In this document: one piece after another, positions 1-64,000 of the stretch
Position numbering within the stretch: the stretch's first letter is position 1
How the letters are laid out: each line of letters opens with the position of its first letter
From: a virus
Virus record (IMG/VR): IMGVR_UViG_3300042560_001826
Span: 1-64,000 of that record
DNA length: 64,000 nucleotides
Strand: one strand, 5' to 3'
Translations under genes and position numbers: made by a program
Notes under the pieces: generated by a model
Database searches by the model: none
Seen by the model: only the letters and a program-made list of their open reading frames with translations
What the model was told of the DNA's origin: nothing

Positions 1-1
1 A

Positions 2-799
2 GTTTCAGCTGCTGCTGCAATTGTTGGTGATAAATTTGCAAAAGAATATAACATTGATTATTTTGAGAATAAAGCAATTCCTCGCTATGCTGTAATTGTT
101 AAGGGTGCAAAGCTTAGTAATCAGTCAAAGCAGGAATTAATTAATTATTTTAGAAAAGAAGTCAAAGGAAGAAATCATGGAACTCTTGTTATTCCTATCC
201 CTGCCTCTATTGGAGCAGATAGTGATATTAGATTTGAGAAGCTTGAAGCCGGTGTTCAGGATGCATCATTTGATAAGTATCGTAAAGCAAACAGGGATGA
301 AATTCTTGTAGCCAATAGAGTACCAGCACCAAAAGTTGGTGTCTATGACAATGCAAACCTTGCAGTGTCTAGAGATTCTGATAAGACATTTAAAATGCAG
401 GTTGTTGGTCCAGATCAATCAGTGATTGAAAAGAGAATTAATCGCGTTCTTGTTGAATTTACAGATTTATTTATTATGAGATTTAAGAAGATTGACTTGA
501 TTGATGAAGATATTCAGTCTAGAATTAATGATAGATATTTGAGGACAGAAGTTATTGCTCCGAATGAAGTTCGGTCATCACTTGGCTTGCCTGAGAGGGC
601 TGATGGTGATGAGGTTCTTCCGTTCCCAACAAAGATTAAAAAAGAGTCTGGTGCGGGAGCCCCAGTTGGTAATTCAAACAATCAGGCTTCCCAGCCAAGA
701 AATGCAAGGTCGGATACGCCAGAAGGCGCATCTGATCCAAGAGTATCTGGCGATCAAGCAGAGCGCGGAGAGAACCAAGATAATTCAGGAGGACAATAA
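2..799 (+). CDS. Portal protein (HK97-like), 5'-truncated by window edge
   Basis: Frame of ORF 365..799 is open back to base 2 (VSAAAAIVGDKFAKEYNIDYFENKAIPRYAVIVKG...). The C-terminal NEVRSSLGLP..DGD motif is typical of portals; it lies upstream of protease and MCP. Confidence 0.9.
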   Translation, partial: VSAAAAIVGDKFAKEYNIDYFENKAIPRYAVIVKGAKLSNQSKQELINYFRKEVKGRNHGTLVIPIPASIGADSDIRFEKLEAGVQDASFDKYRKANRDEILVANRVPAPKVGVYDNANLAVSRDSDKTFKMQVVGPDQSVIEKRINRVLVEFTDLFIMRFKKIDLIDEDIQSRINDRYLRTEVIAPNEVRSSLGLPERADGDEVLPFPTKIKKESGAGAPVGNSNNQASQPRNARSDTPEGASDPRVSGDQAERGENQDNSGGQ

Positions 800-1056
800 T
801 GGGTTACGAAATGGGTATTGTTTATTCTTCTACAGCAGTGACAAGCACTACTGGAGAAGTTAATACAAATCATCACACATCCTGCATTCACTTTTTAAAC
901 ACACATGCTAGCACAAATGCTGTTGTTAAATTAAACGGTGGACCGCATAAAGTGGTTATTCCTGCAGGAAAGAACTATGTTGAAGTTGAAGGAGACTATA
1001 CAAAGTTTGAAGTTGAAACAGCAGGGGTTACCTTGGCAGTATTTGCCATAGGATGA
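799..1056 (+). CDS. Small beta-rich hypothetical head-region protein (85 aa)
   Basis: TAATG coupling to portal stop; GGAGG upstream. Confidence 0.75.
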   Translation: MGYEMGIVYSSTAVTSTTGEVNTNHHTSCIHFLNTHASTNAVVKLNGGPHKVVIPAGKNYVEVEGDYTKFEVETAGVTLAVFAIG

Positions 1057-1057
1057 T

Positions 1058-1086
1058 TTGCTACATAATAAATACATTACTAGTAT
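1058..1086 (+). promoter_or_regulatory. Sigma70/HrdB-type promoter TTGCTA-N17-TAGTAT upstream of protease gene
   Basis: -35 at 1058-1063, -10 at 1081-1086, ATG at 1099 with no SD. Confidence 0.5.
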
Positions 1087-1098
1087 AGACTAAACACT

Positions 1099-2631
1099 AT
1101 GAACGATTTTAACTTAGCTTTTCCTATCACGATGGTGAAGAAAGAACAAAGAATTGTTAGTGGAATTGCAACCGCAGACAATATTGATAAAGTTGGTGAT
1201 GTTGTTGATTTTAATGCCTCAGTAGAGGCATTCAAAAATTGGCAAGGTAATATCAGAGAAATGCATGCACCAATTGCTGTCGGTAAAGCAATTTCTTATA
1301 AGCCAATTAAGTTAAAAGCACCAGATGGTCAAGAATATAACGCCATGGAAGTTGAGGCGTATATTTCTAAAGGTGCAGAAAATACATGGCAAAAAGTTTT
1401 GGATGGAACACTTCGTGCTTTTTCCATTGGCGGAAAAATTCTGAAAAAGGAATTGATGCAGGGTAAGATGTTTAATGGTCGCCAAGTTTCTTTGATTAAA
1501 GAATATGAACTTGGTGAATTGAGCTTAGTGGATAATCCTGCAAATCCAGTAGCTGTTATTGATATTATTAAATTTGATCCATCAACTAATAATCTTGATT
1601 ACATGTTGAAGTGCTGCGATGGAGAAAATATTTGTGCATGCGATAATGTTGAAAAAAAGCAACCTATCAAAGATCCTAAAGGCGGTCTGACAGCCGCCGG
1701 TAGAAGATATTTTAGACAAAAAGAAGGCGCTAACTTAAAACCGGGAGTTAAGGGTGCAGCAAATACTCCTGAGAAGATGAGAAGAAAAGGCTCCTTCCTT
1801 ACAAGATTCTTTACAAATCCTTCTGGTCCAATGAAAAAGCCAAACGGCGAACCGACAAGACTTGCTCTTTCGGCAGCAGCCTGGGGCGAGCCTGTACCTC
1901 AGAATATGCAGGATGCCGCTAGATTGGCAGCAAAGGGTCGAAGGTTATTGGAAAGATATGCAAAAACAAAAGAAAAGAAGAAGTTTATATCATTTGAAAA
2001 TGATGAGGCTCTTCAAAAGTATATTGACAGTTTAGTAGATGAAGATTTTGGCAAAGAAACCGAAAACTCATTGCTAAATGATGTACAATATGATATGGTG
2101 GTTGAACCTATGGATAATTTAAATGTTGATAATGATAATAAGATGTCGTTAATCAAAAAGTTTGTCACTTGGCTAAGTTCGGAGTCAAGTGATAGTGAGC
2201 TTGAAAAGTTCACAAGCGCTGAAGTCTCACAATCAGAGGCCGCAGTTGAAACTGAACAAATGGAGGAACAAGAAATGGATATTGACGTTCTTAAGGATGC
2301 TCTTGGTTCCGTCATTGATCAGAAGCTAAACGACTTTGCCACTTCGCTTAAGGCTGAAGTTGAAGCAAATGTCGCTGCCAAGATTGATGAGGTTTCCAAG
2401 AATTTTGAAGAGCAAAAGTCTGAGCTTAATCAGAAGTTAGAAACGACTGAAAAGGCTTTAGAAGAGCAGACAGCCAAAGTTGAGCAACTCGCCAGCGCAG
2501 GCGCTGTTAAAAAGAGTGTTGATCCAGCAGACGATGAGGAGGAAGTAATTGAAAAGACTGCCCCCAAGTCGCTTTGGAACAACCTTTATCTCCCACAGGC
2601 TCTTATTGAGTCTTTGGGTTACAAGTCGTAA
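1099..2631 (+). CDS. Prohead (maturation) protease with inserted basic domain and C-terminal scaffold region
   Basis: N-terminal HK97-type protease motifs (REMH, FSIGG, ELSLVDNPAN); coiled-coil C-terminus; position between portal and MCP. Confidence 0.85.
   Translation: MNDFNLAFPITMVKKEQRIVSGIATADNIDKVGDVVDFNASVEAFKNWQGNIREMHAPIAVGKAISYKPIKLKAPDGQEYNAMEVEAYISKGAENTWQKVLDGTLRAFSIGGKILKKELMQGKMFNGRQVSLIKEYELGELSLVDNPANPVAVIDIIKFDPSTNNLDYMLKCCDGENICACDNVEKKQPIKDPKGGLTAAGRRYFRQKEGANLKPGVKGAANTPEKMRRKGSFLTRFFTNPSGPMKKPNGEPTRLALSAAAWGEPVPQNMQDAARLAAKGRRLLERYAKTKEKKKFISFENDEALQKYIDSLVDEDFGKETENSLLNDVQYDMVVEPMDNLNVDNDNKMSLIKKFVTWLSSESSDSELEKFTSAEVSQSEAAVETEQMEEQEMDIDVLKDALGSVIDQKLNDFATSLKAEVEANVAAKIDEVSKNFEEQKSELNQKLETTEKALEEQTAKVEQLASAGAVKKSVDPADDEEEVIEKTAPKSLWNNLYLPQALIESLGYKS
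2071..2099 (+). promoter_or_regulatory. Intragenic promoter TTGCTA-N17-TATGGT (TGn extended -10) ahead of nested scaffold/MCP
   Basis: Same -35 hexamer as the 1058 promoter with 17-nt spacer; GGAGG at 2262-2266 precedes in-frame ATG 2275. Confidence 0.45.
2275..2631 (+). CDS. Putative nested scaffolding protein (internal in-frame start of protease gene)
   Basis: GGAGG 8 nt before in-frame ATG; MDIDVLKDALGSVIDQKLNDF... coiled coil. Confidence 0.5.
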   Translation: MDIDVLKDALGSVIDQKLNDFATSLKAEVEANVAAKIDEVSKNFEEQKSELNQKLETTEKALEEQTAKVEQLASAGAVKKSVDPADDEEEVIEKTAPKSLWNNLYLPQALIESLGYKS

Positions 2632-2650
2632 TTAAGGAGGAACAACAATT

Positions 2651-3682
2651 ATGGCAACACAAGAAGAGATTCTTGCAAAGGCTGACGAAGTTACTACGAG
2701 CGTCGTTGGCAATGCAAGCGGTGGTCTGCTCAAGCCTGAGCAGTCAAATCGTTTTATTGATTTCGTGGTAGATCAGTCCAACCTGATGCGTAACTCGCGT
2801 GTCGTTCGCATGCGCACACCGCAGATGGAGATTGACAAGCTGTCCATTGGTACTCGCTTGCTTGCAAAAGCAACTGAGGCAACAGACACTGGCTCAAATG
2901 CCCCTGTTACTTTCACGAAGGTTTCGCTTTCTAGCGTTAAGCTTCGTCTTGACTGGGAGTTGAGCACTGAGTCGCTTGAGGATAACATTGAAGGTGCTTC
3001 GCTGGAAGATCACATCGCACAGGTGATGGCTCGCCAGACAGCAAATGACATGGATGACCTCTTGATCAATGGTAATACATCTTCTAACAACGGTCTGCTG
3101 AAGGCTCTTGACGGTTTCGTTAAGTTGGCTCTTGGCGGCGGTGTGACAGTTGATGAAGGCGGAAATAACGTGTCTCGTGCAACATACGATCGCGTTCTCC
3201 GTAACATGCCAACTAAGTACCTGCAGAAGCGTAATGAATTGCGTTTCTTCACTGGTCCTGGTTTGGTTCAGGATACATCATTCAGCCTGCAGAACCCCAA
3301 CTCGGCAACTGCAGCAACTGCTGGTGCACCTGCTCCTGGTTCGACATTTGGCGAACAGGCATTCATGAACGGTGCTATCCGTGCAAACGGTGGCCCTGGT
3401 GCAACTGGTCTTGCTCCTTATGGTATTCCGCTGGTGGAAATCCCGCTGATGCCAGAGACAGTGACTGGTGACTACTCGGGTGCTGCTGGTAGCCATGGCT
3501 ATGTTGAATTGACATTCCCCAACAACAGAATTGTTGGTATCCACAGAGATATTACTGTGTATCGTCAGTTCCAGCCAAAGACAGACACGATTGAGTACAC
3601 ACAATTTGTCCGACTTGCAAGCAACATTGAGAACGGTGCTTCTTATGTCATTGCAAAGAACGTCAAGTTGCGTTCGCTCTAA
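2651..3682 (+). CDS. Major capsid protein (HK97 fold)
   Basis: 343 aa, GGLLKPEQ motif, strong AAGGAGG SD, GC-richer high-expression codon usage, position after protease. Confidence 0.92.
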   Translation: MATQEEILAKADEVTTSVVGNASGGLLKPEQSNRFIDFVVDQSNLMRNSRVVRMRTPQMEIDKLSIGTRLLAKATEATDTGSNAPVTFTKVSLSSVKLRLDWELSTESLEDNIEGASLEDHIAQVMARQTANDMDDLLINGNTSSNNGLLKALDGFVKLALGGGVTVDEGGNNVSRATYDRVLRNMPTKYLQKRNELRFFTGPGLVQDTSFSLQNPNSATAATAGAPAPGSTFGEQAFMNGAIRANGGPGATGLAPYGIPLVEIPLMPETVTGDYSGAAGSHGYVELTFPNNRIVGIHRDITVYRQFQPKTDTIEYTQFVRLASNIENGASYVIAKNVKLRSL

Positions 3683-3707
3683 TTAATAGTCTGTAATTAG
3701 TTGTTGC

Positions 3708-3733
3708 GGCGGGGTGGATTATTCCGCCCCGCC
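3708..3733 (+). terminator. GC-rich hairpin after MCP (terminator or 3' stabiliser)
   Basis: GGCGGGGTGGA-ttat-TCCGCCCCGCC; no U tract. Confidence 0.6.
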
Positions 3734-3749
3734 AAAACAATATAAAGGG

Positions 3750-4037
3750 ATGATTATGAGTGATAATGTAATTAAAAGTGAAGATATAGCTCCAAAGAAA
3801 ACAAAGCAGGCTAAACCTAAAAAGGTAGCTCCTGCTGAAGTGCCATCTGGTGATAAGTCAATTGTCTTTTTTGAAAGCGGATATTCTTATTCATTATCAA
3901 ACGGTTTTACTTTTACGCAAGAAAATAGAATGCTTGAACTATCGGCGGAAGAGGCAAATAGATTGTTGGCTTTAGATAATTTTAGATTGCCTACTGACGA
4001 AGAAAAGCAAATGTATTATAATAGTTTGGAGGCATAA
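3750..4037 (+). CDS. Small post-MCP head-associated protein (start 3750 or 3756)
   Basis: Lys/Pro-rich N-terminus plus ~53-aa domain ending FRLPTDEEKQMYY; the ORF-track GTG start lies inside the hairpin. Confidence 0.75.
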   Translation: MIMSDNVIKSEDIAPKKTKQAKPKKVAPAEVPSGDKSIVFFESGYSYSLSNGFTFTQENRMLELSAEEANRLLALDNFRLPTDEEKQMYYNSLEA

Positions 4038-4040
4038 TTA

Positions 4041-4424
4041 ATGGCTGGCAATCTTTCTAATTACCTTGAGAATAAGCTGATTGATCACTTCTTGGGGACA
4101 ACAACATTTACAAAGCCTTCGGCTGTCTATGTTGCTCTATTTACAGTAGCACCAAATGATGCTGGCGGTGGTACAGAAGTTACCGGCGGCTCCTATGCTC
4201 GCCAAACTGCCGCATTTACTGCCGCAGCAAGCGGTGCAACCTCTAACAGTGGAAATATTGATTTTGTAAATATGCCAGCTGCAACGACAGTTGCAATAGG
4301 CATTTATGACGCTTTGACAAGTGGTAATTTACTTCTTTGGGGAACACTTACAGCGAATAAAACAACAGATGCTGGAGACACACTAAGAATCGCAACTGGC
4401 GATCTTGATATCAGCATTGATTAA
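4041..4424 (+). CDS. Virion structural protein, fibre/filament subunit-like (MAGNLSNYLENKL...)
   Basis: YVALFT..P...GGTEV.GGSYAR motif common in phage fibre/head-associated proteins. Confidence 0.65.
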   Translation: MAGNLSNYLENKLIDHFLGTTTFTKPSAVYVALFTVAPNDAGGGTEVTGGSYARQTAAFTAAASGATSNSGNIDFVNMPAATTVAIGIYDALTSGNLLLWGTLTANKTTDAGDTLRIATGDLDISID

Positions 4425-4433
4425 GGAGAGCCC

Positions 4434-4775
4434 ATGTTGAGAAGAGAATTTAGTGGTGGTGTGTTAAGAACAACCCTTGATGCAAATATTAGCAACTCAG
4501 ATACTTCAATCACGGTTGTTGATGCATCTACTTTTCCTTCCGGAACAAATCCTTTTGTAATTGTAATTGATAGAGGAACTTTGTCAGAAGAGAAAATTCT
4601 TATCTCTTCAAAGACATCTAATACATTTACTGTTGCTTCTCGTGGATATGATGGTTCTTCTGCGTCAATACATACCACTGGTGCTTTTGTTGATCATGTT
4701 CTTGATGCAACAGTTATTCAAGACATGAATCAAACAACATATGATAATGAAGTTTTAGTTTGGATGGGGGTCTAA
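4434..4775 (+). CDS. Structural adaptor protein with C-terminal hydrophobic peptide
   Basis: TL...I...EE.I...RG..G..A..H beta domain, also found twice in tail protein 35053..38985; ends DNEVLVWMGV. Confidence 0.7.
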   Translation: MLRREFSGGVLRTTLDANISNSDTSITVVDASTFPSGTNPFVIVIDRGTLSEEKILISSKTSNTFTVASRGYDGSSASIHTTGAFVDHVLDATVIQDMNQTTYDNEVLVWMGV

Positions 4776-5114
4776 ATGGCTAATTTAACACCTAAGAGTT
4801 TTTATATTGGATCTAATGTTGGAGCTGGCTCCAATGTTTATACTGTTTCAAATACAGTTGGCAACTATTCAATAATTAAAAACATTAATTTATGCAATAC
4901 AACAGCTTCAAATGCTGTATGTAGCATTCATCTTCTTGTTAATGGAGCATCAGTTGCTGATGCAAATAAAATTGTTAGCAATGTGAATGTTTTGGCAAAT
5001 AATGTTGTTTTCTATAATACATCCATAGTCATGCCTGCTAATAGTCGTATTCATGTTACTCAAGTAACAGCGAATGCTATAACATTTACAATTAGCGGTG
5101 TTGAATATGCCTGA
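4776..5114 (+). CDS. ~115-aa beta-sandwich 'hub' protein, paralog 1
   Basis: Shares pattern with 7117, 11966 and 13761. Confidence 0.7.
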   Translation: MANLTPKSFYIGSNVGAGSNVYTVSNTVGNYSIIKNINLCNTTASNAVCSIHLLVNGASVADANKIVSNVNVLANNVVFYNTSIVMPANSRIHVTQVTANAITFTISGVEYA

Positions 5115-7080
5115 TCTTAATAGATCACTACTTGTTGAATCAGAAAATGCCGATACGCTCGGCGGATTGACTGATGTTACAATTACTGCCGCTGAAGAGT
5201 TTCAGGGTTTAAGTTATAACGGAACACAATGGGTTAATAGTCATATCCCAGTTGTTTCGTATGTTAGAAATGCTGAAGCAAATACATTAACAGCGGGGAC
5301 TGTTGTTTATCTTTTTGGCGGAACCGGTGATCACGCTACTGTTAAAAGAGCAGATAATTCAAGCGATACAACATCTTCAAAGACATTAGGTATTGTTGCT
5401 AATCCTATCTCAGCTTCACAAAATGGTCCAGTCGTAACTCGTGGCTATGTTGATGGAATGGATTTAAGCGTAGGTTATTCAGTTGGAGATATTCTGTGGT
5501 TAGGCAAGAACGGTGCGTTTACAAAGACAAAACCAACCGCCCCAGACCATCTTGTTTTTATTGGTGTGGTCGTCCGTGCAACCAACAACGGAATCATTTA
5601 CGTTGCAACACAAAATGGTTATGAACTTGAAGAATTGCACGATGTTAAGCTTTCAAATGTTGCATCTGGAGATTTTTTAAAGTATAACGGAACGCTGTGG
5701 ATTAATGGACCAATTACTCTTGGTACAGACACAACTGGGAATTATATGTCCAATGTGTCTGCTGGAAACTTAATATCTATTTCTCATACGCCGGGTGAAG
5801 GATCCACTGCAACTATTAATGTTGCTAATGGAACTGCAGGTCAAATAATTGTTGCAAATGCATCTGGTGCTCCAGTGTGGGTTACTGAATCTGGCGATAT
5901 AACAATTGATTCATCAGGCGTTGCATCAATCACTTCAAATGTTATCGTTAATGCCGATATAAGCACTACGGCTGCTATTTCTCTTTCTAAGCTTGCAAGT
6001 GGAACATCTGGTCAAGTTCCTGTTGCAAATGCAACCGGTGTTCCTACATATGTAACACTTTCTGGCGATATAACCATTGCTGCCAATGGTCAAACAACAA
6101 TTGCTGCTAACTCTGTTGCACTTGGTACTGACACTACAGGAAACTATATTGCTACAATTACTGGTACTGCAAATGAAATAACAGTAACTGGTTCTGGATC
6201 AGAAAGCGCTACTGTTACATTAAGTCTTCCAGCTAATGTTACTATTGCAAACAATCTTACAGTTACTGGAGATTTAACTGTTAATGGAAATACAACAACT
6301 CTTAATACCGCAAATCTTAATGTTGAAGATAACTTTGTTCTTCTTAACTCTGGAGTCACTGGATCTCCCACACTAAATGCGGGAATTGAAATTGAAAGAG
6401 GAACATCTACAAATGTTGCTATTCGCTGGAATGAGACAACAGATAAGTGGGAATTTACTGTTGATGGTACAAATTATACAGAGCTGGGTGCTGGTGGCGC
6501 AACTGTTTCTTCAACAGCGCCTTCTACACCAACAACCGGGTCTCTATGGTTTGACTCAGATGATGGTAAAACATATGTCTATTATGATTCTTCTTGGGTT
6601 GAAATTGGTGGCAATCCTCTTGGTGTTACAATCAGCGACTCTGCGCCATCTAGCCCGATAGCGGGTCAAGTTTGGTTTAATTCTAATAATGCTGGCACAT
6701 ATGTATATTATGACAGTCACTGGATTGAAATCGGCTCCAGCGGCTTGGTATCGGCTGTAAGCGCTACTGCGCCAGCAAGTCCTGTCACTGGTCAAATCTG
6801 GTTTAATTCAGAAGATGCCGGAACATATATTTATTACGATTCGGCTTGGATTGAAATTGGAGCAGCTCCATTCAATACAGTTCTTAATCAAATTGATGCC
6901 AAGGGCGATATTCTAGTCGGTACAGCAGATAATACGCTTTCTAAGATTGCACTTGGTACAAATGGCTATGTTCTTGCAGCAAACTCTGCAACAGCAACTG
7001 GTCTGGAATGGACACAGGTTTCAAGTAATCCCTTAACATCAAATGCTGCCGCCATATTTATTATGGACATCGGGGTATAA
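5107..7080 (+). CDS. Long fibre protein with three Trp-containing repeats near C-terminus
   Basis: Fibre-type repeats (LxDV, LGTDTTGNY, GDLTVNG); 3x S.TAP..P..G..WF.S....TYVYYDS.W.EIG; ATG 5107 overlaps upstream stop. Confidence 0.8.
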   Translation: MPDLNRSLLVESENADTLGGLTDVTITAAEEFQGLSYNGTQWVNSHIPVVSYVRNAEANTLTAGTVVYLFGGTGDHATVKRADNSSDTTSSKTLGIVANPISASQNGPVVTRGYVDGMDLSVGYSVGDILWLGKNGAFTKTKPTAPDHLVFIGVVVRATNNGIIYVATQNGYELEELHDVKLSNVASGDFLKYNGTLWINGPITLGTDTTGNYMSNVSAGNLISISHTPGEGSTATINVANGTAGQIIVANASGAPVWVTESGDITIDSSGVASITSNVIVNADISTTAAISLSKLASGTSGQVPVANATGVPTYVTLSGDITIAANGQTTIAANSVALGTDTTGNYIATITGTANEITVTGSGSESATVTLSLPANVTIANNLTVTGDLTVNGNTTTLNTANLNVEDNFVLLNSGVTGSPTLNAGIEIERGTSTNVAIRWNETTDKWEFTVDGTNYTELGAGGATVSSTAPSTPTTGSLWFDSDDGKTYVYYDSSWVEIGGNPLGVTISDSAPSSPIAGQVWFNSNNAGTYVYYDSHWIEIGSSGLVSAVSATAPASPVTGQIWFNSEDAGTYIYYDSAWIEIGAAPFNTVLNQIDAKGDILVGTADNTLSKIALGTNGYVLAANSATATGLEWTQVSSNPLTSNAAAIFIMDIGV

Positions 7081-7084
7081 AATA

Positions 7085-7093
7085 GGGTATAAT
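7085..7093 (+). promoter_or_regulatory. -10 element GGGTATAAT upstream of hub/Gly-rich cassette
   Basis: TATAAT at 7088-7093, followed by AAGGAG SD. Confidence 0.5.
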
Positions 7094-7116
7094 ATAAGTT
7101 ATTAAGGAGATAAAAA

Positions 7117-7452
7117 ATGGCAGTAGGAGATAGAACAGAAGCTAGGCTTGGCGGTCCAACACAGCTTAATACAAACACAACAACGGTTTGCACAGTTTCA
7201 GCAAGCCGGGTTGAGGTTTTAAAGCAGATCGTTATTACCAATACAGATACCGTTGATAGAACGGTTTCTTTGGCTATTGGAAATGCAGCGGTTGCTGCAA
7301 ATAGATTAATGTCTCAATTACCAATTGGTGCAAACGACATTATGGTTTTTGATACAGCACTTGTCCTCACAGCAGGTGAAACATTACAAGGTTTAGCCGA
7401 TGCAAATAGTGTTGTCAATGTAACAGTCATCGGTTGGGAAAAAGAAGTCTAA
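7117..7452 (+). CDS. Beta-sandwich 'hub' protein, paralog 2
   Basis: AAGGAG SD; paralogous to 4776, 11966 and 13761. Confidence 0.75.
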   Translation: MAVGDRTEARLGGPTQLNTNTTTVCTVSASRVEVLKQIVITNTDTVDRTVSLAIGNAAVAANRLMSQLPIGANDIMVFDTALVLTAGETLQGLADANSVVNVTVIGWEKEV

Positions 7453-7458
7453 TTTTAT

Positions 7459-9195
7459 ATGGGTCTTTCTAAGGCTTACGGAGAGAAGTCCTTAACTGGA
7501 TATTCATACGGTGCTGGAACTGGTGGAGACACAACTTCCACTGGTGTCACCATTGGCGGAACGCTTTACAATATCCATACATTTACCAACACAGGTACTT
7601 TCACCGTTACTCGCCCAGGAAAGTTTGATGTGTTTGTCGTCGGTGGAGGAGGCGGCGGTGGTCGCCGCAGTAGCACCAATGTAGGCAGCGGTGGCGGAGG
7701 TGGCGGTGTTGTTATCCAACAAACGATTTACCTTGATACAAATGCAACGGTTACAGTCGGTGCGGGTGGAGGTGTGCAAACAAATACCAATACTGATGGC
7801 AATCGTGGTTCTTTTAGTCGTGTAAATCAAGTTACTGCTGGTGGTGGTGGCGGTGGTGCTGGCGGCGGTAGAGGGGCAGCAAATACCGCTATGGATGCGG
7901 CTGGTAGTGGTGGCGGTTCGTTCGGTTCTACCGCTACGGCTGGTGAAACACCAGGGCAAACGTTAATCACTATCGGCGCAAATAATGGCGGTAATGGCGG
8001 CTACACCACAAACCTTGCAGGCGGTGGAGGTGGAGGTTCGGCACAAGTTGGACAAGGTAATAGTGGTAATGCAGCAGGTAATGGTGGCGCAGGAACAGAT
8101 GTTTCAACTTTTATTGGAGGCTCATCTTTATTTGTAGGCGCTGGTGGCGGTGGTGGGTCAGTATCTGGCACTGGCGGTACAGCAGGTAGTTCAACAGGTG
8201 GCAATGGCGGTTCATCTGGCGCACAAGGTTTAAATGCAACGGCGACAAATTATGGTTGTGGCGGTGGAGGTGGTGCCACAACACAAGGTGGTTCTGGATC
8301 AAATGGAGTTGTCTACATCCGTTACGCAACCAATCAAGGCTTTACAACCAATACGGGAAATACAAAGAATGGTTATGGGACCGCAACTGGCGGCTCGTCA
8401 TCATCAATAACGGCTGATGGTGTAGGTTATACACTTTTAACTTTTACCTCTGCTGGCACATTGACAGTTACACAGGCTGGTTTGTTTGATTTATTAGTTG
8501 TTGGCGGTGGCGGTGGTGCCGGTAGTTCAGAAGTTGGCTCCAGTGGTGCTGGCGGTGGTGGTGCTGTTATTCAACAAACTGTTTATTTAAGTAGCAATCA
8601 ATCAATTACTGTTGGAGCTGGTGCTGCTGCTGGAGTATCTGCTAGAGGTGGTCCCAATGGTGGTGCATCTATTGTTGGTTCAACTGTTGGCGCTGTTGGT
8701 GGCGGTGGTGGAGGGGGTAGTTTTTCTGGACCATTTGTTGGTGGTTCTGGAGGTGGTGGTGCAGGTCAAGTAGGTGGTGGATATGGCAATGGTCAAACAG
8801 GTGCAGCTAGTGCATATGATCCAAGCACATCTTTTGGCAATTCTGGTGGCACATCATCTGGAGCCGCAGGGGATGCAGGCGGTGGCGGAGGTGCAGGTGG
8901 CGCAGGTGCAGCTAGTAATACTGGAGGAACAAACGGTGGTAAAGGCGGAGACGGAAAAGATGTTTCCTCCTTTCTTGGTCAATCTGCAGGGACTACTTAT
9001 CTTGGTGCTGGCGGTGGTGGTGGCGCAGATGCTGGTACTGCTGGAGCAGCGGGTTTAGGTGGAGTTGCTGGTAAAACAAGTGGAACTGGCAACAGCGGTG
9101 CAAACAATTCTGGTGCTGGTGGTGGAGGAACTGTCAATAATGCTACTGCTGGCGCTGGCGGTTCAGGCGTTGTCTATGTGAGGTTTAGAACATGA
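7459..9195 (+). CDS. Glycine-rich adhesin-like protein with two tandem Gly-rich domains
   Basis: Two units of F...GT.TVT..G.FD..VVGGGGGGG...VTVGAGG...GSG.VY.R. Confidence 0.85.
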   Translation: MGLSKAYGEKSLTGYSYGAGTGGDTTSTGVTIGGTLYNIHTFTNTGTFTVTRPGKFDVFVVGGGGGGGRRSSTNVGSGGGGGGVVIQQTIYLDTNATVTVGAGGGVQTNTNTDGNRGSFSRVNQVTAGGGGGGAGGGRGAANTAMDAAGSGGGSFGSTATAGETPGQTLITIGANNGGNGGYTTNLAGGGGGGSAQVGQGNSGNAAGNGGAGTDVSTFIGGSSLFVGAGGGGGSVSGTGGTAGSSTGGNGGSSGAQGLNATATNYGCGGGGGATTQGGSGSNGVVYIRYATNQGFTTNTGNTKNGYGTATGGSSSSITADGVGYTLLTFTSAGTLTVTQAGLFDLLVVGGGGGAGSSEVGSSGAGGGGAVIQQTVYLSSNQSITVGAGAAAGVSARGGPNGGASIVGSTVGAVGGGGGGGSFSGPFVGGSGGGGAGQVGGGYGNGQTGAASAYDPSTSFGNSGGTSSGAAGDAGGGGGAGGAGAASNTGGTNGGKGGDGKDVSSFLGQSAGTTYLGAGGGGGADAGTAGAAGLGGVAGKTSGTGNSGANNSGAGGGGTVNNATAGAGGSGVVYVRFRT

Positions 9196-10928
9196 GTATT
9201 TCTGGAGCAAGACAACCAAGATTGGCAACCGAATACGGTATTGCAGCCGGTGGCACAGATGTTACTGTTAATGGCATTGGATATAAGCTACATACATTCA
9301 CTGCAACAGGTACACTAACTGTCACTACTGGTGGTCTTTTTGATATCTTAGCTGTTGGCGGTGGCGGTGCTGGTGGAGGTAACTGGGATGGAACATTTCA
9401 GTCTGGTATGGGCGGTGGTGGTGCCGGAGGATATATTGAAAAAACTATCTACATTGCTAGCGGTACTCATTCAGTTGTAATAGGCGCAGGTGGTGCTGGT
9501 GATTATGCAGCTCCAAGAAATGGAACAAGTAGCGGTGTCTATGCCACATTTACTGGTGGTGGTGGAAGTGCTCCTTCATATGCAATCAATTTTAATAATA
9601 CTTGGTACGGTGCTAAAACTGGTTCTGATGGTGCTTCTGGTGGTGGTGGAACTGGTAGAGCTTCTCAAACTGCAACAAATGCTGGCGGTGCAGGTCAATC
9701 ACCATTAGGAAATAGTGGTGGTTCATCATTTAGTGAAAGCGGAAGCGGAACTTCCGCAGCAGGCGGAGGTGGTGGCGGTGCCGGTGCTGTTGGATCAAAT
9801 GCATCAGCAAATACTGGAGGCGCTGGTGGAGCAGGTGTTACATCAACATTTACCGGATCATCCACAACTCTTGGCGGCGGTGGAGGAGGCGGTGGTGTAA
9901 CCACTGGAGGCGCAGGTGGTGCTGGTGGAGGTGCTGCTGGTAGAACTGGTACTGGCAATGGAAACAATGCAACAGCAAACACCGGTGGCGGTGGTGGTGG
10001 TGCAAGAAGCAATGGAGAAAATCAATATATTGGCGGCAATGGTGGCTCAGGAATCGTCTATATCCGTAGAAGAGTAACAGGATCCATTGCAGCAACTGTT
10101 GCTGGTTATGGTACAGCAACTGGTGGAACAGACTTAGGAACACGGACTGTTAGTGGCATTGATTACAAGATTCTTCAATTCACATCAACGGGAACTTTGA
10201 CAGTGACGAAGGGTGGACTTTTTGACATTATAGCCATATCTGGTGGTGGAGGCGGAAATCAGGGATATACCAACTTCCCATCGCTTGCAAATGGTGGAGC
10301 TGGTGGCGGTGGCATTACCACTGAAACAATTTCCCTCACTACAAATGTGACTATCACGGTTGGTGCTGGTGGCGCTGGTGGTGCAACTGGCACTAATGGC
10401 ACAAGTGGAGCAACTGGATCTCCATCAGGTGTTAGCACGAGACTATTTGCCTTTGGTGGCGGAGGTGCTCAAGATAATATTCCGTCAAATGGTATTTGTG
10501 GCGCTGGTAGCACTCGCCAAACAGCTACAGGCGGATTAGCGATTTTAAATCAAGGAACCGGAGTGGTTCGTGGTTATGATGGCGGCTCAGGTCCAACTGG
10601 AAATACTAATGGCTCTGCTGGCGGTGGCGGTGGAGCTGGCGGTGTTGGTGGTAATGGTGTAGGCACTACTGGCGGTGCTGGCGGTGCTGGTTTTGATGTC
10701 TCAACAATTATTGGTGGCTCAACTTTGCTACTTGGTGGCGGTGGCGGTGGTCCTGGTTCAGTTACAGGTGGAACTGGTAATGGTGGCGGTGGCAATGGTG
10801 GTTCAAATGGTGCAGGAACATCTGGTTCAACAAACACAGGCGGAGGTAGTGGTTCAAGTATCAACAATAATTCTAATACTCTCAATGGTGGATCTGGCAT
10901 TGTTTATGTCAGATTTAGAGTATTGTAA
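9192..10928 (+). CDS. Glycine-rich adhesin-like protein with two tandem Gly-rich domains
   Basis: Same architecture and identical length (578 aa) as 7459..9195; ATGA overlap. Confidence 0.85.
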   Translation: MSISGARQPRLATEYGIAAGGTDVTVNGIGYKLHTFTATGTLTVTTGGLFDILAVGGGGAGGGNWDGTFQSGMGGGGAGGYIEKTIYIASGTHSVVIGAGGAGDYAAPRNGTSSGVYATFTGGGGSAPSYAINFNNTWYGAKTGSDGASGGGGTGRASQTATNAGGAGQSPLGNSGGSSFSESGSGTSAAGGGGGGAGAVGSNASANTGGAGGAGVTSTFTGSSTTLGGGGGGGGVTTGGAGGAGGGAAGRTGTGNGNNATANTGGGGGGARSNGENQYIGGNGGSGIVYIRRRVTGSIAATVAGYGTATGGTDLGTRTVSGIDYKILQFTSTGTLTVTKGGLFDIIAISGGGGGNQGYTNFPSLANGGAGGGGITTETISLTTNVTITVGAGGAGGATGTNGTSGATGSPSGVSTRLFAFGGGGAQDNIPSNGICGAGSTRQTATGGLAILNQGTGVVRGYDGGSGPTGNTNGSAGGGGGAGGVGGNGVGTTGGAGGAGFDVSTIIGGSTLLLGGGGGGPGSVTGGTGNGGGGNGGSNGAGTSGSTNTGGGSGSSINNNSNTLNGGSGIVYVRFRVL

Positions 10929-10994
10929 AAAATGGTAAAAGCATGATCGGGCAAAAATATCATAAATATGTTATTATTTATATGGAGATAAATT

Positions 10995-11687
10995 ATGCCG
11001 TTTAGTTCTGTATTGGGTGCATCAACTGTTATAAGACCGGGTGTTTGTACTTCTACAACCCGCCCATCTGCTCCATATACAGGGCAGTTAATCTTTGAAA
11101 CCGATACCAGCCGATTGGCAGTATGGACAGGTTCTGCATGGCAGTACGAAACCGCTGCTGCTGGTCCTCCTGGGTTGGTATATATCACTGGGGCAACCTT
11201 TACAACTGCCACATCATTTAGCTTGCCTAATGATACCTTTAGTAATACTTATCTCAATTACAAAATTATAATCAATCTGACTGCGCTGACAGCCGACGCA
11301 GACTTTACTATGCGTTTTCGCACCGCTGGAACGGATAACAGCAATAACACATATGCATATACTTTTGCTGGAGTGGGGCTTGGCGGCACTGCTACCAACA
11401 GTGCAGCCAACGATGGAACAGCGTTCGTCGTAGGAGAACAAGAGGCTACATCTGGTTCAGAAATGCGTTATGGTCTTACATTTGATATCTTAAGCCCTAA
11501 AGCAACAACGACTACTAAAGTACAAGGTCATTACGTTTACGTCAATAAGGCGGCAACAGACCAAATTTCTCGTTTCGGTTCAGGCGTATTTAGGGCTACT
11601 ACTTCTTTTGACAGTTTAAGCTTCATAAGCTCTGTAGCGTCAAGCATGTCTGGAAACTACCGTGTATACGGATACACGGATAGTTAA
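10995..11687 (+). CDS. Fibre/receptor-binding-like protein
   Basis: N-terminal TSTTRPSAPYTGQLIFETDT...WTGSAW module and beta-rich C-terminal domain. Confidence 0.7.
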   Translation: MPFSSVLGASTVIRPGVCTSTTRPSAPYTGQLIFETDTSRLAVWTGSAWQYETAAAGPPGLVYITGATFTTATSFSLPNDTFSNTYLNYKIIINLTALTADADFTMRFRTAGTDNSNNTYAYTFAGVGLGGTATNSAANDGTAFVVGEQEATSGSEMRYGLTFDILSPKATTTTKVQGHYVYVNKAATDQISRFGSGVFRATTSFDSLSFISSVASSMSGNYRVYGYTDS

Positions 11688-11704
11688 TATCGGAGGTATA
11701 TAAA

Positions 11705-11956
11705 ATGCCAATTGATTTTCCAAATAGCCCCGCAACAAATGATCAGTTTGTAAGTGGCGGTCGTACATGGATTTGGGATGGTTCCGTATGGAAGGCATAT
11801 ACTCAAGCATTAAATAATTCAACAATTACTTCTAATATGATTGTAGATGGTACAATTGTTAATGCTGATATCTCAAATACAGCTGCAATTAATACAACTA
11901 AAATTACAAATTGGGAAGATGACCAAGTAGTTCTAGCTGTCCAAGCTTTTATTTAA
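11705..11956 (+). CDS. FPxxP branch adaptor 1 (MPIDFPNSP...WEDDQVVLAVQAFI)
   Basis: Paralog of 13505 and 15406; GGAGG SD. Confidence 0.8.
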   Translation: MPIDFPNSPATNDQFVSGGRTWIWDGSVWKAYTQALNNSTITSNMIVDGTIVNADISNTAAINTTKITNWEDDQVVLAVQAFI

Positions 11957-11965
11957 GGAGGAAAA

Positions 11966-12328
11966 ATGGCAACATTTTCAAAGACAATTTTAAGCGGATC
12001 TACAAATGGTAGACCAGTTCTTGTCAATACAACATCATCTAATACATGTGTTGTTCACACAGGTTCAACAAATACATCTGTCCAACACGAAGTCTGGATT
12101 TATGCAATGAATACAGATACGACAGATCGCAAGCTTACGCTTGAGTTTGGTGGTGTTACAAGCCCCAATGACTTGATCGAGCAAACAATTACCGCTGAAG
12201 GCGGGTTGTTATTGGTCATTCCAGGTTTAATTCTTAGCGGTAATGCTTCTACAGCTCCCAGAATCACAGCATTCGCAAACACAGCCAATGTTGTTACAGT
12301 TCTTGGTTTTGTCAACGTCATTGCATAA
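11966..12328 (+). CDS. Beta-sandwich 'hub' protein, paralog 3
   Basis: AAGGAGG SD; NTDTTDR motif shared with 7117. Confidence 0.78.
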   Translation: MATFSKTILSGSTNGRPVLVNTTSSNTCVVHTGSTNTSVQHEVWIYAMNTDTTDRKLTLEFGGVTSPNDLIEQTITAEGGLLLVIPGLILSGNASTAPRITAFANTANVVTVLGFVNVIA

Positions 12329-12338
12329 GGAGGCTTAA

Positions 12339-13187
12339 ATGCGTTTTGGTGAGCGTACACGCCCCGGCGTATCTATAAGCACATTTGGTAGACGACCTTC
12401 TGCTGGTATTTCCTATGGCGTGGCAACAGGTGGCACCTCTTCATCTATTACCGATAACAGTATTGCTTACACACTGTTGAGTTTTACTTCTGATGGAACT
12501 TTAACTGTAACCAAGGCTGGGCTATTTGATATTTTGTGTGTTGGAGGCGGTGGTGGAGGTGGCGCACAACTGTACGGAGGTGAACCAACTGGAGGCGGCG
12601 GTGGAGGAATGGCTTGCATTTCAACTTTGTTTCTTCCAGTCGCTTCTTATACTGTTGATGTTGGTGTTGGTGGTGCTGGCGGAGATTCCAATACACACGC
12701 TGGTTCTCTTGGGGAAACATCCGTAATTTTTAATGCAAAAGCAACAACTTCTGTCATGCATGCAATAGGTGGACAGGGTGGTGCTGGAGACTGGGGCGGC
12801 GTTAGTCGTTATCCCGGAAATCAAGGTGGTCAAAGTTACCGCAACGGATATAATCAAACTGTTGCAGGTGCAATATCTTTGCATCCACTTGGATACAACG
12901 GTGGAGGTTCGCAGAACTCAACAACTCGTGCTGGCGGTGGTGCTGGTGCAGGAGGAGATGCGAGCGATTCGCCAGCAGGAACTGCTGGTATTGGTCGCAC
13001 ATTGACATTTACTGGAAGCAGTGTAACTTTTGGTCAAGGTGGTGGCGGAGGAACCGCTACTGGTCTTGGCACAAACACACCGTCTACAGTGAACTCTGGG
13101 AATGGTGGCAATGGTCGCCAAAGCGGAGGCTCTGGTAACGGTGGGAATGGTCAAGCAGGTGCAATATATGTGAGGTTCCGCCCGTGA
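12339..13187 (+). CDS. Glycine-rich adhesin-like protein (single domain)
   Basis: Same Gly-rich domain; ends IYVRFRP. Confidence 0.85.
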   Translation: MRFGERTRPGVSISTFGRRPSAGISYGVATGGTSSSITDNSIAYTLLSFTSDGTLTVTKAGLFDILCVGGGGGGGAQLYGGEPTGGGGGGMACISTLFLPVASYTVDVGVGGAGGDSNTHAGSLGETSVIFNAKATTSVMHAIGGQGGAGDWGGVSRYPGNQGGQSYRNGYNQTVAGAISLHPLGYNGGGSQNSTTRAGGGAGAGGDASDSPAGTAGIGRTLTFTGSSVTFGQGGGGGTATGLGTNTPSTVNSGNGGNGRQSGGSGNGGNGQAGAIYVRFRP

Positions 13188-13411
13188 GTGAACAAACCTA
13201 TTTTGCCAAAGTTGAAGATGGTATTGTTACAGATGTTCGTATTGTAAAATGGGATTTCCTTGTAGCAAACCCAGACCGTTACGGTGATTCCTCTTTTTGG
13301 ATTGAAGTTTTTCCAGATAACTCTGGTCGTGGCTACTGCTCTAAGGGTTGGTCATATGACGCTGAACTTGATAAATTTATAGGTCCGTTTATTAGCAAGG
13401 TAGCAGAATAA
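13184..13411 (+). CDS. Small partner protein following Gly-rich gene, paralog 1
   Basis: YFAKV...VTDV...YDAELDKFIGP; paralog of 15026 and 16595. Confidence 0.75.
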   Translation: MSEQTYFAKVEDGIVTDVRIVKWDFLVANPDRYGDSSFWIEVFPDNSGRGYCSKGWSYDAELDKFIGPFISKVAE

Positions 13412-13504
13412 TGTGTTCGTATATTGGCTATGTATAGTTTAGGATTTAATTAAATATATTTTAATATAAAATAATATATGATATTCTTTATTGAGAGGTA
13501 AAAT

Positions 13505-13759
13505 ATGGCAATTGATTTTCCAAACTCCCCAACAACAAACCAGATTTTTACATCTGGCGGAAAGACATGGGTGTATGATGGAACAGTTTGGACATTAAGA
13601 TCCTCGTTGGCAGGTCCTGGTGGAATTACCTCAACAGAGCTTGCAAACTCATCTGTTACAACTGATAAAATTGCATCAGGTGCAATAGTTTCTAATTTAG
13701 GATTTACACCGGCATCAACCGGTAAAAGTATTGCTATGGCAATAGTATTCGGAGGATAA
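13505..13759 (+). CDS. FPxxP branch adaptor 2 (MAIDFPNSP...GKSIAMAIVFGG)
   Basis: N-terminal domain shared with 11705 and 15406; different C-terminal peptide. Confidence 0.8.
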   Translation: MAIDFPNSPTTNQIFTSGGKTWVYDGTVWTLRSSLAGPGGITSTELANSSVTTDKIASGAIVSNLGFTPASTGKSIAMAIVFGG

Positions 13760-13760
13760 A

Positions 13761-14114
13761 ATGGCAGCGCCAAATATAGTTAATGTAACAACAATTACGG
13801 GTAAAACAGCAGTTCAAGCGGTGACCACATCTGCTACAGCGATTGTCACAAATTCTGCTGCCAGTAATACAGTCGTTAAAATCAATGCATTATATGTTGC
13901 AAATATTGATGGTACAAACGCTTGCGATCTCACTGTTGATTTGTTTAGAAGTTCAACCGCATATAAAATTACTTCAACCGTATCGGTTCCGGCAGATGCG
14001 GTGCTAGATGTTATTAGTAAATCAATATATCTTGAAGAAGGTGACTCTCTCAGACTCACTGCTGGTGCTAATTCAGACCTTGAGGCGGTTTGTTCTTACG
14101 AAATTATTAGTTAA
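13761..14114 (+). CDS. Beta-sandwich 'hub' protein, paralog 4
   Basis: MAAPNIVNVTTITGKT...YLEEGDSL...SYEIIS. Confidence 0.78.
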   Translation: MAAPNIVNVTTITGKTAVQAVTTSATAIVTNSAASNTVVKINALYVANIDGTNACDLTVDLFRSSTAYKITSTVSVPADAVLDVISKSIYLEEGDSLRLTAGANSDLEAVCSYEIIS

Positions 14115-14116
14115 TT

Positions 14117-14962
14117 ATGCGTAGAAGAGGCGGCGTAATAGGACCAAAGCGAAATGCTAATGGTGGTGGTGGCATATGGTCATTAAATGATCAACAGCAA
14201 GAAAATGGCGCTGGAACTTGGGGTGTAATGTCAACATCCGTAGTTGAATATTTGATAATTGCTGGCGGTGGCGGTGGTGGTCCTAGTGGCGGTGGCGAAA
14301 GAGGCGGCGGTGGTGCTGGAGGTTATAAGACAAACCTATCTGGAGCAACCAATGGTGGCGGTCAAGCACTTGGTACTGTCATGAATGTTACTGGCGGGAG
14401 TCAGTATACGGTAACTGTTGGTGGAGGTGGAAATGGAAGTTCAACCCCAACAGCCGGCAGTAGCTCCGTATTTAATTCAATCACTTCTACTGGTGGCGCT
14501 GTCGGTGGTGGTGGTGGTACTGACCCTGGTGGTGCTGCTGGTTCGTTTGGCTATACTGGCGGTTCGTCAATAAATAACTCTGCTGCTGGCGGAGGTGGTG
14601 GCGCTGGGGCTGCTGGTGGTAATGCCAGCAGCGGCGTTGCAGGAAATGGTGGCGCAGGTTTGGCAAGCACAATTACTGGTTCATCGGTTACTCGTGGCGG
14701 TGGCGGTGGTGGGAGTGCTTCAGGTGGAACTAATGGAACTGGCGGTTCTGGTGGTGGAGGTAATGCAACCCTAGGTGGAACAGCAAATACTGGTGGCGGA
14801 GGTGGTGGCGCTGGTGGTGCTGGCGGTTCTGGCGTTGTTATTATTCGTTACCCATCAACATCATTAGCGGCAACAACGACTGGTGCATCTGTTGTTTATA
14901 ATAACGGTGCTGGCGGTTATCATGTTTACACATTTAATGCTTCTGGTACAATAACATTTTAA
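14117..14962 (+). CDS. Glycine-rich adhesin-like protein
   Basis: VEYLIIAGGGGGG...GGSGVVIIRYP...YTFNASGTITF. Confidence 0.85.
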   Translation: MRRRGGVIGPKRNANGGGGIWSLNDQQQENGAGTWGVMSTSVVEYLIIAGGGGGGPSGGGERGGGGAGGYKTNLSGATNGGGQALGTVMNVTGGSQYTVTVGGGGNGSSTPTAGSSSVFNSITSTGGAVGGGGGTDPGGAAGSFGYTGGSSINNSAAGGGGGAGAAGGNASSGVAGNGGAGLASTITGSSVTRGGGGGGSASGGTNGTGGSGGGGNATLGGTANTGGGGGGAGGAGGSGVVIIRYPSTSLAATTTGASVVYNNGAGGYHVYTFNASGTITF

Positions 14963-15025
14963 CTAATAGATTTTTATTTCTACCTGTGGTATTATATACA
15001 AGAAACCAAAAGGAGGTTTTCTAAA

Positions 15026-15391
15026 ATGGCTCATTTTGCCCAAATTAACGAAAGCAATATCGTGACACAGGTTATCGTTGTGTCCAATAACGATTGTGGT
15101 GGTGGAGAATACCCCGGATCGGATTCCATCGGAGCTGCCTTTTGCCATAATCTTTTAGGCGGAACATGGAAACAAACTTCTTATAATAATAATTTCCGTA
15201 AGCGCTACGCCGGAATTGGATATACATTCAATGCTGAGCTTGATGCATTCATTGCCCCTCAGCCGTATCCTTCTTGGACATTGAATACGGAAACAGCAGA
15301 TTGGGAAGCCCCAACACCACGCCCCACAGAAGGCGTATGGACATGGAATGAATCCACTCAGCAATGGGATGAGGTTACATTACCCGCTTAA
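15026..15391 (+). CDS. Small partner protein, paralog 2 (MAHFAQ...)
   Basis: QTSYN..FRKRYAGIGYTFNAELDAFIAP; AGGAGG SD; TGGTATTAT -10 at 14987-14995. Confidence 0.8.
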   Translation: MAHFAQINESNIVTQVIVVSNNDCGGGEYPGSDSIGAAFCHNLLGGTWKQTSYNNNFRKRYAGIGYTFNAELDAFIAPQPYPSWTLNTETADWEAPTPRPTEGVWTWNESTQQWDEVTLPA

Positions 15392-15405
15392 TTAAGAGGT
15401 AACTA

Positions 15406-15696
15406 ATGCCATTAGATTTCCCAAATACACCGGCAACAAATGATAAGTATTCTGCTGGTGGAAGAACATGGACATATAACGGAACATCTTGGGTATTAGA
15501 TGTTTATGTCGGAGTTGTACCAGTTGGTGCTGTTGATACAGCGCAGCTGGCAAATTCCGCTGTCACAAGTGCAAAGATTGCAGATGGTACGATTGTTAAT
15601 GCCGATATCTCTACATCAGCAGCAATAACAACAACAAAAATTACAAACTGGGAAGATGATCAAGTCGTTCTATCTTCCCAAATTTTTTCTGCATAG
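15406..15696 (+). CDS. FPxxP branch adaptor 3 (MPLDFPNTP...WEDDQVVLSSQIFSA)
   Basis: C-terminal ~35 aa nearly identical to 11705 protein. Confidence 0.8.
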   Translation: MPLDFPNTPATNDKYSAGGRTWTYNGTSWVLDVYVGVVPVGAVDTAQLANSAVTSAKIADGTIVNADISTSAAITTTKITNWEDDQVVLSSQIFSA

Positions 15697-15707
15697 ATGG
15701 TGATTTG

Positions 15708-16592
15708 ATGTCTTACGGAAGAAGATTAAGATCGGGCACTTCAGTAAGTAATTGGACTAAGCGTAGTGCCAGCGCTCCTCTAAATATTGCCACTGTTGAA
15801 TATCTTGTCATTGCTGGTGGTGGCGGTTCGCAAACATCGGGCGGCGCTGACCGTGGCGGTGGTGGCGCTGGTGGCTATCGCTGTTCAGTAGTCGGTGAAA
15901 CAACTGGTGGTGGTGGTTCAGCAGAAGTAAGACTGGCTTTCTTCAAGAACACGACCGTGACTGTCACCGTTGGTGCTGGTGGCGGTATCTCTACACAAGG
16001 TAGCAGTAGTTCGTTTGCCGGAATTACATCTACTGGTGGTGGCGGGGCTACTGACGGTACTGGCGGTTCTGGCGGTTCTGGTGCTGGTGGTTCGGGTGGT
16101 TCGGCTGGCGGCGCTCGCACTGCATCACCGGTACAAGGCAACAACGGCGGAAGTGCGGGAACGCAAGGTTCTGGTGGCGGTGGTGGTGCTGGCGGTGCTG
16201 GCACTAATGCCACCACGAATACTGGCGGCAATGGCGGTATCGGTTTGAGTTCGTCTATTGACGGAGCCGCAACTAGTCGTGGCGGCGGTGGTGGCGGTGG
16301 TGGTCTAAGTACTGGCGGTCCTGGCGTTGCTGGCGGTGGGAACGGCGATTCAAACTCTGTTCCTGGTAGTGCTGGCTCAGCAAATACTGGTGGTGGCGGT
16401 GGTGGAACTTACGCAAGTCGTTCAGGGCGTTCTGGCGGCTCGGGAATAGTCATCATGCGTTATCCATCAAGTTTTGGAACGTTGACATCTATCGGCGCAG
16501 GACTCACATCAACGACGGGAACCTACTCATCTGGTGGAGTAACTTATCGTTACTACTCATTCACTGCTGGCACGGACACGATTACTTTCTGA
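15708..16592 (+). CDS. Glycine-rich adhesin-like protein
   Basis: VEYLVIAGGGG...GGSGIVIMRYP...FTAGTDTITF. Confidence 0.85.
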   Translation: MSYGRRLRSGTSVSNWTKRSASAPLNIATVEYLVIAGGGGSQTSGGADRGGGGAGGYRCSVVGETTGGGGSAEVRLAFFKNTTVTVTVGAGGGISTQGSSSSFAGITSTGGGGATDGTGGSGGSGAGGSGGSAGGARTASPVQGNNGGSAGTQGSGGGGGAGGAGTNATTNTGGNGGIGLSSSIDGAATSRGGGGGGGGLSTGGPGVAGGGNGDSNSVPGSAGSANTGGGGGGTYASRSGRSGGSGIVIMRYPSSFGTLTSIGAGLTSTTGTYSSGGVTYRYYSFTAGTDTITF

Positions 16593-16594
16593 TT

Positions 16595-16879
16595 ATGGCA
16601 CACTACGCATTTATCAACTCAAACAATGTCGTGACGGAAGTGATTGTAGGTCGTGACGAAGATGATCTAGCAGATGGAGTTTCCTCGTGGGAAGAATATT
16701 ACGCAACAAAACGTGATGGTGTTATTTGCAAACGAACTTCATACAACACTTATCGTGATGAGAACGGCGTTCCGCAACATGCAAACGGTGGCGTACCATT
16801 CCGTGGTCAGTATGCTGGTATCGGTGACAGATACGACGCAGAACTAGATCAATTTATAACACCAAATAATCCTAAATAA
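16595..16879 (+). CDS. Small partner protein, paralog 3 (MAHYAF...)
   Basis: RTSYNT...FRGQYAGIGDRYDAELDQFITP. Confidence 0.8.
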   Translation: MAHYAFINSNNVVTEVIVGRDEDDLADGVSSWEEYYATKRDGVICKRTSYNTYRDENGVPQHANGGVPFRGQYAGIGDRYDAELDQFITPNNPK

Positions 16880-16919
16880 TATCTTTGCGATATAACTTAA
16901 AATAAAATATAATTATTGT

Positions 16920-17126
16920 ATGAAAACAATATTTGAGATACTATTTGTATCCTTAATTCTTTCCTCATGTGGTTATGAAGGTCGTTATCGTTATGAATGT
17001 CAAGACCCCACAAATTGGGAAAGTAGCGAATGCAACCCGCCCGAATGCAAGGTGACGGGTACATGCACAACGGACATTATCGGATTTGATCCAAATGAAC
17101 AATCCGAAGGAGAGACTAATGAATAA
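16920..17126 (+). CDS. Small Cys-rich lipoprotein
   Basis: Signal peptide with lipobox LSSC; four further Cys; TATAAT 6 nt upstream of ATG (leaderless). Confidence 0.7.
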   Translation: MKTIFEILFVSLILSSCGYEGRYRYECQDPTNWESSECNPPECKVTGTCTTDIIGFDPNEQSEGETNE

Positions 17127-17400
17127 TAAATATACCCCAGAAGACCTTGATGCAAGGTTAAGATTTGTTATTGGCTGTGTCTTGGGTGCAGTGCTCTTTA
17201 CAACGACATTAGCCATTCTATATGCTCTCGTTTTTGTTTCTCAACCAATTGGTGCACAAGCAGAAAATGACAAAATGTTCTTTAGCGTTCTTTCAAGCAT
17301 TGCCACATTTATTACCGGCACATTGGCTGGTTTGATGATTTCCAATGTGAAAGGAAAGCAGGCACAGGAAGAAGAGGCTGATATTCCAGTAGAGGAATAA
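17119..17400 (+). CDS. Two-TM membrane protein (holin-like)
   Basis: AAGGAG SD before ATG 17119; two hydrophobic segments. Confidence 0.7.
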   Translation: MNNKYTPEDLDARLRFVIGCVLGAVLFTTTLAILYALVFVSQPIGAQAENDKMFFSVLSSIATFITGTLAGLMISNVKGKQAQEEEADIPVEE

Positions 17401-20300
17401 TGAAAATTAGCTTTAGAAAAGGCTGGTGGACAGCTCTGCCCTTGGCGGTTATTGCTTTAATAACAATTCCAACCGTTGATGCTTCTTCTACACAAGAACC
17501 CATAGCAAATGCTGGCTTTGAAGATAATTCATTTACTGGCTGGTCTAGGGGGACTCAAACAGGCAATTTGGGATCTGCAATAAATGGCAATGGTACTGGC
17601 GTAACTATTTTTAGCGGTCCAAAAACCTTTAGTCATCCATCACATCCAGCAGTAGGTAGTGCTACAAGAAATGGCGCTCCCAACCCATATTATGCCCCAG
17701 CGGTATCGGCAGGAAGCTGGACATTCTCCCCAAGCAATGCCTCATACGCTGCTTTGCTGCAACCAAGGAATGAGCAAAATTTTTCTCAAGCAATGACAGC
17801 CCTTGGCTTATCTGGATCCCCACAAACAGCAATACAAGCACAATTAACAGCAGATGCGCAAGCTGCCGCAAATGGAGGGCAGTCCAATCCAACTGATGCT
17901 GCATGGATTACTCGTGAAGTTCAATTGACTTCTGGAATTACTTATACGATGTCTTGGAACTATTTGGGTACTGATTATGTTCCATTTAATGATGGTTCAT
18001 TAACTTCGCTTGTTGCTGTCTCTACACCATCAACTCCGACAATAACAGTTAATAATTTTAATCGCTCATATGCACTTCTTGGATTTACAAATCCGGGAAC
18101 TGGAGATTATTCTGTAAACTCATATGGCTCTACTGGTTGGCAAACATCAACTTATAAAGTTTCAGTAAGTGGTACATATAAACTTGGCTTTGCTGTTTTT
18201 AATCTTGGAGATACAGCTCTATCTCCAGTATTAATGATTGACAATGCAATAGGTGACACTCAGCGATGTGCTCCTGCAGGTAGTAATTGTACGACTTTTG
18301 GTGGCGTTGCCCCGAATAATGAAACGGCTCCAACTGTAGCACCTACAACAACTACCACTTCTACTACAACTACGACTACTACAACGACTACAACAACTAC
18401 TACAACTACTACCACGACAACTACTACGACTACAACATTACCACCTACAACAACTACAACGCAGCCTGCAAACAATACACAGTCAGGATTAAATGCCGTT
18501 GGTTATTTAATAAATCAAATTCCTCCTATTAAATCTGATACGCAATACACATCATGTGGTTCTGAAATTGAGAATAATATAAATCGTAATTTTGATGGAG
18601 AGCCGTTCCAGCAATGCGGCTCGGATAATTTTATGATCCACTACACTGGATTTATTACCATTCCTGAAAATAATACAATCCAATTTATGGTTGCTGCAGA
18701 TGATGGCGGAACTATAAAAATTGACGATACAGAATTTGGTGATTGGAATGTCAAAGGATGTTCTTGGTCGCAGGCTACAACAAATTCTTTTGCTGCAGGA
18801 ACATACGCATTAGATGGTTGGTTTTATGAGCACGGCGGTGCATCTTGTTATATGCTGGCATGGAAAATTAATGGTGGTGATTGGGAGATAGTTCCGGATT
18901 CTGCATTTACTATTGACGGATCAAGCACTCCTACAACAACTACAACTGTTGCTCCTCAAACAACCTCAACGATTTCTTCAACGACTTCCACAACGACAGT
19001 CCCTGAAACAACATCTTCAACCAGTACCACAACAACATCGCCTCCCCAGACTACTACTACAACCGTTTATGTGCCAACAGTCACGACAACAACTGAACCT
19101 GAGCCTGAAGAAGAACCAGAAACTACTACAACGACTGAGCCAGAAGTTACTACGACAACTGAGCCTGAGTTTATTCAACCGGAGGATGAAGAGGAGGCTC
19201 AGCCTGTTGAGCCTGAAACGACCCTTCCTGATTATCCAGAAGAAGAACAAGAAGGAGAACAGCAGCCAGAACCGATATCCCCAGAAGAAACGACAGAGCA
19301 AGATACAGAATCACAAGAGACTATAGTAACACAAGAAGAGTTTGAAAGTATTATTGAAGATATATCTTCTGAAGAAATTCAGGCAGAAGATGTAATAGAG
19401 GTAATTGATAATCTCAATTCAGAACAACTTACAGAAGTTTTAGAATCTATAGGTATAGAGCAATTAACAGAAGTAATTGATGAATTATCAGAAGAGCAAA
19501 CTCTTGATCTTGTTGAAAATATTGAATCCGTAGAAGCTTTAGATAATGTTATTAATGCAATTGCTGATTCGGAAGAACCAATTGAGGCATCTGTTGCAGT
19601 AGCAATTATTTTAAATGATAACTTTACAGAGATATCTACTGAGGCAGCCCAAGAGGTTTTTGCAAATGTTGATGCTGATTCTTTTACTGATGAACAAAAA
19701 GAGGAACTCTCTGAGGCTCTTACGGAAGCCCCTGATGAAATCAAAGAGGCTTTTGAAGAGGAAATTGATGTTTATGGCGGAGGTTTTGATACTTATGTTC
19801 CAACAGGATCAAGCATTGATGTTGGCGCAAGAAAAACAGTTATCGCTGCAGTTGCAACATTAACAGCAACGGTTGCCGTTACTGGCGCTGCCGGAGCGTC
19901 ACCAACAGCACCAGCAGGAGGCTCAGGAGGCGGTTCTGGAGGCTCAGGAGGCTCTTCTAATCCAAGTTCTGGCTCAGAAGGTCGTTCACGAAAAGAAGAA
20001 GAGGGAAGCGAGCCAGCAGGTGAAATTGTTGATGCTGAAGGTGAGGATGATGAGCATTATGCTAAAAATAGCATTTACGAGTATTATATAAAGGAGGGAA
20101 TTGAAATGAAGAAATTTAACTGGTCTGGTTTTATAAACAAACTTTGGAATATAACTGCCGGGTTAGCATTTACTCTTGCAGGTAGCTATGTTGTTTATAT
20201 TACCCTCTCTGGCGCAACGCAAAGAGCAGCGGGTGTTGCTACCTTAATTGCAATATTTATCCACTATACTCACAATATCTTTAAAAACGATATTAACTGA
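17400..20300 (+). CDS. Large exported, membrane-anchored protein: carbohydrate-binding-like domain, Thr-rich linkers, PA14-like domain, acidic stalk, C-terminal TMs
   Basis: N-terminal signal peptide; NAGFE..F.GW; poly-Thr; YTGFI...ADDG...FYEHGG (PA14-like); three hydrophobic segments at C-terminus. Confidence 0.75.
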   Translation: MKISFRKGWWTALPLAVIALITIPTVDASSTQEPIANAGFEDNSFTGWSRGTQTGNLGSAINGNGTGVTIFSGPKTFSHPSHPAVGSATRNGAPNPYYAPAVSAGSWTFSPSNASYAALLQPRNEQNFSQAMTALGLSGSPQTAIQAQLTADAQAAANGGQSNPTDAAWITREVQLTSGITYTMSWNYLGTDYVPFNDGSLTSLVAVSTPSTPTITVNNFNRSYALLGFTNPGTGDYSVNSYGSTGWQTSTYKVSVSGTYKLGFAVFNLGDTALSPVLMIDNAIGDTQRCAPAGSNCTTFGGVAPNNETAPTVAPTTTTTSTTTTTTTTTTTTTTTTTTTTTTTTTLPPTTTTTQPANNTQSGLNAVGYLINQIPPIKSDTQYTSCGSEIENNINRNFDGEPFQQCGSDNFMIHYTGFITIPENNTIQFMVAADDGGTIKIDDTEFGDWNVKGCSWSQATTNSFAAGTYALDGWFYEHGGASCYMLAWKINGGDWEIVPDSAFTIDGSSTPTTTTTVAPQTTSTISSTTSTTTVPETTSSTSTTTTSPPQTTTTTVYVPTVTTTTEPEPEEEPETTTTTEPEVTTTTEPEFIQPEDEEEAQPVEPETTLPDYPEEEQEGEQQPEPISPEETTEQDTESQETIVTQEEFESIIEDISSEEIQAEDVIEVIDNLNSEQLTEVLESIGIEQLTEVIDELSEEQTLDLVENIESVEALDNVINAIADSEEPIEASVAVAIILNDNFTEISTEAAQEVFANVDADSFTDEQKEELSEALTEAPDEIKEAFEEEIDVYGGGFDTYVPTGSSIDVGARKTVIAAVATLTATVAVTGAAGASPTAPAGGSGGGSGGSGGSSNPSSGSEGRSRKEEEGSEPAGEIVDAEGEDDEHYAKNSIYEYYIKEGIEMKKFNWSGFINKLWNITAGLAFTLAGSYVVYITLSGATQRAAGVATLIAIFIHYTHNIFKNDIN

Positions 20301-20320
20301 TCCAGTTTCCTTATCACAAA

Positions 20321-20350
20321 CAATGGGGTATAATAGAATTATACCCATTG
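20321..20350. promoter_or_regulatory. Palindrome containing opposed TATAAT -10 boxes upstream of holin/endolysin genes
   Basis: CAATGGGGTATAAT-aga-ATTATACCCATTG. Confidence 0.55.
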
Positions 20351-20366
20351 GGGTAGGGAGGTGATC

Positions 20367-20597
20367 ATGTCTACTAAGTCACAAAACTTAGATCAAGCAC
20401 TTAAGGGAGGCGCACTCGGCGTTTGGGTCTGGCTGGCTACTGTTCAGCTAAATCTTGACGGTGAAGTAGTTGCCGTATTAACACCGGCAATTGCCTACGG
20501 ACTTGCATGGTTATCAACAAGAGTTGGCGATCCAACAGTTGCTTCTTTCTTAGCAAAGAAGCCTGCGGAAAAGCCCGCTGTTAAAAAGAAGGCATAA
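20367..20597 (+). CDS. Small membrane protein (holin-like)
   Basis: GGAGGTGATC SD; two hydrophobic segments; basic C-terminus. Confidence 0.7.
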   Translation: MSTKSQNLDQALKGGALGVWVWLATVQLNLDGEVVAVLTPAIAYGLAWLSTRVGDPTVASFLAKKPAEKPAVKKKA

Positions 20598-20600
20598 GCG

Positions 20601-20858
20601 ATGGAACAGGTCAAAAATATTTGCCTTCGTATATTGGCGACCTTTTCTGCCTCGGGACTTGGAGTTATCGGGGCGGGTACAATTGCTGGCGTTCCTGTTT
20701 GGAAGGCGGTTTTTATGGCAGGGATTGCTGGCGTTGCTACCGTTGTTGAAGGTTTATCACGTGAGTTCTTAGATGATGGTAAACTAGATATGGATGAAAT
20801 CAATGAAGTCTTCAGTAAAGTCGATAAGAAAGCAGTTAAGAAAGAGGAGGAGTTCTAA
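20601..20858 (+). CDS. Holin-like membrane protein
   Basis: Two TMs then DDGKLD...EINE; directly upstream of endolysin. Confidence 0.7.
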   Translation: MEQVKNICLRILATFSASGLGVIGAGTIAGVPVWKAVFMAGIAGVATVVEGLSREFLDDGKLDMDEINEVFSKVDKKAVKKEEEF

Positions 20859-20859
20859 A

Positions 20860-21669
20860 ATGAGCGTTAAATGGAATATTATTGTACCGGTAAAACAGCC
20901 AGCAGATTTAAAGGGAGTTGCACCCGGAAAACTTCCAGACAGTCTTCTTAAGCCAGTTAAGGGCGGTGGAAAGTTACACTGGAGAGCTGCAGATGCTTGG
21001 GATGCAATGGTTGAAGCTGCAAAGATTGATGGTATTGAATTAAAGCCAGTTTCTGCCGGAGATACATATCGTTCATTTGAATCTCAATTGGCAGCATTTA
21101 GGCAGAGATATCAGAAAGAGCCAATTGCTGGAGCTCAGACAAGAACTTTTGAAGGGGTTAAGTGGTACAAGAAAGATCCTAAATTAGCCAGTCTTGCCGC
21201 ACCTGGTACATCGCAGCATAATAGCGGATTGGCAGTCGATGTTCATACTGCTGCTGAACCAAAGCGCTTAAATTGGCTTATTGATAATGTTCGTAAATTT
21301 GGATTTAGTTGGGAAGTTGTGCCAGAAGAGCCATGGCACTTACGCTATACAGAAGGCGACAATCCCCCTGCTGCTGTGATTGAATTTATTACAAAGAGAG
21401 ATGGGCAAGCACCTGCTAGTGCTCCAGCTAAAGCTCAAAATGAAGAGGCAAAGGTTGATCCAGCTGCTCTTCCAGTACTAGTTAGAGATTATAAAGGGGC
21501 GGCTGTTCGGAGAGCTCAAGGTCTTTTAAACAAGCATGGAATTGCTTGCAAAGAAGATTCTAGCTTTGGTCCAAAAACTCAAGAAGCTGTTAAGCAATTC
21601 CAAAAGAAAGTTGGCCTACCAACAACTGGAGATGTTGATGCAGCAACTTGGAAAGCCTTGCTCTCATAA
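20860..21669 (+). CDS. Endolysin: M15 (VanY-like) peptidase plus peptidoglycan-binding domain
   Basis: YRS..Q, PGTSQH..GLAVD and EPWH motifs; C-terminal FGPKT..AVKQFQ...GL..TG.VD..TW. Confidence 0.88.
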   Translation: MSVKWNIIVPVKQPADLKGVAPGKLPDSLLKPVKGGGKLHWRAADAWDAMVEAAKIDGIELKPVSAGDTYRSFESQLAAFRQRYQKEPIAGAQTRTFEGVKWYKKDPKLASLAAPGTSQHNSGLAVDVHTAAEPKRLNWLIDNVRKFGFSWEVVPEEPWHLRYTEGDNPPAAVIEFITKRDGQAPASAPAKAQNEEAKVDPAALPVLVRDYKGAAVRRAQGLLNKHGIACKEDSSFGPKTQEAVKQFQKKVGLPTTGDVDAATWKALLS

Positions 21670-21700
21670 CTAAATATTGATATATTTTTAATGAGGTTTT

Positions 21701-22033
21701 ATGGCAGCTACAAGAAATATTACAATCTATCAAGGCGATACTTATATTCATGAGTTAAGAATTAAAAATAACTCTAATGTTGCTATTAATATCTCTACAA
21801 GAACATATAATGGTGCAATTAGAAAGAAAAGGAATTCAGATACTGTTGCTGCAAATTTCTCTTCTGAAATTACAGATGGGGCAAATGGCGTTGTAGTCAT
21901 GTCTCTTACTGCAAGCAATACAGCAAATATTGCTGCCGGAACATATGTTTATGATTTTCAAGAAACAAATGGGCAAACCATTACAACACTTCTCACAGGT
22001 AATGTAACAGTAACCGGGGAGGTGTATAAGTAG
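21701..22033 (+). CDS. Ig-like structural protein (BppU-N-like)
   Basis: I.QGDT...L....T......YVYD...G.V.V pattern. Confidence 0.65.
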   Translation: MAATRNITIYQGDTYIHELRIKNNSNVAINISTRTYNGAIRKKRNSDTVAANFSSEITDGANGVVVMSLTASNTANIAAGTYVYDFQETNGQTITTLLTGNVTVTGEVYK

Positions 22034-22332
22034 TGCCTGCTGATGTGACATCAGTAAGAGTTGCAACTGGAGATATTACATCACTAGCAATCAATACAGA
22101 TTCTTCAAATCTGACAATTGCTTCTGATGTTACAGCTGTAACAGTTCAAACAGCAGATACAACAGTTATAACAGCTGCGCCAGCAACAATTAATCTTGCA
22201 TCCTTATCTTTTGCGGTAACAAATCCAGAAGATGTTGGAAGAACAGCAAGTGTTGGCGTAAGCAATTTGGCAGCTCGAGCTGACCATAGACATAGTGCAG
22301 CAAGTCTGCTGCTTGATGGAGGAAATTATTAA
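22033..22332 (+). CDS. Short fibre linker protein ending DGGNY
   Basis: ARADHRH motif; C-terminal DGG-aromatic motif. Confidence 0.65.
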   Translation: MPADVTSVRVATGDITSLAINTDSSNLTIASDVTAVTVQTADTTVITAAPATINLASLSFAVTNPEDVGRTASVGVSNLAARADHRHSAASLLLDGGNY

Positions 22333-23657
22333 TGGCTAATAAAATAAGAATTAAGCGCAGGGCTACCGGCAGTGCTGGAGCACCAACAAGCTTAGAGAAT
22401 GCAGAATTAGCATTTAACGAAGTAGATGATGTTCTTTACTATGGTGAAGGAACTGGCGGTATTGATGGCACAGCCACAACAGTTATTGCCATCGGCGGTT
22501 CAGGTGCGTTCTTAACTCTTAGTGGTGATCAAACTATTACTGGTAATAAAACAGTTAATGGAAATACGACATTTAATGGGATTACAATTGTACCTACCCC
22601 AACTGCAAACAATCATGCAGCGACTAAGTTATATGTTGATGGCGCAATAGCCAATGTAGCTTCCTCGTTTACAGTTACTGGTGATGGTGGTACTCCACAA
22701 ACAATTACAACTGGCAGTGACACTCTTACGATTTCTGGCGGAACAGGTCTTTCGTCTGTTGCTGGCGCTACAGATACAGTCACTATTAATCTTGATAATA
22801 CAGCTGTTACAGCGGGCTCTTATGGATCTGCAAATACTGTTGCTACTTTTACGGTTGATGCGCAAGGTCGTTTGACAGCTGCTGGTAATTCTACAATCTC
22901 AATTAATGCTGGTCAAATCACCGGATTTACAGAAGACGCTCAGGATGCTGCGGCTGCATTGTTTACCAATGGAACACATAGTGGCATTGCTGCAGCATAT
23001 GATGATGCAAATTCAAAACTTAATCTTGATGTTGCAGATTTCACGATTACTCTTGGTGGAGATTTAACTGGTAGTGCTACGATTACAAATCTAGCTAATG
23101 CAACACTTAATGCAACAATTGCTGCAAACTCAGTAGCGCTTGGAACTGATACAACTGGAGATTATGTAGGATCGGTTGCCGCGGGAACAGGTATTGCAGT
23201 TTCTAATACTGGGGTTGAGGGCGGAACATTTACAATAACAAATAACGGTGTAACTTCTCTTACTGGAACAACAAATGAAATTGCAGTAAGCGCTTCGACC
23301 GGTTCTGTTACACTCAGCCTCCCAGCTAATGTCACAATTCCTAATAATCTTGTAGTCACCGGGGATCTCACAGTTCAGGGTAATACGACTACACTTAACA
23401 CAGCAACACTTGTTGTTGAAGATAAGAATGTTGTTCTTGCGAATGTTGCAACTCCAACAGATACAACGGCAGATGGTGCTGGTATTTCTGTTCTTGGAAC
23501 TACAGCAAAAACATTTAACTGGGTTGATTCAACTGATTCGTGGACATCTTCTGAGCATATTGATCTTGCCTCCACAAAGGTTTTCAAGATTGCTGGAGTC
23601 ACCGTATTAAGTGGAACAAATCTTGACAATGTTACTGTTGATGGTGGTACTTTCTAA
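22332..23657 (+). CDS. Fibre protein (IRIKRR...ELAFN N-terminal domain; ends DGGTF)
   Basis: PT...HAATKLYVD and VTAGSYG...TVDAQGR fibre motifs; segment paralogous to 5107 protein. Confidence 0.8.
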   Translation: MANKIRIKRRATGSAGAPTSLENAELAFNEVDDVLYYGEGTGGIDGTATTVIAIGGSGAFLTLSGDQTITGNKTVNGNTTFNGITIVPTPTANNHAATKLYVDGAIANVASSFTVTGDGGTPQTITTGSDTLTISGGTGLSSVAGATDTVTINLDNTAVTAGSYGSANTVATFTVDAQGRLTAAGNSTISINAGQITGFTEDAQDAAAALFTNGTHSGIAAAYDDANSKLNLDVADFTITLGGDLTGSATITNLANATLNATIAANSVALGTDTTGDYVGSVAAGTGIAVSNTGVEGGTFTITNNGVTSLTGTTNEIAVSASTGSVTLSLPANVTIPNNLVVTGDLTVQGNTTTLNTATLVVEDKNVVLANVATPTDTTADGAGISVLGTTAKTFNWVDSTDSWTSSEHIDLASTKVFKIAGVTVLSGTNLDNVTVDGGTF

Positions 23658-23667
23658 GGAGCCCTAA

Positions 23668-23889
23668 ATGGCTAATGTTGTAAAAATAAAAAGATCTGGA
23701 ACTCCGACAGCGGCTCCGACGAGTTTAGAATATGGCGAACTGGCTATTAACTATGCAGACGGTTTAATCTTTTATAAAGATTCAAGTAATACGATTGTCT
23801 CATTTGATGTCTCTAGTTCTTTTGCTATTACAACATTACAAAGTGATGTAAGTGATCTTGAGGTTTCTGTAGCAATGCAGGCGTTCTAA
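23668..23889 (+). CDS. Small fibre adaptor (KIKRSG...GELAINYADG; ends DLEVSVAMQAF)
   Basis: N-terminal domain paralogous to 22332; AAGGAG SD. Confidence 0.7.
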   Translation: MANVVKIKRSGTPTAAPTSLEYGELAINYADGLIFYKDSSNTIVSFDVSSSFAITTLQSDVSDLEVSVAMQAF

Positions 23890-23924
23890 CTCTTAGAACG
23901 GTAATTCTGGTACAATTGAATATT

Positions 23925-24851
23925 ATGGATGATGTCAAAATTAACACAAGCAAAACACTTACGCTGACACTTCCGAGCGACCCTGCAAGCAATGTTGTTT
24001 CTGTAAGCCTATATCATGAATTTGGTTCATTAGTTTCTGGTCCAACAAATGCAACAAGAACAGGTACCGGAGTTTATACGATCACATATGGTCAGCAAGC
24101 ATCTGGTATTTATATCTTAAATAGCGCTGGTCGTCACAGGGCTGATTTTACATACACAATTTCTGGAACGAGCTATACGCAATCTCAGTATATTAATGTT
24201 TATACGCCGTATGCAAATATTGATATATTCTTTGAGGATCACCCAGAATTAGAAGATGATTACTATGATCAGTTCAATAATATGGAAAAGAAAGTCCGTA
24301 ATATAATTAATACTTTCTGTGGTCAATCATTTGATTACTATCCAAATAAATTTCTTATTCTTCCGGGCACTGACAAAAAGACAATGCATCTGCCATTTCC
24401 AATTACAACATTAAGAAAAGTAACTGTTAATCTTGGAGATGAGGATGAGGAAGTTTTGCATGATTCAACAGATGCAACTCTTAATAACATTGAGAAAACA
24501 AGAGAGCCTCACAAATTCCAAAGCTCATACTACATCCAGTTTAGGAAGTCTTATTTAGATAAGACACAAACTAAGATTTATGAATCTAAATTTAGCGAAG
24601 AAGATGATTTTAAAATTGAAGGAGATTTTGGTTGGCAATTTGTTCCAAACAATATTGAGCAAGCCGCAGATCTGCTTTTGGTAGATATGATGACCGATGA
24701 CTCAGAATTGCGCAGGCACGGTGTTGTTTCGGTTGATATGGATACAATCAGCTACACAACTAAGTCCTCCTTTTATGAATCTACAGGCAATATTGATGCA
24801 GATGTTCTGCTTATGGACTACACACTATTTGTAATGGATTATGTGGTTTAA
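23925..24851 (+). CDS. Head-tail adaptor with N-terminal Ig-like extension
   Basis: I..FCGQ.F, G.FGW..VP..I..A motif; TGGTACAAT -10 at 23908-23916 suggests leaderless start at ATG 23925. Confidence 0.75.
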   Translation: MDDVKINTSKTLTLTLPSDPASNVVSVSLYHEFGSLVSGPTNATRTGTGVYTITYGQQASGIYILNSAGRHRADFTYTISGTSYTQSQYINVYTPYANIDIFFEDHPELEDDYYDQFNNMEKKVRNIINTFCGQSFDYYPNKFLILPGTDKKTMHLPFPITTLRKVTVNLGDEDEEVLHDSTDATLNNIEKTREPHKFQSSYYIQFRKSYLDKTQTKIYESKFSEEDDFKIEGDFGWQFVPNNIEQAADLLLVDMMTDDSELRRHGVVSVDMDTISYTTKSSFYESTGNIDADVLLMDYTLFVMDYVV

Positions 24852-25226
24852 ATGTCTAATGGAATTTTTCTTAAACTTCCTCACAAGATGGATATTTATA
24901 CCAAAACAATTACAACCAGTGTTGCTGGTCAGAGGACAGTTACCTATACAAAGTCGGCAACTGTAAAAACATTCTTTCAGCCTATTTCATCTGAAAGAAG
25001 GGTTAGTCCCTATACAGATAATATTGATGAATATCAATTTTATGTTTCTTACCGCGATGCTCAAAATATTACATATGATAATAGAATTCAAAACATTGTA
25101 GATCGATATGGCAATGTTGTATACAGCGGTCCAATTGAAATTGTAAATATTGTTAAACAGCCAGGTTTTAATGGTAAAATTAGACATATACAATTAGTCG
25201 GTAGAGTGGTGGTAGAAAATGCTTAG
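24852..25226 (+). CDS. Head closure/stopper protein
   Basis: Size, beta-rich pattern and synteny. Confidence 0.6.
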   Translation: MSNGIFLKLPHKMDIYTKTITTSVAGQRTVTYTKSATVKTFFQPISSERRVSPYTDNIDEYQFYVSYRDAQNITYDNRIQNIVDRYGNVVYSGPIEIVNIVKQPGFNGKIRHIQLVGRVVVENA

Positions 25227-25770
25227 TATGAGAATTAATAAAAGCGCAGCCTTAGAATTAGATATCGCTGCTGTCTATGCAGAAACTCTTCCAAATAGAA
25301 TTGCTGCTGCTCGCTCTGCCGCTATGCAAAAAGCAAAACAGGAAGCTAAGATAAGATTACCTCAACTTGGTAGACCTGCAAAATATATTGTTGTTTCGGT
25401 TGAAGGCTTCGGTCCAATTGGTGCAACGATTAAGGCATCACCACAAAAATCTTATAGAACCGGTAAACATGGATATGATAGAGGAATGGGTGCGTCTATA
25501 TTCTTAACAGGAAGAAGGGCTGGTAAAATTATTTTTTCTCAATCAAAGTCATTCATGAAGATAAGACCAGAAAGCGTTAATAAAGGATACCCGCCATATT
25601 TGGTAAAAGTTCGCATGGGTGCAGTTAGATCTCATAAAGACGAGGTTAAGAGGATGCTCAAAGAAATTACTTTGAGAAATCTTAGAAGGGGTCTTAACCT
25701 CCAAGGTTTTGGTCCAAGAGGTGGAGTCGCAAGACCTACCCTTGATGCTCCAGCGCAGATTGTAGGATAA
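25219..25770 (+). CDS. Neck/tail-completion protein (basic)
   Basis: Synteny; Arg/Lys-rich. Confidence 0.5.
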   Translation: MLSMRINKSAALELDIAAVYAETLPNRIAAARSAAMQKAKQEAKIRLPQLGRPAKYIVVSVEGFGPIGATIKASPQKSYRTGKHGYDRGMGASIFLTGRRAGKIIFSQSKSFMKIRPESVNKGYPPYLVKVRMGAVRSHKDEVKRMLKEITLRNLRRGLNLQGFGPRGGVARPTLDAPAQIVG

Positions 25771-25773
25771 TTT

Positions 25774-26187
25774 ATGCCAATTAGCGTATACGACATTAAT
25801 CAGTATTTAAAAAACGATACAAGCCTTGCTAACATCGCTGGCAAGACAATGAGTTTCTTCCCAGCTCATGGTTATGGAAATGAAGCGGCCCCATTTGTTG
25901 TCTATTTTTATTACCCCTTCATTCCATCCGTAGAGGCTTATTGGAACAGGTATGATGCTGTTAAATATTCTATTTATGATAGTGATGTTGATAGGCTTTT
26001 TCAAATCGGGGAGAGAATTATTGAGCTTCTAGGCATAGCTGATCAGATTCAAGGCAATGTCCCAAGTTCTAATGTGAGGGTTCTATCAACTTATTTGGCA
26101 TCTTCTAACTTTATAGAGCCTCTTGAAAAAGAAGGTTGGTACCAAATGGACCTTGATTTTTCCATATATTCCGTAAGCGCTTCCTAA
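25774..26187 (+). CDS. Tail terminator protein
   Basis: PFVVY motif, size and synteny before tail tube. Confidence 0.65.
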   Translation: MPISVYDINQYLKNDTSLANIAGKTMSFFPAHGYGNEAAPFVVYFYYPFIPSVEAYWNRYDAVKYSIYDSDVDRLFQIGERIIELLGIADQIQGNVPSSNVRVLSTYLASSNFIEPLEKEGWYQMDLDFSIYSVSAS

Positions 26188-26208
26188 AGTGTGGTATCAT
26201 AAAAGTAT

Positions 26209-26403
26209 ATGGAGTATACTGTTATTACCTATATAGGAAAGACTTCAGGATATGTTGTCAATATAGGCAAAAAGATTTATGAATTTGAGTGGCAAAAAGG
26301 TCGAGGAATCGGTCGTCGCTCTGATGAAGTAAACCCTGAACATGCAAAAACAATTTCAAAATGGCGTGACAGGAAGGGCAAAAAAATATTTGTCCTAGAA
26401 TAA
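26209..26403 (+). CDS. Small hypothetical protein
   Basis: TGGTATCAT -10 ends 8 nt upstream of ATG (leaderless). Confidence 0.65.
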   Translation: MEYTVITYIGKTSGYVVNIGKKIYEFEWQKGRGIGRRSDEVNPEHAKTISKWRDRKGKKIFVLE

Positions 26404-26423
26404 AAATATAGGAGGAAATACTT

Positions 26424-27002
26424 ATGGCAGTTTCAGTTTCTAACATTGTCGTGGGTGAGGCAACAGTCAAGACTGGCGTTTCTAACACAGCAATGACAAA
26501 CGCTGACTTTGACAGCCTCACAGATGTGGGTGCAACAAATGGCGGTGTTGAGATTTCGTGGGAGCCTGACATGGTTGACATTGAGATCGACCAGTACGGC
26601 GATGCAGCTAAGGTTATTCAGTCCAAAGTTAAAGTGATGGTTAAGACCACGCTTGCTGAGGCAACATTGAACAACCTTGCTACAGCATGGAGTTACGACA
26701 ACGTTACAGGTGGCGCAGATGTTAAGAGCAACAATGATGGTGCAAACACCAAGACATTGCTGTTCGGTACACAGTCGGTTTATCCGTTTGAGTACGCTTT
26801 GCAAATCACCGGTAATGCCCCCGGTTCAACAGCATCGGTAACAAAGACACGCAAGTTTAATACAAAGCGAGCAGTGTCGTTCACATCTTCAATGCTTTCA
26901 ATGAAGCGCGCTGAAGCCTCAATGTTTGAAGTTTCGTTCCGCATTCTTCCAGTTACGGAAGATGCTGGTTACGAGTACGGCAAGATCATTGACCAAGTGT
27001 GA
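26424..27002 (+). CDS. Major tail tube protein
   Basis: VGATNGGVE...LAEATL.NL motifs; AGGAGG SD; high-expression codon usage. Confidence 0.85.
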   Translation: MAVSVSNIVVGEATVKTGVSNTAMTNADFDSLTDVGATNGGVEISWEPDMVDIEIDQYGDAAKVIQSKVKVMVKTTLAEATLNNLATAWSYDNVTGGADVKSNNDGANTKTLLFGTQSVYPFEYALQITGNAPGSTASVTKTRKFNTKRAVSFTSSMLSMKRAEASMFEVSFRILPVTEDAGYEYGKIIDQV

Positions 27003-27028
27003 TTTAAAGATAAAAATCTTTAATTGAT

Positions 27029-27075
27029 AAATCCCGGCGGGATCAGTATGGTATACTGAAAACGCCGGGATTTTT
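27029..27075 (+). terminator. Intrinsic terminator-like hairpin after tail tube, with TGGTATACT -10 inside
   Basis: AAATCCCGGCG...CGCCGGGATTT followed by a T run; inner stem TCAGTAT/ATACTGA. Confidence 0.6.
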
Positions 27076-27109
27076 CATCCCCAATAACACATAGGAGATA
27101 AATTAAAAT

Positions 27110-27424
27110 ATGGCAACAAATGACGATCTGTTCAATGGTAAGGAAATCCTTTTTGCTGATGGCAAGAAGCGAGTAGTTAAGCCGTTAACAATCAAGAACC
27201 TTCGTGAGTTTATGAAGGTTGCAAATGGAATGAAACAGAATGCTGAAGAGGGTGGAATGACGGATGAGGATATTGATAAGATGGTCACTGCAGCCTCTAT
27301 TGCCCTTAAGAAGGCAGATCCCGAGTTGGCAGCAAATAGAGATGCTCTTGAAGAAGTTCTTGACCTCGCAACTTTTGCGCAAGTCATGGCTGCTGCGATG
27401 GGGAATAACGACCCAAACTTGTAA
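27110..27424 (+). CDS. Tail assembly chaperone (gpG-like)
   Basis: Between tail tube and tape measure; ends at slippery site. Confidence 0.85.
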   Translation: MATNDDLFNGKEILFADGKKRVVKPLTIKNLREFMKVANGMKQNAEEGGMTDEDIDKMVTAASIALKKADPELAANRDALEEVLDLATFAQVMAAAMGNNDPNL

Positions 27425-27780
27425 ATGGGGAAGGTGATGAGCTAGGTGAAGATCTAGCTTGGGAAGAATTACCTCTCCTCAAATATGAATCAGAAGTCTT
27501 TGTTCGGGTTGGCGCTTGGATAAGCCTAGAGCAATTAGAAGAATCTCTTATACTACGTGAATTGTTTATATTGCATCGTGCATGTAGTCATGAATTTATG
27601 CAAAACCTCAAGGCGTTAGCCTATTCGCAGGGTGCAGAAGATGTTGACTTTGAGGAAGATTGGTATGATGCACCAGTTACAACAAAAGATGAGAGAGTTA
27701 TGCGAATGCATGATCTTCCTAGCTTTGCAGCAAGTGGTCTATCCTTAGGATACGAGTCAGCATCTCAACAAAATCAATGA
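27110..27780 (+). CDS. Tail assembly chaperone gpGT-like -1 frameshift product
   Basis: In-frame heptamer C CCA AAC at 27412-27418; -1 frame is open from 27418 (LVNGEGDELGEDLAWEELPLL...) into ORF 27562..27780. Confidence 0.8.
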
Positions 27781-27828
27781 TTTTATTGCTTTTTTTGATA
27801 TCAAGTGTAATAATTATGTTGGTGAATT

Positions 27829-30800
27829 ATGTCTGATGTCGATATTATAATACAAGTACACACACAGGGTGTGCAGCAGATCGGCAATCTAAGCGCCTCT
27901 CTTAGAAATCTTACAGCTACATTACGCGGCATTAATGTGCCGATGTCTAAACTTGATGCTCAGACAAGGGCTGTCCATAAGGCTCTTGGTATTACATCTC
28001 GTGGTGTAGATCAACATGCTAAATCAATTAAGGGGTTAATACAAAATCAAAAAGTTCTTGGAATTGAGCAAAAAAGAATTGTAACTGATTTAAATGCATT
28101 AAGAACTGCATATGTATTAGCCGGTAAAGAAACAACAGAATTAGGGCGTTCAATTGGAGTTACTACAAGAGAATTGCAGGCATTCTCTAAAACATTTAGA
28201 GGCATGCGATTAAGGGCAATTGGATCAGATTTTGCAAATATTTCTTTAAGAATGTCCAAGCTTGGTAAGGATGCTCAATTCGTTGGTAGAAGCTTACTTA
28301 TTAACCTGACATTACCATTGGCGGCGTTTGCTAGAACTGGGTTGCAAACATTCAAAGAAGTTGATACTCAGTTAACAAGATTAACAAAGGTTATGGAAGA
28401 TGTCGCCCCAACCTTAGATATTGCAGCTCAAAAAATTACAGGTCTCAAAGATGCAAAATTTGGAGACTTAATAAAACCACAAGATATTCAGAATGCCAGA
28501 TTGTTTGTTAAAAACTTTAATGATTTAAATACAGCATTAACGCAAATGTCATTGCAGTTTGGTGTTGCTAAGCAAATGGTTGTATCTATTGGTGCAGATT
28601 TTGCGGAATTAGGTGTTACATCTCAAGATAATATTGAAAATCTTACCAAGATGACACTGCAGTTAGAAAAACTTGGCACAATGGATATTAAAGGTGCTCA
28701 AGATCTTACTCAGGCTTTATATTTCCAATCAAAGAGAGCTCTTGAGGCAAATGGAGCTTTTGATTCACTAACAACAGCAAGAGAAAGAGAATCTAGAGCT
28801 CTTGAAGCAGCAAGAGCGCAAATGCTTTTATTCAATGCAATTGAAAATGCAACCGCATTGACATTAAGAGACCTTGGCGATGCATTGCCGGAAGTCGGTT
28901 CAATGGCAACCAGCTTTGGTATATCAATGACAGAAGCAGCAGCATTGCTTGCTCCGATGAAAGCCGCCGGTCTTGATATTGGCGCATCTTCAAACTCAAT
29001 TAAGGTTTCGCTTCAAAGATTATTAGCTCCAACTAAACAAAATTCTGACATGATTAATAAACTTGCCAAAGAGTACGGAGTTCTTGGTGATGCTCAAAAT
29101 GACTTTACTCTTTCTACGAAAACTGGTCTTATTGGTTTAGATGCTACAGTTAAAATGTTTAGAGCAATTTTGAAATCAAAAGCTGGACCAGAAGGTGCTC
29201 TTAGATTGATGTCTGATTTGTTTGAAAAGCGTCAAGGTCCAAGAATGTATCTAGCAATTGAACAGCTTGATTTATTCAATAGAGAGCTTGAAAAAACTGC
29301 GAGCTTCCTGGGCAAAGTTCCGCCAGCTGGAGCCTCAGCAGAAATTCAATTAGCACAAGTGGCAGACAACGCGGCAAAAAGTTTTGTTAATTTTAATTCA
29401 ACAATCGTTCCAAAAACAATAAGATCATTTAAAGATATTGGAAATGTTGCAAGAATAGCAACAGCAACTGCTGGTCAAAAAATTGAAATTGAACCCGGTA
29501 AAGAGCTAATTATTCAGCCTCAAGATATTAAGAATGCTCAAGCTATGAGAAAAGCAGTTGGAGATTTTGTCGTTAAGAAAAAACAGGCTGAGGGCATAGA
29601 TATTATTTCAGAAGTTAAAACAGAGACCGGCAGAGCATTAATGATTCAACTTGCTGGTGGTGCAAATGCTGCAGTATTAGCCCAGGCTGAATTGGATAGA
29701 TCTCTTTTAACAACATCAGCAAGTATTGAAAAAATTAAAAATGCATTTAAATTGTTTGCAGCGGATCTAATTTCTCGCCTTGCTCCAGCAATTGAGGCTA
29801 TTTCTGAAAAAGTTGTTAAAATGTATGAAACGTGGATGTCTCCACAATTTGAAGAAACAAGAAAAAAAATTCTTGATTTAATAATTGCAGTCGGTAGCTT
29901 TTTAGGTAGCTTAGGTCCAGTAATTCTTGCAATGGGTACATTCCAAGCAGTTGTTGGCAAGGTTGGTCTTGGATTAGCAAGATTCTTTCCAAAATTAAAA
30001 AATCTTGATGGTGGTTTTGTTGGGCTAGGAAGAAGTGCTGAGCTTGCTACAACATCTATAAACAATTTTTACGAAAAATATATTAAAGGGGTTAAAGCTG
30101 CTACTAATCAAGCGAATATAGCAGCCCCATCAATATCAGCACTTGTTTCTGGTCAAATTTCTAAAGGGAAACAATTAATATCTACAGAAACTGCTCTTGG
30201 AACAATTAAAGCAAGAAGCTCTGCAATACAGGCGGCAAGAAACTTTGGTATTACTGATATTGCAAGTGGACCAAGTGCAATTCAGCAAAAAAATGTTATA
30301 TCAAAATATTTACAATCCAGACCAACAGCGACAAGATTGCCTAAATTAGCTACTCAGGCAGCATTTTATGGAATACCAGCATCATTTTATGATGGCGGTA
30401 TTTTAAGACCAGAAATTGAAAGTGCTTTTAGTACATATCAAGGGTTATCTCCATCTCAAAGATCAAGTATAATAAGCACTAGTAAAGCAAAAAATTTAGC
30501 AAAGAAACAAATTCAAGCAGTGCAGGCTTTTCAAACAGTCCAGCCAATTTTTGCGGCAAAAGGTGTTGGTATTTCTCAGCAAATATCTGATACTGGTCAA
30601 GTTGGAGCAATGCGTTATGCATTCCGAGATAGAGAAATTACTACAAAACAAGCAAGAGGGATTGCTCGTGGCGGTATGCGTGGAGTTGTTTCTCGTATTG
30701 GAATTGGTGCAGATGTCGCTAGAGCAGGAATTGGGGATGGGGTAGCAAGGGCAAGAGGTGTAATGGCAACAGTAAGAACTGCTGCCGCCGCTGCTCCATC

Positions 30801-33564
30801 AACTGGCGCTGGTGTCGTTTCTGGAATGAAGGCTGGGACTGTAGCAATTCTTGCTCAAACAAGAGCTTGGCAGGCAGCAACTGGTGCAACTAGGGCGTAT
30901 GTTGCACAAACAATGGCTTTAGGCGGAACTCCCACATTGATGGGCAGGATATCTGCAGCAATTGCTGGATTGACAAAGAGTACAAGGATTGCAACAATTG
31001 CAGCAAAGATATTTAAAACAACACTTCTATTTACTGGAGTTGGGGCAATTATTGCTGGTATTGCTGCTGTTGTATTCCTTGTCATTAAGAATATGGATAA
31101 GATTAGAGGCGCTACAAAAGCTTGGGATGCGCTAAAGAGAGCGTTTGGTCTTATTAAAGATGCTGCTATGGAAGTCATTAGGCCAATTCAAGATCTCTTT
31201 GCTGAATTTGGTAGTGGCAAAGATGGTGCTGAAGCCGCTGGTGCTGGCATCGCAAATGTATTTACTGGGATAGCAAAAGCAGTTGAGTTTGTTGCCGGCA
31301 TGATTAAGATCTTTGTTCAGAAAGTTATCCAACCGTATTTGTATGGCATTATAAATATTGTAATGGCTGTTGTAAGCATATTCAAGGGTAATTGGGGCGA
31401 TGCATTTAAATTCTTAATTGCCGGGGTTGCCTCAGTTGCTAAAGGTGTTATTAATCTATTCGTTGAAATGGGTGTGGGGATTGTTAAGGTTATTGTTGCT
31501 GCCATTAGCAAGGTACTTGATGCTTTTGGTGAAATTCCAATTGTTGGAAAAGTATTTAATATGGCAAAAGGTGGTTTGCAAGCAATAAGTAATCTCGCAA
31601 CTAGCGCAATGAAAGGCGTTGCTGGGAAGATCACTGGAGCTCTTGATAAGGCGGCATCGCTTGGTATTAAGAAATCCACTAATGCAATTAAGCTTGGTGG
31701 TACTGCATTAGCACAAACAGCCACTGATGTTGGAGAAGCAGGTAATGAAGCTATCACTAGCGCTCTTGGCAATACTGATGGCGTTGAAGACGCAATGGAT
31801 AGAATTAAAAATAAGATTAAAGAGGGTTTAAGTGATGCTGCACAGAAACTATATGATTTCTTGGTTGATAGATTATCTGATTCTATAAAGAAATTTGTTT
31901 CTGAATCAACAAAAGCTCTTAATAAACAAAAAGAATCTGCATTGAAAGTGTTTGATGTTCAAATTAGAACATTGATGAAACTTGAACAGGCTGAAGAATC
32001 TCTTACCAGAACAAAAGAATACGAAACAAATCGCAGAAAGCTAATTGATGATGCAAGTCTAAGACAAGAACAGTATAGAAGAAATAGAGCTCTTGCTATA
32101 TATGAAGGCCGAATTGATGATGCTAGACTTATGGATCTTGAAGAAATTAATGCTTCAAGAGACTCTAGTAGAGAACTTGCATCCCTTGATGAATCAAGAA
32201 GAAAGGAATTAGCAAAAGAAAATCTTGATGCATTGAGAGCAGCAATTGAGGAAGCTAAAGAGCTTGCCGGAAGATTTTTTGATGAATCGCTTGAAAAATT
32301 CCAAAACGCTGCAGAGTATATCACTCGCATTGCACCAGTTACAATGGAGCAGTATTCTGCTCAACTGGAGCAGTTAAGAGCTCTTACGACACAATATTCT
32401 GATACAAATAATCTTGAGTTTGGCAAAATGTTTGAAAAGTTCAGTACAACGATTACTGATCGTATGCCAAATACTATTGATGATTTTGGCAATGCAATTG
32501 GTGGATTCAGCGAACCCCTTGATAAATTAGTTAATCTTGCTCAGCAAAAATATGGTCTGGGTTCGGATGCAGAAAATACATTCCTTGGCGTTACTAAAAA
32601 ACTTTCTGATTCAGTTATCGGGGTTACTCTTGGAATGCTTGTTGACATGGGTGGCAAGTTTGAAACTGAAGCTCCAGGCGTTGTTGAAAAATATGGTGAA
32701 ATAACTGGTGGTATTAAAGGTGGAACAGATACATTTAAGACAGAAGTTCTAAGCGTATTCGCAGCTCTATTGTCTGAAGTTAAAACAACGTTTATTACAC
32801 CTTTTAAAGCTGCTTTTGATGCTTCCGATCCAACAAGTGTATATAACCAAGCAATTGCTGATGGCAATGAGACAATCAAGAGGGAGTTTGAGAAAACACT
32901 TAAGTATAATAAAAGTTTGGCAAAAAAGATGGAAGATGCTCTTGATCCTGCAGTTAAGAAATGGATTGAATTGAAAGCTGCTATTGATGACGCTGCGGAA
33001 TCAGCAAAGAATGCAGGCGGTGGTGGTGGAATGGGAGATATTCCAAAGACTGGCGGATATGTCGTTACTCCATATGGTGCAATGCCAACAAGTACGCCTG
33101 GGATTAGAACAATTCTTGAGACTTCAAGGTTAGCAACAAGAGGTGGTGTTGGTGTAAAAATCACCAGTAGAAAAGCCGGTGGAACAATTCCAGGCTCAAT
33201 CAATACGGCTGTTCCAGCAATTCTACACGGTGGCGAATTTGTTCTTAATGCAGCAGCGGTCAAGAGAATTGGTGTTGCAACATTAATGAAATTAAATAAT
33301 TATCAAATTCCACAGTATAAGATGGGAGGTTATGTTCCGTCAAGATTTAGCACTCCTCGCTCCTCCACTCCATCGGTCGGAGGTGTAGCAGTTAATAGCG
33401 TTAGTACGGTCAATATTCAAGTTGAAAACTTTATTGGCCAAGAAGAATGGTTTAAGTCAATGATGAAAGAATACAATATTAATGTTGTTCCGAGAAATCA
33501 AAAAGCCGCCGGTCTTGAATCCAGAACATTCACAAGCTATAGCGGTATTAATCAGGGATTATAA
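27829..33564 (+). CDS. Tape measure protein
   Basis: 1911 aa, Ala/Gly-rich helical with central hydrophobic stretch; follows chaperones; C-terminal LHGGEFVL motif. Confidence 0.93.
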   Translation: MSDVDIIIQVHTQGVQQIGNLSASLRNLTATLRGINVPMSKLDAQTRAVHKALGITSRGVDQHAKSIKGLIQNQKVLGIEQKRIVTDLNALRTAYVLAGKETTELGRSIGVTTRELQAFSKTFRGMRLRAIGSDFANISLRMSKLGKDAQFVGRSLLINLTLPLAAFARTGLQTFKEVDTQLTRLTKVMEDVAPTLDIAAQKITGLKDAKFGDLIKPQDIQNARLFVKNFNDLNTALTQMSLQFGVAKQMVVSIGADFAELGVTSQDNIENLTKMTLQLEKLGTMDIKGAQDLTQALYFQSKRALEANGAFDSLTTARERESRALEAARAQMLLFNAIENATALTLRDLGDALPEVGSMATSFGISMTEAAALLAPMKAAGLDIGASSNSIKVSLQRLLAPTKQNSDMINKLAKEYGVLGDAQNDFTLSTKTGLIGLDATVKMFRAILKSKAGPEGALRLMSDLFEKRQGPRMYLAIEQLDLFNRELEKTASFLGKVPPAGASAEIQLAQVADNAAKSFVNFNSTIVPKTIRSFKDIGNVARIATATAGQKIEIEPGKELIIQPQDIKNAQAMRKAVGDFVVKKKQAEGIDIISEVKTETGRALMIQLAGGANAAVLAQAELDRSLLTTSASIEKIKNAFKLFAADLISRLAPAIEAISEKVVKMYETWMSPQFEETRKKILDLIIAVGSFLGSLGPVILAMGTFQAVVGKVGLGLARFFPKLKNLDGGFVGLGRSAELATTSINNFYEKYIKGVKAATNQANIAAPSISALVSGQISKGKQLISTETALGTIKARSSAIQAARNFGITDIASGPSAIQQKNVISKYLQSRPTATRLPKLATQAAFYGIPASFYDGGILRPEIESAFSTYQGLSPSQRSSIISTSKAKNLAKKQIQAVQAFQTVQPIFAAKGVGISQQISDTGQVGAMRYAFRDREITTKQARGIARGGMRGVVSRIGIGADVARAGIGDGVARARGVMATVRTAAAAAPSTGAGVVSGMKAGTVAILAQTRAWQAATGATRAYVAQTMALGGTPTLMGRISAAIAGLTKSTRIATIAAKIFKTTLLFTGVGAIIAGIAAVVFLVIKNMDKIRGATKAWDALKRAFGLIKDAAMEVIRPIQDLFAEFGSGKDGAEAAGAGIANVFTGIAKAVEFVAGMIKIFVQKVIQPYLYGIINIVMAVVSIFKGNWGDAFKFLIAGVASVAKGVINLFVEMGVGIVKVIVAAISKVLDAFGEIPIVGKVFNMAKGGLQAISNLATSAMKGVAGKITGALDKAASLGIKKSTNAIKLGGTALAQTATDVGEAGNEAITSALGNTDGVEDAMDRIKNKIKEGLSDAAQKLYDFLVDRLSDSIKKFVSESTKALNKQKESALKVFDVQIRTLMKLEQAEESLTRTKEYETNRRKLIDDASLRQEQYRRNRALAIYEGRIDDARLMDLEEINASRDSSRELASLDESRRKELAKENLDALRAAIEEAKELAGRFFDESLEKFQNAAEYITRIAPVTMEQYSAQLEQLRALTTQYSDTNNLEFGKMFEKFSTTITDRMPNTIDDFGNAIGGFSEPLDKLVNLAQQKYGLGSDAENTFLGVTKKLSDSVIGVTLGMLVDMGGKFETEAPGVVEKYGEITGGIKGGTDTFKTEVLSVFAALLSEVKTTFITPFKAAFDASDPTSVYNQAIADGNETIKREFEKTLKYNKSLAKKMEDALDPAVKKWIELKAAIDDAAESAKNAGGGGGMGDIPKTGGYVVTPYGAMPTSTPGIRTILETSRLATRGGVGVKITSRKAGGTIPGSINTAVPAILHGGEFVLNAAAVKRIGVATLMKLNNYQIPQYKMGGYVPSRFSTPRSSTPSVGGVAVNSVSTVNIQVENFIGQEEWFKSMMKEYNINVVPRNQKAAGLESRTFTSYSGINQGL

Positions 33565-33980
33565 TGGCTATACAGAATCAGCAAACGGGAATTACACATT
33601 TAGTCGTTTTAAATGGCGAAGAGATTACTGAGCATAATCGTATTTTTGATGGCGGATTTAAAATCAATTCAGAATCTGTTGAACTAGCAAATGGTAACAA
33701 AAGAAGATTTATTAAAAATAATAAAAACTCATATAGTTTATCTTTTCAATATCTTCCAAACTCTCATACGGAAACAATTGATGGAAGAAAAGCAAGAGAT
33801 TATTTACTGCAGCTGGCAAGAACTCCATCCAGCTTATCTTTATCAATAAAACTTGATCCGTCTGAACCGTTTTATAATACGACAGTATATGTTGATTCTT
33901 ATACCGAAACACTTATTCGCCGGGATATCCCGAATCAATGTGCGTATTATAATGTCAATATGAATTTAATTGAGGCATAA
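33564..33980 (+). CDS. Distal tail (Dit-like) protein
   Basis: Directly follows TMP; paralogous to C-terminal domain of next gene. Confidence 0.65.
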   Translation: MAIQNQQTGITHLVVLNGEEITEHNRIFDGGFKINSESVELANGNKRRFIKNNKNSYSLSFQYLPNSHTETIDGRKARDYLLQLARTPSSLSLSIKLDPSEPFYNTTVYVDSYTETLIRRDIPNQCAYYNVNMNLIEA

Positions 33981-33982
33981 AT

Positions 33983-35053
33983 ATGTCATCTAATAGCATC
34001 TTTAGTTTCTCAGATCCATTTTCTAGCGGCATAGATTTCTTTACCCCAGATGATTATCGCACAATAGCTACATCAATTCAAATTGAATCTAATCTTGTTG
34101 TGCAATTCCAAAAAACTGCGTTTAGTTCAGTGCAAATTGATGCAAATTCCAATGCTTCTATAACAATAACAAAAATTGCTTTTGCCTCAGCAAATATAAT
34201 TTGCGATGGGGCTACATTAACATTAGGAACAAGAATTAAGCTTGCAGAGTGTTCAATATCAGCAACATCAAATCTAACAGTGTCTGCTGTAAAGACTGCA
34301 CTATCGCAAGTCGCAATTCAAGCAAATTCAAATCTCACGACATCACTACTTAAGACAGCTTTGGGATCTGTATTAATAACAGCAGAATCTAATGCAACTG
34401 TAGTAGCAACCAAGATTGCTTCTGGTGCTTCTGTAATATCAGCAACATCAAATCTTACAGCGCTTGCAAGACTAATTAGGTTTGCAAGCTCTTCAATAAG
34501 TGGCAATGTAAATCTTACAGTTGCTGGAGATATTATTCTTGTCACTGCAAGGATTGAAATATTTAATAATACAAATATTACTGCTCAAGCAATAAGATTT
34601 AGTAATTCTATAACTGCTGACTTTAGCCTTATTAGAACACTTCTAATGCTTGATGGTGTACCGCTTACAAACCAAAATAGACAACTTGATGTTGCAGTTG
34701 CTCCCGTTTATATAGAAAATAATAATTGGCAGGGCGATACATCAAGATATTATAAAAATACTAGCGCACTCGCTGGCGGGAAGAGAACATTCAATCTTCA
34801 GTGGAGATTTATACCAAATTATGAAAATAAAACCGTTGATTTAAAAGCTTCTCGTAACTATATTAAGAAAAAGTCAAAAGACGGTGATGTTCATACATTA
34901 ACTATAGTGAAGCAAGACGAGAGTGGAACAACTCCATATACAGAAGAGGCTATAGATGTATTTATAACTAATTATTCAGAGAATCTTATAAGAAGAGACT
35001 TGATTGATGATGTATACTATTTTGATTGCTCACTTTCACTTGAGGAGGTCTGA
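33983..35053 (+). CDS. Minor tail protein: ~20-aa repeats plus C-terminal Dit-like paralog
   Basis: Repeats I.A.SNLT....K.A..; C-terminal PN...T.D....R.Y...Y.E.LIRRD shared with 33564. Confidence 0.7.
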   Translation: MSSNSIFSFSDPFSSGIDFFTPDDYRTIATSIQIESNLVVQFQKTAFSSVQIDANSNASITITKIAFASANIICDGATLTLGTRIKLAECSISATSNLTVSAVKTALSQVAIQANSNLTTSLLKTALGSVLITAESNATVVATKIASGASVISATSNLTALARLIRFASSSISGNVNLTVAGDIILVTARIEIFNNTNITAQAIRFSNSITADFSLIRTLLMLDGVPLTNQNRQLDVAVAPVYIENNNWQGDTSRYYKNTSALAGGKRTFNLQWRFIPNYENKTVDLKASRNYIKKKSKDGDVHTLTIVKQDESGTTPYTEEAIDVFITNYSENLIRRDLIDDVYYFDCSLSLEEV

Positions 35054-38000
35054 TGATTACAATTGATCAATATAGTAAAGACCTGTCCTCAGACTTTAAT
35101 ACAGCTATTGCCGCCAAAGCGCAAAAAATTAAGCCAAAAGTAGTGGTGACTTGGCTGGATAGTCGCCATCTGGATAACCTTGTCGTTACTACAAACAGTT
35201 CTCATGCAAATACATCGTACCCAGAAACCGGCTTCTATTTTTCAGCTTCAGAGGCTTTTAACGGGATTGAAAGGCAATCGTTTACATGGGGTGTAGCAGG
35301 CGCTAAGGACAGGGATGGCGATGTTATAAAGGCAGATGGCACTTGGCACACAATGCCATCTTTAATAACAACAGATCTCGCAAATACGCAGGTTGGCGGC
35401 AATTTAGAGTTCGGGTGGTGGTCGGCCAGTCAAAGCAATGCTTCTGTGCATGGCACATATTCTGGCTATGGATTTGTTACTGATCCATATATTGAGGCTA
35501 CTTTTACATCAAGAAAAGTTAATAAGATTAGAATTATTACATCTGAATACTATGGTCGGATAGCCAACTATACTATCTATGTTTATGATTCATCTAATAA
35601 TCTCGTCGTTTCATTTAGTGATTTAATACCAGCCAGTACATATTACAAGGATCATATTTTATCAGCAGCACTCTCTACACAGAATATAGCAAAAATAAGA
35701 GTCACTGTTCATAGTACTCGTAATCCATCTGATAATGCAAGAATTCAAGAAGTTATTCCACTTTATGAAGAGGATATGAGTGATTATGTAATTTCAATGT
35801 CTTTAAACAGAACTAGAGATATTCACGAGACAAGTTTACCTATTGGCGGGAGTGAAATGGGAACAGCGTCTGTTGAATTTGATAACACAACAAAAAAGTT
35901 TAATATCTTTGATAATAGCTCTCAATATGGTAAGTATTTAAAAAAGGAATTAAAAGTTGATATTTATTCTGGTTGGAGAATTAAAAAGCCATCTGATGAC
36001 TACATAGATAATATTTATCTTGATACATTTTTAACCGCTAATGCAAATTCAACAACAACAAGTTTAAGTGTAAATGATACATCAATATTTCCATCTGGTG
36101 GAGCTGGGAATCATTTTGTTGTAATTTTAGACAAAGATACACAATCTGAAGAATTGATTCTCTGCTCAGGCGTAACTTTGCCAAGCACCCTAAATGTCGT
36201 TCAGAGAGGGTATGCTGGCACAACTGCAAAATCCCATACTACTCAATCTTCTGTAAAATTTGAAGTTTATGAATATGTAAAAAATGGTACTTATTATATT
36301 GATGAATGGAATACAACATCTTCCTCAATGACAGTTGGTGCATCAATGCAAGACTGGACAAAGTATCTTGTTGAGAAGACAATTAAATACGGCTTCCTTT
36401 TACAAAATGCATATGTTGGAGATGCTGTTAAGAATTTATTGATGCGCTCCAATTTTCCACGAGCTGATATTGAAAAACTAAGTAAATATTCACAGGGTGC
36501 TATTGAAAGAGGTGCTATTGCTAGTTATTCATTTAAAGAAGAAACAATTGATAGAAGTGGAAATAATATTATTCCTTCAAATGGTCTTCGTGCAAGATTT
36601 TGGGGCATGCCATCAAATAAAAAAGACATATCTGTAAAAGATATTTTAGCTGATGCTCTTGATAGACAGCTAACTAAAATGGATCTAGCTCTTGGAGAAA
36701 CAAGATTTGTTAGCCCCTCATATGTTGCTCTATCTAAAAGTATATCTTCAAACTCATCTAACGCTATTCAATTGGTTGATTACTCATTCACTGGTGCCAA
36801 CGGCACCTCGTATTCAGATTATTATAATGGCGTTATTGATGGATATTATATTCCTTTAGCAAGCGGTAATCAAAATCTTGTTATATATATTACAGGCGGA
36901 GGTGTAAGATTATATCTTGATGATGCTTTGATTATAAATAAGTGGAATACTTATGAATCAAATACAAGATTGCAAAGTACAACAGTAAATCTTACCGCTG
37001 GAGTTCCAAGAAAAATAAGGCTAGAGTTTTATCACCCTTATAATAATGGCCCGACATCTAATTTTAGATTGGCTCTTTATAAAGTTGTTGGTGCTGGCGT
37101 TGATACACTTGTAACGGCAAATGAATGCACTACAATAGCAGCTTTTGATTCTATTGGTACAAAAAATGCTTCAAGCAACTTAACTGTTGCAGATGCATAT
37201 AATATGAGAAATAATGGCATTTATATAAATAATCCCAAGTTAAGTCAGCCAACTGGTTTAATATCTGAAACTCAAGATGGAGCCGTTTTATTAGAATCTA
37301 ATGCATATATTAGAATACCAATGCATGACAGTATTAATATTTCAAATGCAAATTCATCACTATATACTGGTAAATGGACAATTGAATTTTATGGGAAATT
37401 CAATACCGGTTCGTTTAGCTCAAATGGTGAATATATTAGCACTTGGGCTAATGGCACTCCAACAAGCGGATTTGAATTTTTTAACAATAGTTCGTCAAAC
37501 GGATTTAAAATAAGGACATTATCTAATTCTGTAGTAATTACAGAGACGGTTTCTTCAAATACTGCTCTTTCAAGTAACTCTTTTAATCACATAGTCGCAA
37601 CCTTTGATGGAACAAAGCTTTACTACTATGTAAATGGAGATCTCAAATCAAATACAACAATTGTTGGATCACAAATTGCTTTTGCTTCTGATATAACAAT
37701 CGGAGGTAGAGGAGCTTCATTTACTGCAAATGTTGGTGAAGTCGCACCATCAACCATAAGAACTTTCACCATTGACGAATTCCAAATTTATAATCAGACT
37801 CTCACACCTACTCAAATCAAAGATAGATATTCAGAATCTCAAATTCAGCCATTAACTAATTTTGCATTTTTGTATGGGAACAACTCTAGTTTAAAGCAAA
37901 TAATTGACGACATTACATTTGCAGATATCGGAAGGCTATATATTGATGAACTTGGAAAAGCAAAATATGAACATTTCTATAGATTCTTTGAAACATCAAT

Positions 38001-38985
38001 TGATCAGCATGCCAATGTTCAATCAACAATTAGTGATTCAACATATCTTATTGATGGCAGTTATACGGTGCAATTGCAATGTAATAAGGTAGATGTTCCT
38101 CTTTCTGGTCTGCAAAAAGCAATAGATGCAAAACAGGCTTTGTGGAATATTGATAATGATACAACAATTACAGCAGTTACATTATCTTCTAATATGACAG
38201 CCAATTCCAATGTTGCATATTATTCTTCAAATTCTGATATCCCATTCCCTAATGCTGGGTATATAAAAATTGGTAGCGAAATAATTAAATATAATTCAAA
38301 GACTGGTAATTCATTTAACAATCTTGAAAGAGGTCAGTTTCAAACAGCCGCAGCATCCCATATTATTAATGATGGCAACGGTTCAAAGATTAGAGAAGTT
38401 AAATACTTCAATGTCTCCTTCCAGAAAGCACCGGCTTTTAATGTTCAGACTCCATTTATAACTGCAATTAGAATAGATGAGCCAGATCTTCTTGAAATCC
38501 ATAAATATATCCCATACGCCTATGGTGCAGAACTAATAATTGCTGCGGCAAATACAGCTCCAGTAGAAAAGATAATAATGCTTGCTGGTGAAGATCGTGA
38601 AACGCGGTATCCATACGCAACATCAATTGCTGGCATCCCTGTTGAGATTTCTGAACAGAATTCTGATATTAAATCACAAACAGCATCTGTTGCTGAAAGC
38701 ATTAAAAAGTATGGAATTAAAGATGTTACAATTCAAAGTAATTTTATTAATGACGCAATTCATGCGCAAAGAATTGCTGATTTTATTATTTCCAAAACGC
38801 AAATACCAGTGGCTATTTTAAATGTTACGACAGTAATAATGCCAAAAGTACAACTAGGCGATAGAATAAGGATATCTAATTTTACAGCTCTCGGAATTAC
38901 AAATACCGATTATTGGGTGATATCATATAGTAGAACAATCGGTAGTAATTTTACTCAGCAGATGACTCTTAGGCAGGTTTCATAA
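35053..38985 (+). CDS. Large tail tip/hub protein with PA14-like and LamG-like domains
   Basis: GGVRLYLDD.LII.KW...L.AG...IRLEFY (PA14-like); HIVATFDG...YYVNG...IGG...IDEF.IYN (LamG-like); C-terminal SIKKYG...QLGDRI. Confidence 0.8.
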   Translation: MITIDQYSKDLSSDFNTAIAAKAQKIKPKVVVTWLDSRHLDNLVVTTNSSHANTSYPETGFYFSASEAFNGIERQSFTWGVAGAKDRDGDVIKADGTWHTMPSLITTDLANTQVGGNLEFGWWSASQSNASVHGTYSGYGFVTDPYIEATFTSRKVNKIRIITSEYYGRIANYTIYVYDSSNNLVVSFSDLIPASTYYKDHILSAALSTQNIAKIRVTVHSTRNPSDNARIQEVIPLYEEDMSDYVISMSLNRTRDIHETSLPIGGSEMGTASVEFDNTTKKFNIFDNSSQYGKYLKKELKVDIYSGWRIKKPSDDYIDNIYLDTFLTANANSTTTSLSVNDTSIFPSGGAGNHFVVILDKDTQSEELILCSGVTLPSTLNVVQRGYAGTTAKSHTTQSSVKFEVYEYVKNGTYYIDEWNTTSSSMTVGASMQDWTKYLVEKTIKYGFLLQNAYVGDAVKNLLMRSNFPRADIEKLSKYSQGAIERGAIASYSFKEETIDRSGNNIIPSNGLRARFWGMPSNKKDISVKDILADALDRQLTKMDLALGETRFVSPSYVALSKSISSNSSNAIQLVDYSFTGANGTSYSDYYNGVIDGYYIPLASGNQNLVIYITGGGVRLYLDDALIINKWNTYESNTRLQSTTVNLTAGVPRKIRLEFYHPYNNGPTSNFRLALYKVVGAGVDTLVTANECTTIAAFDSIGTKNASSNLTVADAYNMRNNGIYINNPKLSQPTGLISETQDGAVLLESNAYIRIPMHDSINISNANSSLYTGKWTIEFYGKFNTGSFSSNGEYISTWANGTPTSGFEFFNNSSSNGFKIRTLSNSVVITETVSSNTALSSNSFNHIVATFDGTKLYYYVNGDLKSNTTIVGSQIAFASDITIGGRGASFTANVGEVAPSTIRTFTIDEFQIYNQTLTPTQIKDRYSESQIQPLTNFAFLYGNNSSLKQIIDDITFADIGRLYIDELGKAKYEHFYRFFETSIDQHANVQSTISDSTYLIDGSYTVQLQCNKVDVPLSGLQKAIDAKQALWNIDNDTTITAVTLSSNMTANSNVAYYSSNSDIPFPNAGYIKIGSEIIKYNSKTGNSFNNLERGQFQTAAASHIINDGNGSKIREVKYFNVSFQKAPAFNVQTPFITAIRIDEPDLLEIHKYIPYAYGAELIIAAANTAPVEKIIMLAGEDRETRYPYATSIAGIPVEISEQNSDIKSQTASVAESIKKYGIKDVTIQSNFINDAIHAQRIADFIISKTQIPVAILNVTTVIMPKVQLGDRIRISNFTALGITNTDYWVISYSRTIGSNFTQQMTLRQVS

Positions 38986-40469
38986 TGATGAACGAATCAT
39001 CAATATATTTCTTTCCCGGTGGTGGACATAATCATGATGGTAATAACTCGTCATTAATTAACACATCCGCATATTCAATATTTGATTTTGATTTTGGAAA
39101 TATTGGTGGTCCCAACAGGGTTTATCGTCAAGAATTAAATCAAAATGGTTTTAAACAATTTATTATTGCAACTGTTAACTCTTCAATTCTTGAACCATCA
39201 GGTCTCGTTCTACAACCTGGCGTTGTAAATGGCAATGCTCATATTATTGCAGGCAGTGTAACTGGAAATGAAATATCGGCAAATACGATCACCGCAAATA
39301 ATATTGTTGCTGGAACAATTACAGCAAATCTTCTTTCAGCAAATATTGTTCTAGTTGATAATGTTATTAGAAGTAATAATTTTGATGGCACAATTGCTTC
39401 AAATGGAATTATTACATCTTCGGGGAATACTGGGTGGGCAATAACATGGGCCGGCGATGCGGTATTTGATAGCTCTGTAATTAGAGGATCAATTGTCGCA
39501 GCCTCGGTATCAACCCCTGGTGTTGATATATTTTCAAATGGTACATTGTCAGCAAACGCATTTACATTATATGGCAATGGTGCAATTGTAACATCATCTG
39601 GTAATTTCTCTGTAGATGCTAGCGGTAATCTTTCCGCAAATAATGCTGATATAACTGGAGAAATTAATGCAAACACTGGTGAGATTGGAAATTGGTCAAT
39701 AGGAGCGACATCACTTTCTTCTGCAGATGGCACTATATTCCTTTATAGTGATGGAACAGGTTCATCAATAGTTGTTGGTACTGGAGTATCTGATCAAATT
39801 GTTCTTAGTTCAGACGGAGATTTGTACTCTGTTCGCAATAATGTGCAGACAACAATAAATGGTGTTGCTGATGCTTATTACAGTATTCGGGTCATTGATA
39901 GTTCAACTCCATACACTACAAAAATCTCTCCGCAGTTAATTTCTTCCGTCTATGGAGGCTCTTTTTCTTTTCTTGCATATAACGAAATTTATTCAACTGG
40001 TGAAATCGGAATGGGAACTGGGAATGTAAATGGTATCGGAATAGCATATCCTGGATGTACAACTGGTCCCGGAACTGCAAATTACATGGGGCTCGTATGG
40101 GACAACCCAGATATTCGCGGCACAGTTGATAATGTTGTTTCTGCTGTTCTTGGAACTGTATCCGATATAAGGTTTAAAACAGACATATCAGATATTGGAG
40201 ATGAATATATTGATAAAATACTTAATGATATTAATATTATTCAATACACTCCTATTGATAAATTAAATAATGATAGATTAGGAGATACCCGTAGAGCTGG
40301 TATTATTGCTCAAGAAATAATTGACATATTTCCAGACCTTATTGATGGAGATTATAATAATCCAGATGCGTATTTATCTGTCAATTATGCTGGCTTTGTT
40401 CCATATCTGATAAAAACAATTCAATATCTTAATGATAAAATTAAAAAACTTGAGGAGAGTCAGAAATGA
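38985..40469 (+). CDS. Tail fibre/spike with C-terminal intramolecular chaperone (peptidase S74-like)
   Basis: I.A.TITA repeats; SDIRFKTDI...GIIAQE...VNY...PYLIKTIQ.L. Confidence 0.82.
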   Translation: MMNESSIYFFPGGGHNHDGNNSSLINTSAYSIFDFDFGNIGGPNRVYRQELNQNGFKQFIIATVNSSILEPSGLVLQPGVVNGNAHIIAGSVTGNEISANTITANNIVAGTITANLLSANIVLVDNVIRSNNFDGTIASNGIITSSGNTGWAITWAGDAVFDSSVIRGSIVAASVSTPGVDIFSNGTLSANAFTLYGNGAIVTSSGNFSVDASGNLSANNADITGEINANTGEIGNWSIGATSLSSADGTIFLYSDGTGSSIVVGTGVSDQIVLSSDGDLYSVRNNVQTTINGVADAYYSIRVIDSSTPYTTKISPQLISSVYGGSFSFLAYNEIYSTGEIGMGTGNVNGIGIAYPGCTTGPGTANYMGLVWDNPDIRGTVDNVVSAVLGTVSDIRFKTDISDIGDEYIDKILNDINIIQYTPIDKLNNDRLGDTRRAGIIAQEIIDIFPDLIDGDYNNPDAYLSVNYAGFVPYLIKTIQYLNDKIKKLEESQK

Positions 40470-40654
40470 CAAAGAGTGATTTAGACAGTTATGTATTAAG
40501 TAATATGTCAAAATACACAACACTAAATGAGAGCAGGGCAAATCGTATATCTGGCATTATTTGGAGAGTTTATGAATTTGATTTAGTAGCAAAATCTGAC
40601 GCTGAGTGTCACATTTTGATTGATGAAATAATGAATAATATCTTTGATAATTGA
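40466..40654 (+). CDS. Hypothetical protein
   Basis: ATGA overlap, GGAG SD. Confidence 0.55.
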   Translation: MTKSDLDSYVLSNMSKYTTLNESRANRISGIIWRVYEFDLVAKSDAECHILIDEIMNNIFDN

Positions 40655-40674
40655 AAATGAGGTATAATAGATAA

Positions 40675-41352
40675 ATGGCATACGAAAACTATTCAATCGT
40701 CTCATGGACAGACGGAACTCCAATAACTGGTGAGCGACTTCAGCAAATGTCCACTAATATTCAGCAAGTCAAAGAGGCTACTGACGATCGACCGCAGGGT
40801 ATTAAAAAATACAAGTCTGTCACCTCTGGTAGTGGTAACTTTACAAACTTTGCTACAACAAATGAAATTATTGCTCTTAAAGATGAAACTGGAACCGGCG
40901 GTGCCGACAGAAGAGTTACGATTGAAGGGAATAGATATTATCGCGTTGTTTTAAATTTCACAGGGTTTGTTGTTGATGCAAAAGGGGCAGAGGATGCTTA
41001 TTATGTAGTCTCTCTACATCACGGCACCCATGGAGGGGTTAATACAATGATTTATTCTGCAGAATTTACACCTCCTATATTTGCGTACATCAATGTCGCA
41101 ACGGCTGGTGCAGGAGCAACGATTAGCAATATTGCTCTCAGAAGTGATTCATATGACAGCAGATTTGGTGCTGGAACTCATTCTGTTGTGATTGCAAGCG
41201 ACGGTGCTGGTTTTACAAATAGATCATTCTTTGCTGCCGTAAATAGATTCCAAGGATTAAGTTCAGCAAATGCTCCAGCATATAGTGTTCCGGCATCTTC
41301 TGGAACTAGAGAGTTGCAATTATATGTTGAGGATATTGGAGGCGTTGTCTGA
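40675..41352 (+). CDS. Minor tail/fibre protein
   Basis: W...TPIT..RL..M N-terminus, ends VEDIG; TATAAT 6 nt before ATG. Confidence 0.7.
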   Translation: MAYENYSIVSWTDGTPITGERLQQMSTNIQQVKEATDDRPQGIKKYKSVTSGSGNFTNFATTNEIIALKDETGTGGADRRVTIEGNRYYRVVLNFTGFVVDAKGAEDAYYVVSLHHGTHGGVNTMIYSAEFTPPIFAYINVATAGAGATISNIALRSDSYDSRFGAGTHSVVIASDGAGFTNRSFFAAVNRFQGLSSANAPAYSVPASSGTRELQLYVEDIGGVV

Positions 41353-41408
41353 GAAGATCAACATTAGCATCTCAGAGAGAAGATGTTAAATGGAATGATC
41401 GCGCTCCA

Positions 41409-41774
41409 ATGGGTGAAGGTAGTCCAAATTATCGTGGTGGAAAATATATTGATGATAAAGGCTATGTTCGGGTATTAAAACCAGATCACCCAAAAAATAT
41501 CCGGGGATACACTTATGAGCATCGGCTTGTAATGGAAAAATATCTTGGAAGATTTTTACAAGCTTGGGAGACTGTACATCACATCAATGAGGTCAAAATA
41601 GATAATCGACTGGATAATCTCTTTTTGTGCTCTCATAAAGAACACAGTGCAATACATCGTGAAGGAACTAAATTATCTGACGATCACCGCAATAAGTTGC
41701 GCCAGATGGCATATAATAATAAGCCTCATACTAGAAAAAGAAATTTTGCAAAAAATATTCCAAGAAAAAAGTGA
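41409..41774 (+). CDS. HNH homing endonuclease
   Basis: EHRLVME...GR.L...E.VHHIN..K.DNR..NL. Confidence 0.85.
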   Translation: MGEGSPNYRGGKYIDDKGYVRVLKPDHPKNIRGYTYEHRLVMEKYLGRFLQAWETVHHINEVKIDNRLDNLFLCSHKEHSAIHREGTKLSDDHRNKLRQMAYNNKPHTRKRNFAKNIPRKK

Positions 41775-41791
41775 AAGTCTGACCGATTTTG

Positions 41792-41816
41792 CGGAAGTCA
41801 TATGGTATGATTTCCG
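41792..41816 (+). promoter_or_regulatory. Extended -10 TGGTATGAT inside an inverted repeat, start of replication operon
   Basis: CGGAAGTCATA-tgg-TATGATTTCCG. Confidence 0.55.
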
Positions 41817-41835
41817 TAGGAGTTGATAAATCCTT

Positions 41836-43005
41836 ATGAAAATATGCGAAGCAGAAGGCTGCAATCAGCAGTTTGAACCAAAAGCCGCCAATCACAAATA
41901 CGCCGACAAAGACTGTCGGAAGTCAATTGATATTGGTGGTCTATGTAAATTTAGAAGAGAGAAAGGACTATTTGAAGTGCCAGTAAATCCAGTAACAGGT
42001 GAAGTCCCAAAGACTGATGCCGAACTAAAAGTTGCTTATTCCAAGCTATTAAGTGAATATAAAAAAGTAAAGGAGAAGAGCGACGATTTTGTAGATGCAA
42101 TATTCAGAGCAGTAAAGGAAGATATTAAATCTTCTAAGAGTGTTAAAATTCCAAAACCAAAAATTGCAAAGGGTAAAGGAACGCCTGAAGTTGCTGTTGC
42201 AATCCTTTCGGATTGGCAATTATCTAAAATTACACCAGATTACAATTCGCAAGTATGTGAAGAAAGAATCTACAAGTTTGCAGAAAAAGTTGTTCATCTG
42301 ACCAATATTCAGCGTAAAGATCATCCAGTCAATGAATTAAGAATATGGGCGCTTGGAGATATTATTGAGGGAGAGCTTATATTCCCTGGGCAATCCTTCC
42401 TTGTTGATGGCGGTCTATATCGCCAAATCACCGTTGATGGTCCTAGGATCATGAAGAATTTTATCAACATTATGTTGGAAAATTTTGAGAAAGTAACATT
42501 TGTCGGTGTTATTGGTAATCATGGTTCAATCGGTGGAAGAGCCAGAAGAGACCATGACCCAGAGACTAACGGTGATAGAATGCTATACCGCATTACGCAG
42601 TTGATGTTTGAAAAAGAACCAAGAGTGAAGTTTATCATTCCAGATGGAAGAGGTGAGCGTCACTGGTATGCCGTTGATAAGATTGGCAAATATAGGGCTT
42701 TGCTATGTCACGGCGATCAATTTGGAAGTCTTTCATCTTTCTATGCCTTCCAAAAGAAAGCTTATGGTTGGAAAATTGGTGCGGTTGATGAAGATTTTGA
42801 TGATATCTATATCGGTCATTTTCACACCCCAACCAAGATGACATTCAACACTGTTCAGTTAAGAATTTCTGGAAGTCCAGAGTCTGTTAATACCTATGCT
42901 GCAGAAACTCTTGCTGCTGTTGGAAGACCATCACAAACTTTAGTCTTTGTCCATCCAGAAAAAGGATTGGTAACAGCGGAGTATAACTGCTGGCTTGATC
43001 AATGA
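41836..43005 (+). CDS. Calcineurin-like metallophosphoesterase/nuclease
   Basis: SDWQ, GDIIEG, GNHG, HGD and GHFH motifs; N-terminal Cys motif. Confidence 0.85.
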   Translation: MKICEAEGCNQQFEPKAANHKYADKDCRKSIDIGGLCKFRREKGLFEVPVNPVTGEVPKTDAELKVAYSKLLSEYKKVKEKSDDFVDAIFRAVKEDIKSSKSVKIPKPKIAKGKGTPEVAVAILSDWQLSKITPDYNSQVCEERIYKFAEKVVHLTNIQRKDHPVNELRIWALGDIIEGELIFPGQSFLVDGGLYRQITVDGPRIMKNFINIMLENFEKVTFVGVIGNHGSIGGRARRDHDPETNGDRMLYRITQLMFEKEPRVKFIIPDGRGERHWYAVDKIGKYRALLCHGDQFGSLSSFYAFQKKAYGWKIGAVDEDFDDIYIGHFHTPTKMTFNTVQLRISGSPESVNTYAAETLAAVGRPSQTLVFVHPEKGLVTAEYNCWLDQ

Positions 43006-43241
43006 AAAAGATTAATATTCCGGAGTTAAAAGCGTATTATCTTCAACACGATATTCGTTGCTCGCATTGCAATAATAAAATGTTGGCAGGTGTTCAATAT
43101 TATGCCCTTAAAACAATGTGGGTTGAATTCTCATGCGTTGGTTGTGCAAGAGGTGGAGATATTGAATTAAAGAAACTTAACGGTATCCTTAGAGAGTTTA
43201 ACTTTCTACCTGTTAGGGAACGCTATGTTGTTTCAGAATAA
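43002..43241 (+). CDS. Zinc-ribbon protein
   Basis: CSHC...CVGC. Confidence 0.65.
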   Translation: MKKINIPELKAYYLQHDIRCSHCNNKMLAGVQYYALKTMWVEFSCVGCARGGDIELKKLNGILREFNFLPVRERYVVSE

Positions 43242-43662
43242 AGTTATCACCAATAAATTTTATATCTATGCCAATCATTTTGTTAAGGTAAAGAGAATCA
43301 ATAAAAGCACAGCAAAGATTACACTTGTCAATCTTCTTGACAACTCAATCATTGATATTCCATCAGAATCTTCAGATTTGTTGCTTAGAAGGATCTATAC
43401 CGTAGGAGAAGTTGCTAAGATAGTTGGCAGACAACCAAATACGCTTCGTAAATACGAGCGAAAAAATCTTATTACCTCACCAAAAAAATTTGGTGAAGCA
43501 TATAAGGGCTATAAAAACTGGAGATATTATCAGGAATCTGATGTCTATGATATTGTTGAGTTTTTTAACAATAGAGTGCAAGGCAGACCTGTTAATAAAT
43601 CGCGTGGCTTTGTAGCAACAACTATAAAAACATTAAACCAAAAAGTCAAACTACACAAATAG
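43225..43662 (+). CDS. MerR-type HTH DNA-binding protein
   Basis: YTVGEVAKIVGRQPNTLRKYE...WRYY. Confidence 0.8.
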   Translation: MLFQNKVITNKFYIYANHFVKVKRINKSTAKITLVNLLDNSIIDIPSESSDLLLRRIYTVGEVAKIVGRQPNTLRKYERKNLITSPKKFGEAYKGYKNWRYYQESDVYDIVEFFNNRVQGRPVNKSRGFVATTIKTLNQKVKLHK

Positions 43663-43670
43663 GAGACAAC

Positions 43671-43877
43671 ATGAAAGAAAATAACGGCACAGAAATCTGG
43701 GCATCAATTGGCATTACCAAGAATCTTGGTAACTATGAATCTCTCCGCCTTGATGCCGGTGCAAGAACATCAGCAAAATCTCTTGATGATGCAGAAGCTT
43801 GGTCAAAGCTCTGGGAGTCTATTGATTCTCAGATTGAAGCTAAACTGCAAGAACTTGATAATGAAAAACAGTCATAA
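43671..43877 (+). CDS. Hypothetical protein (TKNLGNYESLRLD family)
   Basis: AGGAG SD; compact ORF. Confidence 0.7.
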   Translation: MKENNGTEIWASIGITKNLGNYESLRLDAGARTSAKSLDDAEAWSKLWESIDSQIEAKLQELDNEKQS

Positions 43878-44166
43878 TCAAATATGGCAAAGATCTGCTG
43901 TTTGTCTCAGAGATAAAAATTCTTCGTATTGGTTATCATACAACATTGAGCATATAAAATATGCAAAAGAGGGTTGCAAGTCGTGTAGTGTAAAAACGGC
44001 ATGTCTTGCGAACGCTCTTAGTCAAGAGTTTTTTATTGGAGTAAACGCTGGCATCTCGGAATGGGATTATTTAAATAAAACATGGAAAGAGGTGAAAAGT
44101 GTCAGAAAAACCAACTGGTCAAGAAGTGATGCAACACTTCGTAAGCTGTTGCAAGAAGCGAAGTAA
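43861..44166 (+). CDS. whiB: WhiB-family Fe-S transcription regulator
   Basis: WQ..A.C...AK..C..C.V...CL..AL...GVNAG; probable start ATG 43861. Confidence 0.72.
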   Translation: MKNSHNQIWQRSAVCLRDKNSSYWLSYNIEHIKYAKEGCKSCSVKTACLANALSQEFFIGVNAGISEWDYLNKTWKEVKSVRKTNWSRSDATLRKLLQEAK

Positions 44167-44410
44167 GTTATTCGTTCCAGATAGTCCTCGTCAAGAGCAG
44201 GTGTGTGATGCACTTGCTGGCTTCTATAATAGAGAAATATTGTTTGATGCAATTGATGAGTTTACAAAGGTAAATCCGGGACCGTTTATTATCTTTGATT
44301 TTGCAGTTCAATCAAAAAAATATATTGACCATGTTACATTAGAAAAGAAATCTAGGAATAACTTCCTTAATATCGTACAAGAAACCAAAAAGAGAATGGA
44401 GCAGGAGTGA
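44099..44410 (+). CDS. Hypothetical protein upstream of helicase
   Basis: ORF coupled to dnaB; start uncertain. Confidence 0.6.
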   Translation: MSEKPTGQEVMQHFVSCCKKRSKLFVPDSPRQEQVCDALAGFYNREILFDAIDEFTKVNPGPFIIFDFAVQSKKYIDHVTLEKKSRNNFLNIVQETKKRMEQE

Positions 44411-45624
44411 ACTACGAAGTTAGGTTACTTAATGCAATTGTTGATAGCGGAAACTACATTGAGGCGATAAGTGAAGGCGCTGAAAATGTATTTCTAGAAT
44501 ACAGAGACATTTGGAGCTTTGTTGTAAAGCATCATGATGAGCATGGTAAAACCCCGTCAAAAGATACTATAAAGCACCACTTCCCAGAATTTGATTTTGT
44601 TTCAACTCCGGAGCCTTTAAAGTACTATCTTGATGAAGCAAAGCGTGAATCTCTTGCATATCAAACAAGAGTAATTGTTTCTAAGTCCAATAACATTTTA
44701 AATGAACTTGGTGCAAAAGATGCGCTGTCTTTCTTGATGGAGCAAACATCAAAGCTCTATAAGTTCTCTAGCAGTCTTAAAGATAGCGATTTGGCTGGTG
44801 AGTGGCAAGATCGTGTAAAAGACTTGCGTGAGCGTTCTGAACGCGATCAAAGTGATTTTATTGGCATCCCAAGTGGTATCAGTGTAATTGATAAAACATT
44901 TGGAGGTTGGCAACCGGGTGACTTTATCGTGTTGCTTGGATGGACAGGGGTTGGTAAATCATTTATTGCAAGATTATTTGCAGTGAATGCATGGAGGGCC
45001 GGATATAGACCTTTGATTATCTCTCTTGAGATGAATAAACAACAAGAAGGTCAACGACTTGATACATTGCTAACTAATGGAGATACCTCATTTAACAATA
45101 CCGACTTGGTTCGTGCAAATCCAGCAATTGTTGAAGCCTACGAAGAATGGGCTCAAAAAACATTTGAGGGCAAGCACCCAATTCATCTTGTTACATCAGA
45201 GGGGCTTGAGGCAGCAGATCAAATGATGGTGCAAGCCAAGATTGATCAATATCATCCTGATATTGTTATTCTTGACTATCATGGTTTGTTTGATGATGCA
45301 TCAGGTGCCAAGACGGAAACTGAGAAAGCAAAGAATCTTTCTAAGGCATTTAAACGATTGGCTGTAAAAAATGCAGTGCCAATCATTGATGTTGCTGCAG
45401 TAACAATGTCTGAAGGTCACTCAGAAAGACCGCCAGAGCTTGAAGAGGTCGCTTGGAGTAAACAGTTGGCTTATGATGCTGACTTGGTGTTGGCTATCCA
45501 TAGAGAGCCATCATCTGATTTATTTCAAGTGGTATCAAGAAAAGTAAGAAGAGCAACGCATTTTGCATTCTATCTTAGATGGAATCTAGAGACCGGTAAA
45601 TGGTCAGAGGAGTGGGATTTCTAA
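44407..45624 (+). CDS. dnaB: Replicative DnaB-like helicase
   Basis: GW.PGD...GWTGVGKS Walker A, SLEM, ILDY and YDAD motifs. Confidence 0.92.
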   Translation: MNYEVRLLNAIVDSGNYIEAISEGAENVFLEYRDIWSFVVKHHDEHGKTPSKDTIKHHFPEFDFVSTPEPLKYYLDEAKRESLAYQTRVIVSKSNNILNELGAKDALSFLMEQTSKLYKFSSSLKDSDLAGEWQDRVKDLRERSERDQSDFIGIPSGISVIDKTFGGWQPGDFIVLLGWTGVGKSFIARLFAVNAWRAGYRPLIISLEMNKQQEGQRLDTLLTNGDTSFNNTDLVRANPAIVEAYEEWAQKTFEGKHPIHLVTSEGLEAADQMMVQAKIDQYHPDIVILDYHGLFDDASGAKTETEKAKNLSKAFKRLAVKNAVPIIDVAAVTMSEGHSERPPELEEVAWSKQLAYDADLVLAIHREPSSDLFQVVSRKVRRATHFAFYLRWNLETGKWSEEWDF

Positions 45625-45809
45625 TGGATAATATCGTTACAGGAGTAGCAGTTGATATTGAAACAATAGCAAGGTTAAGACCTTGGCTAGAAGATGAAGC
45701 AAAAAGAAAAAACGGATTCAAAGGGCCGACAAAACTATTTACAGATTATGATAAAGACAAGAACCTATTCAAATTTAAAATCGTATTCGCAGATGAATCT
45801 AAGGGATGA
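45624..45809 (+). CDS. Hypothetical protein
   Basis: TAATG coupling to dnaB (MDNIVTG...). Confidence 0.5.
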   Translation: MDNIVTGVAVDIETIARLRPWLEDEAKRKNGFKGPTKLFTDYDKDKNLFKFKIVFADESKG

Positions 45810-46689
45810 TATTGAGAGCTTTCTTGAGGAATATCATTTAGATATTCATTCCTCAAGCGGTTCTGAATATGTGATCTTTTGTCCATTCCATAAGAATGTA
45901 AATACGCCATCATTCTATATCAATTCAGGCACAGGATTGTGGCAATGCTTTAATCCATCGTGTGGTAAAAAAGGCAACTTTAGACAGCTGTATCGCCATG
46001 TTACAGGTCGCTCTTTTGAATCTAAAGTCAAGCTTGATCCAGTAGAATTACAGAGTGTTATTGATGCCGGATTTATTGTTCAAAAGGAAAAAGATATTGA
46101 TATCTCTGCAATAGGGGTTGACTATAATAGTTTAGATGGCATTAAGAAAGTTCAACAGTTTATTGATAGAGGACTTAGCCCTAAGACCCTTCAGTATTTT
46201 GAGATTGGCTTTTCTGAAATCAAAAATAGAATTGTAATTCCTGTAAGAAATCATCAGTATAAGATTGTTGGCCTTATTGGTCGGGCTATATCTAAAGAGC
46301 AGGAGCCTCGCTATCTCTATAACAAAGGTTTTAAAAGAGCAGATGTATTGTTTAATATTCAAAATGCAAAACATTACACAGATGTAATTGTTGTTGAAGG
46401 CAGTGTTGATGCAATGAAGGTTTATGAGGCTGGATTCCCAAATGTTGTTGCTACACTTGGTGCTCAAGTTTCAAACTATCAAGGCTCTCTGCTACGAAAA
46501 TATTTTGACAGCATCACTATTTTTTCTGACGCAGATGACGCTGGCAACGCTATGCGAGATGCTATAATGGGTTTGTGCAGGGGGAAAAAAATCTACTCTG
46601 CACAAATATCAGCAGGATGTAAAGATCCTGGTGATATGAATATAACAGAAATAACAAACAGTATAAACAGCAAAAATAACATCATATAG
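45793..46689 (+). CDS. dnaG: DNA primase (CHC2 zinc finger + TOPRIM)
   Basis: CPFH...CFNPSC; VEGSVD; D.DDAG; KDPGD; probable start ATG 45793. Confidence 0.9.
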   Translation: MNLRDDIESFLEEYHLDIHSSSGSEYVIFCPFHKNVNTPSFYINSGTGLWQCFNPSCGKKGNFRQLYRHVTGRSFESKVKLDPVELQSVIDAGFIVQKEKDIDISAIGVDYNSLDGIKKVQQFIDRGLSPKTLQYFEIGFSEIKNRIVIPVRNHQYKIVGLIGRAISKEQEPRYLYNKGFKRADVLFNIQNAKHYTDVIVVEGSVDAMKVYEAGFPNVVATLGAQVSNYQGSLLRKYFDSITIFSDADDAGNAMRDAIMGLCRGKKIYSAQISAGCKDPGDMNITEITNSINSKNNII

Positions 46690-46697
46690 GAGAAAAC

Positions 46698-47342
46698 ATG
46701 ACATTCACATCAGTTAAAACACTAAAAGACTTGGAGAAGCAAGTCGCCCCTACACAGGGTAAAAGCGGAGCGAAGAAGTTCTTTTCTCTGCAATCAGGAG
46801 ATTCCTTCAAGATTAGATTCTTGCAGGAGCTTACTGAAGATAGCACAAACTACAACGATAAGGCTGGAACTGGAATTACGGTCCCGGTTATTGTTTCGCC
46901 AGTAAACTGGAAATGGAAGGTTGCTTCCACATCCTCTCTGGAGAAGTTCAATTATCGTTGCTGGGGTAGCGAGCAAGCTGTCCATGATAAAGCTTGGAGA
47001 GCAAAGCCGCACTTGCTTATCAATGTTGCCGTTGAGGTTGAGCCAAACAAATGGGAAGCCAGAGTTTTGGATACGACATTCAATCAGCGCCACATTGGTT
47101 TGACTCTTTTGGAATACGCAAAGGAGTTCGGAACAATCACCGACCGTTACTATAAGTATTCCAGAACAGGTTCTGGTGCTTCAGACACTAATTACAGTCT
47201 TATTCCGCTGGCAGTTGGTGAACCTAACGATCAAATCAAGGAATTGACCTTGCATGATCTTGGCAATGTTTATATGACACTGCCTTACGAAAAGCAACAG
47301 GTGTACCTGACAACTGGTGAATTGGCTAAGGATAGCTGGTAA
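46698..47342 (+). CDS. Single-stranded DNA-binding protein (gp32-like)
   Basis: KIRFL...SRTGSG..DT.Y pattern; position after primase; AGGAG SD; TGCTATAAT at 46560-46568. Confidence 0.65.
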   Translation: MTFTSVKTLKDLEKQVAPTQGKSGAKKFFSLQSGDSFKIRFLQELTEDSTNYNDKAGTGITVPVIVSPVNWKWKVASTSSLEKFNYRCWGSEQAVHDKAWRAKPHLLINVAVEVEPNKWEARVLDTTFNQRHIGLTLLEYAKEFGTITDRYYKYSRTGSGASDTNYSLIPLAVGEPNDQIKELTLHDLGNVYMTLPYEKQQVYLTTGELAKDSW

Positions 47343-47349
47343 TAGAGCA

Positions 47350-47423
47350 GGGGGCATAGCTCAATTGGCTAGAGCATCTGCTTTGCAAGCAGAAGGTTAA
47401 GGGTTCAATTCCCTTTGCCTCCA
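47350..47423 (+). tRNA. tRNA-Ala (anticodon UGC)
   Basis: Acceptor GGGGGCA/TGCCTCC with G3:U70, discriminator A; D arm GCTC/GAGC; anticodon arm TCTGC-ttTGCaa-GCAGA; GGTTCAATTCC T arm; CCA not encoded. Confidence 0.93.
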
Positions 47424-47436
47424 CGAAAGGAATAAA

Positions 47437-47979
47437 ATGCAACTTGTAAATAAGGCGATTGCGCTTGATCTTGATGGCGTGATTGCTGATATCGCTACGA
47501 CCATGCTATCTGTTATGGATAGCCGTGGTATGCCAGCAGAGGAAATAGATCTTGAATCTTGGCTCATCTCAGATACAAAAGATGAAGAGATTCTCAAGAT
47601 ATTTAATGAACCACTATTTTGGAAAAATATGAAGCCGTACCAAGATGCATGGCATCAAGTTAATTATTGGTTTGCACTTGGTTACGATATTCATATTGTT
47701 ACAGCAAGAAGGCAACCTAATGCCGTATTGCAAACAGAGCCTTGGCTAAACGATTGGAATATAAACACGAGAGCACCGATTTTTTCCAAAATGGGTGATA
47801 AGATTTCTCATATTAAAAAAATAGATCCGCTTTTCGTGGTGGAAGATAACCCCAAGGAAATTAGAATTTTACAAGAAGCGGGGGTGAAATGTTATTTAAG
47901 AGCGCAAAGCTATAACCAGAAATACTGGAATGAATTTGACACTATTGAATCACTATACGACATTGATTTGGAGAAATAA
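47437..47979 (+). CDS. HAD-family 5'-nucleotidase-like protein
   Basis: DLDGV, VTAR and VEDN motifs. Confidence 0.8.
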   Translation: MQLVNKAIALDLDGVIADIATTMLSVMDSRGMPAEEIDLESWLISDTKDEEILKIFNEPLFWKNMKPYQDAWHQVNYWFALGYDIHIVTARRQPNAVLQTEPWLNDWNINTRAPIFSKMGDKISHIKKIDPLFVVEDNPKEIRILQEAGVKCYLRAQSYNQKYWNEFDTIESLYDIDLEK

Positions 47980-50900
47980 TGAGCAACTTTGTTCACCTGC
48001 ATTGCCATTCTGAATACTCACTGCTTGATGGGATGTCAACGCCAGAAGAGATTGCTAAAATTACAAGCATTAATGGTCAATATGCTGCCGCAATTACAGA
48101 CCATGGTTCAATGGCTGGCGTACTTCGTTTTCAAGAGGCATGTGTTTCTAATAATGTAAAACCTCTCTTTGGTGTTGAAGCATATTTTGTTCCTTCAATT
48201 AGTCGTGATGATGATGGCAAACATGAAAGACATCACCTAATTTTGCTTGCTAAGACAAATACCGGTCTTGAAAAACTTTTTAAGATGTCTAAGATTGGTT
48301 GGACAGACAATTTTTATTATAAGCCAAGAATTGATTTTGCTCTCTTGGAAGATTTGGTTGATGATGACATTATTGCATTATCTGGGTGCATGGCTAGTTC
48401 CATATGTAGAGCTATTGAGGCAGATAACTTCTCTAGGGCAGAAGAATTGTCGGAACGGTTCATAAAGATTTTTAAAGATGACTTCTACTATGAAGTCCAA
48501 GCTTGGAACAGTAAGAAGATTAACGATGGCATCATGCAATTGGCAAGCACCTATAATAAAAAACTGGTTGCAACTGCTGACTGCCACTTCCCCAGCGCAC
48601 ACGATAAAGGTTGTGAAGAAGTCCTGCTGTGCGTATCCCAATATCCTGGGTTCTCTCCAGCGGTATTAAGACATGCTGAGCAAGAGGCTGCAAAGTTTGA
48701 TAAAGCCGAAACGGATATCGTAAAGAAGATTAATAAGATGTACCCAGATCGCCAATTACGATTTGATGAGATTAATCCTTATGTTGCCAAAGCAGAAGAG
48801 ATTGCAGGATGGTTTAAGGATGCCGGGTATGACCGTTCAGATATCTTAGACAATACTCTTGAGGTGGCCGAGAAATGTACTGCAAGCGTACAAAAGCGTC
48901 GTAACCTTTTGCCAAAGTATATGAAGTCGTTGAACTCTGATGACTATCTCAAGGAGATGGCTGAATTCCGACTCAAGGAGCTGGGTCTGGGGGATGAGTA
49001 TAAGACTCGACTCTATGAAGAACTGGGGATTATCAAACAGCTTGGCTTTGCTGATTACTTCTTGATCGTCTGGGACTTGGTGAAATGGGCAGACAATAAC
49101 GGTATCGGTAGGGGTACAGGCAGAGGTTCGGTTGGCGGTAGTGTGCTGGCGTATTTGCTGGAGATTACCAAGGTTGATCCTGTGAAATACAATCTGCTGT
49201 TTGCACGATTTATCAATGCAGAGCGCAACGACTATCCCGATATTGACTTGGACTTTGAAGATAAGAGGCGAACAGAGGTGCGGTCTTATCTTGTTGAGCG
49301 CTGGGGTAAAGATAATGTTGCGGCAATCACCACCTACGGCACATATAAGCCCAAGAGTGCGGTCAAAGATGTCGCTCGCGTTCTACAAGTTCCGTACAAG
49401 GAAACCAATAACATCACGCCGTATTTTGAGACCATTGAAGAATTGCAGACCACGCAAAAGGGCAAATTGTTTTGTTCAAAGTATCCCGATGTGCCAAAGT
49501 TTGCCAAACGGCTGGAAGGGCGTATCCGTAACGCAGGCGTACACGCTGCCGGTATGGTCGTATCGTCAATTCCACTTACACAAGTCTGCCCAATTGAGAC
49601 ACGCAAGGATACCGATGGTGAGGGCAGGGCGGTTGTCACAGCTTTTGACATGACCGATGCAGAAGCAGTCGGGCTTATTAAAATAGATATCTTGGGTCTT
49701 CGCACCGTATCTGTCATTAAAGACGCTCTAGCGATGATTAGGAAGCGCTATGGCACTGATGTAGAAGCACTTTCGTTGGGGTTAGATGATCCCGAAGTAT
49801 ACCGAAACTTTAATGATGGCAATACCGTTGGCGTATTCCAGACCGATGCTGCTGCCTATCGTAATCTTATTGAGCGTATGGGTATTGACAACTTCAACGA
49901 CCTTGTAGTGTCAAACGCTCTAGTTAGACCCGGCGCTTTGCTCTCACAGGGTGAGCGCTATATTAACTGCAAGAGGGGAGTCGATCCTGCCTATTATCCA
50001 GATGAGTCAGTTAGGGCAATTCTGGAAGAGACATACGGTACGGTTATTTTCCAAGAGCAGTTGATGCAAATGTGTGTGAAGCTGTCTGGTTTTTCATGGT
50101 CGGATGCTGATAAATTGCGTAAGATTATCGGTAAGAAGCGTGATGCCGCTGAGTTTGAGCAATACAAGGATAAGTTTATTAACAACTCAATCTTGCCTAA
50201 ATCAGAGGCAAAGCAGATGTGGTCAGAGTTTGAGCTTTCTGCTTTGTATATGTTCAATAAATCTCACGCTGTTGCTTATTCAATGTTGTCTTATCAAACG
50301 ATGTGGCTAAAGGTCAACTATCCGTCTGAATATCTTTGGGCTTTATTGTTCAATGAAGATGTCGGTGAAAAGATCACTGCCTATCTCATGGAAGCACAGC
50401 GTTTGAATATCCCAATTTTGCCACCGGATGTTAATCTATCTGATGAATTCTTCTCAATTGATTACACAGGAGAAAAGCCAGCCATTCGTTTTGGTCTATC
50501 CAATGTGTTGTCATGCGGTCGGGCAGCAATTGCAGAAATCCTTGCTAAGCGACCATTTAATTGTTATGAGGAGTTTGATGCAAAATGCTCAAAGAGTGCG
50601 GTTAAAAAGCCGTTGAGGGAAAACTTTGACAAGGTTGGGGCTTTCGCTTCCCTTGGATATGTCTCTCAGTTTGACCATAAACGATATTATTTGCCGATAC
50701 TTGGTTTCTCAATTGAAGACACTGAGAAGAATGAGATTGACAATGTTGTTGATAAACTAGTTGACTTCCATGAGACAAACTCGCCACTGATGCTAGTGAA
50801 GGCAATTGTTAGATCGACTAAAAAGACACCGCAATATCTCCGTGTTGAGTTGGAAGATTTGTCCGGCTCGGCAACAATATTTGCTGAACGCAATACTGAG

Positions 50901-51401
50901 CTCTCAACAAGAGATCATATCTATGCATTAATTGGGGATAGAACATTGCATCACTTCTGCGATGCATACAATTATATTGATACACCACTGTATGAATTTA
51001 TTAAACTTAAAATGCAAGGTATTAATCATAAATATGCATGGCTGTATAATCATGGTCTCGGAGATGTAGACAACGATAAAACTTTGCTCTATATCTTTAA
51101 TCTCAGACTGTTCAAAACAGCACGAGGTTTTGACATGGGCAATATTTATTGCTGGGACGGTAAGAGAATGTTCAAGATTGTAGTGTTTGCATCAGTGCTC
51201 AAGAAGGTAAAGGGGATTCTTAAGCAGAACGAATGGTATGCTGCAAAGATTGATAAAATTGATGAGAAAAACCCACTTGTGCAGATAGATTCGTATAAAC
51301 TATCATCAGGTGATGCATTGATCACGGTAAAAGATTTTATTAAAAGAAAAAACTTGCAGGAGCTACAAAATGAAGTTAACTATATACATTCCGACATATA
51401 G
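47979..51401 (+). CDS. dnaE: DNA polymerase III alpha subunit
   Basis: HLHCHSEYSLLDG PHP domain, GRGS, PDIDLDF, HAAG, FNKSHA motifs. Confidence 0.96.
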   Translation: MSNFVHLHCHSEYSLLDGMSTPEEIAKITSINGQYAAAITDHGSMAGVLRFQEACVSNNVKPLFGVEAYFVPSISRDDDGKHERHHLILLAKTNTGLEKLFKMSKIGWTDNFYYKPRIDFALLEDLVDDDIIALSGCMASSICRAIEADNFSRAEELSERFIKIFKDDFYYEVQAWNSKKINDGIMQLASTYNKKLVATADCHFPSAHDKGCEEVLLCVSQYPGFSPAVLRHAEQEAAKFDKAETDIVKKINKMYPDRQLRFDEINPYVAKAEEIAGWFKDAGYDRSDILDNTLEVAEKCTASVQKRRNLLPKYMKSLNSDDYLKEMAEFRLKELGLGDEYKTRLYEELGIIKQLGFADYFLIVWDLVKWADNNGIGRGTGRGSVGGSVLAYLLEITKVDPVKYNLLFARFINAERNDYPDIDLDFEDKRRTEVRSYLVERWGKDNVAAITTYGTYKPKSAVKDVARVLQVPYKETNNITPYFETIEELQTTQKGKLFCSKYPDVPKFAKRLEGRIRNAGVHAAGMVVSSIPLTQVCPIETRKDTDGEGRAVVTAFDMTDAEAVGLIKIDILGLRTVSVIKDALAMIRKRYGTDVEALSLGLDDPEVYRNFNDGNTVGVFQTDAAAYRNLIERMGIDNFNDLVVSNALVRPGALLSQGERYINCKRGVDPAYYPDESVRAILEETYGTVIFQEQLMQMCVKLSGFSWSDADKLRKIIGKKRDAAEFEQYKDKFINNSILPKSEAKQMWSEFELSALYMFNKSHAVAYSMLSYQTMWLKVNYPSEYLWALLFNEDVGEKITAYLMEAQRLNIPILPPDVNLSDEFFSIDYTGEKPAIRFGLSNVLSCGRAAIAEILAKRPFNCYEEFDAKCSKSAVKKPLRENFDKVGAFASLGYVSQFDHKRYYLPILGFSIEDTEKNEIDNVVDKLVDFHETNSPLMLVKAIVRSTKKTPQYLRVELEDLSGSATIFAERNTELSTRDHIYALIGDRTLHHFCDAYNYIDTPLYEFIKLKMQGINHKYAWLYNHGLGDVDNDKTLLYIFNLRLFKTARGFDMGNIYCWDGKRMFKIVVFASVLKKVKGILKQNEWYAAKIDKIDEKNPLVQIDSYKLSSGDALITVKDFIKRKNLQELQNEVNYIHSDI

Positions 51402-52092
51402 AAGAGAATCACTTGATGCTTGCTTAAACAGCATTACATCACAATATAATGACCATGTTGAGATTATTGTTTCTGACAATGATCAAGACGGATTTGCAAA
51501 AAATATAGTTTATAAATATAAAAAATATATATCTGAATATTCAATTAGAAAGCAAAATATTGGCTGCGATGGGAATTGTTTATATGGAATCACAGCCGGT
51601 GATGGAGAATATGTATGGGTTATTGGAGATGATGATGTTATCCTACCTGGGGCTTTGGATACTATTTTATCAATGCTTGATGGAACAGATCGTATAATGC
51701 AATTTGCACCATATTCTGGTGAAGTAATACCTGCATTTTCTGGCGCAATGTCTGAGTTAATAACTAAACTTAATGACAAATCATTTTTAATTGCTGCAAC
51801 ATTAGCAAGTATGAATGTGTGGAGAAGGGATGTTATGGACTTTAGAACAGGAGTAAAACACTTGGATTCTAGGAATGTGTTAGCTTGGGCTGGTCTTAAT
51901 TGCAAGACAGTTAGTATTCCAATTTCCCCAACAGTTTTAGTCAATGACACTAATTTGTTTGAATTTAAGGATTTTGATGGGGTTATGTTTGAATATTCAG
52001 ATGCATTAGCTGATGCTAACGGTGTTGAGAGATTTACTTTTTACAACGCTAATAAATGGAATTTTGTTAGCGCCTCGTTGGAGGCAAAATGA
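51370..52092 (+). CDS. Glycosyltransferase family 2 (GT-A)
   Basis: IYIPTY.R, IIVSDN, N.G...N, GDDD motifs. Confidence 0.85.
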   Translation: MKLTIYIPTYRRESLDACLNSITSQYNDHVEIIVSDNDQDGFAKNIVYKYKKYISEYSIRKQNIGCDGNCLYGITAGDGEYVWVIGDDDVILPGALDTILSMLDGTDRIMQFAPYSGEVIPAFSGAMSELITKLNDKSFLIAATLASMNVWRRDVMDFRTGVKHLDSRNVLAWAGLNCKTVSIPISPTVLVNDTNLFEFKDFDGVMFEYSDALADANGVERFTFYNANKWNFVSASLEAK

Positions 52093-52136
52093 TTGTCTCT
52101 ACAGGTGGCACATTTGATCTATTTCATTCCGGTCAT

Positions 52137-52166
52137 TTCACTGGAGATAAGTTCACTGGAGATAAG
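52137..52166 (+). repeat. Perfect 15-bp tandem duplication TTCACTGGAGATAAG x2
   Basis: 52137-52151 and 52152-52166. Confidence 0.9.
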
Positions 52167-52601
52167 ATGGTTGTGTATACAGGTGGTACATTTGATTTAT
52201 TTCATTTTGGTCATTCAAGATTGTTGGAGAGATGCAAAAAAGCAGTTGGCGATAATGGCTATTTAGTCGTTTCGGTTAATACAGATGAATTCTGCTCTCA
52301 ATACAAAGAACCTCCAATTTGCAGTCTAGCTGAAAGAATGGAAGTTGTTTCTTCTTGTAAATGGGTGGATAAAGTAATTGTAAATTCGGGCGGTGCTGAT
52401 TCTCGACCTGCTATTATAGAGGCGAAAGCTAATCTTATAATTGTTGGTTCCGACTGGCAAACTAAAGATTATTACAAACAAATGGGATTCACTCAAGAAT
52501 GGCTTGACGAGCATAATATTGGTGTGATGTTTATCCCGTATACAGATGCTATCTCAACAACAATTATTAAATCAAGAATACTAAACAGATCATTACAATA
52601 A
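52167..52601 (+). CDS. Cytidylyltransferase (TagD/RfaE-like); a duplicated 5' remnant extends the ORF to 52089
   Basis: GTFDLFHFGH (HxGH), ER...V, GSDW and ISTT motifs; GGAG SD before ATG 52167. Confidence 0.85.
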   Translation: MVVYTGGTFDLFHFGHSRLLERCKKAVGDNGYLVVSVNTDEFCSQYKEPPICSLAERMEVVSSCKWVDKVIVNSGGADSRPAIIEAKANLIIVGSDWQTKDYYKQMGFTQEWLDEHNIGVMFIPYTDAISTTIIKSRILNRSLQ

Positions 52602-52610
52602 AGGAGAAAT

Positions 52611-53531
52611 ATGTTAATAGTAGATAAAAGAAAAGGAGATCTGATGCCGGTGCATCAGATTATTCCAACACCTAGCATTGGATTAAACCGGGCGCTTGGT
52701 GGGGGATTAAATACAGGAGCAACACATCTATTCTGGGGAACTCCGTCTGTCGGTAAAACGACGATGTGCTTTAGAATTATTGCAGAAGCTCAAAAGATGG
52801 GTTATCGGCCGGTAATCGTTGATTCTGAATCATCTTATAATGACGAGTATGCAAAGAAGTGCGGTATTGACATTGATGATATCGTAGTCATTCAGTCTAC
52901 TGTCGTGGAAGATATTTTGAAGAATATCCATCAATATTTAACTCATGAAGAAGAGAAGCACATCTTCCTCTTTGACAGTATTTCCAACATCATCAAAGAA
53001 GAGTTTTATGACAAGCCGGAGGGTGGCAAGGCAATGGGTTTGCAGTCACGCTCACAGGGCTTCTTCTTGCAAAAACTGGTAAATTATTTGCATAAGGAGA
53101 AAAATATTATGCTCTTTATTGCTCATCAAACAGTCGATCTCAGTGGAATGTTTGCTGTGACGAAGGGCAAGATGGGCAATACTGTCCACCACAATATGCA
53201 TAATATTGTTAAGCTTTTCTTGTCTATGTCAAAGAGTGAGATGGAGAGGGATGAGAGCAATCTCATCACCAGTCAGAAAGCGACATGGACTATTGAGAAG
53301 TCAAAGCAGACTCCTAGTATCGGTACAAATGGATACTACTATGTTCTTCCTCAAGAAGGCAAGATTGATATTAACCGGGAACTTATTGACATTGCAGTTG
53401 AGATGAATGTGATTGAAAGAAAAGGTGCATGGTATACTTATGAAGATAGTAAATGGAATGGTCTTGGTTCAATTGACTTGACTGATAAGCAAAGAAAGGG
53501 AATTGAGAAGGTGATTCTAAATGGAGAATGA
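52611..53531 (+). CDS. recA: RecA/UvsX-like recombinase
   Basis: LNRALGGG, GTPSVGKTT, DSE, FDS and KGAWY motifs. Confidence 0.9.
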   Translation: MLIVDKRKGDLMPVHQIIPTPSIGLNRALGGGLNTGATHLFWGTPSVGKTTMCFRIIAEAQKMGYRPVIVDSESSYNDEYAKKCGIDIDDIVVIQSTVVEDILKNIHQYLTHEEEKHIFLFDSISNIIKEEFYDKPEGGKAMGLQSRSQGFFLQKLVNYLHKEKNIMLFIAHQTVDLSGMFAVTKGKMGNTVHHNMHNIVKLFLSMSKSEMERDESNLITSQKATWTIEKSKQTPSIGTNGYYYVLPQEGKIDINRELIDIAVEMNVIERKGAWYTYEDSKWNGLGSIDLTDKQRKGIEKVILNGE

Positions 53532-53865
53532 AATGGATTTTTCTAATTATCAATTTAGGGCGTGTAAAACTGCAAAGTATCCTCAGAACCCCACCACTGG
53601 GGTTATTTATACTGCTCTTGGATTGGCTTCAGAAGCTGGAGAAGTTGCTGGCAAAATCAAGAAGATGATCCGTGATGATAATATGGAATTAACATTTGAT
53701 AGAAAGCAGCAGGTGGTAGATGAGATTGGTGATGTCTTATGGTATTGCGCCATGCTCGCTACCGAACTAAACATTTCATTTAATGAAGTTGCAATCAGAA
53801 ATCTTCAGAAACTTGAAGATCGCAATAATAGAAATGCAATTCATGGAGATGGCGATAATCGTTAA
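53521..53865 (+). CDS. MazG-like NTP pyrophosphohydrolase
   Basis: LGLASEAGEVAGK.KK...EIGDVLWY...G.GDNR. Confidence 0.88.
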   Translation: MENEMDFSNYQFRACKTAKYPQNPTTGVIYTALGLASEAGEVAGKIKKMIRDDNMELTFDRKQQVVDEIGDVLWYCAMLATELNISFNEVAIRNLQKLEDRNNRNAIHGDGDNR

Positions 53866-55112
53866 TGCTGTTTTCAATTCATACTGATCAGCACATTATT
53901 GATGCCAACGGTATATTTGGGTATTCATATGGATACCATAAAACGATTGAAAACTTTAATAAGTTTAAGTATCGCAACGAAAAAATGAATGTCGTTAAAA
54001 ACGACAAGGCTTCTCCAATTCAAATGTTCTACATGGAGCCTGAGTGGTATAACTTGAAAACGATGACAAGTTTTCGTTCCCCTGAATTCCAAAAGTTCCA
54101 TGATCACCAGTATAAAATCTATGGAACATACCTTGAGACAACCCGCGTTTGGTCTCATTGGATTGAGGCGATGAAGCAAGTTGATGAAATTTGGGTCGGT
54201 AATAAATTTTCTGTAGATGCAATTAAGAATTCCGGCATTGAAACACCTGTGTATATTTTTGAATTGGGTTTAGATAAGATTTGGCAACCATACAAAAGAA
54301 AAGATACAGGCGTTGTCAGATTTCTTCATGTTGATTCAGGCAGTCCAAGAAAACGAGCTGACCTTGTAGAAAAAGCTTTTACTACTATTTTTGGAGACAG
54401 AAATGATGTTCAATTAACATTAAAATATCATTCTCATGAAGGCGATTCTGGTTACAGTGTGATGAATCTATTTTCTGGAAAATCTAACGTTGTAAAACTG
54501 TATAAAACATTAAGCACTGAGGAGATGGTAAAACTTTATCAAGATCACGATGTTCTTTTGTACCCAAGTGAGGGCGAAGGATTTGGTCTAATACCACTTC
54601 AGGCAATGGCTACAGGTATGCCTGTAATATCAACAGGAGTTTGGTGTGATTATGAAAGATTTTTTAACTCAAATATTATTGATTCAACCATGGGTAAAAC
54701 TCAACATACCGGGTATTTTGAAGGCGAAGTTGTGCTCCCAGACTTTGATTCGCTTGTTTCGCTTATTAAAAAAGTATACGACGATATTGATGCGCAAAAA
54801 AAGTTTTTTTATGATCAAGCTCCTCTTGTCATTGAAGAGTATGATTGGAAAAATAAAACAGATAAGGTTCTTAATGCTCTCATAAAAAGAGTCGGCATAA
54901 AAAAATTTAATCCCATCAAGGAGTATGTTGTTGTAAAAGACTTCATCTACTTTAAAGGCAACAACCGCTACATAGCCCCAGATGGATCTATGTTTGATTC
55001 AGAAAATAGAATTAGAGAAGTTGATAAGAAAGTCGCTGACAGCTTGGTATATAATAAGTCTTTTAGAAAAGCAACAGACGATGAGATAAGGGCGTTTAAT
55101 GAAAAGAACTGA
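53865..55112 (+). CDS. GT-B glycosyltransferase (GT4-like) with C-terminal domain homologous to post-MCP protein
   Basis: RK..D, YPSEGEGFGLIPLQAMATG.P motif; extra ~55-aa C-terminal domain. Confidence 0.85.
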   Translation: MLFSIHTDQHIIDANGIFGYSYGYHKTIENFNKFKYRNEKMNVVKNDKASPIQMFYMEPEWYNLKTMTSFRSPEFQKFHDHQYKIYGTYLETTRVWSHWIEAMKQVDEIWVGNKFSVDAIKNSGIETPVYIFELGLDKIWQPYKRKDTGVVRFLHVDSGSPRKRADLVEKAFTTIFGDRNDVQLTLKYHSHEGDSGYSVMNLFSGKSNVVKLYKTLSTEEMVKLYQDHDVLLYPSEGEGFGLIPLQAMATGMPVISTGVWCDYERFFNSNIIDSTMGKTQHTGYFEGEVVLPDFDSLVSLIKKVYDDIDAQKKFFYDQAPLVIEEYDWKNKTDKVLNALIKRVGIKKFNPIKEYVVVKDFIYFKGNNRYIAPDGSMFDSENRIREVDKKVADSLVYNKSFRKATDDEIRAFNEKN

Positions 55113-55398
55113 GAAGGAAGAGATTAAAAAAGACAAGGCTAAGGGTGTTAAAAATTCTGGGCGTGGCGTGAAGAAGGGAGATGCAACTCTTAATAAATTT
55201 CTTGTTGATTACAAGCACAATGGCAAGTCATTTACTCTTACGCATGAAAACTGGCTTGAGCACCGGAAAAATTCTTGGAAATCAAATTACCGTTATCCTT
55301 GTATTTCTGTCGTATTTGGGGAAGATTCCGAAACAAAGGTTGCTATAGTGGAGTGGGAAGTGTTCAAAGAACTCATAGAAGGCTCAGAATATGAATAA
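55099..55398 (+). CDS. PD-(D/E)xK Holliday-junction-resolvase-like nuclease
   Basis: NSGRG..KGD......VDYK. Confidence 0.65.
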   Translation: MKRTEKEEIKKDKAKGVKNSGRGVKKGDATLNKFLVDYKHNGKSFTLTHENWLEHRKNSWKSNYRYPCISVVFGEDSETKVAIVEWEVFKELIEGSEYE

Positions 55399-56761
55399 AA
55401 AAACTTTTGGATCGCTATTTGCAGGTGTTGGCGGGTTTGACATTGGCATGGAAAATGCTGGCTGGGATTGTAGCTGGCAAGTTGAATGGGATAAACATTG
55501 TCAGTCAGTACTGCAAAAGCATTGGCCTAATGTGCCAAAGTATTGGGATATTCAAGATGTAAATGGTGCAGAATTAACGCCAGTAGATTGCATCGTTTTT
55601 GGTTCTCCTTGCCAAGACCTATCGGTTGCTGGCAAGGGTGGAGGGCTTGAGGGATCACGCTCAGGCTTATTTTATGAAGCAATTAGAGTTATAAAGGAGA
55701 TGAGAAATGCAACTGGAAATCAATTTCCAAAATGGTCAATCTGGGAGAATGTCCCAGGAGCCCTCACAAGCAATAAAGGAAACGACTTCGCAAAGGTCCT
55801 TGACGAAATGGCAAACATCGGGGCATTGGTCCTTGAATGGCACATCTTGGATGCACAATGGTTCGGAGTCGCCCAGCGCAGAAGAAGAGTCTTCTTGCTT
55901 GCTTGTTACGATTCTGGAACCGCTTCAAGATGTTCCGAAAAAATATTACCTGTCCCCCAAGACAGCGAGGGGAATATTAAAAAGGGCAGAAAAGAAAGGA
56001 AACATTCTGCCAGAGCCTCTAAGACAAACGCTGATCAACCTATCCTCTATGGACAGTCAGGATTTGCAAAGTGGACAGAAGGCGGAGTAACGCTGGCAGC
56101 AACTGATTACAAACGACCAGAAAGAAATGTTGTTTGTGAGCCTATATCGTTTCATTTAAAGCAAGATCCAGTGCATTCATATAATGTTTCGCAATGTTTA
56201 TATGGGCAAAATGGTGTTGGCGTAGCAATTGAAAGACCTTTTATTCTTGATGGTACAAGAGTTGGTGATGCGAGAATATATGAAGATCAAATTGTTCCAA
56301 CGCTAAAGCACAGGATGGGAACAGGTGGCGGTCAAGTTCCACTTGTTGGCGTAGATGCAGATGTTCTTGCTTATGATGGCTATAATAACGCTGTTAGCGA
56401 GAATATTTATCGCACATTAAGAATTGGAATTGATTCTGCTGACCATATTGCAATCCCAATTCAAGGCACAATTATTGGTCGTTCAGACAAGGCCGGACCG
56501 CAAGGGAAAGGCTTTGGTGACGAAAATGATCCATCGTATACTCTTGATACAATTTCACAGCATGGAGTTATGACACCTGATCTTCTACTTAGAAGATTGA
56601 CTCCTCTTGAATGTGAAAGGCTTATGGGGTTCCCTGATGAACATACGAAATATTATCACGATGGGAAGATTGTTGCAGATACCAACAGGTACAAGATGTG
56701 CGGTAATGCTGTGGCAAGTCCAGTTGCCGAATGGATTGGGAGGAAAATCTATGAAATTTAG
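55391..56761 (+). CDS. DNA cytosine-5 methyltransferase with expanded variable region
   Basis: FAGVGG (I), GSPCQ (IV), ENV (VI), QRRRRVF (VIII), RRLTP.ECERLMGFP (IX), YKMCGNAV (X). Confidence 0.93.
   Translation: MNKKTFGSLFAGVGGFDIGMENAGWDCSWQVEWDKHCQSVLQKHWPNVPKYWDIQDVNGAELTPVDCIVFGSPCQDLSVAGKGGGLEGSRSGLFYEAIRVIKEMRNATGNQFPKWSIWENVPGALTSNKGNDFAKVLDEMANIGALVLEWHILDAQWFGVAQRRRRVFLLACYDSGTASRCSEKILPVPQDSEGNIKKGRKERKHSARASKTNADQPILYGQSGFAKWTEGGVTLAATDYKRPERNVVCEPISFHLKQDPVHSYNVSQCLYGQNGVGVAIERPFILDGTRVGDARIYEDQIVPTLKHRMGTGGGQVPLVGVDADVLAYDGYNNAVSENIYRTLRIGIDSADHIAIPIQGTIIGRSDKAGPQGKGFGDENDPSYTLDTISQHGVMTPDLLLRRLTPLECERLMGFPDEHTKYYHDGKIVADTNRYKMCGNAVASPVAEWIGRKIYEI
55707..56090 (+). CDS. Alternative-frame protein nested in the methyltransferase gene (putative beta subunit)
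   Basis: AAGGAG at 55694-55699, 7 nt before ATG; ILE...VP.KYYLS...GIL.RA resembles the post-motif-VIII segment of C5-MTases. Confidence 0.6.
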   Translation: MQLEINFQNGQSGRMSQEPSQAIKETTSQRSLTKWQTSGHWSLNGTSWMHNGSESPSAEEESSCLLVTILEPLQDVPKKYYLSPKTARGILKRAEKKGNILPEPLRQTLINLSSMDSQDLQSGQKAE

Positions 56762-56966
56762 ATTTTTTTGTGATAGATTAATGGGCTGGATGGCATTTGG
56801 CATCACAATTAACTGGGATGATGGTGTATACTTTGGAGTGTACATTGCGAAATGGCTCATCGGGTTACAGTCTTATAAAGAAAAGAAAGCAGTAGTAATG
56901 GCGGAAGATCTTATTAAATATAACTACGGTAGAAAGGGATCAAATGCCAGACATTCTGATCAATAA
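56751..56966 (+). CDS. Hypothetical protein (MKFRFFCDRLMGW...)
   Basis: GGAGG SD before ATG 56751. Confidence 0.55.
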   Translation: MKFRFFCDRLMGWMAFGITINWDDGVYFGVYIAKWLIGLQSYKEKKAVVMAEDLIKYNYGRKGSNARHSDQ

Positions 56967-57267
56967 AGAAATTCTTGCATCCCATATGGGAGACAAGGCA
57001 GATGAATTTATTGAGTGCCTTCGGATAGTAGAGGATATTATTTCTAATCCGGACCATTATGTTGGTCTGCAAGCTATTAAATATGCAAATATTTTGGCGG
57101 CTTATCGCACAGTAATGATTGTTAAATCTCAGATGTTTAAGAGAAAATCAACAATGATGTCTGAACAAGATAAGTTTGTTAACGATATATGGAAAACCAT
57201 GTATGAAGCCCTGTCTGAAAATATTAATGCCCTCAAATTAGCTGCTAAAGGAGGCTATAACCAATGA
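56944..57267 (+). CDS. Hypothetical helical protein
   Basis: ORF coupled to neighbours. Confidence 0.65.
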   Translation: MPDILINKEILASHMGDKADEFIECLRIVEDIISNPDHYVGLQAIKYANILAAYRTVMIVKSQMFKRKSTMMSEQDKFVNDIWKTMYEALSENINALKLAAKGGYNQ

Positions 57268-58007
57268 AATCATTAAAGAAATTAAAGGAAAAGAAAGAAC
57301 CATTGGCAAAAGATGTCAAGGTTGAAATAAGAAAAACTATTACTGAGGGGATTGATGAGTTCCTTTCTAAAAGGAATACCCCTGTTTATAAACAAGTAAG
57401 TGGTTTTCACCCAAGTTATACAAACCAATGTGCAAGATATTGGTATTATCTGTTTAATGGAGTTGAAGTAACATCATCCTTTAACCCTCAGACATACAGA
57501 ATTTTTGATAATGGACATGCAGTTCACAATAGATTGTACAGTTATTTTAGAGATATGGGGATCTTGGTTGAGGAAGAAATTCCAGTAACCCATGATTCTC
57601 CGCCAATTGAAGGCACTGCAGATGGTATCATTGATTGGTATGGACATAAGCTTATTGAATTAAAATCAATTAGTTCAGAAGGCTTCCATTACAGAAAACT
57701 TTATAACAAACCAAAAGACGAGCACTACAGGCAAGCGCAGATCTATATGCGCTGCTTAAATCTTGATTCTGGATATGTTATTTACGAAAACAAAAACAAT
57801 CAAGAGATACTACCAATTTATATTGAAAAAGACGATAAATTCATAAACAAACTATTTGACAAGTATACTAAGATTTATAATAATTATCTGAATAATCAGA
57901 TACCCGAGCGACCTTATAAGAGAACTTCAGAGCATTGCAGTTCTTGTGATTTGGCTGCTTTATGTTGGTCGGAGAATGTACGAGAAGGAAAAGAAGAAAT
58001 GTTCTAA
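57264..58007 (+). CDS. Cas4-like PD-(D/E)xK exonuclease
   Basis: C.R...G.AVH...GTADG...ELKS...Q..IY...C..C....C. Confidence 0.82.
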   Translation: MKSLKKLKEKKEPLAKDVKVEIRKTITEGIDEFLSKRNTPVYKQVSGFHPSYTNQCARYWYYLFNGVEVTSSFNPQTYRIFDNGHAVHNRLYSYFRDMGILVEEEIPVTHDSPPIEGTADGIIDWYGHKLIELKSISSEGFHYRKLYNKPKDEHYRQAQIYMRCLNLDSGYVIYENKNNQEILPIYIEKDDKFINKLFDKYTKIYNNYLNNQIPERPYKRTSEHCSSCDLAALCWSENVREGKEEMF

Positions 58008-58287
58008 CCCTGAATGTAGTAAGGTATTTTTAGCTAAAGTCTATAATGCTATCTATTGCTCAGCAGAGTGCAGAAGAATAGTCACAAATAAAAATTTACT
58101 TGCGAATTATTACGAGAAAAAAAGTAATAAAAATAAAAAGAGGATTTGTAAAACTGAGGGGTGCGCAACAGTCTTATCTAAATATAACAAGGAAAAGATT
58201 TGTGAAAGTTGTAAACGCGAAAGATTTGTTAAGCGTCTCATGTCTTGGGGCTGGTCTGAAAAACAAGCCAGAGGAGACATGTGGTGA
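57976..58287 (+). CDS. Cys-rich zinc-binding hypothetical protein
   Basis: Four Cys pairs; GGAG before ATG 57976. Confidence 0.65.
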   Translation: MYEKEKKKCSNPECSKVFLAKVYNAIYCSAECRRIVTNKNLLANYYEKKSNKNKKRICKTEGCATVLSKYNKEKICESCKRERFVKRLMSWGWSEKQARGDMW

Positions 58288-58889
58288 CAATATCAAAACT
58301 GATATCGTCAGTTAAGAATACTAGAGTGATTGCAATAGATCCGGCATCTCATTCTCTTGCTTGGGTCATTTATGATATTGAATCATCAAAAATTAAAATT
58401 AGTGCATGCGGTAAAATAAACTATAAAGAACACAAAGGGGCATCAGCAAAATTTTCTGTTATTGATATTGAGTTGAAAAAAGTCTACAAAGAATACAACC
58501 CAAAACTGGCTATAATTGAACAATCAATCTATATTCAAAATTTTGAAACAAGTAGAATAATTTCTTACATTATAGGATATTCTTGGGGCGTACTAAACAA
58601 CTTCGGTTGCTCCGTTTCAGATGTAAATCCTCTTGTTTGGAAATCCGGGATTGGGTATAAAAATCTAAATAAAAAAGAACAACAAATTATTGCAGAAAAT
58701 GGAGAAAAGGGTTCTCTCGCTGTTAAGCTAAAGAAAGAGAGGAAGCGCCGCGTTCAAGAAATTGTTGCAAAATACTTCAAGGAGCTACCAGAATATTTAA
58801 ACGATGATGATATTATAGATGCAGCGGGTATTGGTTTATGGTATTGTAATCAAATAGTAGAGGGTTCAAATGGCAAACGAAATATATAA
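58281..58889 (+). CDS. RuvC-like Holliday junction resolvase
   Basis: IAIDP, IIE, P..WK, DD..DA.GIG motifs. Confidence 0.8.
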   Translation: MVTISKLISSVKNTRVIAIDPASHSLAWVIYDIESSKIKISACGKINYKEHKGASAKFSVIDIELKKVYKEYNPKLAIIEQSIYIQNFETSRIISYIIGYSWGVLNNFGCSVSDVNPLVWKSGIGYKNLNKKEQQIIAENGEKGSLAVKLKKERKRRVQEIVAKYFKELPEYLNDDDIIDAAGIGLWYCNQIVEGSNGKRNI

Positions 58890-59169
58890 AGACAAAGCTT
58901 TTTTGTACGATATGTATGTTAAACGCAGGATGAATCTTACTGATATTTGTAAGCATCTTGAGCAGGCTTACAACATTAAAGTCACCCCACAGGCCGTTTA
59001 TAACTGGGTTAAAAAATACGATCTTCTTAAGTTTAGAGGCAAGGGAAGAAGGCTCGCCAACACAAGTATGCGCAGACCAAAATCCCCAGCTCAGGAAGAG
59101 GCTAACAGGCGTAAAAGAGAATTGCAAAAAAGAACAAAACAAAAAAGAAAGGATATTAGAGGAAGATGA
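58870..59169 (+). CDS. HTH DNA-binding protein with basic tail
   Basis: LY..YV......DI......VTPQAVYNW.KK. Confidence 0.65.
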   Translation: MANEIYKDKAFLYDMYVKRRMNLTDICKHLEQAYNIKVTPQAVYNWVKKYDLLKFRGKGRRLANTSMRRPKSPAQEEANRRKRELQKRTKQKRKDIRGR

Positions 59170-59921
59170 GAAGAAGTGTAAGTGTAAAGGACATATCAAG
59201 CTTTGCAAAGCTTAATATGATTTACAATCAAGTAAGAGTTATTGAGGCAAAGCAGAATGCTACTCAGTACAAGTGTTTAGGTTCTGGCAACTGCTGCAGA
59301 ATAGGATTGAATATTCATATGGCGGAATGTGCAAGTATTGCATTCAATATCCGTCAGCAATATTATCTATATTTAGAAGATAAGGGTTTAGAGTATGCTG
59401 ACAATTGGGTTGATGGAATTGTAAAAGATCTAAAAGAAGCAATGTTTGACGAGGATTGGCAAATTGGTGGAGAGACAAAACGGCACTGCGCCTTCTACAA
59501 GGGTGGCTGTAGCATCTATGGTTACAGACCGATGGTGTGTAGAACATTTGGCACAGTGACATATGTTGATGATTATTGTCCAAGAATTAGAAATGCTACC
59601 GGCAACATTGACTACTTTAGTGGTGATGGTGTGAGAAAAGTAATCATGGCATTTCAAGATTTCTTAAAGGAATATACAAGTGATAAAGAAGAGGGCTACG
59701 ATATGGTTGTGTATATGCCTCTCGGTGTCCTCAGCTTCTTGCTTACAACTGATGAATTGATTGAGCTTGAAAAGGCAACCGATAAGAAGTTCTGGAAGGC
59801 TGTTCAGGGCTGGTTCAATTACAGAGTCGGATATACAAAGCTTCACGGCTATGATTACGACAAGTTGAATTCGGAAGCAAAAGCTGTTGGAGTTGAATTG
59901 AGATTTCCCAAAGAGCAATGA
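59166..59921 (+). CDS. YkgJ-like cysteine-cluster (Fe-S/Zn) protein
   Basis: C..SG.CC ... C.F....C.IY..RP..CR.FG. Confidence 0.75.
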   Translation: MRRSVSVKDISSFAKLNMIYNQVRVIEAKQNATQYKCLGSGNCCRIGLNIHMAECASIAFNIRQQYYLYLEDKGLEYADNWVDGIVKDLKEAMFDEDWQIGGETKRHCAFYKGGCSIYGYRPMVCRTFGTVTYVDDYCPRIRNATGNIDYFSGDGVRKVIMAFQDFLKEYTSDKEEGYDMVVYMPLGVLSFLLTTDELIELEKATDKKFWKAVQGWFNYRVGYTKLHGYDYDKLNSEAKAVGVELRFPKEQ

Positions 59922-60976
59922 TTTTTTGGAATGAAAATCCAGTTTCTTCTTACGCAGAAGGCTATAGCTACGCAGCAAAATCAATAGTTAATAGCTTAAC
60001 CAAGCACGGCGTTGATGTCCACAGATCAAAATCTTCTGGTAATGCAGATGTTAATGGTTTAGTCAATCTTGGTATTTCCTACATAGATAAAAGCGATTCT
60101 GGCGAGGCAATTAAAATAACTCATGCTCTGCCAGAACTATACTCAAGAGGCGCAAAGCATTCAATAGGGTTTTCCTACTGGGAGACTAATAAACTTCCGG
60201 GATCTTGGATTCCCGAAATGAATCAAATGGATGAAATATGGACAGCATCCGAATGGGCTAGAAATGTTTTTATTGAATCAGGAGTCAAGATACCTGTGCA
60301 CGGTTTCAAGCTTGGCATAGATGATTCATTGTATTTCCCGCCGGACAAACCAAGAAAAGTGCAGGGGAATAAATTTAAATTTCTTAGCATAGGCTCCCCA
60401 TCGACTCGTAAGAACTCTCAGATGGCTGTAGATGCATTTTTAAAGCTGTTTAGCAACAATGACGAGCATGTGCTCATATTTAAATCAATGGGGCCTCCAG
60501 ACGCGAGGATATCCAGAGGCACTGGTCATCAGAAATCTCTCTATGATACTAAGAATATTAATGTTATAGATTATGAATTAAGCCATCAAGATTTAGCAAA
60601 CTTGTACGATAGCGTTGATTGCGTTTTGTACCCAACAAGCGGAGAAGGGTGGGGGATTTTGCCAATGAAAGGAATTGCAAAAGGGATCCCAACAATCTGC
60701 ACTAATGCAACAGCTTGTACAGAGTATGCCGAGTTATCAATACCATTAGACTATCAATGGGGGACAGATAATATGGGTGGCATATATAGTGGTTGCGGGA
60801 CATGGGCAATACCAAATCTTGATGATTTATGTGATAAAATGTTATATGTCGTTAATCACTATGATAAGGCTTCCGAGAAGACTTTTTCAGGTGCTCAATG
60901 GGTAAATGAAAATCTTACTTGGGATAAAGTAACGAAACCAATGGCGGATAGATTATGTCAGATATTGAACCAGTAG
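59918..60976 (+). CDS. GT-B glycosyltransferase (GT4-like)
   Basis: WET, DE.W..S, RKN, YPTSGEGWG..P motifs; paralog of 53865. Confidence 0.85.
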   Translation: MIFWNENPVSSYAEGYSYAAKSIVNSLTKHGVDVHRSKSSGNADVNGLVNLGISYIDKSDSGEAIKITHALPELYSRGAKHSIGFSYWETNKLPGSWIPEMNQMDEIWTASEWARNVFIESGVKIPVHGFKLGIDDSLYFPPDKPRKVQGNKFKFLSIGSPSTRKNSQMAVDAFLKLFSNNDEHVLIFKSMGPPDARISRGTGHQKSLYDTKNINVIDYELSHQDLANLYDSVDCVLYPTSGEGWGILPMKGIAKGIPTICTNATACTEYAELSIPLDYQWGTDNMGGIYSGCGTWAIPNLDDLCDKMLYVVNHYDKASEKTFSGAQWVNENLTWDKVTKPMADRLCQILNQ

Positions 60977-61527
60977 TAGGAACCGAAATTGAGCCAGCAT
61001 CCAGAACAATTTTGGATGATCTAGCAGACATAGAGCAGGCCGGTCTCCTGCATGTAAAGGGGTATTCTAATCACGAAATTAGCTCCTTGATGAGTGTCTC
61101 TGCGGATAAAGCAAAAGGCATGATTACTGAATACAAGAAGATACTTAATCGTCAAGCTGAATCGGATCCGTATTTCTTAGAGAAAATCCAATTTAATACA
61201 ATCAAGGCTCTGCAAGAATTTGATCAATTGAGCAAAGAAGCTTGGGAGACTATTAATATTGCTACAGATCACGGCATGGTCCCGGCAAGAATTCAAGCTA
61301 TTAAATTAGCGGCAGAAGTTGCTACTAAGAAAGCGCAATTGCATAAGCTTATGGGTGGCAATCAAACAGACGGGCAATATATTGCTAGAATGCAGAAAGC
61401 AGAGAATGTTAATCAAATTCTTTCTAAAGTTTTAAGGGATGTTATTTCCAAGCATCCTCAGATTGCCGAAGAGGTCAGGAGAGAATTGGAAATTGCATTT
61501 GAAATCATGAATGATGGTGTTGAATAA
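60955..61527 (+). CDS. Probable terminase small subunit
   Basis: N-terminal HTH-like (GYSNHEIS..M.VS), helical body, directly upstream of TerL; TGATAAAAT at 60832-60840. Confidence 0.6.
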   Translation: MSDIEPVVGTEIEPASRTILDDLADIEQAGLLHVKGYSNHEISSLMSVSADKAKGMITEYKKILNRQAESDPYFLEKIQFNTIKALQEFDQLSKEAWETINIATDHGMVPARIQAIKLAAEVATKKAQLHKLMGGNQTDGQYIARMQKAENVNQILSKVLRDVISKHPQIAEEVRRELEIAFEIMNDGVE

Positions 61528-61591
61528 AGAGACGGAAAAATTATCACATAAAGGTTTATGTAAAGAGACGGAAAAACTCTCACATAAAGGT
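61525..61591 (+). repeat. Two 31-bp direct repeats (36-bp period) between terminase genes
   Basis: TAAAGAGACGGAAAAATTATCACATAAAGGT vs TAAAGAGACGGAAAAACTCTCACATAAAGGT (2 mismatches). Confidence 0.88.
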
Positions 61592-61730
61592 GTAAACTCA
61601 CTTGTCTATGAGGTGATCCTGCTCTAAGCTTACAGCGGTGTAAGAATCCATATGTGTAAGATTACTCATTCGTAATCTTGTCGCCGCGTAAGTTTTCATA
61701 TTTCATAGTGTATACTATTAAGGGTGGCAA

Positions 61731-63461
61731 ATGTCTGACTTTATTGGACTAAATTTAGAATTTAATGACTTTGATCGCTTGCTTAGGCAAGACGATTTGG
61801 TTGAAACTCCTGTTCCGATTCAAGTGTTCGTTCAGGATAAGAAATACTTAGGCTTACCGCCATTGTCTCCAATTCAAGAAGAGATAGTCAAGCACAGTAC
61901 ACAAATTCTTAAAGAACGCACTTTGATATCTTTACATGGTGAAGAAGCAGGGCGTGAATATTATAAGAAATATACTGACAATGAGGTTATATGCATGTTG
62001 GGCAAAGGATCTGGTAAAGATCATTGTTCAAGAATCTCAATCGCTTATACAGCATACTTACTACATTGTTTGAGGGATCCGCTTAGTTATTTCGGTAAAG
62101 CTCACGGTGTGTATATTGACTTGCTTAATCTTGCTGTTAACGCACAACAAGCCCAAAGAGTTTTCTTTGAGCCATTAAAAAACCTATTGTTAAGCTCACC
62201 GTACTTTAATGAAGTTGGATTTGAGCCTAGGGTTTCAGAAATATTTTTCTTTTCAAGACCGGTAAGATGTTTCTCGGGTCACTCTGAAAGTGAAGGTTGG
62301 GAAGGTTATGAAGTTTTGACTGTGGTTTTGGATGAAATTGCAGCTTTTAAAACTGATGCAGAATTGAAAGGCGAAACAAGATCTAAAGGATCGGCATCTG
62401 CAATTTATAACATGAGTAAGCTATCTGTTATGTCGCGCTTCCCAGAAGTTGGTAAAGTTATTCTTCTCTCATTCCCCCGGTATAAGGGAGACTTTATTGA
62501 ACAAAGATTTTATGGGGCTAAAGAAAAGAAAGAGCCTAAGACTTGGTTCATAAAAGCTGCTACTTGGGAAGTAAATCCTACGATTAAGAGAGAGCAATTG
62601 GAATCTGAATACATTAGAAATCCTATTGAGGCAGCTGCAAGATTTGAGTGCAATCCTCCAAATATGGAAGATGCTTATTTTAGAGATCCTGATCTTGTTA
62701 GGAAAGCTTTTACATATGGCGAAGATCCAATCAATGAAGATGGCACATTTAAAAAATGGTTTAATAATACAGATCAGCATGTTCGTTTTATCCATGTTGA
62801 CTTAGCGCTTAAAAGAGACAGGGCAGCGTTAAGCTTAGTGCATTCTCCTGGATTAAGAGAAGTGAAAACGCTAAACGGTATTGAAAAGCTTCCGGTAATC
62901 AATGTTGATCTTGTTTATTCTTGGGAGGCCGGTATCAATGAAGAAATTAATTTCTCAAGCATTAGGCAAATGATAATTGATCTATGCAGAAAGTTTGATG
63001 TAGCCAAGGTTACATTTGACAGATGGCAATCAATTGAAATGATTCAAAGCTTAAGATCGTTAACAATTAATGCAGATTTTCACAGCGTAAAGAAAACAGA
63101 CTATGATACATTAACATCTGCAATATATGATGGCCGTTTGCGTGGATATTGGAATGAATTATTAGTTGAAGAAGAACTTCTCAAATTACGTTTGTTTTCA
63201 AATAATAAAATTGATCACCCATCATCTGGATCAAAAGATTTGGCAGATGCTATTGCCGGGGCTGTATTTAACTGTATAGAAAATATTTCAGTAAGCAGTG
63301 AGATCGAGATTGAGTTATTGCAGCCGGATAAATGGCATGAAATAAACGAAGAAATGCCTGATTTTGGTACTGTATCTGTGTATAATGGTGGAAGTGGAAG
63401 GTTTGAACAAGGCTTTTCTCAACAGAAATCAGAGGCAAATAAATGGTTGGAAACGCTATAA
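61731..63461 (+). CDS. terL: Terminase large subunit
   Basis: Walker A GKGSGKD, Walker B VVLDE, nuclease HVDL...D, DHP..GSKD.ADA. Confidence 0.92.
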   Translation: MSDFIGLNLEFNDFDRLLRQDDLVETPVPIQVFVQDKKYLGLPPLSPIQEEIVKHSTQILKERTLISLHGEEAGREYYKKYTDNEVICMLGKGSGKDHCSRISIAYTAYLLHCLRDPLSYFGKAHGVYIDLLNLAVNAQQAQRVFFEPLKNLLLSSPYFNEVGFEPRVSEIFFFSRPVRCFSGHSESEGWEGYEVLTVVLDEIAAFKTDAELKGETRSKGSASAIYNMSKLSVMSRFPEVGKVILLSFPRYKGDFIEQRFYGAKEKKEPKTWFIKAATWEVNPTIKREQLESEYIRNPIEAAARFECNPPNMEDAYFRDPDLVRKAFTYGEDPINEDGTFKKWFNNTDQHVRFIHVDLALKRDRAALSLVHSPGLREVKTLNGIEKLPVINVDLVYSWEAGINEEINFSSIRQMIIDLCRKFDVAKVTFDRWQSIEMIQSLRSLTINADFHSVKKTDYDTLTSAIYDGRLRGYWNELLVEEELLKLRLFSNNKIDHPSSGSKDLADAIAGAVFNCIENISVSSEIEIELLQPDKWHEINEEMPDFGTVSVYNGGSGRFEQGFSQQKSEANKWLETL

Positions 63462-63610
63462 ATGATGTCGTAGTTACGAGCGAAGAAATCGCATCGTCAT
63501 TGTCTTCGGAATTGCAGAGGATGATTCTTCAAGTCGTTACGCTAAGAATTGAGAACGCTAAGTTGAGGGAAAAGCTGAACAGCCTTGTAAAGCAATCTAG
63601 CGACAATTAG
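63443..63610 (+). CDS. Small coiled-coil protein (55 aa; not in ORF track)
   Basis: MVGNAINDVVVTSEEIASSLSSELQRMILQVVTLRIENAKLREKLNSLVKQSSDN; GAGG upstream. Confidence 0.55.
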   Translation: MVGNAINDVVVTSEEIASSLSSELQRMILQVVTLRIENAKLREKLNSLVKQSSDN

Positions 63611-63684
63611 ATTAATTTTTAAATTCTTAGCAAAAAAAAATAGTTTCTCGCACATAGCCTATTTCTCTGTGCTAGTGTTCCTTC

Positions 63685-63727
63685 TGCTGGCGATTCCTTA
63701 TGTAATTCGCATAGAGAATCGCCAGCA
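63685..63727 (+). other. Stable RNA hairpin in leader of next transcription unit
   Basis: TGCTGGCGATTC/GAATCGCCAGCA 12-bp perfect stem beginning ~7 nt after TGC-TAGTGT -10. Confidence 0.55.
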
Positions 63728-63762
63728 CCAAGTAAAAACCTACAAAGAATACGGAGAAAAAT

Positions 63763-64000
63763 ATGACACTCAAAATGAATAAAGTAGATAATTTCCCAGA
63801 AATCACTAGGGCTGGCAGACAGTCTGAAGATTTGCAGGCGATTATTAATGCTCTTCACGAATCGGTTAATACTGGACAAAAGTTTAGCCTTTTTGTTGAG
63901 CCTGGTAATCCATATAACTCAATGCAACAGCGTATTCGTGCGCAGGCAAAGAAGTTTGGATATAAGATTATCATTCGTTATGACTCAGCCAAGAAGGAAC
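63763..64000 (+). CDS. Hypothetical protein, 3'-truncated by window edge
   Basis: GGAG SD; MTLKMNKVDNFPEITRAGRQSEDLQAII... open to the end of the window. Confidence 0.7.
   Translation, partial: MTLKMNKVDNFPEITRAGRQSEDLQAIINALHESVNTGQKFSLFVEPGNPYNSMQQRIRAQAKKFGYKIIIRYDSAKKE

What the first reader, a model, noticed from the sequence alone, without database searches (positions are those of the whole stretch)
4434..16879. Plug-and-socket code for a branched, combinatorial virion adhesin tree
Seen in sequence: four paralogous ~115-aa beta-sandwich 'hub' genes (4776, 7117, 11966, 13761) each follow a gene ending in a short hydrophobic 'plug' peptide (DNEVLVWMGV; AAIFIMDIGV; EDDQVVLAVQAFI; KSIAMAIVFGG), and each is followed by client proteins (the long fibre, the Gly-rich adhesins, the 10995 protein). 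The 15406 adaptor ends in the same EDDQVVL plug as 11705, and its cassette has no hub gene. Its Gly-rich client begins MSYGRRLRSGTSVS, matching the 11966-cassette client (MRFGERTRPGVSIS), whereas the 13761 client starts differently (MRRRGGVIGP...GIWSL). Inference: plug type selects a hub, the hub selects client N-termini, and two cassettes share one hub. This would be an orthogonal assembly code that lets receptor-binding heads be swapped on a branching fibre.
Basis: partly seen in the sequence, partly recalled or inferred. Interest (0 to 1): 0.9.

Follow-up and report, generated by a model that had tools for sequence, protein, structure and literature searches.

The report
Tag-and-joint code for phage adhesin fibres
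This phage builds its host-binding fibres from separate proteins that seem to be joined by four kinds of small jelly-roll "joint" proteins, each always paired with its own short tail tag on the protein before it and its own leader on the protein after it. The same rule holds in hundreds of other aquatic phage genomes, but binding itself has not yet been shown.

Summary
The 105-kb phage genome has exactly four small hub genes (4776, 7117, 11966, 13761) and exactly five ORFs ending in the plug peptides, all in this region.

AlphaFold2 models of two hubs are confident jelly-roll beta-sandwiches. Profile comparisons link all four hubs through the 7117 type.

Across about 290 related viral loci, each class of C-terminal plug sits next to only one hub class. 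Of 173 unique plug-bearing ORFs, 166 are followed by the cognate hub and none by a non-cognate one. The rest of the upstream protein is freely shuffled (46 N-terminal classes, 72-1274 aa).

Leaders of the downstream proteins are also specific to one hub class. Hubless cassettes like 15406/15708 recur next to a cognate hub in another complete genome. Natural hub-fibre fusions exist, and cultured phages (pelagiphage HTVC033P, cyanophage Bellamy) carry the same triplet.

I read the hubs as non-covalent structural joints between fibre segments and glycine-rich adhesins. Physical binding, stoichiometry, branching and virion location remain untested. The one complex prediction gave no verdict.

The hub family is very large (6,242 clusters at 50% identity) and wholly unannotated. 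First-stage readers of this scan noted the same pattern on at least four other genomes.

Verdict: a new variant of a known kind (modular fibre connectors), interest 0.7.

The parts
4041..4424 (+). Gp80-like fibre/whisker subunit (context; conserved neighbour of the root gene)
   Evidence: PF23140 E 3e-40; directly precedes the root gene in 89 of 94 related loci
4434..4775 (+). Root anchor protein (113 aa) with a tail-fibre-type N-terminal domain. Ends in plug class P1 (...NEVLVWMGV, nt 4743-4772).
   Evidence: (phrog_38058/23837 N-terminal match)
4776..5114 (+). Hub H1 (112 aa)
   Evidence: (96% hhalign probability to H2)
5107..7080 (+). Long fibre. Leader class C1 (MPDLNRSLL...), three Trp-containing repeats, C-terminal plug class P2 (...AAIFIMDIGV, nt 7048-7077).
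   Evidence: C1 HMM E 9e-14
7117..7452 (+). Hub H2 (111 aa)
7459..9195 (+). Client: protein with two Gly-rich (PF21722) domains, leader class C2
   Evidence: C2 E 8e-7
9192..10928 (+). Second protein with two Gly-rich domains, paralogue of 7459. Leader not assigned to a class.
10995..11687 (+). Client that is not Gly-rich, leader class C2 (...IRPGVCTSTTRP...)
   Evidence: C2 E 5e-9
11705..11956 (+). Short anchor (FPNSP...W.W.G..W N-terminal motif) ending in plug class P3 (EDDQVVLAVQAFI)
11966..12328 (+). Hub H3 (120 aa), jelly-roll
   Evidence: AF2 pLDDT 95.7; phrog_30535 E 7e-33
12339..13187 (+). Gly-rich client, leader class C3b (MRFGERTRPGVSIS)
   Evidence: E 7e-13
13184..13411 (+). Small helper ORF, possibly a chaperone (inference only)
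   Evidence: phrog_14370. ORFs of this kind follow Gly-rich genes in relatives.
13505..13759 (+). Short anchor (FPNSP motif) ending in plug class P4 (...GKSIAMAIVFGG)
13761..14114 (+). Hub H4 (117 aa), jelly-roll
   Evidence: AF2 pLDDT 89.4; at least 7,992 clusters of relatives
14117..14962 (+). Gly-rich client, leader class C4 (MRRRGGVIGPK...GIWSL)
   Evidence: E 2.5e-11
15026..15391 (+). Small helper ORF (MAHFA... type), possibly a chaperone (inference only)
   Evidence: phrog_7759 E 4e-45
15406..15696 (+). Short anchor ending in plug class P3, in a cassette without a hub gene
15708..16592 (+). Gly-rich client of the hubless cassette. Its leader is class C3b, the class that belongs to hub H3.
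   Evidence: E 5.4e-10
16595..16879 (+). Small helper ORF (MAHYA... type)
   Evidence: phrog_7759 E 6e-22

Best explanation
The region encodes a fibre and adhesin apparatus that is assembled from separate proteins rather than made as long polypeptides.

Four classes of a small (about 115 aa) jelly-roll protein act as structural joints. Each joint recognises a class-specific tag of 10-14 residues at the extreme C-terminus of the proximal fibre or anchor protein. It also recognises a class-specific leader of about 20 residues at the N-terminus of one or more distal proteins. Most of these distal proteins are glycine-rich adhesins of the Pam3 gp24 / S16 gp38 kind.

The chain in this phage would be:
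- root anchor 4434 (tag P1), hub 4776, long fibre 5107 (leader C1, tag P2), hub 7117, heads 7459 and 10995 (and perhaps 9192);
- three short FPNSP-type anchors carrying P3, P4 and P3. These feed hub 11966 (heads 12339 and, in trans, 15708) and hub 13761 (head 14117).

Because tag and leader are short and portable, recombination can put any body or head on any joint.

Shown: the genes, the fold, the class-to-class co-occurrence rule, hubless cassettes and natural fusions. Inferred: direct binding (probably by strand addition to a hub oligomer, likely a trimer), presence in the virion, and several heads per hub.
For: 1. Plug and hub are exclusive. Unbiased clustering of the last 16 residues of upstream genes gives clusters that each go with one hub class only: 48, 37, 29+8 and 12 unique tails. 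Of 173 unique plug-bearing ORFs, 166 are followed by the cognate hub and 0 by a non-cognate hub.
2. The tag is portable. The same plug classes sit on 46 unrelated N-terminal classes and on bodies of 72-1274 aa, including a collagen-like one. In the H4 set, mean pairwise identity falls from 0.63 in the last 12 residues to 0.11 just upstream.
3. Leader clusters of downstream genes are also exclusive to one hub class. Leader HMMs built from other genomes classify the window's clients as predicted.
4. The two faces assort independently. Both H3 plug classes occur with both main H3 leader classes.
5. Hubs can act in trans. The hubless P3-plus-C3 cassette of the window recurs in G003 (loci L029/L030) beside an H3 cassette.
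6. Natural fusions exist. The hub occurs as the N-terminal domain of fibre proteins (P0032, P0038, P0057, P0069). It also occurs, often doubled, at or toward the C-terminal end of longer proteins (P0142, P0003, P0004). One protein reads hub-shaft-plug and is followed by another hub.
7. In G002 and G003 the FPNSP anchor is fused directly to Gly-rich heads. The split form therefore replaces a covalent link.
8. The fold is a compact viral jelly-roll like trimeric cement, knob, C1q/TNF and ExsF proteins.
9. The same triplet occurs in cultured phages, next to genes annotated as tail fibre.
Against: No physical evidence of binding was obtained.

Plug, hub and leader are adjacent DNA. Their perfect co-occurrence could therefore partly reflect linkage within a recombination block.

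Within a class I saw little fine-scale covariation between hub and plug (Spearman rho -0.09 to 0.29).

PDB fold matches are generic (TM 0.4-0.6, Z at most 9.7). Oligomeric state is a guess.

Some hubs lack a plug-bearing upstream gene (for example the second H3-like hub of G002). The upstream partner of the hub-fibre fusions ends in a different, tail-collar-like C-terminus.

The cluster lies next to the capsid gene and a Gp80-like gene, while a separate distal-tail module lies at 26-40 kb. The attachment site on the virion is therefore unknown.
Confidence: 0.6

Rival explanations
1. The hubs are assembly chaperones or trimerisation factors. They recognise the C-terminal tag of the upstream fibre and are released before or at maturation, like Tfa or T4 gp38. 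They would not be structural joints.
For: Genes just downstream of fibre genes are often chaperones that act on the fibre's C-terminal end (general phage knowledge; Pam3 gp25 in PMC9608196). The tag-hub exclusivity fits this equally well.
Against: This does not explain why the leader of the next gene is hub-class-specific or why the two faces assort independently. Hub domains occur fused at the N-terminus of fibre shafts, which is not a chaperone layout. Separate helper ORFs of the MAHFA type already follow the Gly-rich genes. There is no match to known chaperone families in Pfam or PHROGs.
Confidence: 0.13
2. The hub is itself a terminal lectin-like receptor-binding knob recruited in trans by the tag. 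The Gly-rich proteins attach elsewhere or act independently.
For: The fold resembles C1q/TNF knobs, the Sf6 needle knob and CBM35/CBM22 carbohydrate-binding modules. One record annotates the homologue as 'putative lectin'.
Against: Hub sequences are very conserved (mean pairwise identity 0.64-0.80), unlike receptor-binding tips. The diversity lies in the downstream heads. The hub-class-specific leaders remain unexplained. Hubs sit between fibre segments: H1 is followed by a 657-aa fibre.
Confidence: 0.08
3. There is no binding code. Plug, hub gene and leader form one conserved stretch of DNA that serves as a recombination linker between exchangeable cassettes. The class-to-class association would be pure linkage.
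For: All three elements are contiguous. The conservation islands end sharply at their edges, as expected of recombination junctions. Little within-class covariation was seen.
Against: Hubless cassettes keep tag class and leader class matched although the hub gene lies elsewhere. Tag and leader are conserved at the protein level across very divergent DNA. The hub is a well-folded, highly conserved protein with thousands of relatives and natural fusions to fibres.
Confidence: 0.08
4. The hubs are capsid or neck decoration trimers (cement or turret-like). The whole tree would be a head or neck fibre system rather than a tail fibre. The tag-and-joint logic could still hold, but the location differs.
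For: The best structural neighbours of H4 are the KHP40 trimeric cement protein (Z 9.7) and the HFTV1 turret (Z 9.2). The cluster follows the major capsid gene and a Gp80-like gene, a family that forms neck or collar fibres in GP4 and Bas63. A separate distal-tail module with its own fibre lies at 26-40 kb.
Against: In the podovirus HTVC033P the same triplet follows genes annotated as tail structure and tail fibre. Four hub classes, each flanked by fibre and adhesin genes, are hard to fit to capsid lattice positions. The Z scores are in the generic range.
Confidence: 0.1

Closest known systems
T4-type long tail fibre joints (gp35/gp36 between gp34 and gp37) and the S16 gp38 adhesin capping gp37
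   Same: The fibre is built from separately encoded segments. Small connector proteins or a docking platform hold them together. The distal element is a glycine-rich adhesin (S16 gp38; PMC9608196).
   Different: Pfam and PHROGs scans of the hubs returned no match to any named fibre or connector family. Here one small jelly-roll family occurs in at least four apparently orthogonal classes, each defined by a terminal tag and a leader, and is reused several times in one genome.
GP4 / A1002 / Bas63 chain-like fibres (Gp80-family dimers strung on a 'rope' by beta-sheet augmentation)
   Same: Small beta-rich subunits hold extended peptide segments of another protein (PMC13730344, PMC12609058). A true Gp80 homologue lies at 4041-4424, next to the root gene.
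   Different: The hubs are not Gp80 relatives (hhalign probability 0.4%). Here the bound elements would be termini that link different proteins, not repeats along one rope.
Branched receptor-binding systems with conserved N-terminal anchor domains (CBA120, G7C, SP6/K1-5, Klebsiella jumbo phages)
   Same: One virion carries several receptor-binding heads. Exchangeable heads carry conserved docking N-termini (my own knowledge; topic of preprint 10.64898/2026.05.12.724579, listed, not read).
   Different: Those systems dock head to head through larger domains. Here a separate small hub protein and a C-terminal tag of about 12 residues mediate each joint.
Bacillus exosporium and Ena anchoring (ExsFA/BxpB jelly-roll trimers that hold the N-terminal peptide of BclA or F-Anchor fibres)
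   Same: This is a jelly-roll protein that captures a terminal peptide of a fibre. ExsF, BxpB and Ena chains are among the Foldseek neighbours of both hub models.
   Different: The similarity is at fold level only (TM 0.35-0.52), with no sequence relationship. The biological context (spore surface) is different.
Cohesin-dockerin assembly of cellulosomes
   Same: This is a conceptual analogue: orthogonal plug and socket pairs that set the order of assembly of a multi-protein scaffold (my own knowledge).
   Different: The folds and organisms are unrelated, and nothing was tested here.

Membership tests
Pfam PF23140 Gp80 (GP4 fiber I subunit), for ORF 4041-4424 | Whole-protein score above Pfam's gathering cut-off | tested here: met
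   138 bits against a cut-off of 27, E 3e-40, covering 1-127 of 128 profile positions
Pfam PF23140 Gp80, for the four hubs | Detectable sequence or profile similarity to Gp80 | tested here: not met
   No Pfam hit for the hubs. hhalign of the window's Gp80-like protein against the hub alignment gives probability 0.4%.
Pfam PF21722 Gly_rich_2 (glycine-rich adhesin domain), for 7459, 9192, 12339, 14117, 15705 | Score above the gathering cut-off (24.3 bits) | tested here: met
   86.4, 121.6, 62.8, 34.8 and 45.6 bits
One hub superfamily (the four hubs as paralogues) | Significant profile-profile or HMM links between all classes | tested here: inconclusive
   H1-H2 96% probability. H2-H3 E 2e-3 and 3.7e-5. 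H2-H4 E 0.015 plus a shared phrog_1276 hit. H3-H4 none. The H2 HMM reaches 8 H3 and 2 H4 members. The H3 and H4 models are the same fold class.
TNF / C1q-like trimeric jelly-roll knobs | Jelly-roll fold with close structural superposition | tested here: inconclusive
   Foldseek TM 0.36-0.50 to the Sf6/HS1 knob, Pgp3, C1q and TWEAK. VIA Z 7.2-7.5, within the generic range.
TNF / C1q-like trimeric jelly-roll knobs | Homotrimer formation | not tested
   The only multimer job (3 hubs + 3 tags) returned no verdict.
Phage capsid cement proteins (KHP30/40, Pam1 gp6, GP4 gp1 type) | Structural similarity and a position on the capsid lattice | tested here: inconclusive
   H4 against KHP40 cement: TM 0.60, Z 9.7. 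Capsid location cannot be tested here. The gene context is fibre genes.
Tail fibre assembly chaperones (Tfa / gp38-chaperone type), for the hubs | Match to a known chaperone family | tested here: not met
   No such Pfam or PHROGs family among the hub hits. The hubs are all-beta, without the helical domain described for Pam3 gp25.
Proposed tag-hub-leader joint | Class-specific co-occurrence of tag, hub and leader across genomes | tested here: met
Proposed tag-hub-leader joint | Direct cognate-specific binding and presence in virions | not testable with these tools
   Needs biochemistry, mass spectrometry or cryo-EM. One structure-prediction attempt gave no verdict.

The most novel reading that the evidence does not exclude
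Thousands of aquatic phages, from podoviruses of SAR11 to 100-200-kb siphovirus-like phages of cyanobacteria and freshwater bacteria, share an orthogonal peptide-tag and jelly-roll-socket assembly code. Each oligomeric hub would accept one fibre end and up to three different leader-bearing heads, so a virion would carry a branched, heteromeric set of adhesins. Recombination could rewire that set simply by moving a 12-residue tag or a 20-residue leader.
Probability: 0.3. Interest if true: 0.85.

Novelty: new variant of a known kind. Interest (0 to 1): 0.7.

Why it matters
Host recognition by environmental phages is largely a black box. The hub family found here is very large: 6,242 clusters at 50% identity for the superfamily, and at least 7,992 clusters at 90% identity for one class. 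None of it is annotated. It occurs in ecologically dominant phages such as pelagiphage HTVC033P.

If the tag-hub-leader rule reflects binding, it gives a simple grammar for three things:
- reading which proteins belong to one fibre, straight from a metagenomic sequence;
- explaining how receptor-binding heads are exchanged without disturbing the rest of the virion;
- providing a set of small, apparently orthogonal protein connectors that could be tested and reused in protein assembly.

It is directly testable in cultured phage-host pairs.

Tried and rejected
1. A complex prediction of 3 x hub H3 with 3 x 50-residue tag-bearing C-termini gave no verdict (best ipSAE 0.20, mark 0.32, controls not run). 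I do not use it either way.
2. A word-based search for longer, fused relatives of H2 found none. The exhaustive profile search later did find fusions.
I therefore looked at the context of fusion proteins through the search for related loci instead.
4. Read-through or frameshift joining the upstream gene to the hub is rejected. Spacings vary from -20 to +36 nt in all frames across relatives, and every hub in the window has its own ribosome-binding site.
5. Hubs as Gp80 relatives is rejected.
6. Sequence search of the PDB with the hub profiles found nothing meaningful.
7. Structure searches of the PDB gave only generic jelly-roll neighbours, so no function can be transferred from them.
8. ESM Atlas and source names gave only 'hypothetical protein'.
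9. A test for within-class covariation of hub with tag or leader showed only weak correlations. It neither supports nor excludes contact.
10. Literature searches found no description of this module.

Full report
**Context**

The window is the first 64 kb of a 105,121-bp IMG/VR virus record that CheckV rates as complete. Genes run on the + strand:
- portal end, protease/scaffold, and the major capsid protein at 2651-3682, which is 49% identical to those of Streptomyces BE-cluster phages;
- a small post-capsid gene and a Gp80-family gene at 4041-4424 (PF23140, E 3e-40);
- the region of the finding at 4434-16879;
- a large secreted repeat protein and a lysis cassette at 17.4-21.7 kb;
- a siphovirus-like tail module, with a major tail protein at 26424, a 1,911-aa ORF I take to be the tape measure at 27829, and a distal fibre at 38985.

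**Observation**

The four small ORFs (112, 111, 120 and 117 aa) each have their own ribosome-binding site. HMMs of the four hub classes, run over all ORFs of the whole genome, find exactly these four genes. A scan for the plug motifs finds exactly five ORFs: 4434, the long fibre, 11705, 13505 and 15406.

AF2 with alignments from related loci gives confident all-beta jelly-rolls for 11966 (pLDDT 95.7) and 13761 (89.4).

Paralogy is solid for 4776 and 7117 (hhalign 96%). It is weaker from 7117 to 11966 (E 3.7e-5; 2e-3) and from 7117 to 13761 (shared phrog_1276 hit; E 0.015). The 7117-type HMM reaches members of all the other classes. I treat the four as one superfamily, with that caveat.

**What the neighbours are**

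- The five "client" genes 7459, 9192, 12339, 14117 and 15705 carry the Gly_rich_2 domain PF21722. Glycine-rich domains of this general kind form the receptor-binding tips of Pam3 gp24 and S16 gp38 (PMC9608196).
- Each of the three single-domain heads is followed by a small ORF of phrog_14370 or phrog_7759 (MAHFA... type). Such ORFs are conserved behind Gly-rich genes in relatives and may be chaperones. That is inference.
- The three short proteins 11705, 13505 and 15406 share an N-terminal FPNSP...W.W.G..W motif and differ at the C-terminus.

**Comparative test of the "code"**

I collected about 290 loci from IMG/VR with the four hubs as queries. I then analysed the genes flanking every hub.

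1. *Tags.* Clustering the last 16 residues of the upstream genes, without reference to hub type, gave clusters that are each confined to one hub class:
   - ...GKAIAMAIVFGG with H4: 48 unique tails;
   - ...AAIIxMDxGA with H2: 37;
   - ...EDDQxVLxxxIF with H3: 29, plus a second class ...DTVEQExxxLxW with H3: 8;
   - ...NEVLVWMGV with H1: 12.
2. *The reverse direction.* Of 173 unique ORFs ending in one of the four motifs, 166 are followed directly by the cognate hub and none by a non-cognate hub. Several of the 7 exceptions are ORF-calling misses.
3. *Portability.* The proteins carrying these tags fall into 46 unrelated N-terminal classes and range from 72 to 1274 aa. The same N-terminal class occurs with P1, P3 or P4, or with P2, P3 or P4, and so on. 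One body is collagen-like. In the H4 set, mean pairwise identity is 0.63 in the last 12 residues and 0.11 in the 30 residues before them. The tag is therefore a short portable element that always travels with its hub.
4. *Leaders.* The first 22 residues of the downstream genes also cluster by hub class without overlap: 56 for H4, 45+4 for H2, 23 for H1, and 21+8+4 for H3.
5. *Classifying the window's clients.* Leader HMMs built only from other genomes assign 5107 to C1, 7459 and 10995 to C2, 12339 and 15708 to C3b, and 14117 to C4. 9192 stays unassigned.
6. *Independent faces.* Within the H3 class, both tag classes occur with both main leader classes, so the two sides of the hub assort independently.

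**Hub sharing**

In the window, 15406 (tag P3) is followed directly by 15708 (leader C3b) with no hub, and the only H3-type hub is at 11966.

The same arrangement occurs in a second complete genome, G003 (96,978 bp). There a 145-aa P3 protein is followed by a C3a-leader Gly-rich head, and the next cassette is P3 protein, H3 hub, head.

In G002 and G003 the FPNSP anchor is also found fused directly to Gly-rich heads. The tag-hub-leader unit thus stands where a covalent link stands in sister genes.

**Fusions and spread**

A profile of all four classes finds 6,242 representative clusters (50% identity) at E <= 1e-3. Several forms occur:
- single-domain proteins of about 110-120 aa;
- many tandem double hubs of about 215-245 aa;
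- proteins with the hub at residues 4-105 followed by a typical fibre shaft and distal domain (P0032, P0038, P0057, P0069);
- a fibre-like protein ending in repeated hub domains (P0142), and shorter proteins with a tandem hub pair at the C-terminal end (P0003, P0004).

One locus has a hub-shaft-tag protein immediately followed by another hub (L299), which is a daisy chain. These fusions argue that the hub is part of the mature fibre.

The H4 class alone has at least 7,992 clusters at 90% identity. All are named "hypothetical" and none has a Pfam domain. The ESM Atlas agrees.

Cultured carriers:
- Pelagibacter phage HTVC033P. gp66, annotated "putative tail fiber protein", ends ...GKAIAMAIVFG. 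It is followed by gp65 (hub), gp64 (Gly-rich head starting MANGGIIGP...) and gp63 (MAHFA helper).
- Synechococcus phage Bellamy, with two such triplets.
- S-SKS1.
- DSL-LC04, where the hub is annotated "putative lectin".

**Fold comparison**

There is no sequence homologue in the PDB.

Foldseek and VIA-align place both models among small jelly-rolls:
- the Sf6/HS1 needle knob, chlamydial Pgp3, C1q/TNF, ExsFA/BxpB and Ena subunits;
- nucleoplasmin cores and CBM35/CBM22;
- for H4, the KHP40 trimeric cement protein (TM 0.60, Z 9.7) and the HFTV1 turret (Z 9.2).

These scores are in the generic range, so they fix the fold class only. Many of these neighbours are trimers, and ExsF holds an N-terminal peptide of a fibre. 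Those are analogies, not evidence.

In BFVD the closest models are unnamed phage proteins of 107-120 aa. More distant hits (TM 0.54-0.58) include small proteins annotated as virion structural proteins in S-TIM5, S-SCSM1 and MaMV-DC. That is a lead that such proteins are in particles.

**Mechanism**

The best reading is that the hubs are non-covalent joints. A hub oligomer takes the C-terminal tags of the proximal fibre on one face and the leaders of distal proteins on another. The most likely mode is addition of extended strands. Class specificity then sets the order of assembly.

The nearly invariant but poorly packed N-terminal arm of H4 (residues 1-13) may take part in such contacts.

H2 is followed by three C2-type genes in G002. 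In this genome it is followed by three genes, two of which are assigned to C2. That fits several heads per hub, but it is only suggestive.

What remains unshown:
- binding;
- stoichiometry;
- branching;
- where the root anchor sits.

The root gene is preceded by a Gp80-like gene in 89 of 94 loci. Gp80 relatives form neck or tail-attached chain fibres in GP4, A1002 and Bas63. The phage also has a separate distal-tail fibre. A neck or head location is therefore a live alternative.

**Rivals**

The rivals are: the hub as a released chaperone, the hub as a lectin tip, pure linkage of a recombination block, and capsid or neck decoration. They are weighed in the report sections above. None explains the leader specificity, the hubless cassettes and the fusions together as well as the joint model does.

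**Other notes of this scan**

First-stage notes on at least four other genomes describe the same tags and small adaptors. They are unchecked notes, and I did not use them as evidence.

**Verdict**

This is a new variant of a known kind, modular phage fibre connectors. The family is very abundant and unannotated. Interest is 0.7.

Noticed in passing
window 17400-20300: A 966-aa protein with a signal peptide, long Thr/Pro/Glu-rich linkers and C-terminal hydrophobic segments. It lies between the fibre cluster and the lysis genes. Similar genes sit near the fibre module in G002 and G003.
   Followed up: no
window 20361-21669: A lysis cassette (two small membrane proteins and a 291-aa endolysin-like protein) lies between the fibre cluster and the head-tail and tail genes. 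This is an unusual position.
   Followed up: no
window 2651-5114 and loci L217-L295: The block of major capsid gene, post-capsid gene, Gp80-like gene, root anchor (tag P1) and hub H1 is conserved. The Gp80-like gene precedes the root gene in 89 of 94 loci. This may mean the tree is attached at the neck or head through a GP4-like fibre-I system.
   Followed up: partly
L299:6507-7361 and L298:5550-6026: Proteins that read hub domain, short shaft, P2-like tag (...AGAIVLMEMM). In L299 the next gene is another H2-like hub. This looks like a daisy-chain connector.
   Followed up: partly
L303:13743-14345 (G002): A C2-leader client of hub H2 that itself ends in a P2-like tag (...TIIDIGAI). It could plug back into the same hub class.
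   Followed up: no
L303:9573-12144 and the reverse complement of L305+L306 (G003), positions 12385-16644: Here the FPNSP-type anchor domain is fused directly to Gly-rich heads (396-529 aa). These are covalent counterparts of the split anchor, hub and head cassettes.
   Followed up: partly
L055:287-898; L264:2531-3208; L266, L267, L268: Hub variants of 203-225 aa with a large insertion or partial duplication. The profile search also finds many tandem double hubs of about 215-245 aa (for example P0002).
   Followed up: no
window 13761-13799 (H4 residues 1-13): The N-terminal arm MAAPNIVNV..I.GK is almost invariant across 45 homologues. It has low confidence and no packing in the monomer model, so it may be an inter-subunit or partner-binding strand.
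   Followed up: no
window 6505-6861 and 11705, 13505, 15406: The long fibre has three Trp-containing repeats of the same motif type as the N-termini of the three short anchors and of 10995 (after its leader). Another first-stage note proposes that these are docking sites. I did not test that.
   Followed up: no
L298:2857-3492 and L299:1896-3149: The genes upstream of the hub-fibre fusion proteins end in a tail-collar-like C-terminus (...QPxxxLNYIIK[AY]) rather than a P2 tag. This may be a further tag class.
   Followed up: no

What the first reader, a model, noticed from the sequence alone, without database searches (positions are those of the whole stretch)
6505..6861. Three Trp repeats on the long fibre match three FPxxP branch adaptors
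Seen: the 5107 fibre carries exactly three repeats (S.TAP..P..G..WF.S....TYVYYDS.W.EIG), and the window encodes exactly three small proteins sharing the N-terminal domain M(P/A)(I/L)DFPN(S/T)P.TN.....GG.TW.(W/Y).G..W (11705, 13505, 15406). Inference: the repeats are branch points where the FPxxP domains dock, each branch then carrying a hub and Gly-rich heads.
Basis: partly seen in the sequence, partly recalled or inferred. Interest (0 to 1): 0.75.

Follow-up and report, generated by a model that had tools for sequence, protein, structure and literature searches.

The report
Fibre knobs matched to branch-fibre caps
A phage tail fibre carries three copies of a small knob, and the phage has exactly three genes starting with a related cap; across many relatives the two numbers change together, so the knobs are probably where side branches attach, though no binding has been shown.

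Summary
The fibre (5107-7080) has three 42-residue repeats (R; 6505-6882). Exactly three genes in the 105-kb genome start with the FPxxP module (N; 11705, 13505, 15406).

Two amendments:
- R and N are sub-types of one small beta-meander module (profile-profile probability 91-93%).
- A fourth protein (10995) starts with an R-like unit.

N is a large unnamed family of about 12,500 clusters. It sits almost always at residue 1 of tailspikes, collagen-like fibres, collar-domain proteins or small adaptors.

In 71 complete, distinct phage loci:
- R and N co-occur (52 both, 14 neither, 5 one only).
- An R gene precedes the first N gene in 50 of 52.
- N genes outnumber R units only once.

In the window's own lineage the counts match (3/3, 2/2, 1/1, 0/0) with no counterexample found. 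Two other lineages also track. One lineage does not: it has 2-4 R units with one N gene.

Docking of N caps on R knobs is therefore the best explanation (about 0.5), but binding is inferred. The main rival is that both are foldon-like trimerisation knots.

Another agent of this scan reported the same counting rule on another genome (e1-5990671).

The parts
5107..7080 (+). Main fibre gene (about 657 aa from ATG 5107; the ORF opens at GTG 5098)
   Evidence: Pieces match tail-fibre proteins of cultured phages and PHROG tail-fibre families. It is the third gene of the conserved 'root - hub - fibre' trio found in 48 related loci.
6505..6630 (+). Repeat R1 (residues 470-511)
   Evidence: HMM E 2.7e-18. 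AlphaFold2 predicts a four-strand beta meander with pLDDT 81-85.
6631..6756 (+). Repeat R2 (residues 512-553). This unit is missing in two-repeat relatives.
   Evidence: HMM E 1.9e-18. The alignment with 16 relatives shows two-repeat fibres lacking this middle unit.
6757..6882 (+). Repeat R3 (residues 554-595)
   Evidence: HMM E 1.4e-19. pLDDT 87-88.
10995..11687 (+). 230-aa protein whose residues 20-49 (nt 11052-11141) are an R-type unit placed near the N-terminus. This is a second kind of N-terminal cap.
   Evidence: E 5.8e-13. It hits phrog_8309 at the same profile positions as the fibre repeats. The same arrangement recurs in many relatives, labelled R20+p230C.
11705..11956 (+). Adaptor 1 (83 aa). 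N cap at 11705-11797, then an I.DG.IVNADIS.. segment, then the C-terminal tail ...DDQVVLAVQAFI.
13505..13759 (+). Adaptor 2 (84 aa). N cap at 13505-13597. C-terminal tail ...SIAMAIVFGG.
15406..15696 (+). Adaptor 3 (96 aa). N cap at 15406-15498. C-terminal tail ...DDQVVLSSQIFSA.
   Evidence: AlphaFold2 gives the cap as a three-strand antiparallel sheet (residues 14-34) with pLDDT 81-92.
4434..4775 (+). 113-aa 'root' protein that precedes the first hub and the fibre
   Evidence: It is conserved in 48 related loci directly before hub and fibre.
4776..5114 (+). Hub paralogue 1 (112 aa)
   Evidence: Hub HMM family of 64 members.
7117..7452 (+). Hub paralogue 2 (111 aa, MAVGDR type). It follows the fibre, whose tail ends ...IFIMDIGV.
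11966..12328 (+). Hub paralogue 3 (120 aa, MATFSK type). It follows adaptor 1.
   Evidence: (phrog_30535).
13761..14114 (+). Hub paralogue 4 (117 aa, MAAPNIV type). It follows adaptor 2.
7459..10928 (+). Two 578-aa Gly-rich proteins (7459-9195 and 9192-10928)
   Evidence: Pfam Gly_rich_2 PF21722, E 4e-24 and 6e-35.
12339..13187 (+). Gly-rich head of branch 1 (282 aa)
   Evidence: PF21722, E 6e-17.
14117..14962 (+). Gly-rich head of branch 2 (281 aa)
   Evidence: PF21722, E 2e-8.
15705..16592 (+). Gly-rich head of branch 3 (295 aa). No hub gene lies between it and adaptor 3.
   Evidence: PF21722, E 1e-11.
13184..13411 (+). Small protein that closes the first cassette. Its relatives at 15026-15391 and 16595-16879 close the other two cassettes.
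   Evidence: phrog_14370 and phrog_7759, function unknown.

Best explanation
The fibre repeats (R) and the FPxxP starts of the three small proteins (N) are two specialised forms of one small beta-meander module. Its pattern is P-x-x-P-x-x-G/N, then an aromatic strand, then a [KR]-T-[WY]-x-[WY]-x-G/S-x-x-W hairpin.

R units form knobs along a trimeric fibre. In some relatives they interrupt collagen-like triple helices. N sits at residue 1 of separately encoded receptor-binding proteins or, as here, of short adaptors.

Most likely each R knob is an attachment point and an N cap docks on it. Since the two are related, the contact is probably like-with-like beta-sheet pairing. On this reading the fibre of this phage carries three side branches. 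Each adaptor would then pass on, through its hydrophobic C-terminal tail, to a small hub protein and a Gly-rich head.

Shown here:
- Both motifs are real, and R and N are homologous.
- N is strictly N-terminal on very diverse heads.
- R and N co-occur, and the R gene lies upstream of the N genes.
- N genes almost never outnumber R units.
- The counts track each other in three lineages, the window's own among them.

Inferred only:
- The physical contact and its geometry.
- Its stoichiometry.
- Whether each knob selects one particular cap.
For: 1. Homology. hhalign of R against N profiles gives 93.5% and 91% probability, in register. The predicted folds are the same three-strand meander, with one extra first strand in R.

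2. N behaves as an N-terminal anchor.
- In relatives it starts a 712-aa tailspike with pectate-lyase-like, endosialidase and S74 chaperone parts, and FN3 plus Gly-rich fibres.
- It also starts collagen, tail-collar and carbohydrate-binding proteins.
- Most of the best 150 of about 12,534 clusters have it at residues 1-34.

3. Linkage, in 71 complete loci of distinct architecture drawn with four different baits.
- 52 have both, 14 neither, 3 R only and 2 N only. Spearman rho is 0.80.
- The number of N genes is at most the number of R units in 98%, against 83% on permutation (p < 1e-4).
- An R precedes the first N in 50 of 52.
- Hub, Gly-rich and small-protein gene counts do not correlate with N in the 50-locus set (rho 0.07-0.26).
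- Two apparent R-only loci turned out to have an N gene that my gene picking had dropped.

4. Count tracking in the window's own lineage.
- 3/3: this phage. Loci L249, L010 and L012 show at least 3 N genes with 3 R, their downstream ends lying near the locus end.
- 2/2: L022, L111, L293.
- 1/1: L052. 0/0: L036, L051 and L055.
- A tree of the adjacent root and hub proteins shows the changes on separate branches. Examples are L033 (2 R, at least 2 N) against its sister L052 (1/1), and L022 (2/2) against sisters with 0/0.

5. A second lineage gives 4/4, 3/3 and 2/2.

6. In a collagen-like fibre family, the second knob is replaced by Gly-X-Y repeats exactly in the members that have one N gene instead of two.

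7. Chain cases. When the first N protein itself carries an R unit, one more N gene follows (L115 against L104 and L096; Actinomycetia phage DSL-LC01).

8. The cultured T4-like cyanophage S-N03 has 11-13 R units and 9-10 N genes, in two clusters.

9. N genes occur with R but without hubs or Gly-rich heads, as in the collagen-like family. The partner of N is therefore not the hub.
Against: - No interface was predicted or measured. The structure tool folds single chains only.
- One large lineage does not track. It has the layout 434-aa protein, main fibre, then a 254-aa N protein, with 2-4 R units and a single N gene (L171, L172, L199, L225, L186). R units can therefore exist without their own N gene.
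- Exact equality over all loci with both is only 42%, against 27% by permutation.
- The loci are related to each other, so the p-values are inflated.
- My choice of which R units to count (internal ones, not N-terminal ones) was made after seeing the data.
- Clustering R units and N caps into types gave lineage-level associations but no clean one-to-one code.
- R resembles the T4 foldon hairpin and sits beside collagen-like helices. That fits a purely structural role.
- It is unclear how a trimeric cap would sit on the side of a trimeric knob.
Confidence: 0.5

Rival explanations
1. Both R and N are foldon-like trimerisation or register knots. N would nucleate trimer folding at the start of each fibre protein. 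R would re-register the three chains inside long, often collagen-like, fibres. The two would not bind each other, and the adaptors would attach elsewhere.
For: - The T4 fibritin foldon scores 10.9 bits against the R profile, above all 2,000 shuffles. It aligns hairpin to hairpin..YV..D(G/S).WV...
- The weak fold matches of one R unit include a collagen XVIII trimerisation domain (Z 4.3).
- R units interrupt Gly-X-Y triple helices, and N is directly followed by Gly-X-Y repeats in several proteins.
- N followed at once by R, at the same spacing as R followed by R, shows that N is simply the first unit of an array in some proteins.
- The lineage with 2-4 R units and one N gene fits this reading.
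Against: - It does not predict that N genes almost never outnumber R units, nor that an R gene precedes the first N gene.
- It does not predict the repeated 3/3, 2/2 and 1/1 matches on separate branches.
- It does not explain why N is a distinct sub-type found only at residue 1, with its own conserved M-A-I-D-F-P start.
- It also leaves the adaptors, which are only 83-96 aa, without any attachment site.
Confidence: 0.28
2. The repeats are aromatic-rich glycan or cell-wall binding units, like choline-binding or glucan-binding repeats. They would give the fibre weak, multivalent adhesion to the host surface. N would be the same binding unit at the tip of other proteins.
For: - Each 37-residue unit has six or seven aromatic residues.
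- Foldseek lists a choline-binding domain, a glucan-binding glucosyltransferase and beta-propeller lectins among its weak matches, at E 0.06-0.7.
Against: - No Pfam match to cell-wall binding repeats.
- All fold matches are below significance.
- The receptor-binding heads of N proteins lie at the C-terminal end. A binding unit at the virion-proximal end makes little sense.
- It does not explain the count and order rules.
Confidence: 0.08
3. The match of three and three is a by-product of shared descent. A lineage that uses this module simply uses it in many places, and conserved units may serve as joints for shuffling fibre segments. Equal numbers would be chance plus inheritance.
For: - R and N are homologous.
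- Many matching loci are relatives of one another.
- The distal parts of N proteins are shuffled freely. This phage and its 85%-identical relative L008 share the same N types but with different C-terminal tails.
Against: - The units are only 54-62% identical as DNA, too little for homologous recombination.
- The counts change together on several separate branches and in three lineages.
- Counts of other module genes do not follow N.
Confidence: 0.1

Closest known systems
Anchor-branch receptor-binding systems of Klebsiella podophages KP32, K11 and KP34: branching domain of RBP1 plus a conserved N-terminal docking peptide of RBP2 (PMC6872550; abstract of PMC13352976, which reports experimental validation)
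   Same: A first fibre or spike carries a docking site. Further, separately encoded receptor-binding proteins start with a short conserved N-terminal element and have freely exchangeable distal parts. The gene order is carrier first, then clients.
   Different: - The docking site there is a single T4 gp10-like branching domain. Here it would be a 37-42-residue beta-meander unit present in 1-5 or more copies.
- Site and cap are homologous here.
- The number of sites varies and follows the number of clients in some lineages.
- No gp10-like domain was detected. Binding is not shown here.
Branched tailspike complexes of Ackermannviridae (CBA120 TSP1-4) and phage G7C gp66/gp63.1 (PMC11414711)
   Same: Several receptor-binding proteins are mounted on one another through their N-terminal parts, which gives a multi-headed appendage.
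   Different: Those systems use gp10-like XD domains. Only weak fold matches to the CBA120 TSP4 N-terminal part were found (E 0.19-0.75). They have no repeated countable knobs and no small adaptor proteins.
T4 fibritin foldon (PDB 1RFO)
   Same: A roughly 27-residue proline-rich stretch followed by a beta hairpin with a buried Trp. The hairpin aligns with the last two strands of R at 10.9 bits, above all shuffles. It is found on a trimeric phage fibre.
   Different: The foldon is a single C-terminal end-cap. R is internal and repeated and has extra strands, and N is N-terminal. The similarity is too weak to claim membership.
Pfam DUF7360 (PF24059)
   Same: A 39-position domain of unknown function. 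It is the only Pfam model that R units touch: 10 of 64 units at E < 0.1, best 0.0014.
   Different: The scores are below the curated cut-off (15.6 against 27.6 bits). N has no Pfam match at all.

Membership tests
Anchor-branch RBP systems (T4 gp10-like branching domain plus conserved N-terminal docking peptide) | The primary RBP carries a T4 gp10-like branching domain. | tested here: inconclusive
   No Pfam or PHROG match of that kind in the fibre. There were only weak Foldseek rows to the CBA120 TSP4 N-terminal part (E 0.19-0.75). Only the C-terminal 216 residues of the fibre were folded.
Anchor-branch RBP systems (T4 gp10-like branching domain plus conserved N-terminal docking peptide) | Secondary RBPs begin with a short conserved element, followed by variable distal domains. 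| tested here: met
   N sits at residue 1 of proteins of 40-855 aa with tailspike, collagen, collar, FN3 plus Gly-rich and other distal parts.
Anchor-branch RBP systems (T4 gp10-like branching domain plus conserved N-terminal docking peptide) | Physical binding of the N-terminal element to the branching site. | not testable with these tools
   The structure tool folds single chains only. The support is comparative only.
T4 fibritin foldon | Sequence match to the 27-residue foldon. | tested here: inconclusive
   10.9 bits to the R profile over 16 residues, above 2,000 shuffles. 4.5 bits to the N profile, which is within the shuffles. Foldon chains were not among the PDB profile hits at E <= 10.
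T4 fibritin foldon | Single copy at the C-terminal end of the fibre. | tested here: not met
   R is internal and in three tandem copies. N is at residue 1.
Pfam DUF7360 (PF24059) | Score at or above the curated gathering cut-off. | tested here: not met
   15.6 bits against a cut-off of 27.6 for the whole fibre. 10 of 64 single units match at E < 0.1.
WW domain | Two Trp residues about 20-22 residues apart in a three-strand sheet, with a match to WW profiles. | tested here: not met
   There is only one PDB profile row to a WW domain, at E 2.5, and no Pfam WW hit. The Trp spacing is 16 in R and 7 in N.
Choline-binding or cell-wall binding repeats (CW_binding_1) | Match to the repeat profile or to the solenoid fold. 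| tested here: inconclusive
   No Pfam match. Foldseek rows to a choline-binding domain appear only at E 0.58.

The most novel reading that the evidence does not exclude
R knobs and N caps form a specific, sequence-readable junction code. Each knob on a carrier fibre would select one cap type. The branching topology and number of heads of a phage's host-recognition tree could then be read from its genome. A second, independent code (C-terminal tail type matched to hub type) would link each branch to its head.
Probability: 0.2. Interest if true: 0.85.

Novelty: new variant of a known kind. Interest (0 to 1): 0.66.

Why it matters
Branched, multi-headed receptor-binding appendages are known mainly from a few enterobacterial phages that use gp10-like domains.

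Here a different module pair seems to do the same job. It is very widespread and has no name. The N cap alone covers about 12,500 clusters at 50% identity. It occurs in freshwater and marine phages, cultured T4-like cyanophages among them.

The site number is countable. If the docking is real, three things follow:
- The number of fibre branches could be read from sequence.
- It would explain how these phages exchange heads while keeping their anchors.
- It would give an unannotated domain pair a function that can be tested in cultured cyanophages.

Tried and rejected
- Tandem Repeats Finder on 6300-7100 found no 126-nt array. The repeats are visible only as protein.
- PDB sequence searches with the repeat region and with both profiles gave nothing significant. 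The rows were a pectate lyase at E 0.014-0.29, a WW domain at E 2.5 and PhiKZ gp184 at E 1.1.
- Foldseek and VIA-align searches with both models gave only weak rows, best Z 4.4. I could therefore name no solved fold. The WW-domain lead was dropped on these grounds.
- PhiKZ gp184 residues 69-102 resemble the N cap (30% identity, rmsd 1.7 A over 33 residues, but Z 2.2). In the capsid they fill a gap between two proteins. This is too weak to use as evidence.
It was repeated with 11 closer sequences.
- Clustering R units and N caps into types to look for a one-to-one pairing code gave strong lineage-level associations, for example R38 with N41 and R19 with N22. It gave no clean code in the window's own lineage.
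- I considered reading each small adaptor gene and the following gene as one split or read-through gene. Adaptor 1 and its hub are in the same frame, nine bases apart. I did not pursue this, because homologous small adaptors with the same ends are common as separate genes.
- A first literature search for the Gly-rich domain names found nothing.
Full report
**What the window is.** The window is the first 64 kb of a 105,121-base IMG/VR virus record rated complete. Head genes (protease-scaffold, major capsid protein) end near 4.4 kb. They are followed by a 12-kb block of fibre-related genes from 4434 to 16879, and then by a lysis-like region.

**The observation.** The fibre gene (ORF 5098-7080, probable start ATG 5107) carries three tandem 42-residue units at residues 470-595, which is nt 6505-6882.
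- Each unit scores E about 1e-18 against a profile built from relatives.
- The units are 50-57% identical as protein and 54-62% as DNA. Tandem Repeats Finder does not see them. They are old copies that are each maintained.
- The three small proteins at 11705, 13505 and 15406 (83, 84 and 96 aa) share a 31-residue start.
- All ORFs of the whole genome hold no other copy of either profile at E <= 0.001.

1. The two motifs are one module. A loose pattern written for both finds exactly these six places in the window. More to the point, profile-profile comparison of 110 repeat units with 53 N-terminal caps gives 93.5% probability (E 2e-7), in register. The tool's own hhalign on alignments A2 and A1 gives 91%. 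AlphaFold2 predicts each repeat as a four-strand meander (pLDDT 81-88).
2. The 230-aa protein at 10995 carries a repeat-type unit at residues 20-49 (E 6e-13). I call the internal form R, the FPxxP start N, and this near-terminal R form Rn.

**What N is.** In relatives, N is the first 31 residues of proteins of 53 to 1,191 aa.
- One is a 712-aa tailspike with pectate-lyase-like, endosialidase and S74 chaperone parts.
- Others are fibres with two FN3 domains and a Gly-rich head.
- In the large protein collection N starts proteins with collagen repeats, tail-collar domains, S74 chaperones or carbohydrate-binding modules. All are unnamed or generically named.
- A profile search of 1.84 billion representatives finds 12,534 clusters at E <= 0.001. 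Most of the best 150 have the match at residues 1-34. A minority are long proteins with 8-16 internal R-like copies.
- N has no Pfam family. R touches only DUF7360, below its cut-off.

A conserved N-terminal element in front of freely varying distal parts is the usual mark of a virion-attachment anchor of tail fibres and tailspikes. That last point rests on established knowledge and on PMC6872550.

I collected 300 loci from IMG/VR with four baits: the fibre, N, R and the post-fibre hub. I annotated all ORFs with the same profiles. In 71 complete loci of distinct architecture:
- R and N co-occur: 52 both, 14 neither, 3 R only, 2 N only.
- Spearman rho between internal R units and N genes is 0.80.
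- N genes outnumber R units once among the 52 loci with both (98%, against 83% on permutation, p < 1e-4).
- The counts are exactly equal in 42%, against 27% on permutation (p 0.005).
- An R unit precedes the first N gene in 50 of 52.
- Counts of hub, Gly-rich and small closing genes do not follow N in the 50-locus set.
- Two of the apparent R-only loci actually have an N gene that my gene picking had dropped. One locus, L154, remains without a clear R.

The loci are related to one another, so these p-values are optimistic.

**The window's own lineage.** This lineage has the gene order root, hub, fibre.
- Three R with three N genes: this phage. L249 (85% identical), L010 and L012 have three R and at least three N genes, since their downstream ends lie near the locus end. 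Their N proteins differ widely: 83/84/96 aa, 712/97/68 aa and 669/661/69 aa.
- Two R with two N genes: L022, L111 and L293.
- One R with one N gene: L052.
- None with none: L036, L051 and L055.
- Truncated contigs give only lower bounds, and none contradicts the rule.
- A tree of the adjacent root and hub proteins places these states on separate branches. L033 (2 R, at least 2 N) is sister to L052 (1/1) with almost no divergence. L022 (2/2) is sister to phages with 0/0. The 3/3 clade of L010 and L012 is sister to the L033 and L052 clade.
- The alignment shows that two-repeat fibres lack the middle unit.

**Other lineages.**
- A second lineage (430-aa protein with Rn, then a main fibre) shows 4/4 (L118, L298, L216, L184, L200), 3/3 (L183, L092, L308, L046) and 2/2 (L087, L091).
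- In a collagen-like 600-aa fibre family, R units are globular interruptions of Gly-X-Y helices. Members with two knobs have two N genes. Members in which the second knob is replaced by Gly-X-Y repeats have one.
- Where the first N protein itself carries an R unit, one more N gene follows. Examples are L115 against L104 and L096 and the metagenome-assembled Actinomycetia phage DSL-LC01.
- The cultured T4-like cyanophage S-N03 has 11-13 R units and 9-10 N genes in two fibre clusters.

**The failure.** One large lineage has the layout 434-aa Rn protein, main fibre, then a conserved 254-aa N protein. It has two to four R units but one N gene (L171, L172, L199, L225, L186). There the last two units form a constant pair of a classic R and an Rn-like unit next to the constant N type. 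Sites can therefore be unoccupied, shared or used for something else. The strict one-to-one rule is not general.

**Mechanism.** The best reading is that R knobs are docking sites for N caps. It accounts for five things together:
- the N-terminal position of N on diverse heads;
- the gene order;
- the co-occurrence of R and N;
- the rule that N genes do not outnumber R units;
- the tracking of counts.

Because N genes occur with R but without hubs or Gly-rich heads, the partner of N is not the hub.

Homology of site and cap suggests like-with-like sheet pairing. The model of N lacks most of the first strand that R has, which would leave a sheet edge free. That last step is speculation.

Collagen repeats next to both R and N show that both carriers are trimers. 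How a trimeric cap sits on a trimeric knob is unknown.

**The main rival.** R and N may be foldon-like trimerisation knots that do not bind each other.
- The T4 foldon, whose sequence I checked against PDB, scores 10.9 bits on the R profile. That is above 2,000 shuffles, and it aligns hairpin on hairpin.
- A collagen trimerisation domain is among the weak fold matches.
- This rival explains the non-tracking lineage. It does not explain the count and order rules.
- The two readings are not exclusive.

**Downstream of the adaptors.** Each adaptor ends in a hydrophobic tail, and two of the three are followed by a hub gene.
- Across all loci, the tail type and the following hub type never cross. 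The classified pairs number 30, 19, 5 and 3 on the diagonal and none off it (examples).

**Comparison with known systems.** The closest known design is the anchor-branch system of Klebsiella podophages: a branching domain on RBP1 and a conserved N-terminal peptide on RBP2 (PMC6872550; the abstract of PMC13352976 reports experimental validation). The branched tailspike complexes of Ackermannviridae are also close (PMC11414711). Those systems use T4 gp10-like domains, which I did not detect here. Here the site is a short repeated unit homologous to the cap, and its number varies. I therefore rate this a new variant of a known kind.

**Earlier notes of this scan.** Another agent reported the same counting rule on another freshwater actinobacterial phage (e1-5990671). 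That is a lead and not independent evidence. I tested the rule here myself and found that it holds in three lineages and fails in one.

Noticed in passing
window 4434-14114; loci L005-L311: The type of each small hub protein is strictly matched to the C-terminal tail of the protein encoded just before it:
- ...xMDIGx goes with MAxGDR hubs.
- ...IAMAIVFGG goes with MAAPNIV hubs.
- ...DDQxxLxxQxF goes with MATFSK hubs.
- ...VLVWMGV goes with MANLT hubs.
Classified pairs number 30, 19, 5 and 3 on the diagonal and none off it.
   Followed up: partly
window 10995-11687; for example L258-L287, L118, L298: There is a second kind of N-terminal anchor: an R-like unit at residues 17-32 (S.TRPS.P..GQ.I.ETDT...VW.G.AW). 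In many phages exactly three such proteins follow a hub gene. This phage has only one, after two Gly-rich proteins.
   Followed up: partly
L099, L106, L136, L145; L312 (Actinomycetia phage DSL-LC01): Collagen-like (Gly-X-Y) phage fibres of 600-1,100 aa are interrupted by single R units. These look like globular knobs on a triple-helical stalk.
   Followed up: partly
L197:3476-3997 against window 6430-7077: In a phage whose fibre C-terminal part (from 25 residues before R1 to the end) is 97% identical to this one, a deletion runs from the middle of R2 to the matching point of R3. It leaves two units. Its contig ends before the N genes, so the expected loss of one N gene could not be checked.
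   Followed up: no
window 15406-15498; PDB 8y6v chain I: The N cap resembles the resolved residues 69-102 of PhiKZ inner capsid protein gp184 (30% identity, rmsd 1.7 A over 33 residues, Z 2.2, sequence E 1.1). In the capsid that segment wedges between two proteins. The match is too weak to rely on.
   Followed up: partly
window 17400-20300: A 966-aa protein has an N-terminal signal-like segment and C-terminal membrane segments. It sits between the fibre block and an endolysin-like gene (20794-21669) and has no family match apart from a weak PHROG hit.
   Followed up: no
window 13184-13411, 15026-15391, 16595-16879: Three small paralogues beginning MAHFAQIN or MAHYAFIN (phrog_7759 and phrog_14370, function unknown) close each adaptor-hub-head cassette. 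The same family closes such cassettes in many relatives.
   Followed up: no

Follow-up and report, generated by a model that had tools for sequence, protein, structure and literature searches.

What is a copy of a putative capsid-accessory domain doing at the end of a glycosyltransferase (GT)? This question is raised by a gene of an uncultured freshwater actinophage, found in a window of 64,000 nucleotides (positions 1 to 64,000 of IMG/VR record IMGVR_UViG_3300042560_001826), where the C-terminal extension of a GT resembles the C-terminal domain of the small protein encoded directly after the major capsid protein (MCP) gene. The phage is considered an actinophage because its genome carries two WhiB genes. 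The GT gene is located outside the head module, in a replication and recombination block that contains RecA-like, MazG, resolvase and C5-methyltransferase-like genes. The features discussed below are collected in the table.

Table. Features of the window relevant to the fused glycosyltransferase and the head module.
Feature	Position	Strand	Basis
Major capsid protein, 343 aa, HK97-type	2651..3682	+	Pfam Phage_capsid; phrog_1623 E 1.3e-81
Predicted docking strand, MCP residues 161-172	3131..3166	+	Interface list: MCP 163-168 pairs with domain residues 9-15
G+C-rich hairpin between MCP and post-MCP genes	3708..3733	+	Direct sequence reading; GGCGGGG pairs with CCCCGCC
Post-MCP small protein, 93 aa	3756..4037	+	Conserved N-terminal peptide, Lys-rich linker, C-terminal domain
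C-terminal domain of post-MCP protein, predicted MCP-binding module	3855..4019	+	AF2; complex prediction with MCP
GT2 glycosyltransferase, upstream of GT	51370..52092	+	Pfam Glycos_transf_2 E 3.6e-14
Cytidylyltransferase-like nucleotidyltransferase, upstream of GT	52089..52601	+	Pfam CTP_transf_like E 1.6e-23
GT4 (GT-B fold) glycosyltransferase, 415 aa, with C-terminal extra domain	53865..55112	+	Pfam; phrog_2170; AF2
GT C-terminal domain, residues ~357-412	54933..55100	+	Copy of the post-MCP protein's domain (BLASTP, genome search, hhalign)
C5-cytosine DNA methyltransferase-like candidate, two genes downstream of GT	55391..56761	+	Reading of the translation
Second GT4 paralogue, lacking the domain; terminase genes lie just downstream	59918..60976	+	phrog_2170 E 1e-33

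The catalytic part of the fused protein belongs to the GT4 family (Glycos_transf_1, retaining glycosyltransferases of the GT-B type): it passes the cut-off of PF00534 (46 bits vs 26.4, E 5.4e-12) and has the two-Rossmann GT-B fold, with additional matches to Pfam GT4-conflict and to phrog_2170 (E 7.7e-46). The AF2 model (pLDDT 85.5) has at least 500 GT-B matches in the PDB at E<=0.001, the best being 3oy2 (E 3.2e-13), which is also retrieved by sequence (E 4.7e-4). The best fold matches are chlorovirus NY-2A B736L, SdgB, TarM, GtfA, PimA and BshA. For the catalytic part, B736L and the GT4 protein O-glycosyltransferases SdgB and GtfA rank highest by structure (Foldseek E 3e-13 to 1e-9), and none of these three has the C-terminal domain; the list as a whole mixes in lipid, teichoic-acid and small-molecule enzymes, and the acceptor cannot be read from the fold. 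In the E-x7-E motif of the C-terminal Rossmann domain (EGFGLIPLQ) the first Glu is E238 and the second position is occupied by Gln246. Both residues are invariant in 22 GT orthologues, and the Streptomyces phage Faust GT gp19, which is 35% identical to the fused enzyme and has no such domain, likewise has Gln.

The genome encodes three GT4 paralogues and one GT2 enzyme. The second GT4 paralogue, which is 30% identical to Faust gp18, had been said by the sequence-only reading to lack the domain, and a six-frame search of the genome agrees. The third (genome positions 100062-101075, outside the window) also lacks it and has Glu at the second E-x7-E position. The nucleotidyltransferase encoded at 52089 matches phrog_7878, heptose kinase/adenylyltransferase (E 1.3e-33). 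In Faust, the homologous GTs are encoded at the start of the late operon. The DNA of the fused GT and a GT-type domain found no match among cultured phages in tblastn searches.

The sequence-only reading had aligned the C-terminal extension of the GT with the post-MCP protein, and this alignment holds. BLASTP gives a single ungapped segment, GT residues 358-407 against residues 48-97 of the post-MCP open reading frame, with 16 identities over 50 positions (32 bits, pairwise E 2e-6). When all six frames of the complete 105,121-bp genome are searched with the last 62 residues of the GT, these match only themselves and positions 3855-4016 (E 6.4e-5). Just 16 identities in 50 residues might be obtained by chance between two short peptides of like composition, but this explanation has virtually no probability left and we count it as already refuted by the hhalign comparison of 19 GT C-termini with 16 post-MCP proteins, which gives a probability of 98.3% and E 1.4e-14 over 55 columns. 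In addition, one profile search retrieves domains of both types together, and intermediates exist: the window lineage has the most diverged GT-type domain (21-29% identical to small-type domains), while in other lineages the two types are closer, with up to 41% identity between genomes. In the GT model, the domain forms a block with pLDDT of 87-92 whose order of strands and helices is the same as that predicted for the free post-MCP domain. These results support the view that the two segments are homologous and represent a single type of domain that folds on its own.

The peptides quoted in the sequence-only reading are present in the sequence, but the start of the post-MCP protein had to be corrected, and so had the extent of the GT domain, now placed at residues ~357-412 (54933..55100). 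The protein starts at ATG 3756, which corresponds to the equivalent Met of 24 homologues of 93-94 aa and is preceded, 6 nt upstream, by an RBS-like AAAGGG. The GTG at 3714 was rejected as the start: it sits inside the intergenic hairpin, which is not followed by a T-run, and the 24 homologues begin at the Met of ATG 3756. The protein has a match to phrog_9487 (E 0.0022) and none to a Pfam family, and the protein of the window found no match among cultured phages by tblastn. According to AF2, its C-terminal domain (pLDDT 85) consists of four strands followed by two helices.

Among 1.84e9 representative proteins, a profile search finds the domain almost only at the C-terminus of phage proteins of 60-150 aa, and the only enzymes to which it is fused are those of the present GT family. 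The domain family comprises ~100 clusters at 50% identity. Six further candidate carriers, all long (P0050, P0082, P0083, P0101, P0110 and P0122), were rejected, being Big_9/cadherin, BspA-LRR or other repeat proteins to which only a part of the profile aligned. Gene context was read in IMG/VR loci of freshwater relatives and in two cultured Streptomyces phages. Wherever it is readable, the small-protein gene directly follows the MCP gene: this order is shared by the window, 9 related loci and the cultured phages StarPlatinum (gp53) and Faust (gp28). The donor family is therefore associated with the head module. The architecture is modular: a constant C-terminal domain is combined with interchangeable N-terminal parts, which may be Lys-rich (as in this phage), acidic, SAP-like (SAP/HeH-like in Streptomyces phages) or, in the case discussed here, a GT. 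Of the small-protein domains, 78% carry a net negative charge; this predominantly acidic character speaks against the domain itself being a DNA binder.

The domain falls outside all Pfam families and has no sequence relative in the PDB; we found neither a proteome nor a structure of any carrier. The best structural match of the post-MCP domain is the N-domain of YqbF from the Bacillus subtilis skin/PBSX-type prophage (PF14553, PDB 2HJQ). Residues 1-51 of 2HJQ rank first in VIA-align but with Z of only 4.8 (rmsd 4.0, 51 aligned), Foldseek gives a probability of 0.63 (TM 0.60, rmsd 2.2 over 46 columns), and folds similar to the L9 N-terminal domain score nearly as high. There is no membership at the sequence level: PF14553 reaches E 0.17 in one of 24 domain sequences and matches nothing in the genome at E<=10. 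The ESM Atlas yields unnamed viral clusters and a sub-threshold DUF7302 lead only, and BFVD yields uncharacterised phage proteins only. YqbF joins its domain with a SAP/Rho_N-like motif, and some members of the family described here show this combination in the reverse order. The likeness to YqbF gives position and fold, not mechanism. In PBSX-type Bacillus phages, the YqbF gene directly follows the MCP gene (PMC11526630).

MCP is 48-50% identical to the MCPs of StarPlatinum and Faust. When the post-MCP copy of the domain was modelled together with two copies of MCP, the complex reached ipSAE of 0.65, against 0.02 for the best of three controls, with contacts agreeing between runs by at least 91% and partner pLDDT of at least 83; this ipSAE level is attained by 58 of 80 solved complexes and 2 of 110 mismatched pairs, rates that hold here only roughly, as the use of our own alignments and of two MCP copies departs from the calibration of the tool. 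It is unlikely that the predictor reproduced a known structure, because neither MCP nor the domain has a solved sequence relative in the PDB. The prediction, a step that the sequence-only reading had proposed, thus supports binding of the post-MCP domain to MCP.

Nowhere is MCP, otherwise 77-97% identical, more variable than at the predicted docking strand: the 7-residue window starting at residue 160 has the highest mean entropy, 1.31 vs 0.39 overall. This strand and the hairpin of the small protein that is predicted to contact it change together by lineage. In the GT of the window, the hairpin has diverged from that of the small protein (KGNNRYIAPDG against ESGYSYSLSNG), and at the predicted contact positions GT-type and small-type domains are 31% identical vs 36% for the rest. 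In lineage G002-G004, the hairpins of the two domain copies are nearly identical.

The fusion is kept in ~70 related GT orthologues or contigs (52-63% identity) and is ancestral to the GT orthologue group, with core residues (Y, G, F, V, L, F-R, E) preserved across the whole group. The domain was also lost twice, independently, from otherwise intact GTs, and it must be dispensable because both losses occurred without loss of the GT. Compared with 97%-identical relatives, the GT domain of the window lineage shows 4-5 synonymous differences and one non-synonymous difference, which corresponds, on these few changes, to pN/pS of ~0.05. GT-type domains are on longer branches than small-type domains. 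Four related genomes of 91-109 kb with both genes contain exactly two copies of the domain each. Concerted evolution of the two copies of a genome was rejected, as copies from the same genome show no excess identity.

From the homology of the two domains, the conservation of the fusion and the synteny of the donor, together with the modelled binding of the small protein to MCP, the following scenario suggests itself. The post-MCP domain would dock onto MCP strand 161-172 by edge-strand pairing and hold the variable, charged N-terminal part of the small protein on the capsid protein. The C-terminal domain of the GT (~56 residues) would be a captured copy of this MCP-binding domain and would act as a tether, concentrating the enzyme on MCP, either on monomers or on assembled (pro)capsids, where it may glycosylate the capsid protein or proteins mounted on the capsid. 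To this explanation as a whole, from captured domain to capsid-associated glycosylation, we assign a probability of about 0.45. Further points in its favour are the variability of the docking strand, the modular architecture of the family, the GT family as the only fused enzyme and the actinophage character of the genome. That a phage enzyme is guided to its substrate by a duplicate of the domain with which the phage's capsid accessory protein would bind MCP is likewise a tentative statement, with somewhat less than an even chance of being correct. The sequence-only reading had described the domain as a capsid address tag. The homologous domain, its donor in the head module and the predicted binding of the post-MCP protein to MCP speak for this description, which is thereby partly supported, while the diverged hairpin of the window GT, contact positions no more conserved than the remainder, the two losses of the domain, the placement of the GT gene in the replication and recombination block and the lack of acceptor tails speak against it. 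As to the latter, mycobacteriophage glycans are reportedly carried by Ser/Thr-rich C-terminal tails. No such tail is found on MCP (which ends in KNVKLRSL) or on the tail-tube candidate (which ends in GKIIDQV), nor is there a poly-Ser/Thr tail on any structural protein; MCP has a conserved internal loop rich in S/T/A/P at approximately residues 213-256.

The GT may have a different acceptor. It is possible, though unlikely, that it glycosylates DNA as a part of a base-hypermodification cluster and that its domain does not serve delivery to a protein; the domain might then bring the enzyme to heads during packaging or recognise some other shared partner. The GT is indeed encoded among genes of DNA metabolism and matches Pfam GT4-conflict, and the genome encodes a DUF1599 'nucleotide modification associated' protein and a 2OG-Fe(II) oxygenase. 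The gene located two genes downstream contains stretches (FGSLFAGVGG, GSPCQDLS, ENV and a C-terminal MCGNAV) that we take to be typical of C5 methyltransferases, and the gene order that includes it recurs in relatives. Together with the cytidylyltransferase-like (heptose-type) and GT2 genes upstream, this layout is like that of the methyltransferase, nucleotidyltransferase and GT-B clusters that add sugars to 5hmC, which combine a methyltransferase, a 5mYOX/TET enzyme and a GT (Pyle et al., bioRxiv 10.1101/2023.12.21.572611). The oxidase or hydroxymethylase that defines those clusters is, however, absent from the complete genome, where TET/JBP (PF12851), ThyA-type hydroxymethylase (PF00303) and ThyX (PF02511) have no match at E<=1, and thus there is no known route to a hydroxymethyl-pyrimidine acceptor. 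The divergent 2OG oxygenase belongs to phrog_274, does not score high enough for Pfam to assign it to a prolyl-hydroxylase-like family and is not TET-like in these searches. The best 50 fold matches of the GT are protein, teichoic-acid, lipid and small-molecule GT4s, with T4 beta-GT not among them, it is hard to see what use an MCP-binding module would be to an enzyme acting on DNA, and the late-operon position of the homologous GTs in Faust also fits poorly with DNA modification.

Other alternatives concern the domain rather than the acceptor. It would be captured once, by duplication of a gene of a neighbouring module, and persist as a decaying or repurposed remnant that does not bind MCP and has only a role in folding, stability or another local function of the GT. 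The two independent losses, the longer branches of GT-type domains and the changed contact positions of the strongly diverged window lineage are what one would expect of a remnant; the core residues kept over the whole orthologue group, the low pN/pS, albeit from few changes, and the confidently predicted fold of the domain in the GT are not, and we regard this explanation as quite unlikely. Finally, the domain may be a homotypic pairing module, the GT copy pairing with the copy of the small protein, or the small protein may itself receive the sugar. In that case the post-MCP protein would be an indirect route of the GT to the head, or would be modified by the GT prior to assembly. Self-pairing is common among small alpha/beta domains that have a free edge strand, and the modelled contact with MCP is made by a hairpin of this type; the maintenance of exactly two copies in the four genomes and the near-identity of the hairpins in lineage G002-G004 would also be consistent with pairing. 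Yet nothing suggests co-evolving partners because copies of the same genome show no excess identity, the model puts the domain of the small protein on MCP by a wide margin over controls, and in the Streptomyces phages the small protein and homologous GTs are both retained but not fused, which makes pairing improbable. The tether to MCP remains the reading that we prefer.

It is for actinophages that phage GTs are established to glycosylate virions, and mycobacteriophage glycans were located on the C-termini of capsid and tail-tube subunits (Freeman et al. 2023, Cell Host Microbe, as summarised in PMC12619734). The phage described here is similar to mycobacteriophages with O-glycosylated virions (Che8, Corndog, Myrna) in that it is an actinophage with soluble GTs of its own, and the capsid is proposed as the acceptor here. 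Unlike in mycobacteriophages, its MCP and tail-tube candidate are free of Ser/Thr-rich tails, its enzyme bears the domain of a putative capsid accessory protein, and virion glycosylation is putative. To our knowledge, virion glycosylation by phage enzymes was shown only in mycobacteriophages, no targeting domain was described for their GTs, and we know of no account of how the enzymes select capsid proteins. The domain has no sequence relation to such small binders of assembled capsid proteins of the HK97 type as lambda gpD, T4 Soc/Hoc and lambda gpFI. The gene of lambda gpFI directly follows the MCP gene, and the protein is addressed to the prohead by its C-terminal domain; the fold match between this domain and the post-MCP domain is weak (Z 3.2). 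Engineered fusions to decoration proteins (lambda gpD, T4 Soc/Hoc) tether foreign proteins to phage heads, and the GT fusion would be their natural counterpart; we know of no natural enzyme fusion to gpD, Soc/Hoc or gpFI domains.

If the GT modifies DNA instead, it would be no less surprising to find such an enzyme equipped with a domain for head binding. If the tether exists, the domain would constitute a small natural capsid-docking module of ~55 aa that may be of interest for display work. A role, that of an MCP anchor, would be given to a widespread unnamed post-MCP family of actinophages, which includes cultured Streptomyces phages open to experiment. The fused domain would also be the first described targeting module of a virion-modifying glycosyltransferase and would provide, for one lineage, a testable answer to the question of how such enzymes select capsid proteins.

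The C-terminal extension of the glycosyltransferase (GT) and the domain of the small protein encoded directly downstream of the major capsid protein (MCP) gene align without gaps, as the sequence-only reading had described, and both peptides that it quoted are present in the translated products. BLASTP pairs GT residues 358-407 with the small protein at 16 identities in 50 positions (pairwise E 2e-6), and when the last 62 residues of the GT are searched against all six frames of the genome, they match, besides the GT itself, only positions 3855-4016 (E 6.4e-5). In that search neither the GT paralogue at 59918, which had been said to lack the domain, nor a third paralogue at genome positions 100062-101075, beyond the window, carries a copy. 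The extension is kept in nearly all of the 73 GT loci gathered from IMG/VR (52-97% identity). The profile comparison proposed with the original observation, made here between 19 GT C-termini and 16 post-MCP proteins, gives an hhalign probability of 98.3% and E 1.4e-14 over 55 columns, and in other lineages the resemblance between GT-type and small-type copies is visible by eye, at up to 41% identity. These two results indicate that the similarity is homology and rule out chance, so that the original observation is confirmed and proves stronger than could be told from the window alone.

The source phage is an uncultured actinophage, because it carries two WhiB-family genes and because its MCP is 48-50% identical to those of StarPlatinum and Faust, cultured Streptomyces phages of the family Stanwilliamsviridae. 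More than 2,000 metagenomic relatives of the MCP were found, the best 120 at 82-97% identity. The window covers the opening 64 kb of an IMG/VR virus record of 105,121 bp, which is complete according to CheckV and is cut within the portal gene. Beyond the window, a minus-strand run at genome positions 93056-96191 (1060-4192 of L093, a stretch of the same genome) contains genes for a 2OG-Fe(II) oxygenase, an FkbM-type methyltransferase, a SprT-like protein, S-adenosylmethionine decarboxylase and a DUF1599 'nucleotide modification associated' protein, with a ferredoxin-like protein gene (92266-93036) just before it; the run could be part of a pathway that modifies sugars, polyamines or nucleotides.

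Features of the phage genome relevant to the glycosyltransferase and the post-MCP domain
Feature	Coordinates	Remarks
Major capsid protein (MCP)	window 2651..3682	
Post-MCP small protein, 93 aa	window 3756..4037	start ATG 3756, same start as 24 homologues
WhiB-family gene	window 43885-44061	Pfam score above cut-off
GT4 glycosyltransferase, 415 aa	window 53865..55112	PF00534 E 5.4e-12; phrog_2170 E 7.7e-46
WhiB-family gene	genome 71074-71262	Pfam score above cut-off
Third GT4 paralogue + class II ribonucleotide reductase (RNR)	genome 100062-103079 (L093:8063-11080)	beyond window

AlphaFold2, run with the combined alignment, predicts a compact free domain (pLDDT 85) in which two helices follow four short strands. 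In the model of the full GT (pLDDT 85.5), residues 358-414 repeat this order of elements and are joined to the GT-B body by a short linker, the domain blocks reaching pLDDT 87-92. No Pfam family matches any of the 83 family members scanned, the small protein of the window included, and the PDB holds no sequence match to the domain. In structure the domain comes closest to the N-terminal domain of Bacillus subtilis YqbF (2HJQ; VIA-align rank 1, Z 4.8; Foldseek TM 0.60, rmsd 2.2 over 46 columns). Kinship with YqbF is a lead and not proof, because folds like the N-domain of ribosomal protein L9 score nearly as well and PF14553, the YqbF family, has no sequence match to the domain. In PBSX-type phages the gene that immediately follows the MCP gene encodes YqbF (PMC11526630), and this position, shared with the domain gene, makes the fold match suggestive.

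Searched with a profile of the domain, 1.84 billion representative proteins gave 105 matches at E<=1e-3. GT fragments and one full GT (P0042) aside, almost all carriers are 35-150 aa long and have the domain as their C-terminal part, and the search for other enzymes fused to it, which had been suggested earlier, leaves this GT family as the only one. Six long proteins (Big_9/cadherin, BspA-LRR or other repeat proteins) were rejected as carriers, their profile match being partial. The unrelated repeat protein P0050 (792 aa) has about twelve 60-residue repeats, each with the motif G-[IV]-F-[RK]-[TK]-P-[TS]-x-[DE]-E-I, similar to the domain's final junction of strand and helix (N-F-R-x-P-T-x-x-E-I); the likeness is probably convergent.

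Four related genomes of 91-109 kb contain exactly two copies of the domain each, borne by the GT and by the post-MCP protein, and a fifth contains only the post-MCP copy, its GT gene being cut off by the contig end. The GTs of two related loci, L056 and L074, lack the domain and stop at about 354 aa, and no separate domain ORF follows them. Since both nest within domain-bearing clades of the catalytic-part tree (SH-aLRT 96 and 99), the fusion is ancestral to the GT orthologue group and was lost twice. In the domain tree the GT-type copies separate into two groups that exclude nearly all small-type copies, and a single capture by the GT is possible. One group is short-branched and closer to small-type sequences (33-41% identity); the window GT domain belongs to the other, faster-evolving one (21-29%). 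Concerted evolution of the two copies was rejected because copies from the same genome are no more alike than copies across genomes. Between the window GT domain and its 97%-identical relatives there are 4-5 synonymous differences and one non-synonymous difference, which is consistent with constraint, the events being few.

The domain gene directly follows the MCP gene in every case where the context could be read, namely in the window, in nine related loci, in StarPlatinum (portal, protease, MCP, gp53) and in Faust (MCP, gp28). Many small proteins begin with a common peptide of the type M-x-x-N-V-I-T-S-E-D-V; alignments A1 and A4 give it as M-[ST]-D-N-V-I-[TK]-S-E-D-V (window 3756-3790) and, in distant members, as x-[IV]-T-[ST]-x-[DQ]-[VI], and a disordered charged linker comes next. 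In Streptomyces-phage members a SAP/HeH-like motif takes the place of this peptide, with a weak match in StarPlatinum gp53. The N-terminal parts are net positive and Lys/Ala/Pro-rich in 61% of small proteins, net negative in 30%, and SAP/HeH-like in some, P0088 from the profile search matching SAP at E 3.3e-5. In 78% of the small proteins the domain carries a net negative charge, which argues against its binding DNA. The ORF finder's start, GTG 3714, is spurious and is explained by a G+C-rich hairpin after the MCP stop codon (3708-3733, GGCGGGG...CCCCGCC, with no T-run after it), within which it lies. The hairpin possibly serves as an attenuation or RNA-stability element and would then set the ratio of MCP to downstream products. 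The gene directly after the small-protein gene (4041-4424; PF23140 'Podophage GP4 fiber I protein gp80', E 3e-40) starts a fibre-like gene block of more than 12 kb between the capsid genes and later virion genes.

Binding of the post-MCP domain to the MCP is supported, though not shown, by a predicted complex of two MCP copies (20-row alignment) and the domain (24-row alignment), which scores ipSAE 0.65 (0.65, 0.67 and 0.60 in separate runs), the best of three controls reaching 0.02. Among solved complexes 58 of 80 attain this mark, as do 2 of 110 mismatched pairs, counts that are rough given our own alignments and the two MCP copies. Contacts agree by at least 91% between runs and the partner pLDDT is at least 83. 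The score is unlikely to reflect known structures remembered by the model, because no solved structure is related by sequence to either protein. The first hairpin and edge strand of the domain (residues 8-15) are predicted to pair with MCP residues 161-172, with further predicted contacts between MCP 181, 185, 274-276, 329-330 and 337 and domain 19, 32-33, 36 and 39-42. Independently of this prediction, the most variable stretch of the MCP is the 7-residue window from residue 160 (mean entropy 1.31 versus 0.39 overall; 0.71 for the predicted interface positions). Across ten genomes this strand and the hairpin of the small protein vary together by lineage, a pattern that fits a co-evolving contact and is confounded by shared descent. 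GT-type and small-type copies are 31% identical at predicted contact positions versus 36% elsewhere; the hairpin has diverged in the window GT and is almost the same as that of the small protein in the GT of the G002-G004 genome lineage.

What the GT modifies bears on the proposal that its domain is a capsid address tag. Its fold matches, among the best 50 listed, include chlorovirus B736L, SdgB, GtfA, TarM, PimA and BshA. SdgB and GtfA are protein O-GlcNAc transferases. In the GT4 E-x7-E motif the GT has E-x7-Q (residues 238-246, window 54576-54602); this Gln is invariant in 22 of 22 orthologues and also present in Faust gp19, the 59918 paralogue having Lys and the third paralogue Glu there. 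Glycans of mycobacteriophages reportedly sit on Ser/Thr-rich C-terminal tails, which the MCP and the tail-tube candidate, in contrast, do not have. A conserved loop inside the MCP (residues ~213-256, window 3287-3418) is rich in Ser/Thr/Ala/Pro/Gly, 8 residues longer than in Streptomyces phage MCPs and invariant at many positions in 20 relatives; it is possibly exposed and a candidate acceptor site.

Alternatively, the GT could glycosylate DNA as part of a base-modification cluster. It lies in a replication/recombination block (GT2, cytidylyltransferase-like enzyme, RecA-like, MazG, GT, resolvase and a putative C5-methyltransferase, assigned by reading its translation), the gene order of which resembles published clusters where a methyltransferase, a 5-methylpyrimidine dioxygenase and a GT-B enzyme attach sugars to cytosine, including heptose made with a cytidylyltransferase (bioRxiv 10.1101/2023.12.21.572611). 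However, no TET/JBP, ThyA-type hydroxymethylase or ThyX was found in the complete genome, the one 2OG oxygenase encoded there is not TET-like in family searches, and T4 beta-GT is not among the 50 best fold matches listed. Faust, moreover, encodes GTs of the same family (30-35% identical) without the domain; two copies open its late operon, followed by RNR, endolysin, the unannotated gp22 and the portal gene. The GT-RNR order upstream of the portal (gp18-20) is mirrored by the third paralogue of the window genome (337 aa, phrog_2170 E 2.8e-40), which adjoins the RNR gene just before the portal gene. We thus consider DNA glycosylation unlikely.

The address-tag proposal is, then, supported in part: the domain is a genuine module that the GT took over from a head-module protein, and the controlled complex prediction supports the copy in that protein as an MCP binder. 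From these we infer that the GT would be delivered to phage heads and would glycosylate the capsid, making the system one of phage-encoded glycosylation with a candidate built-in capsid tether.
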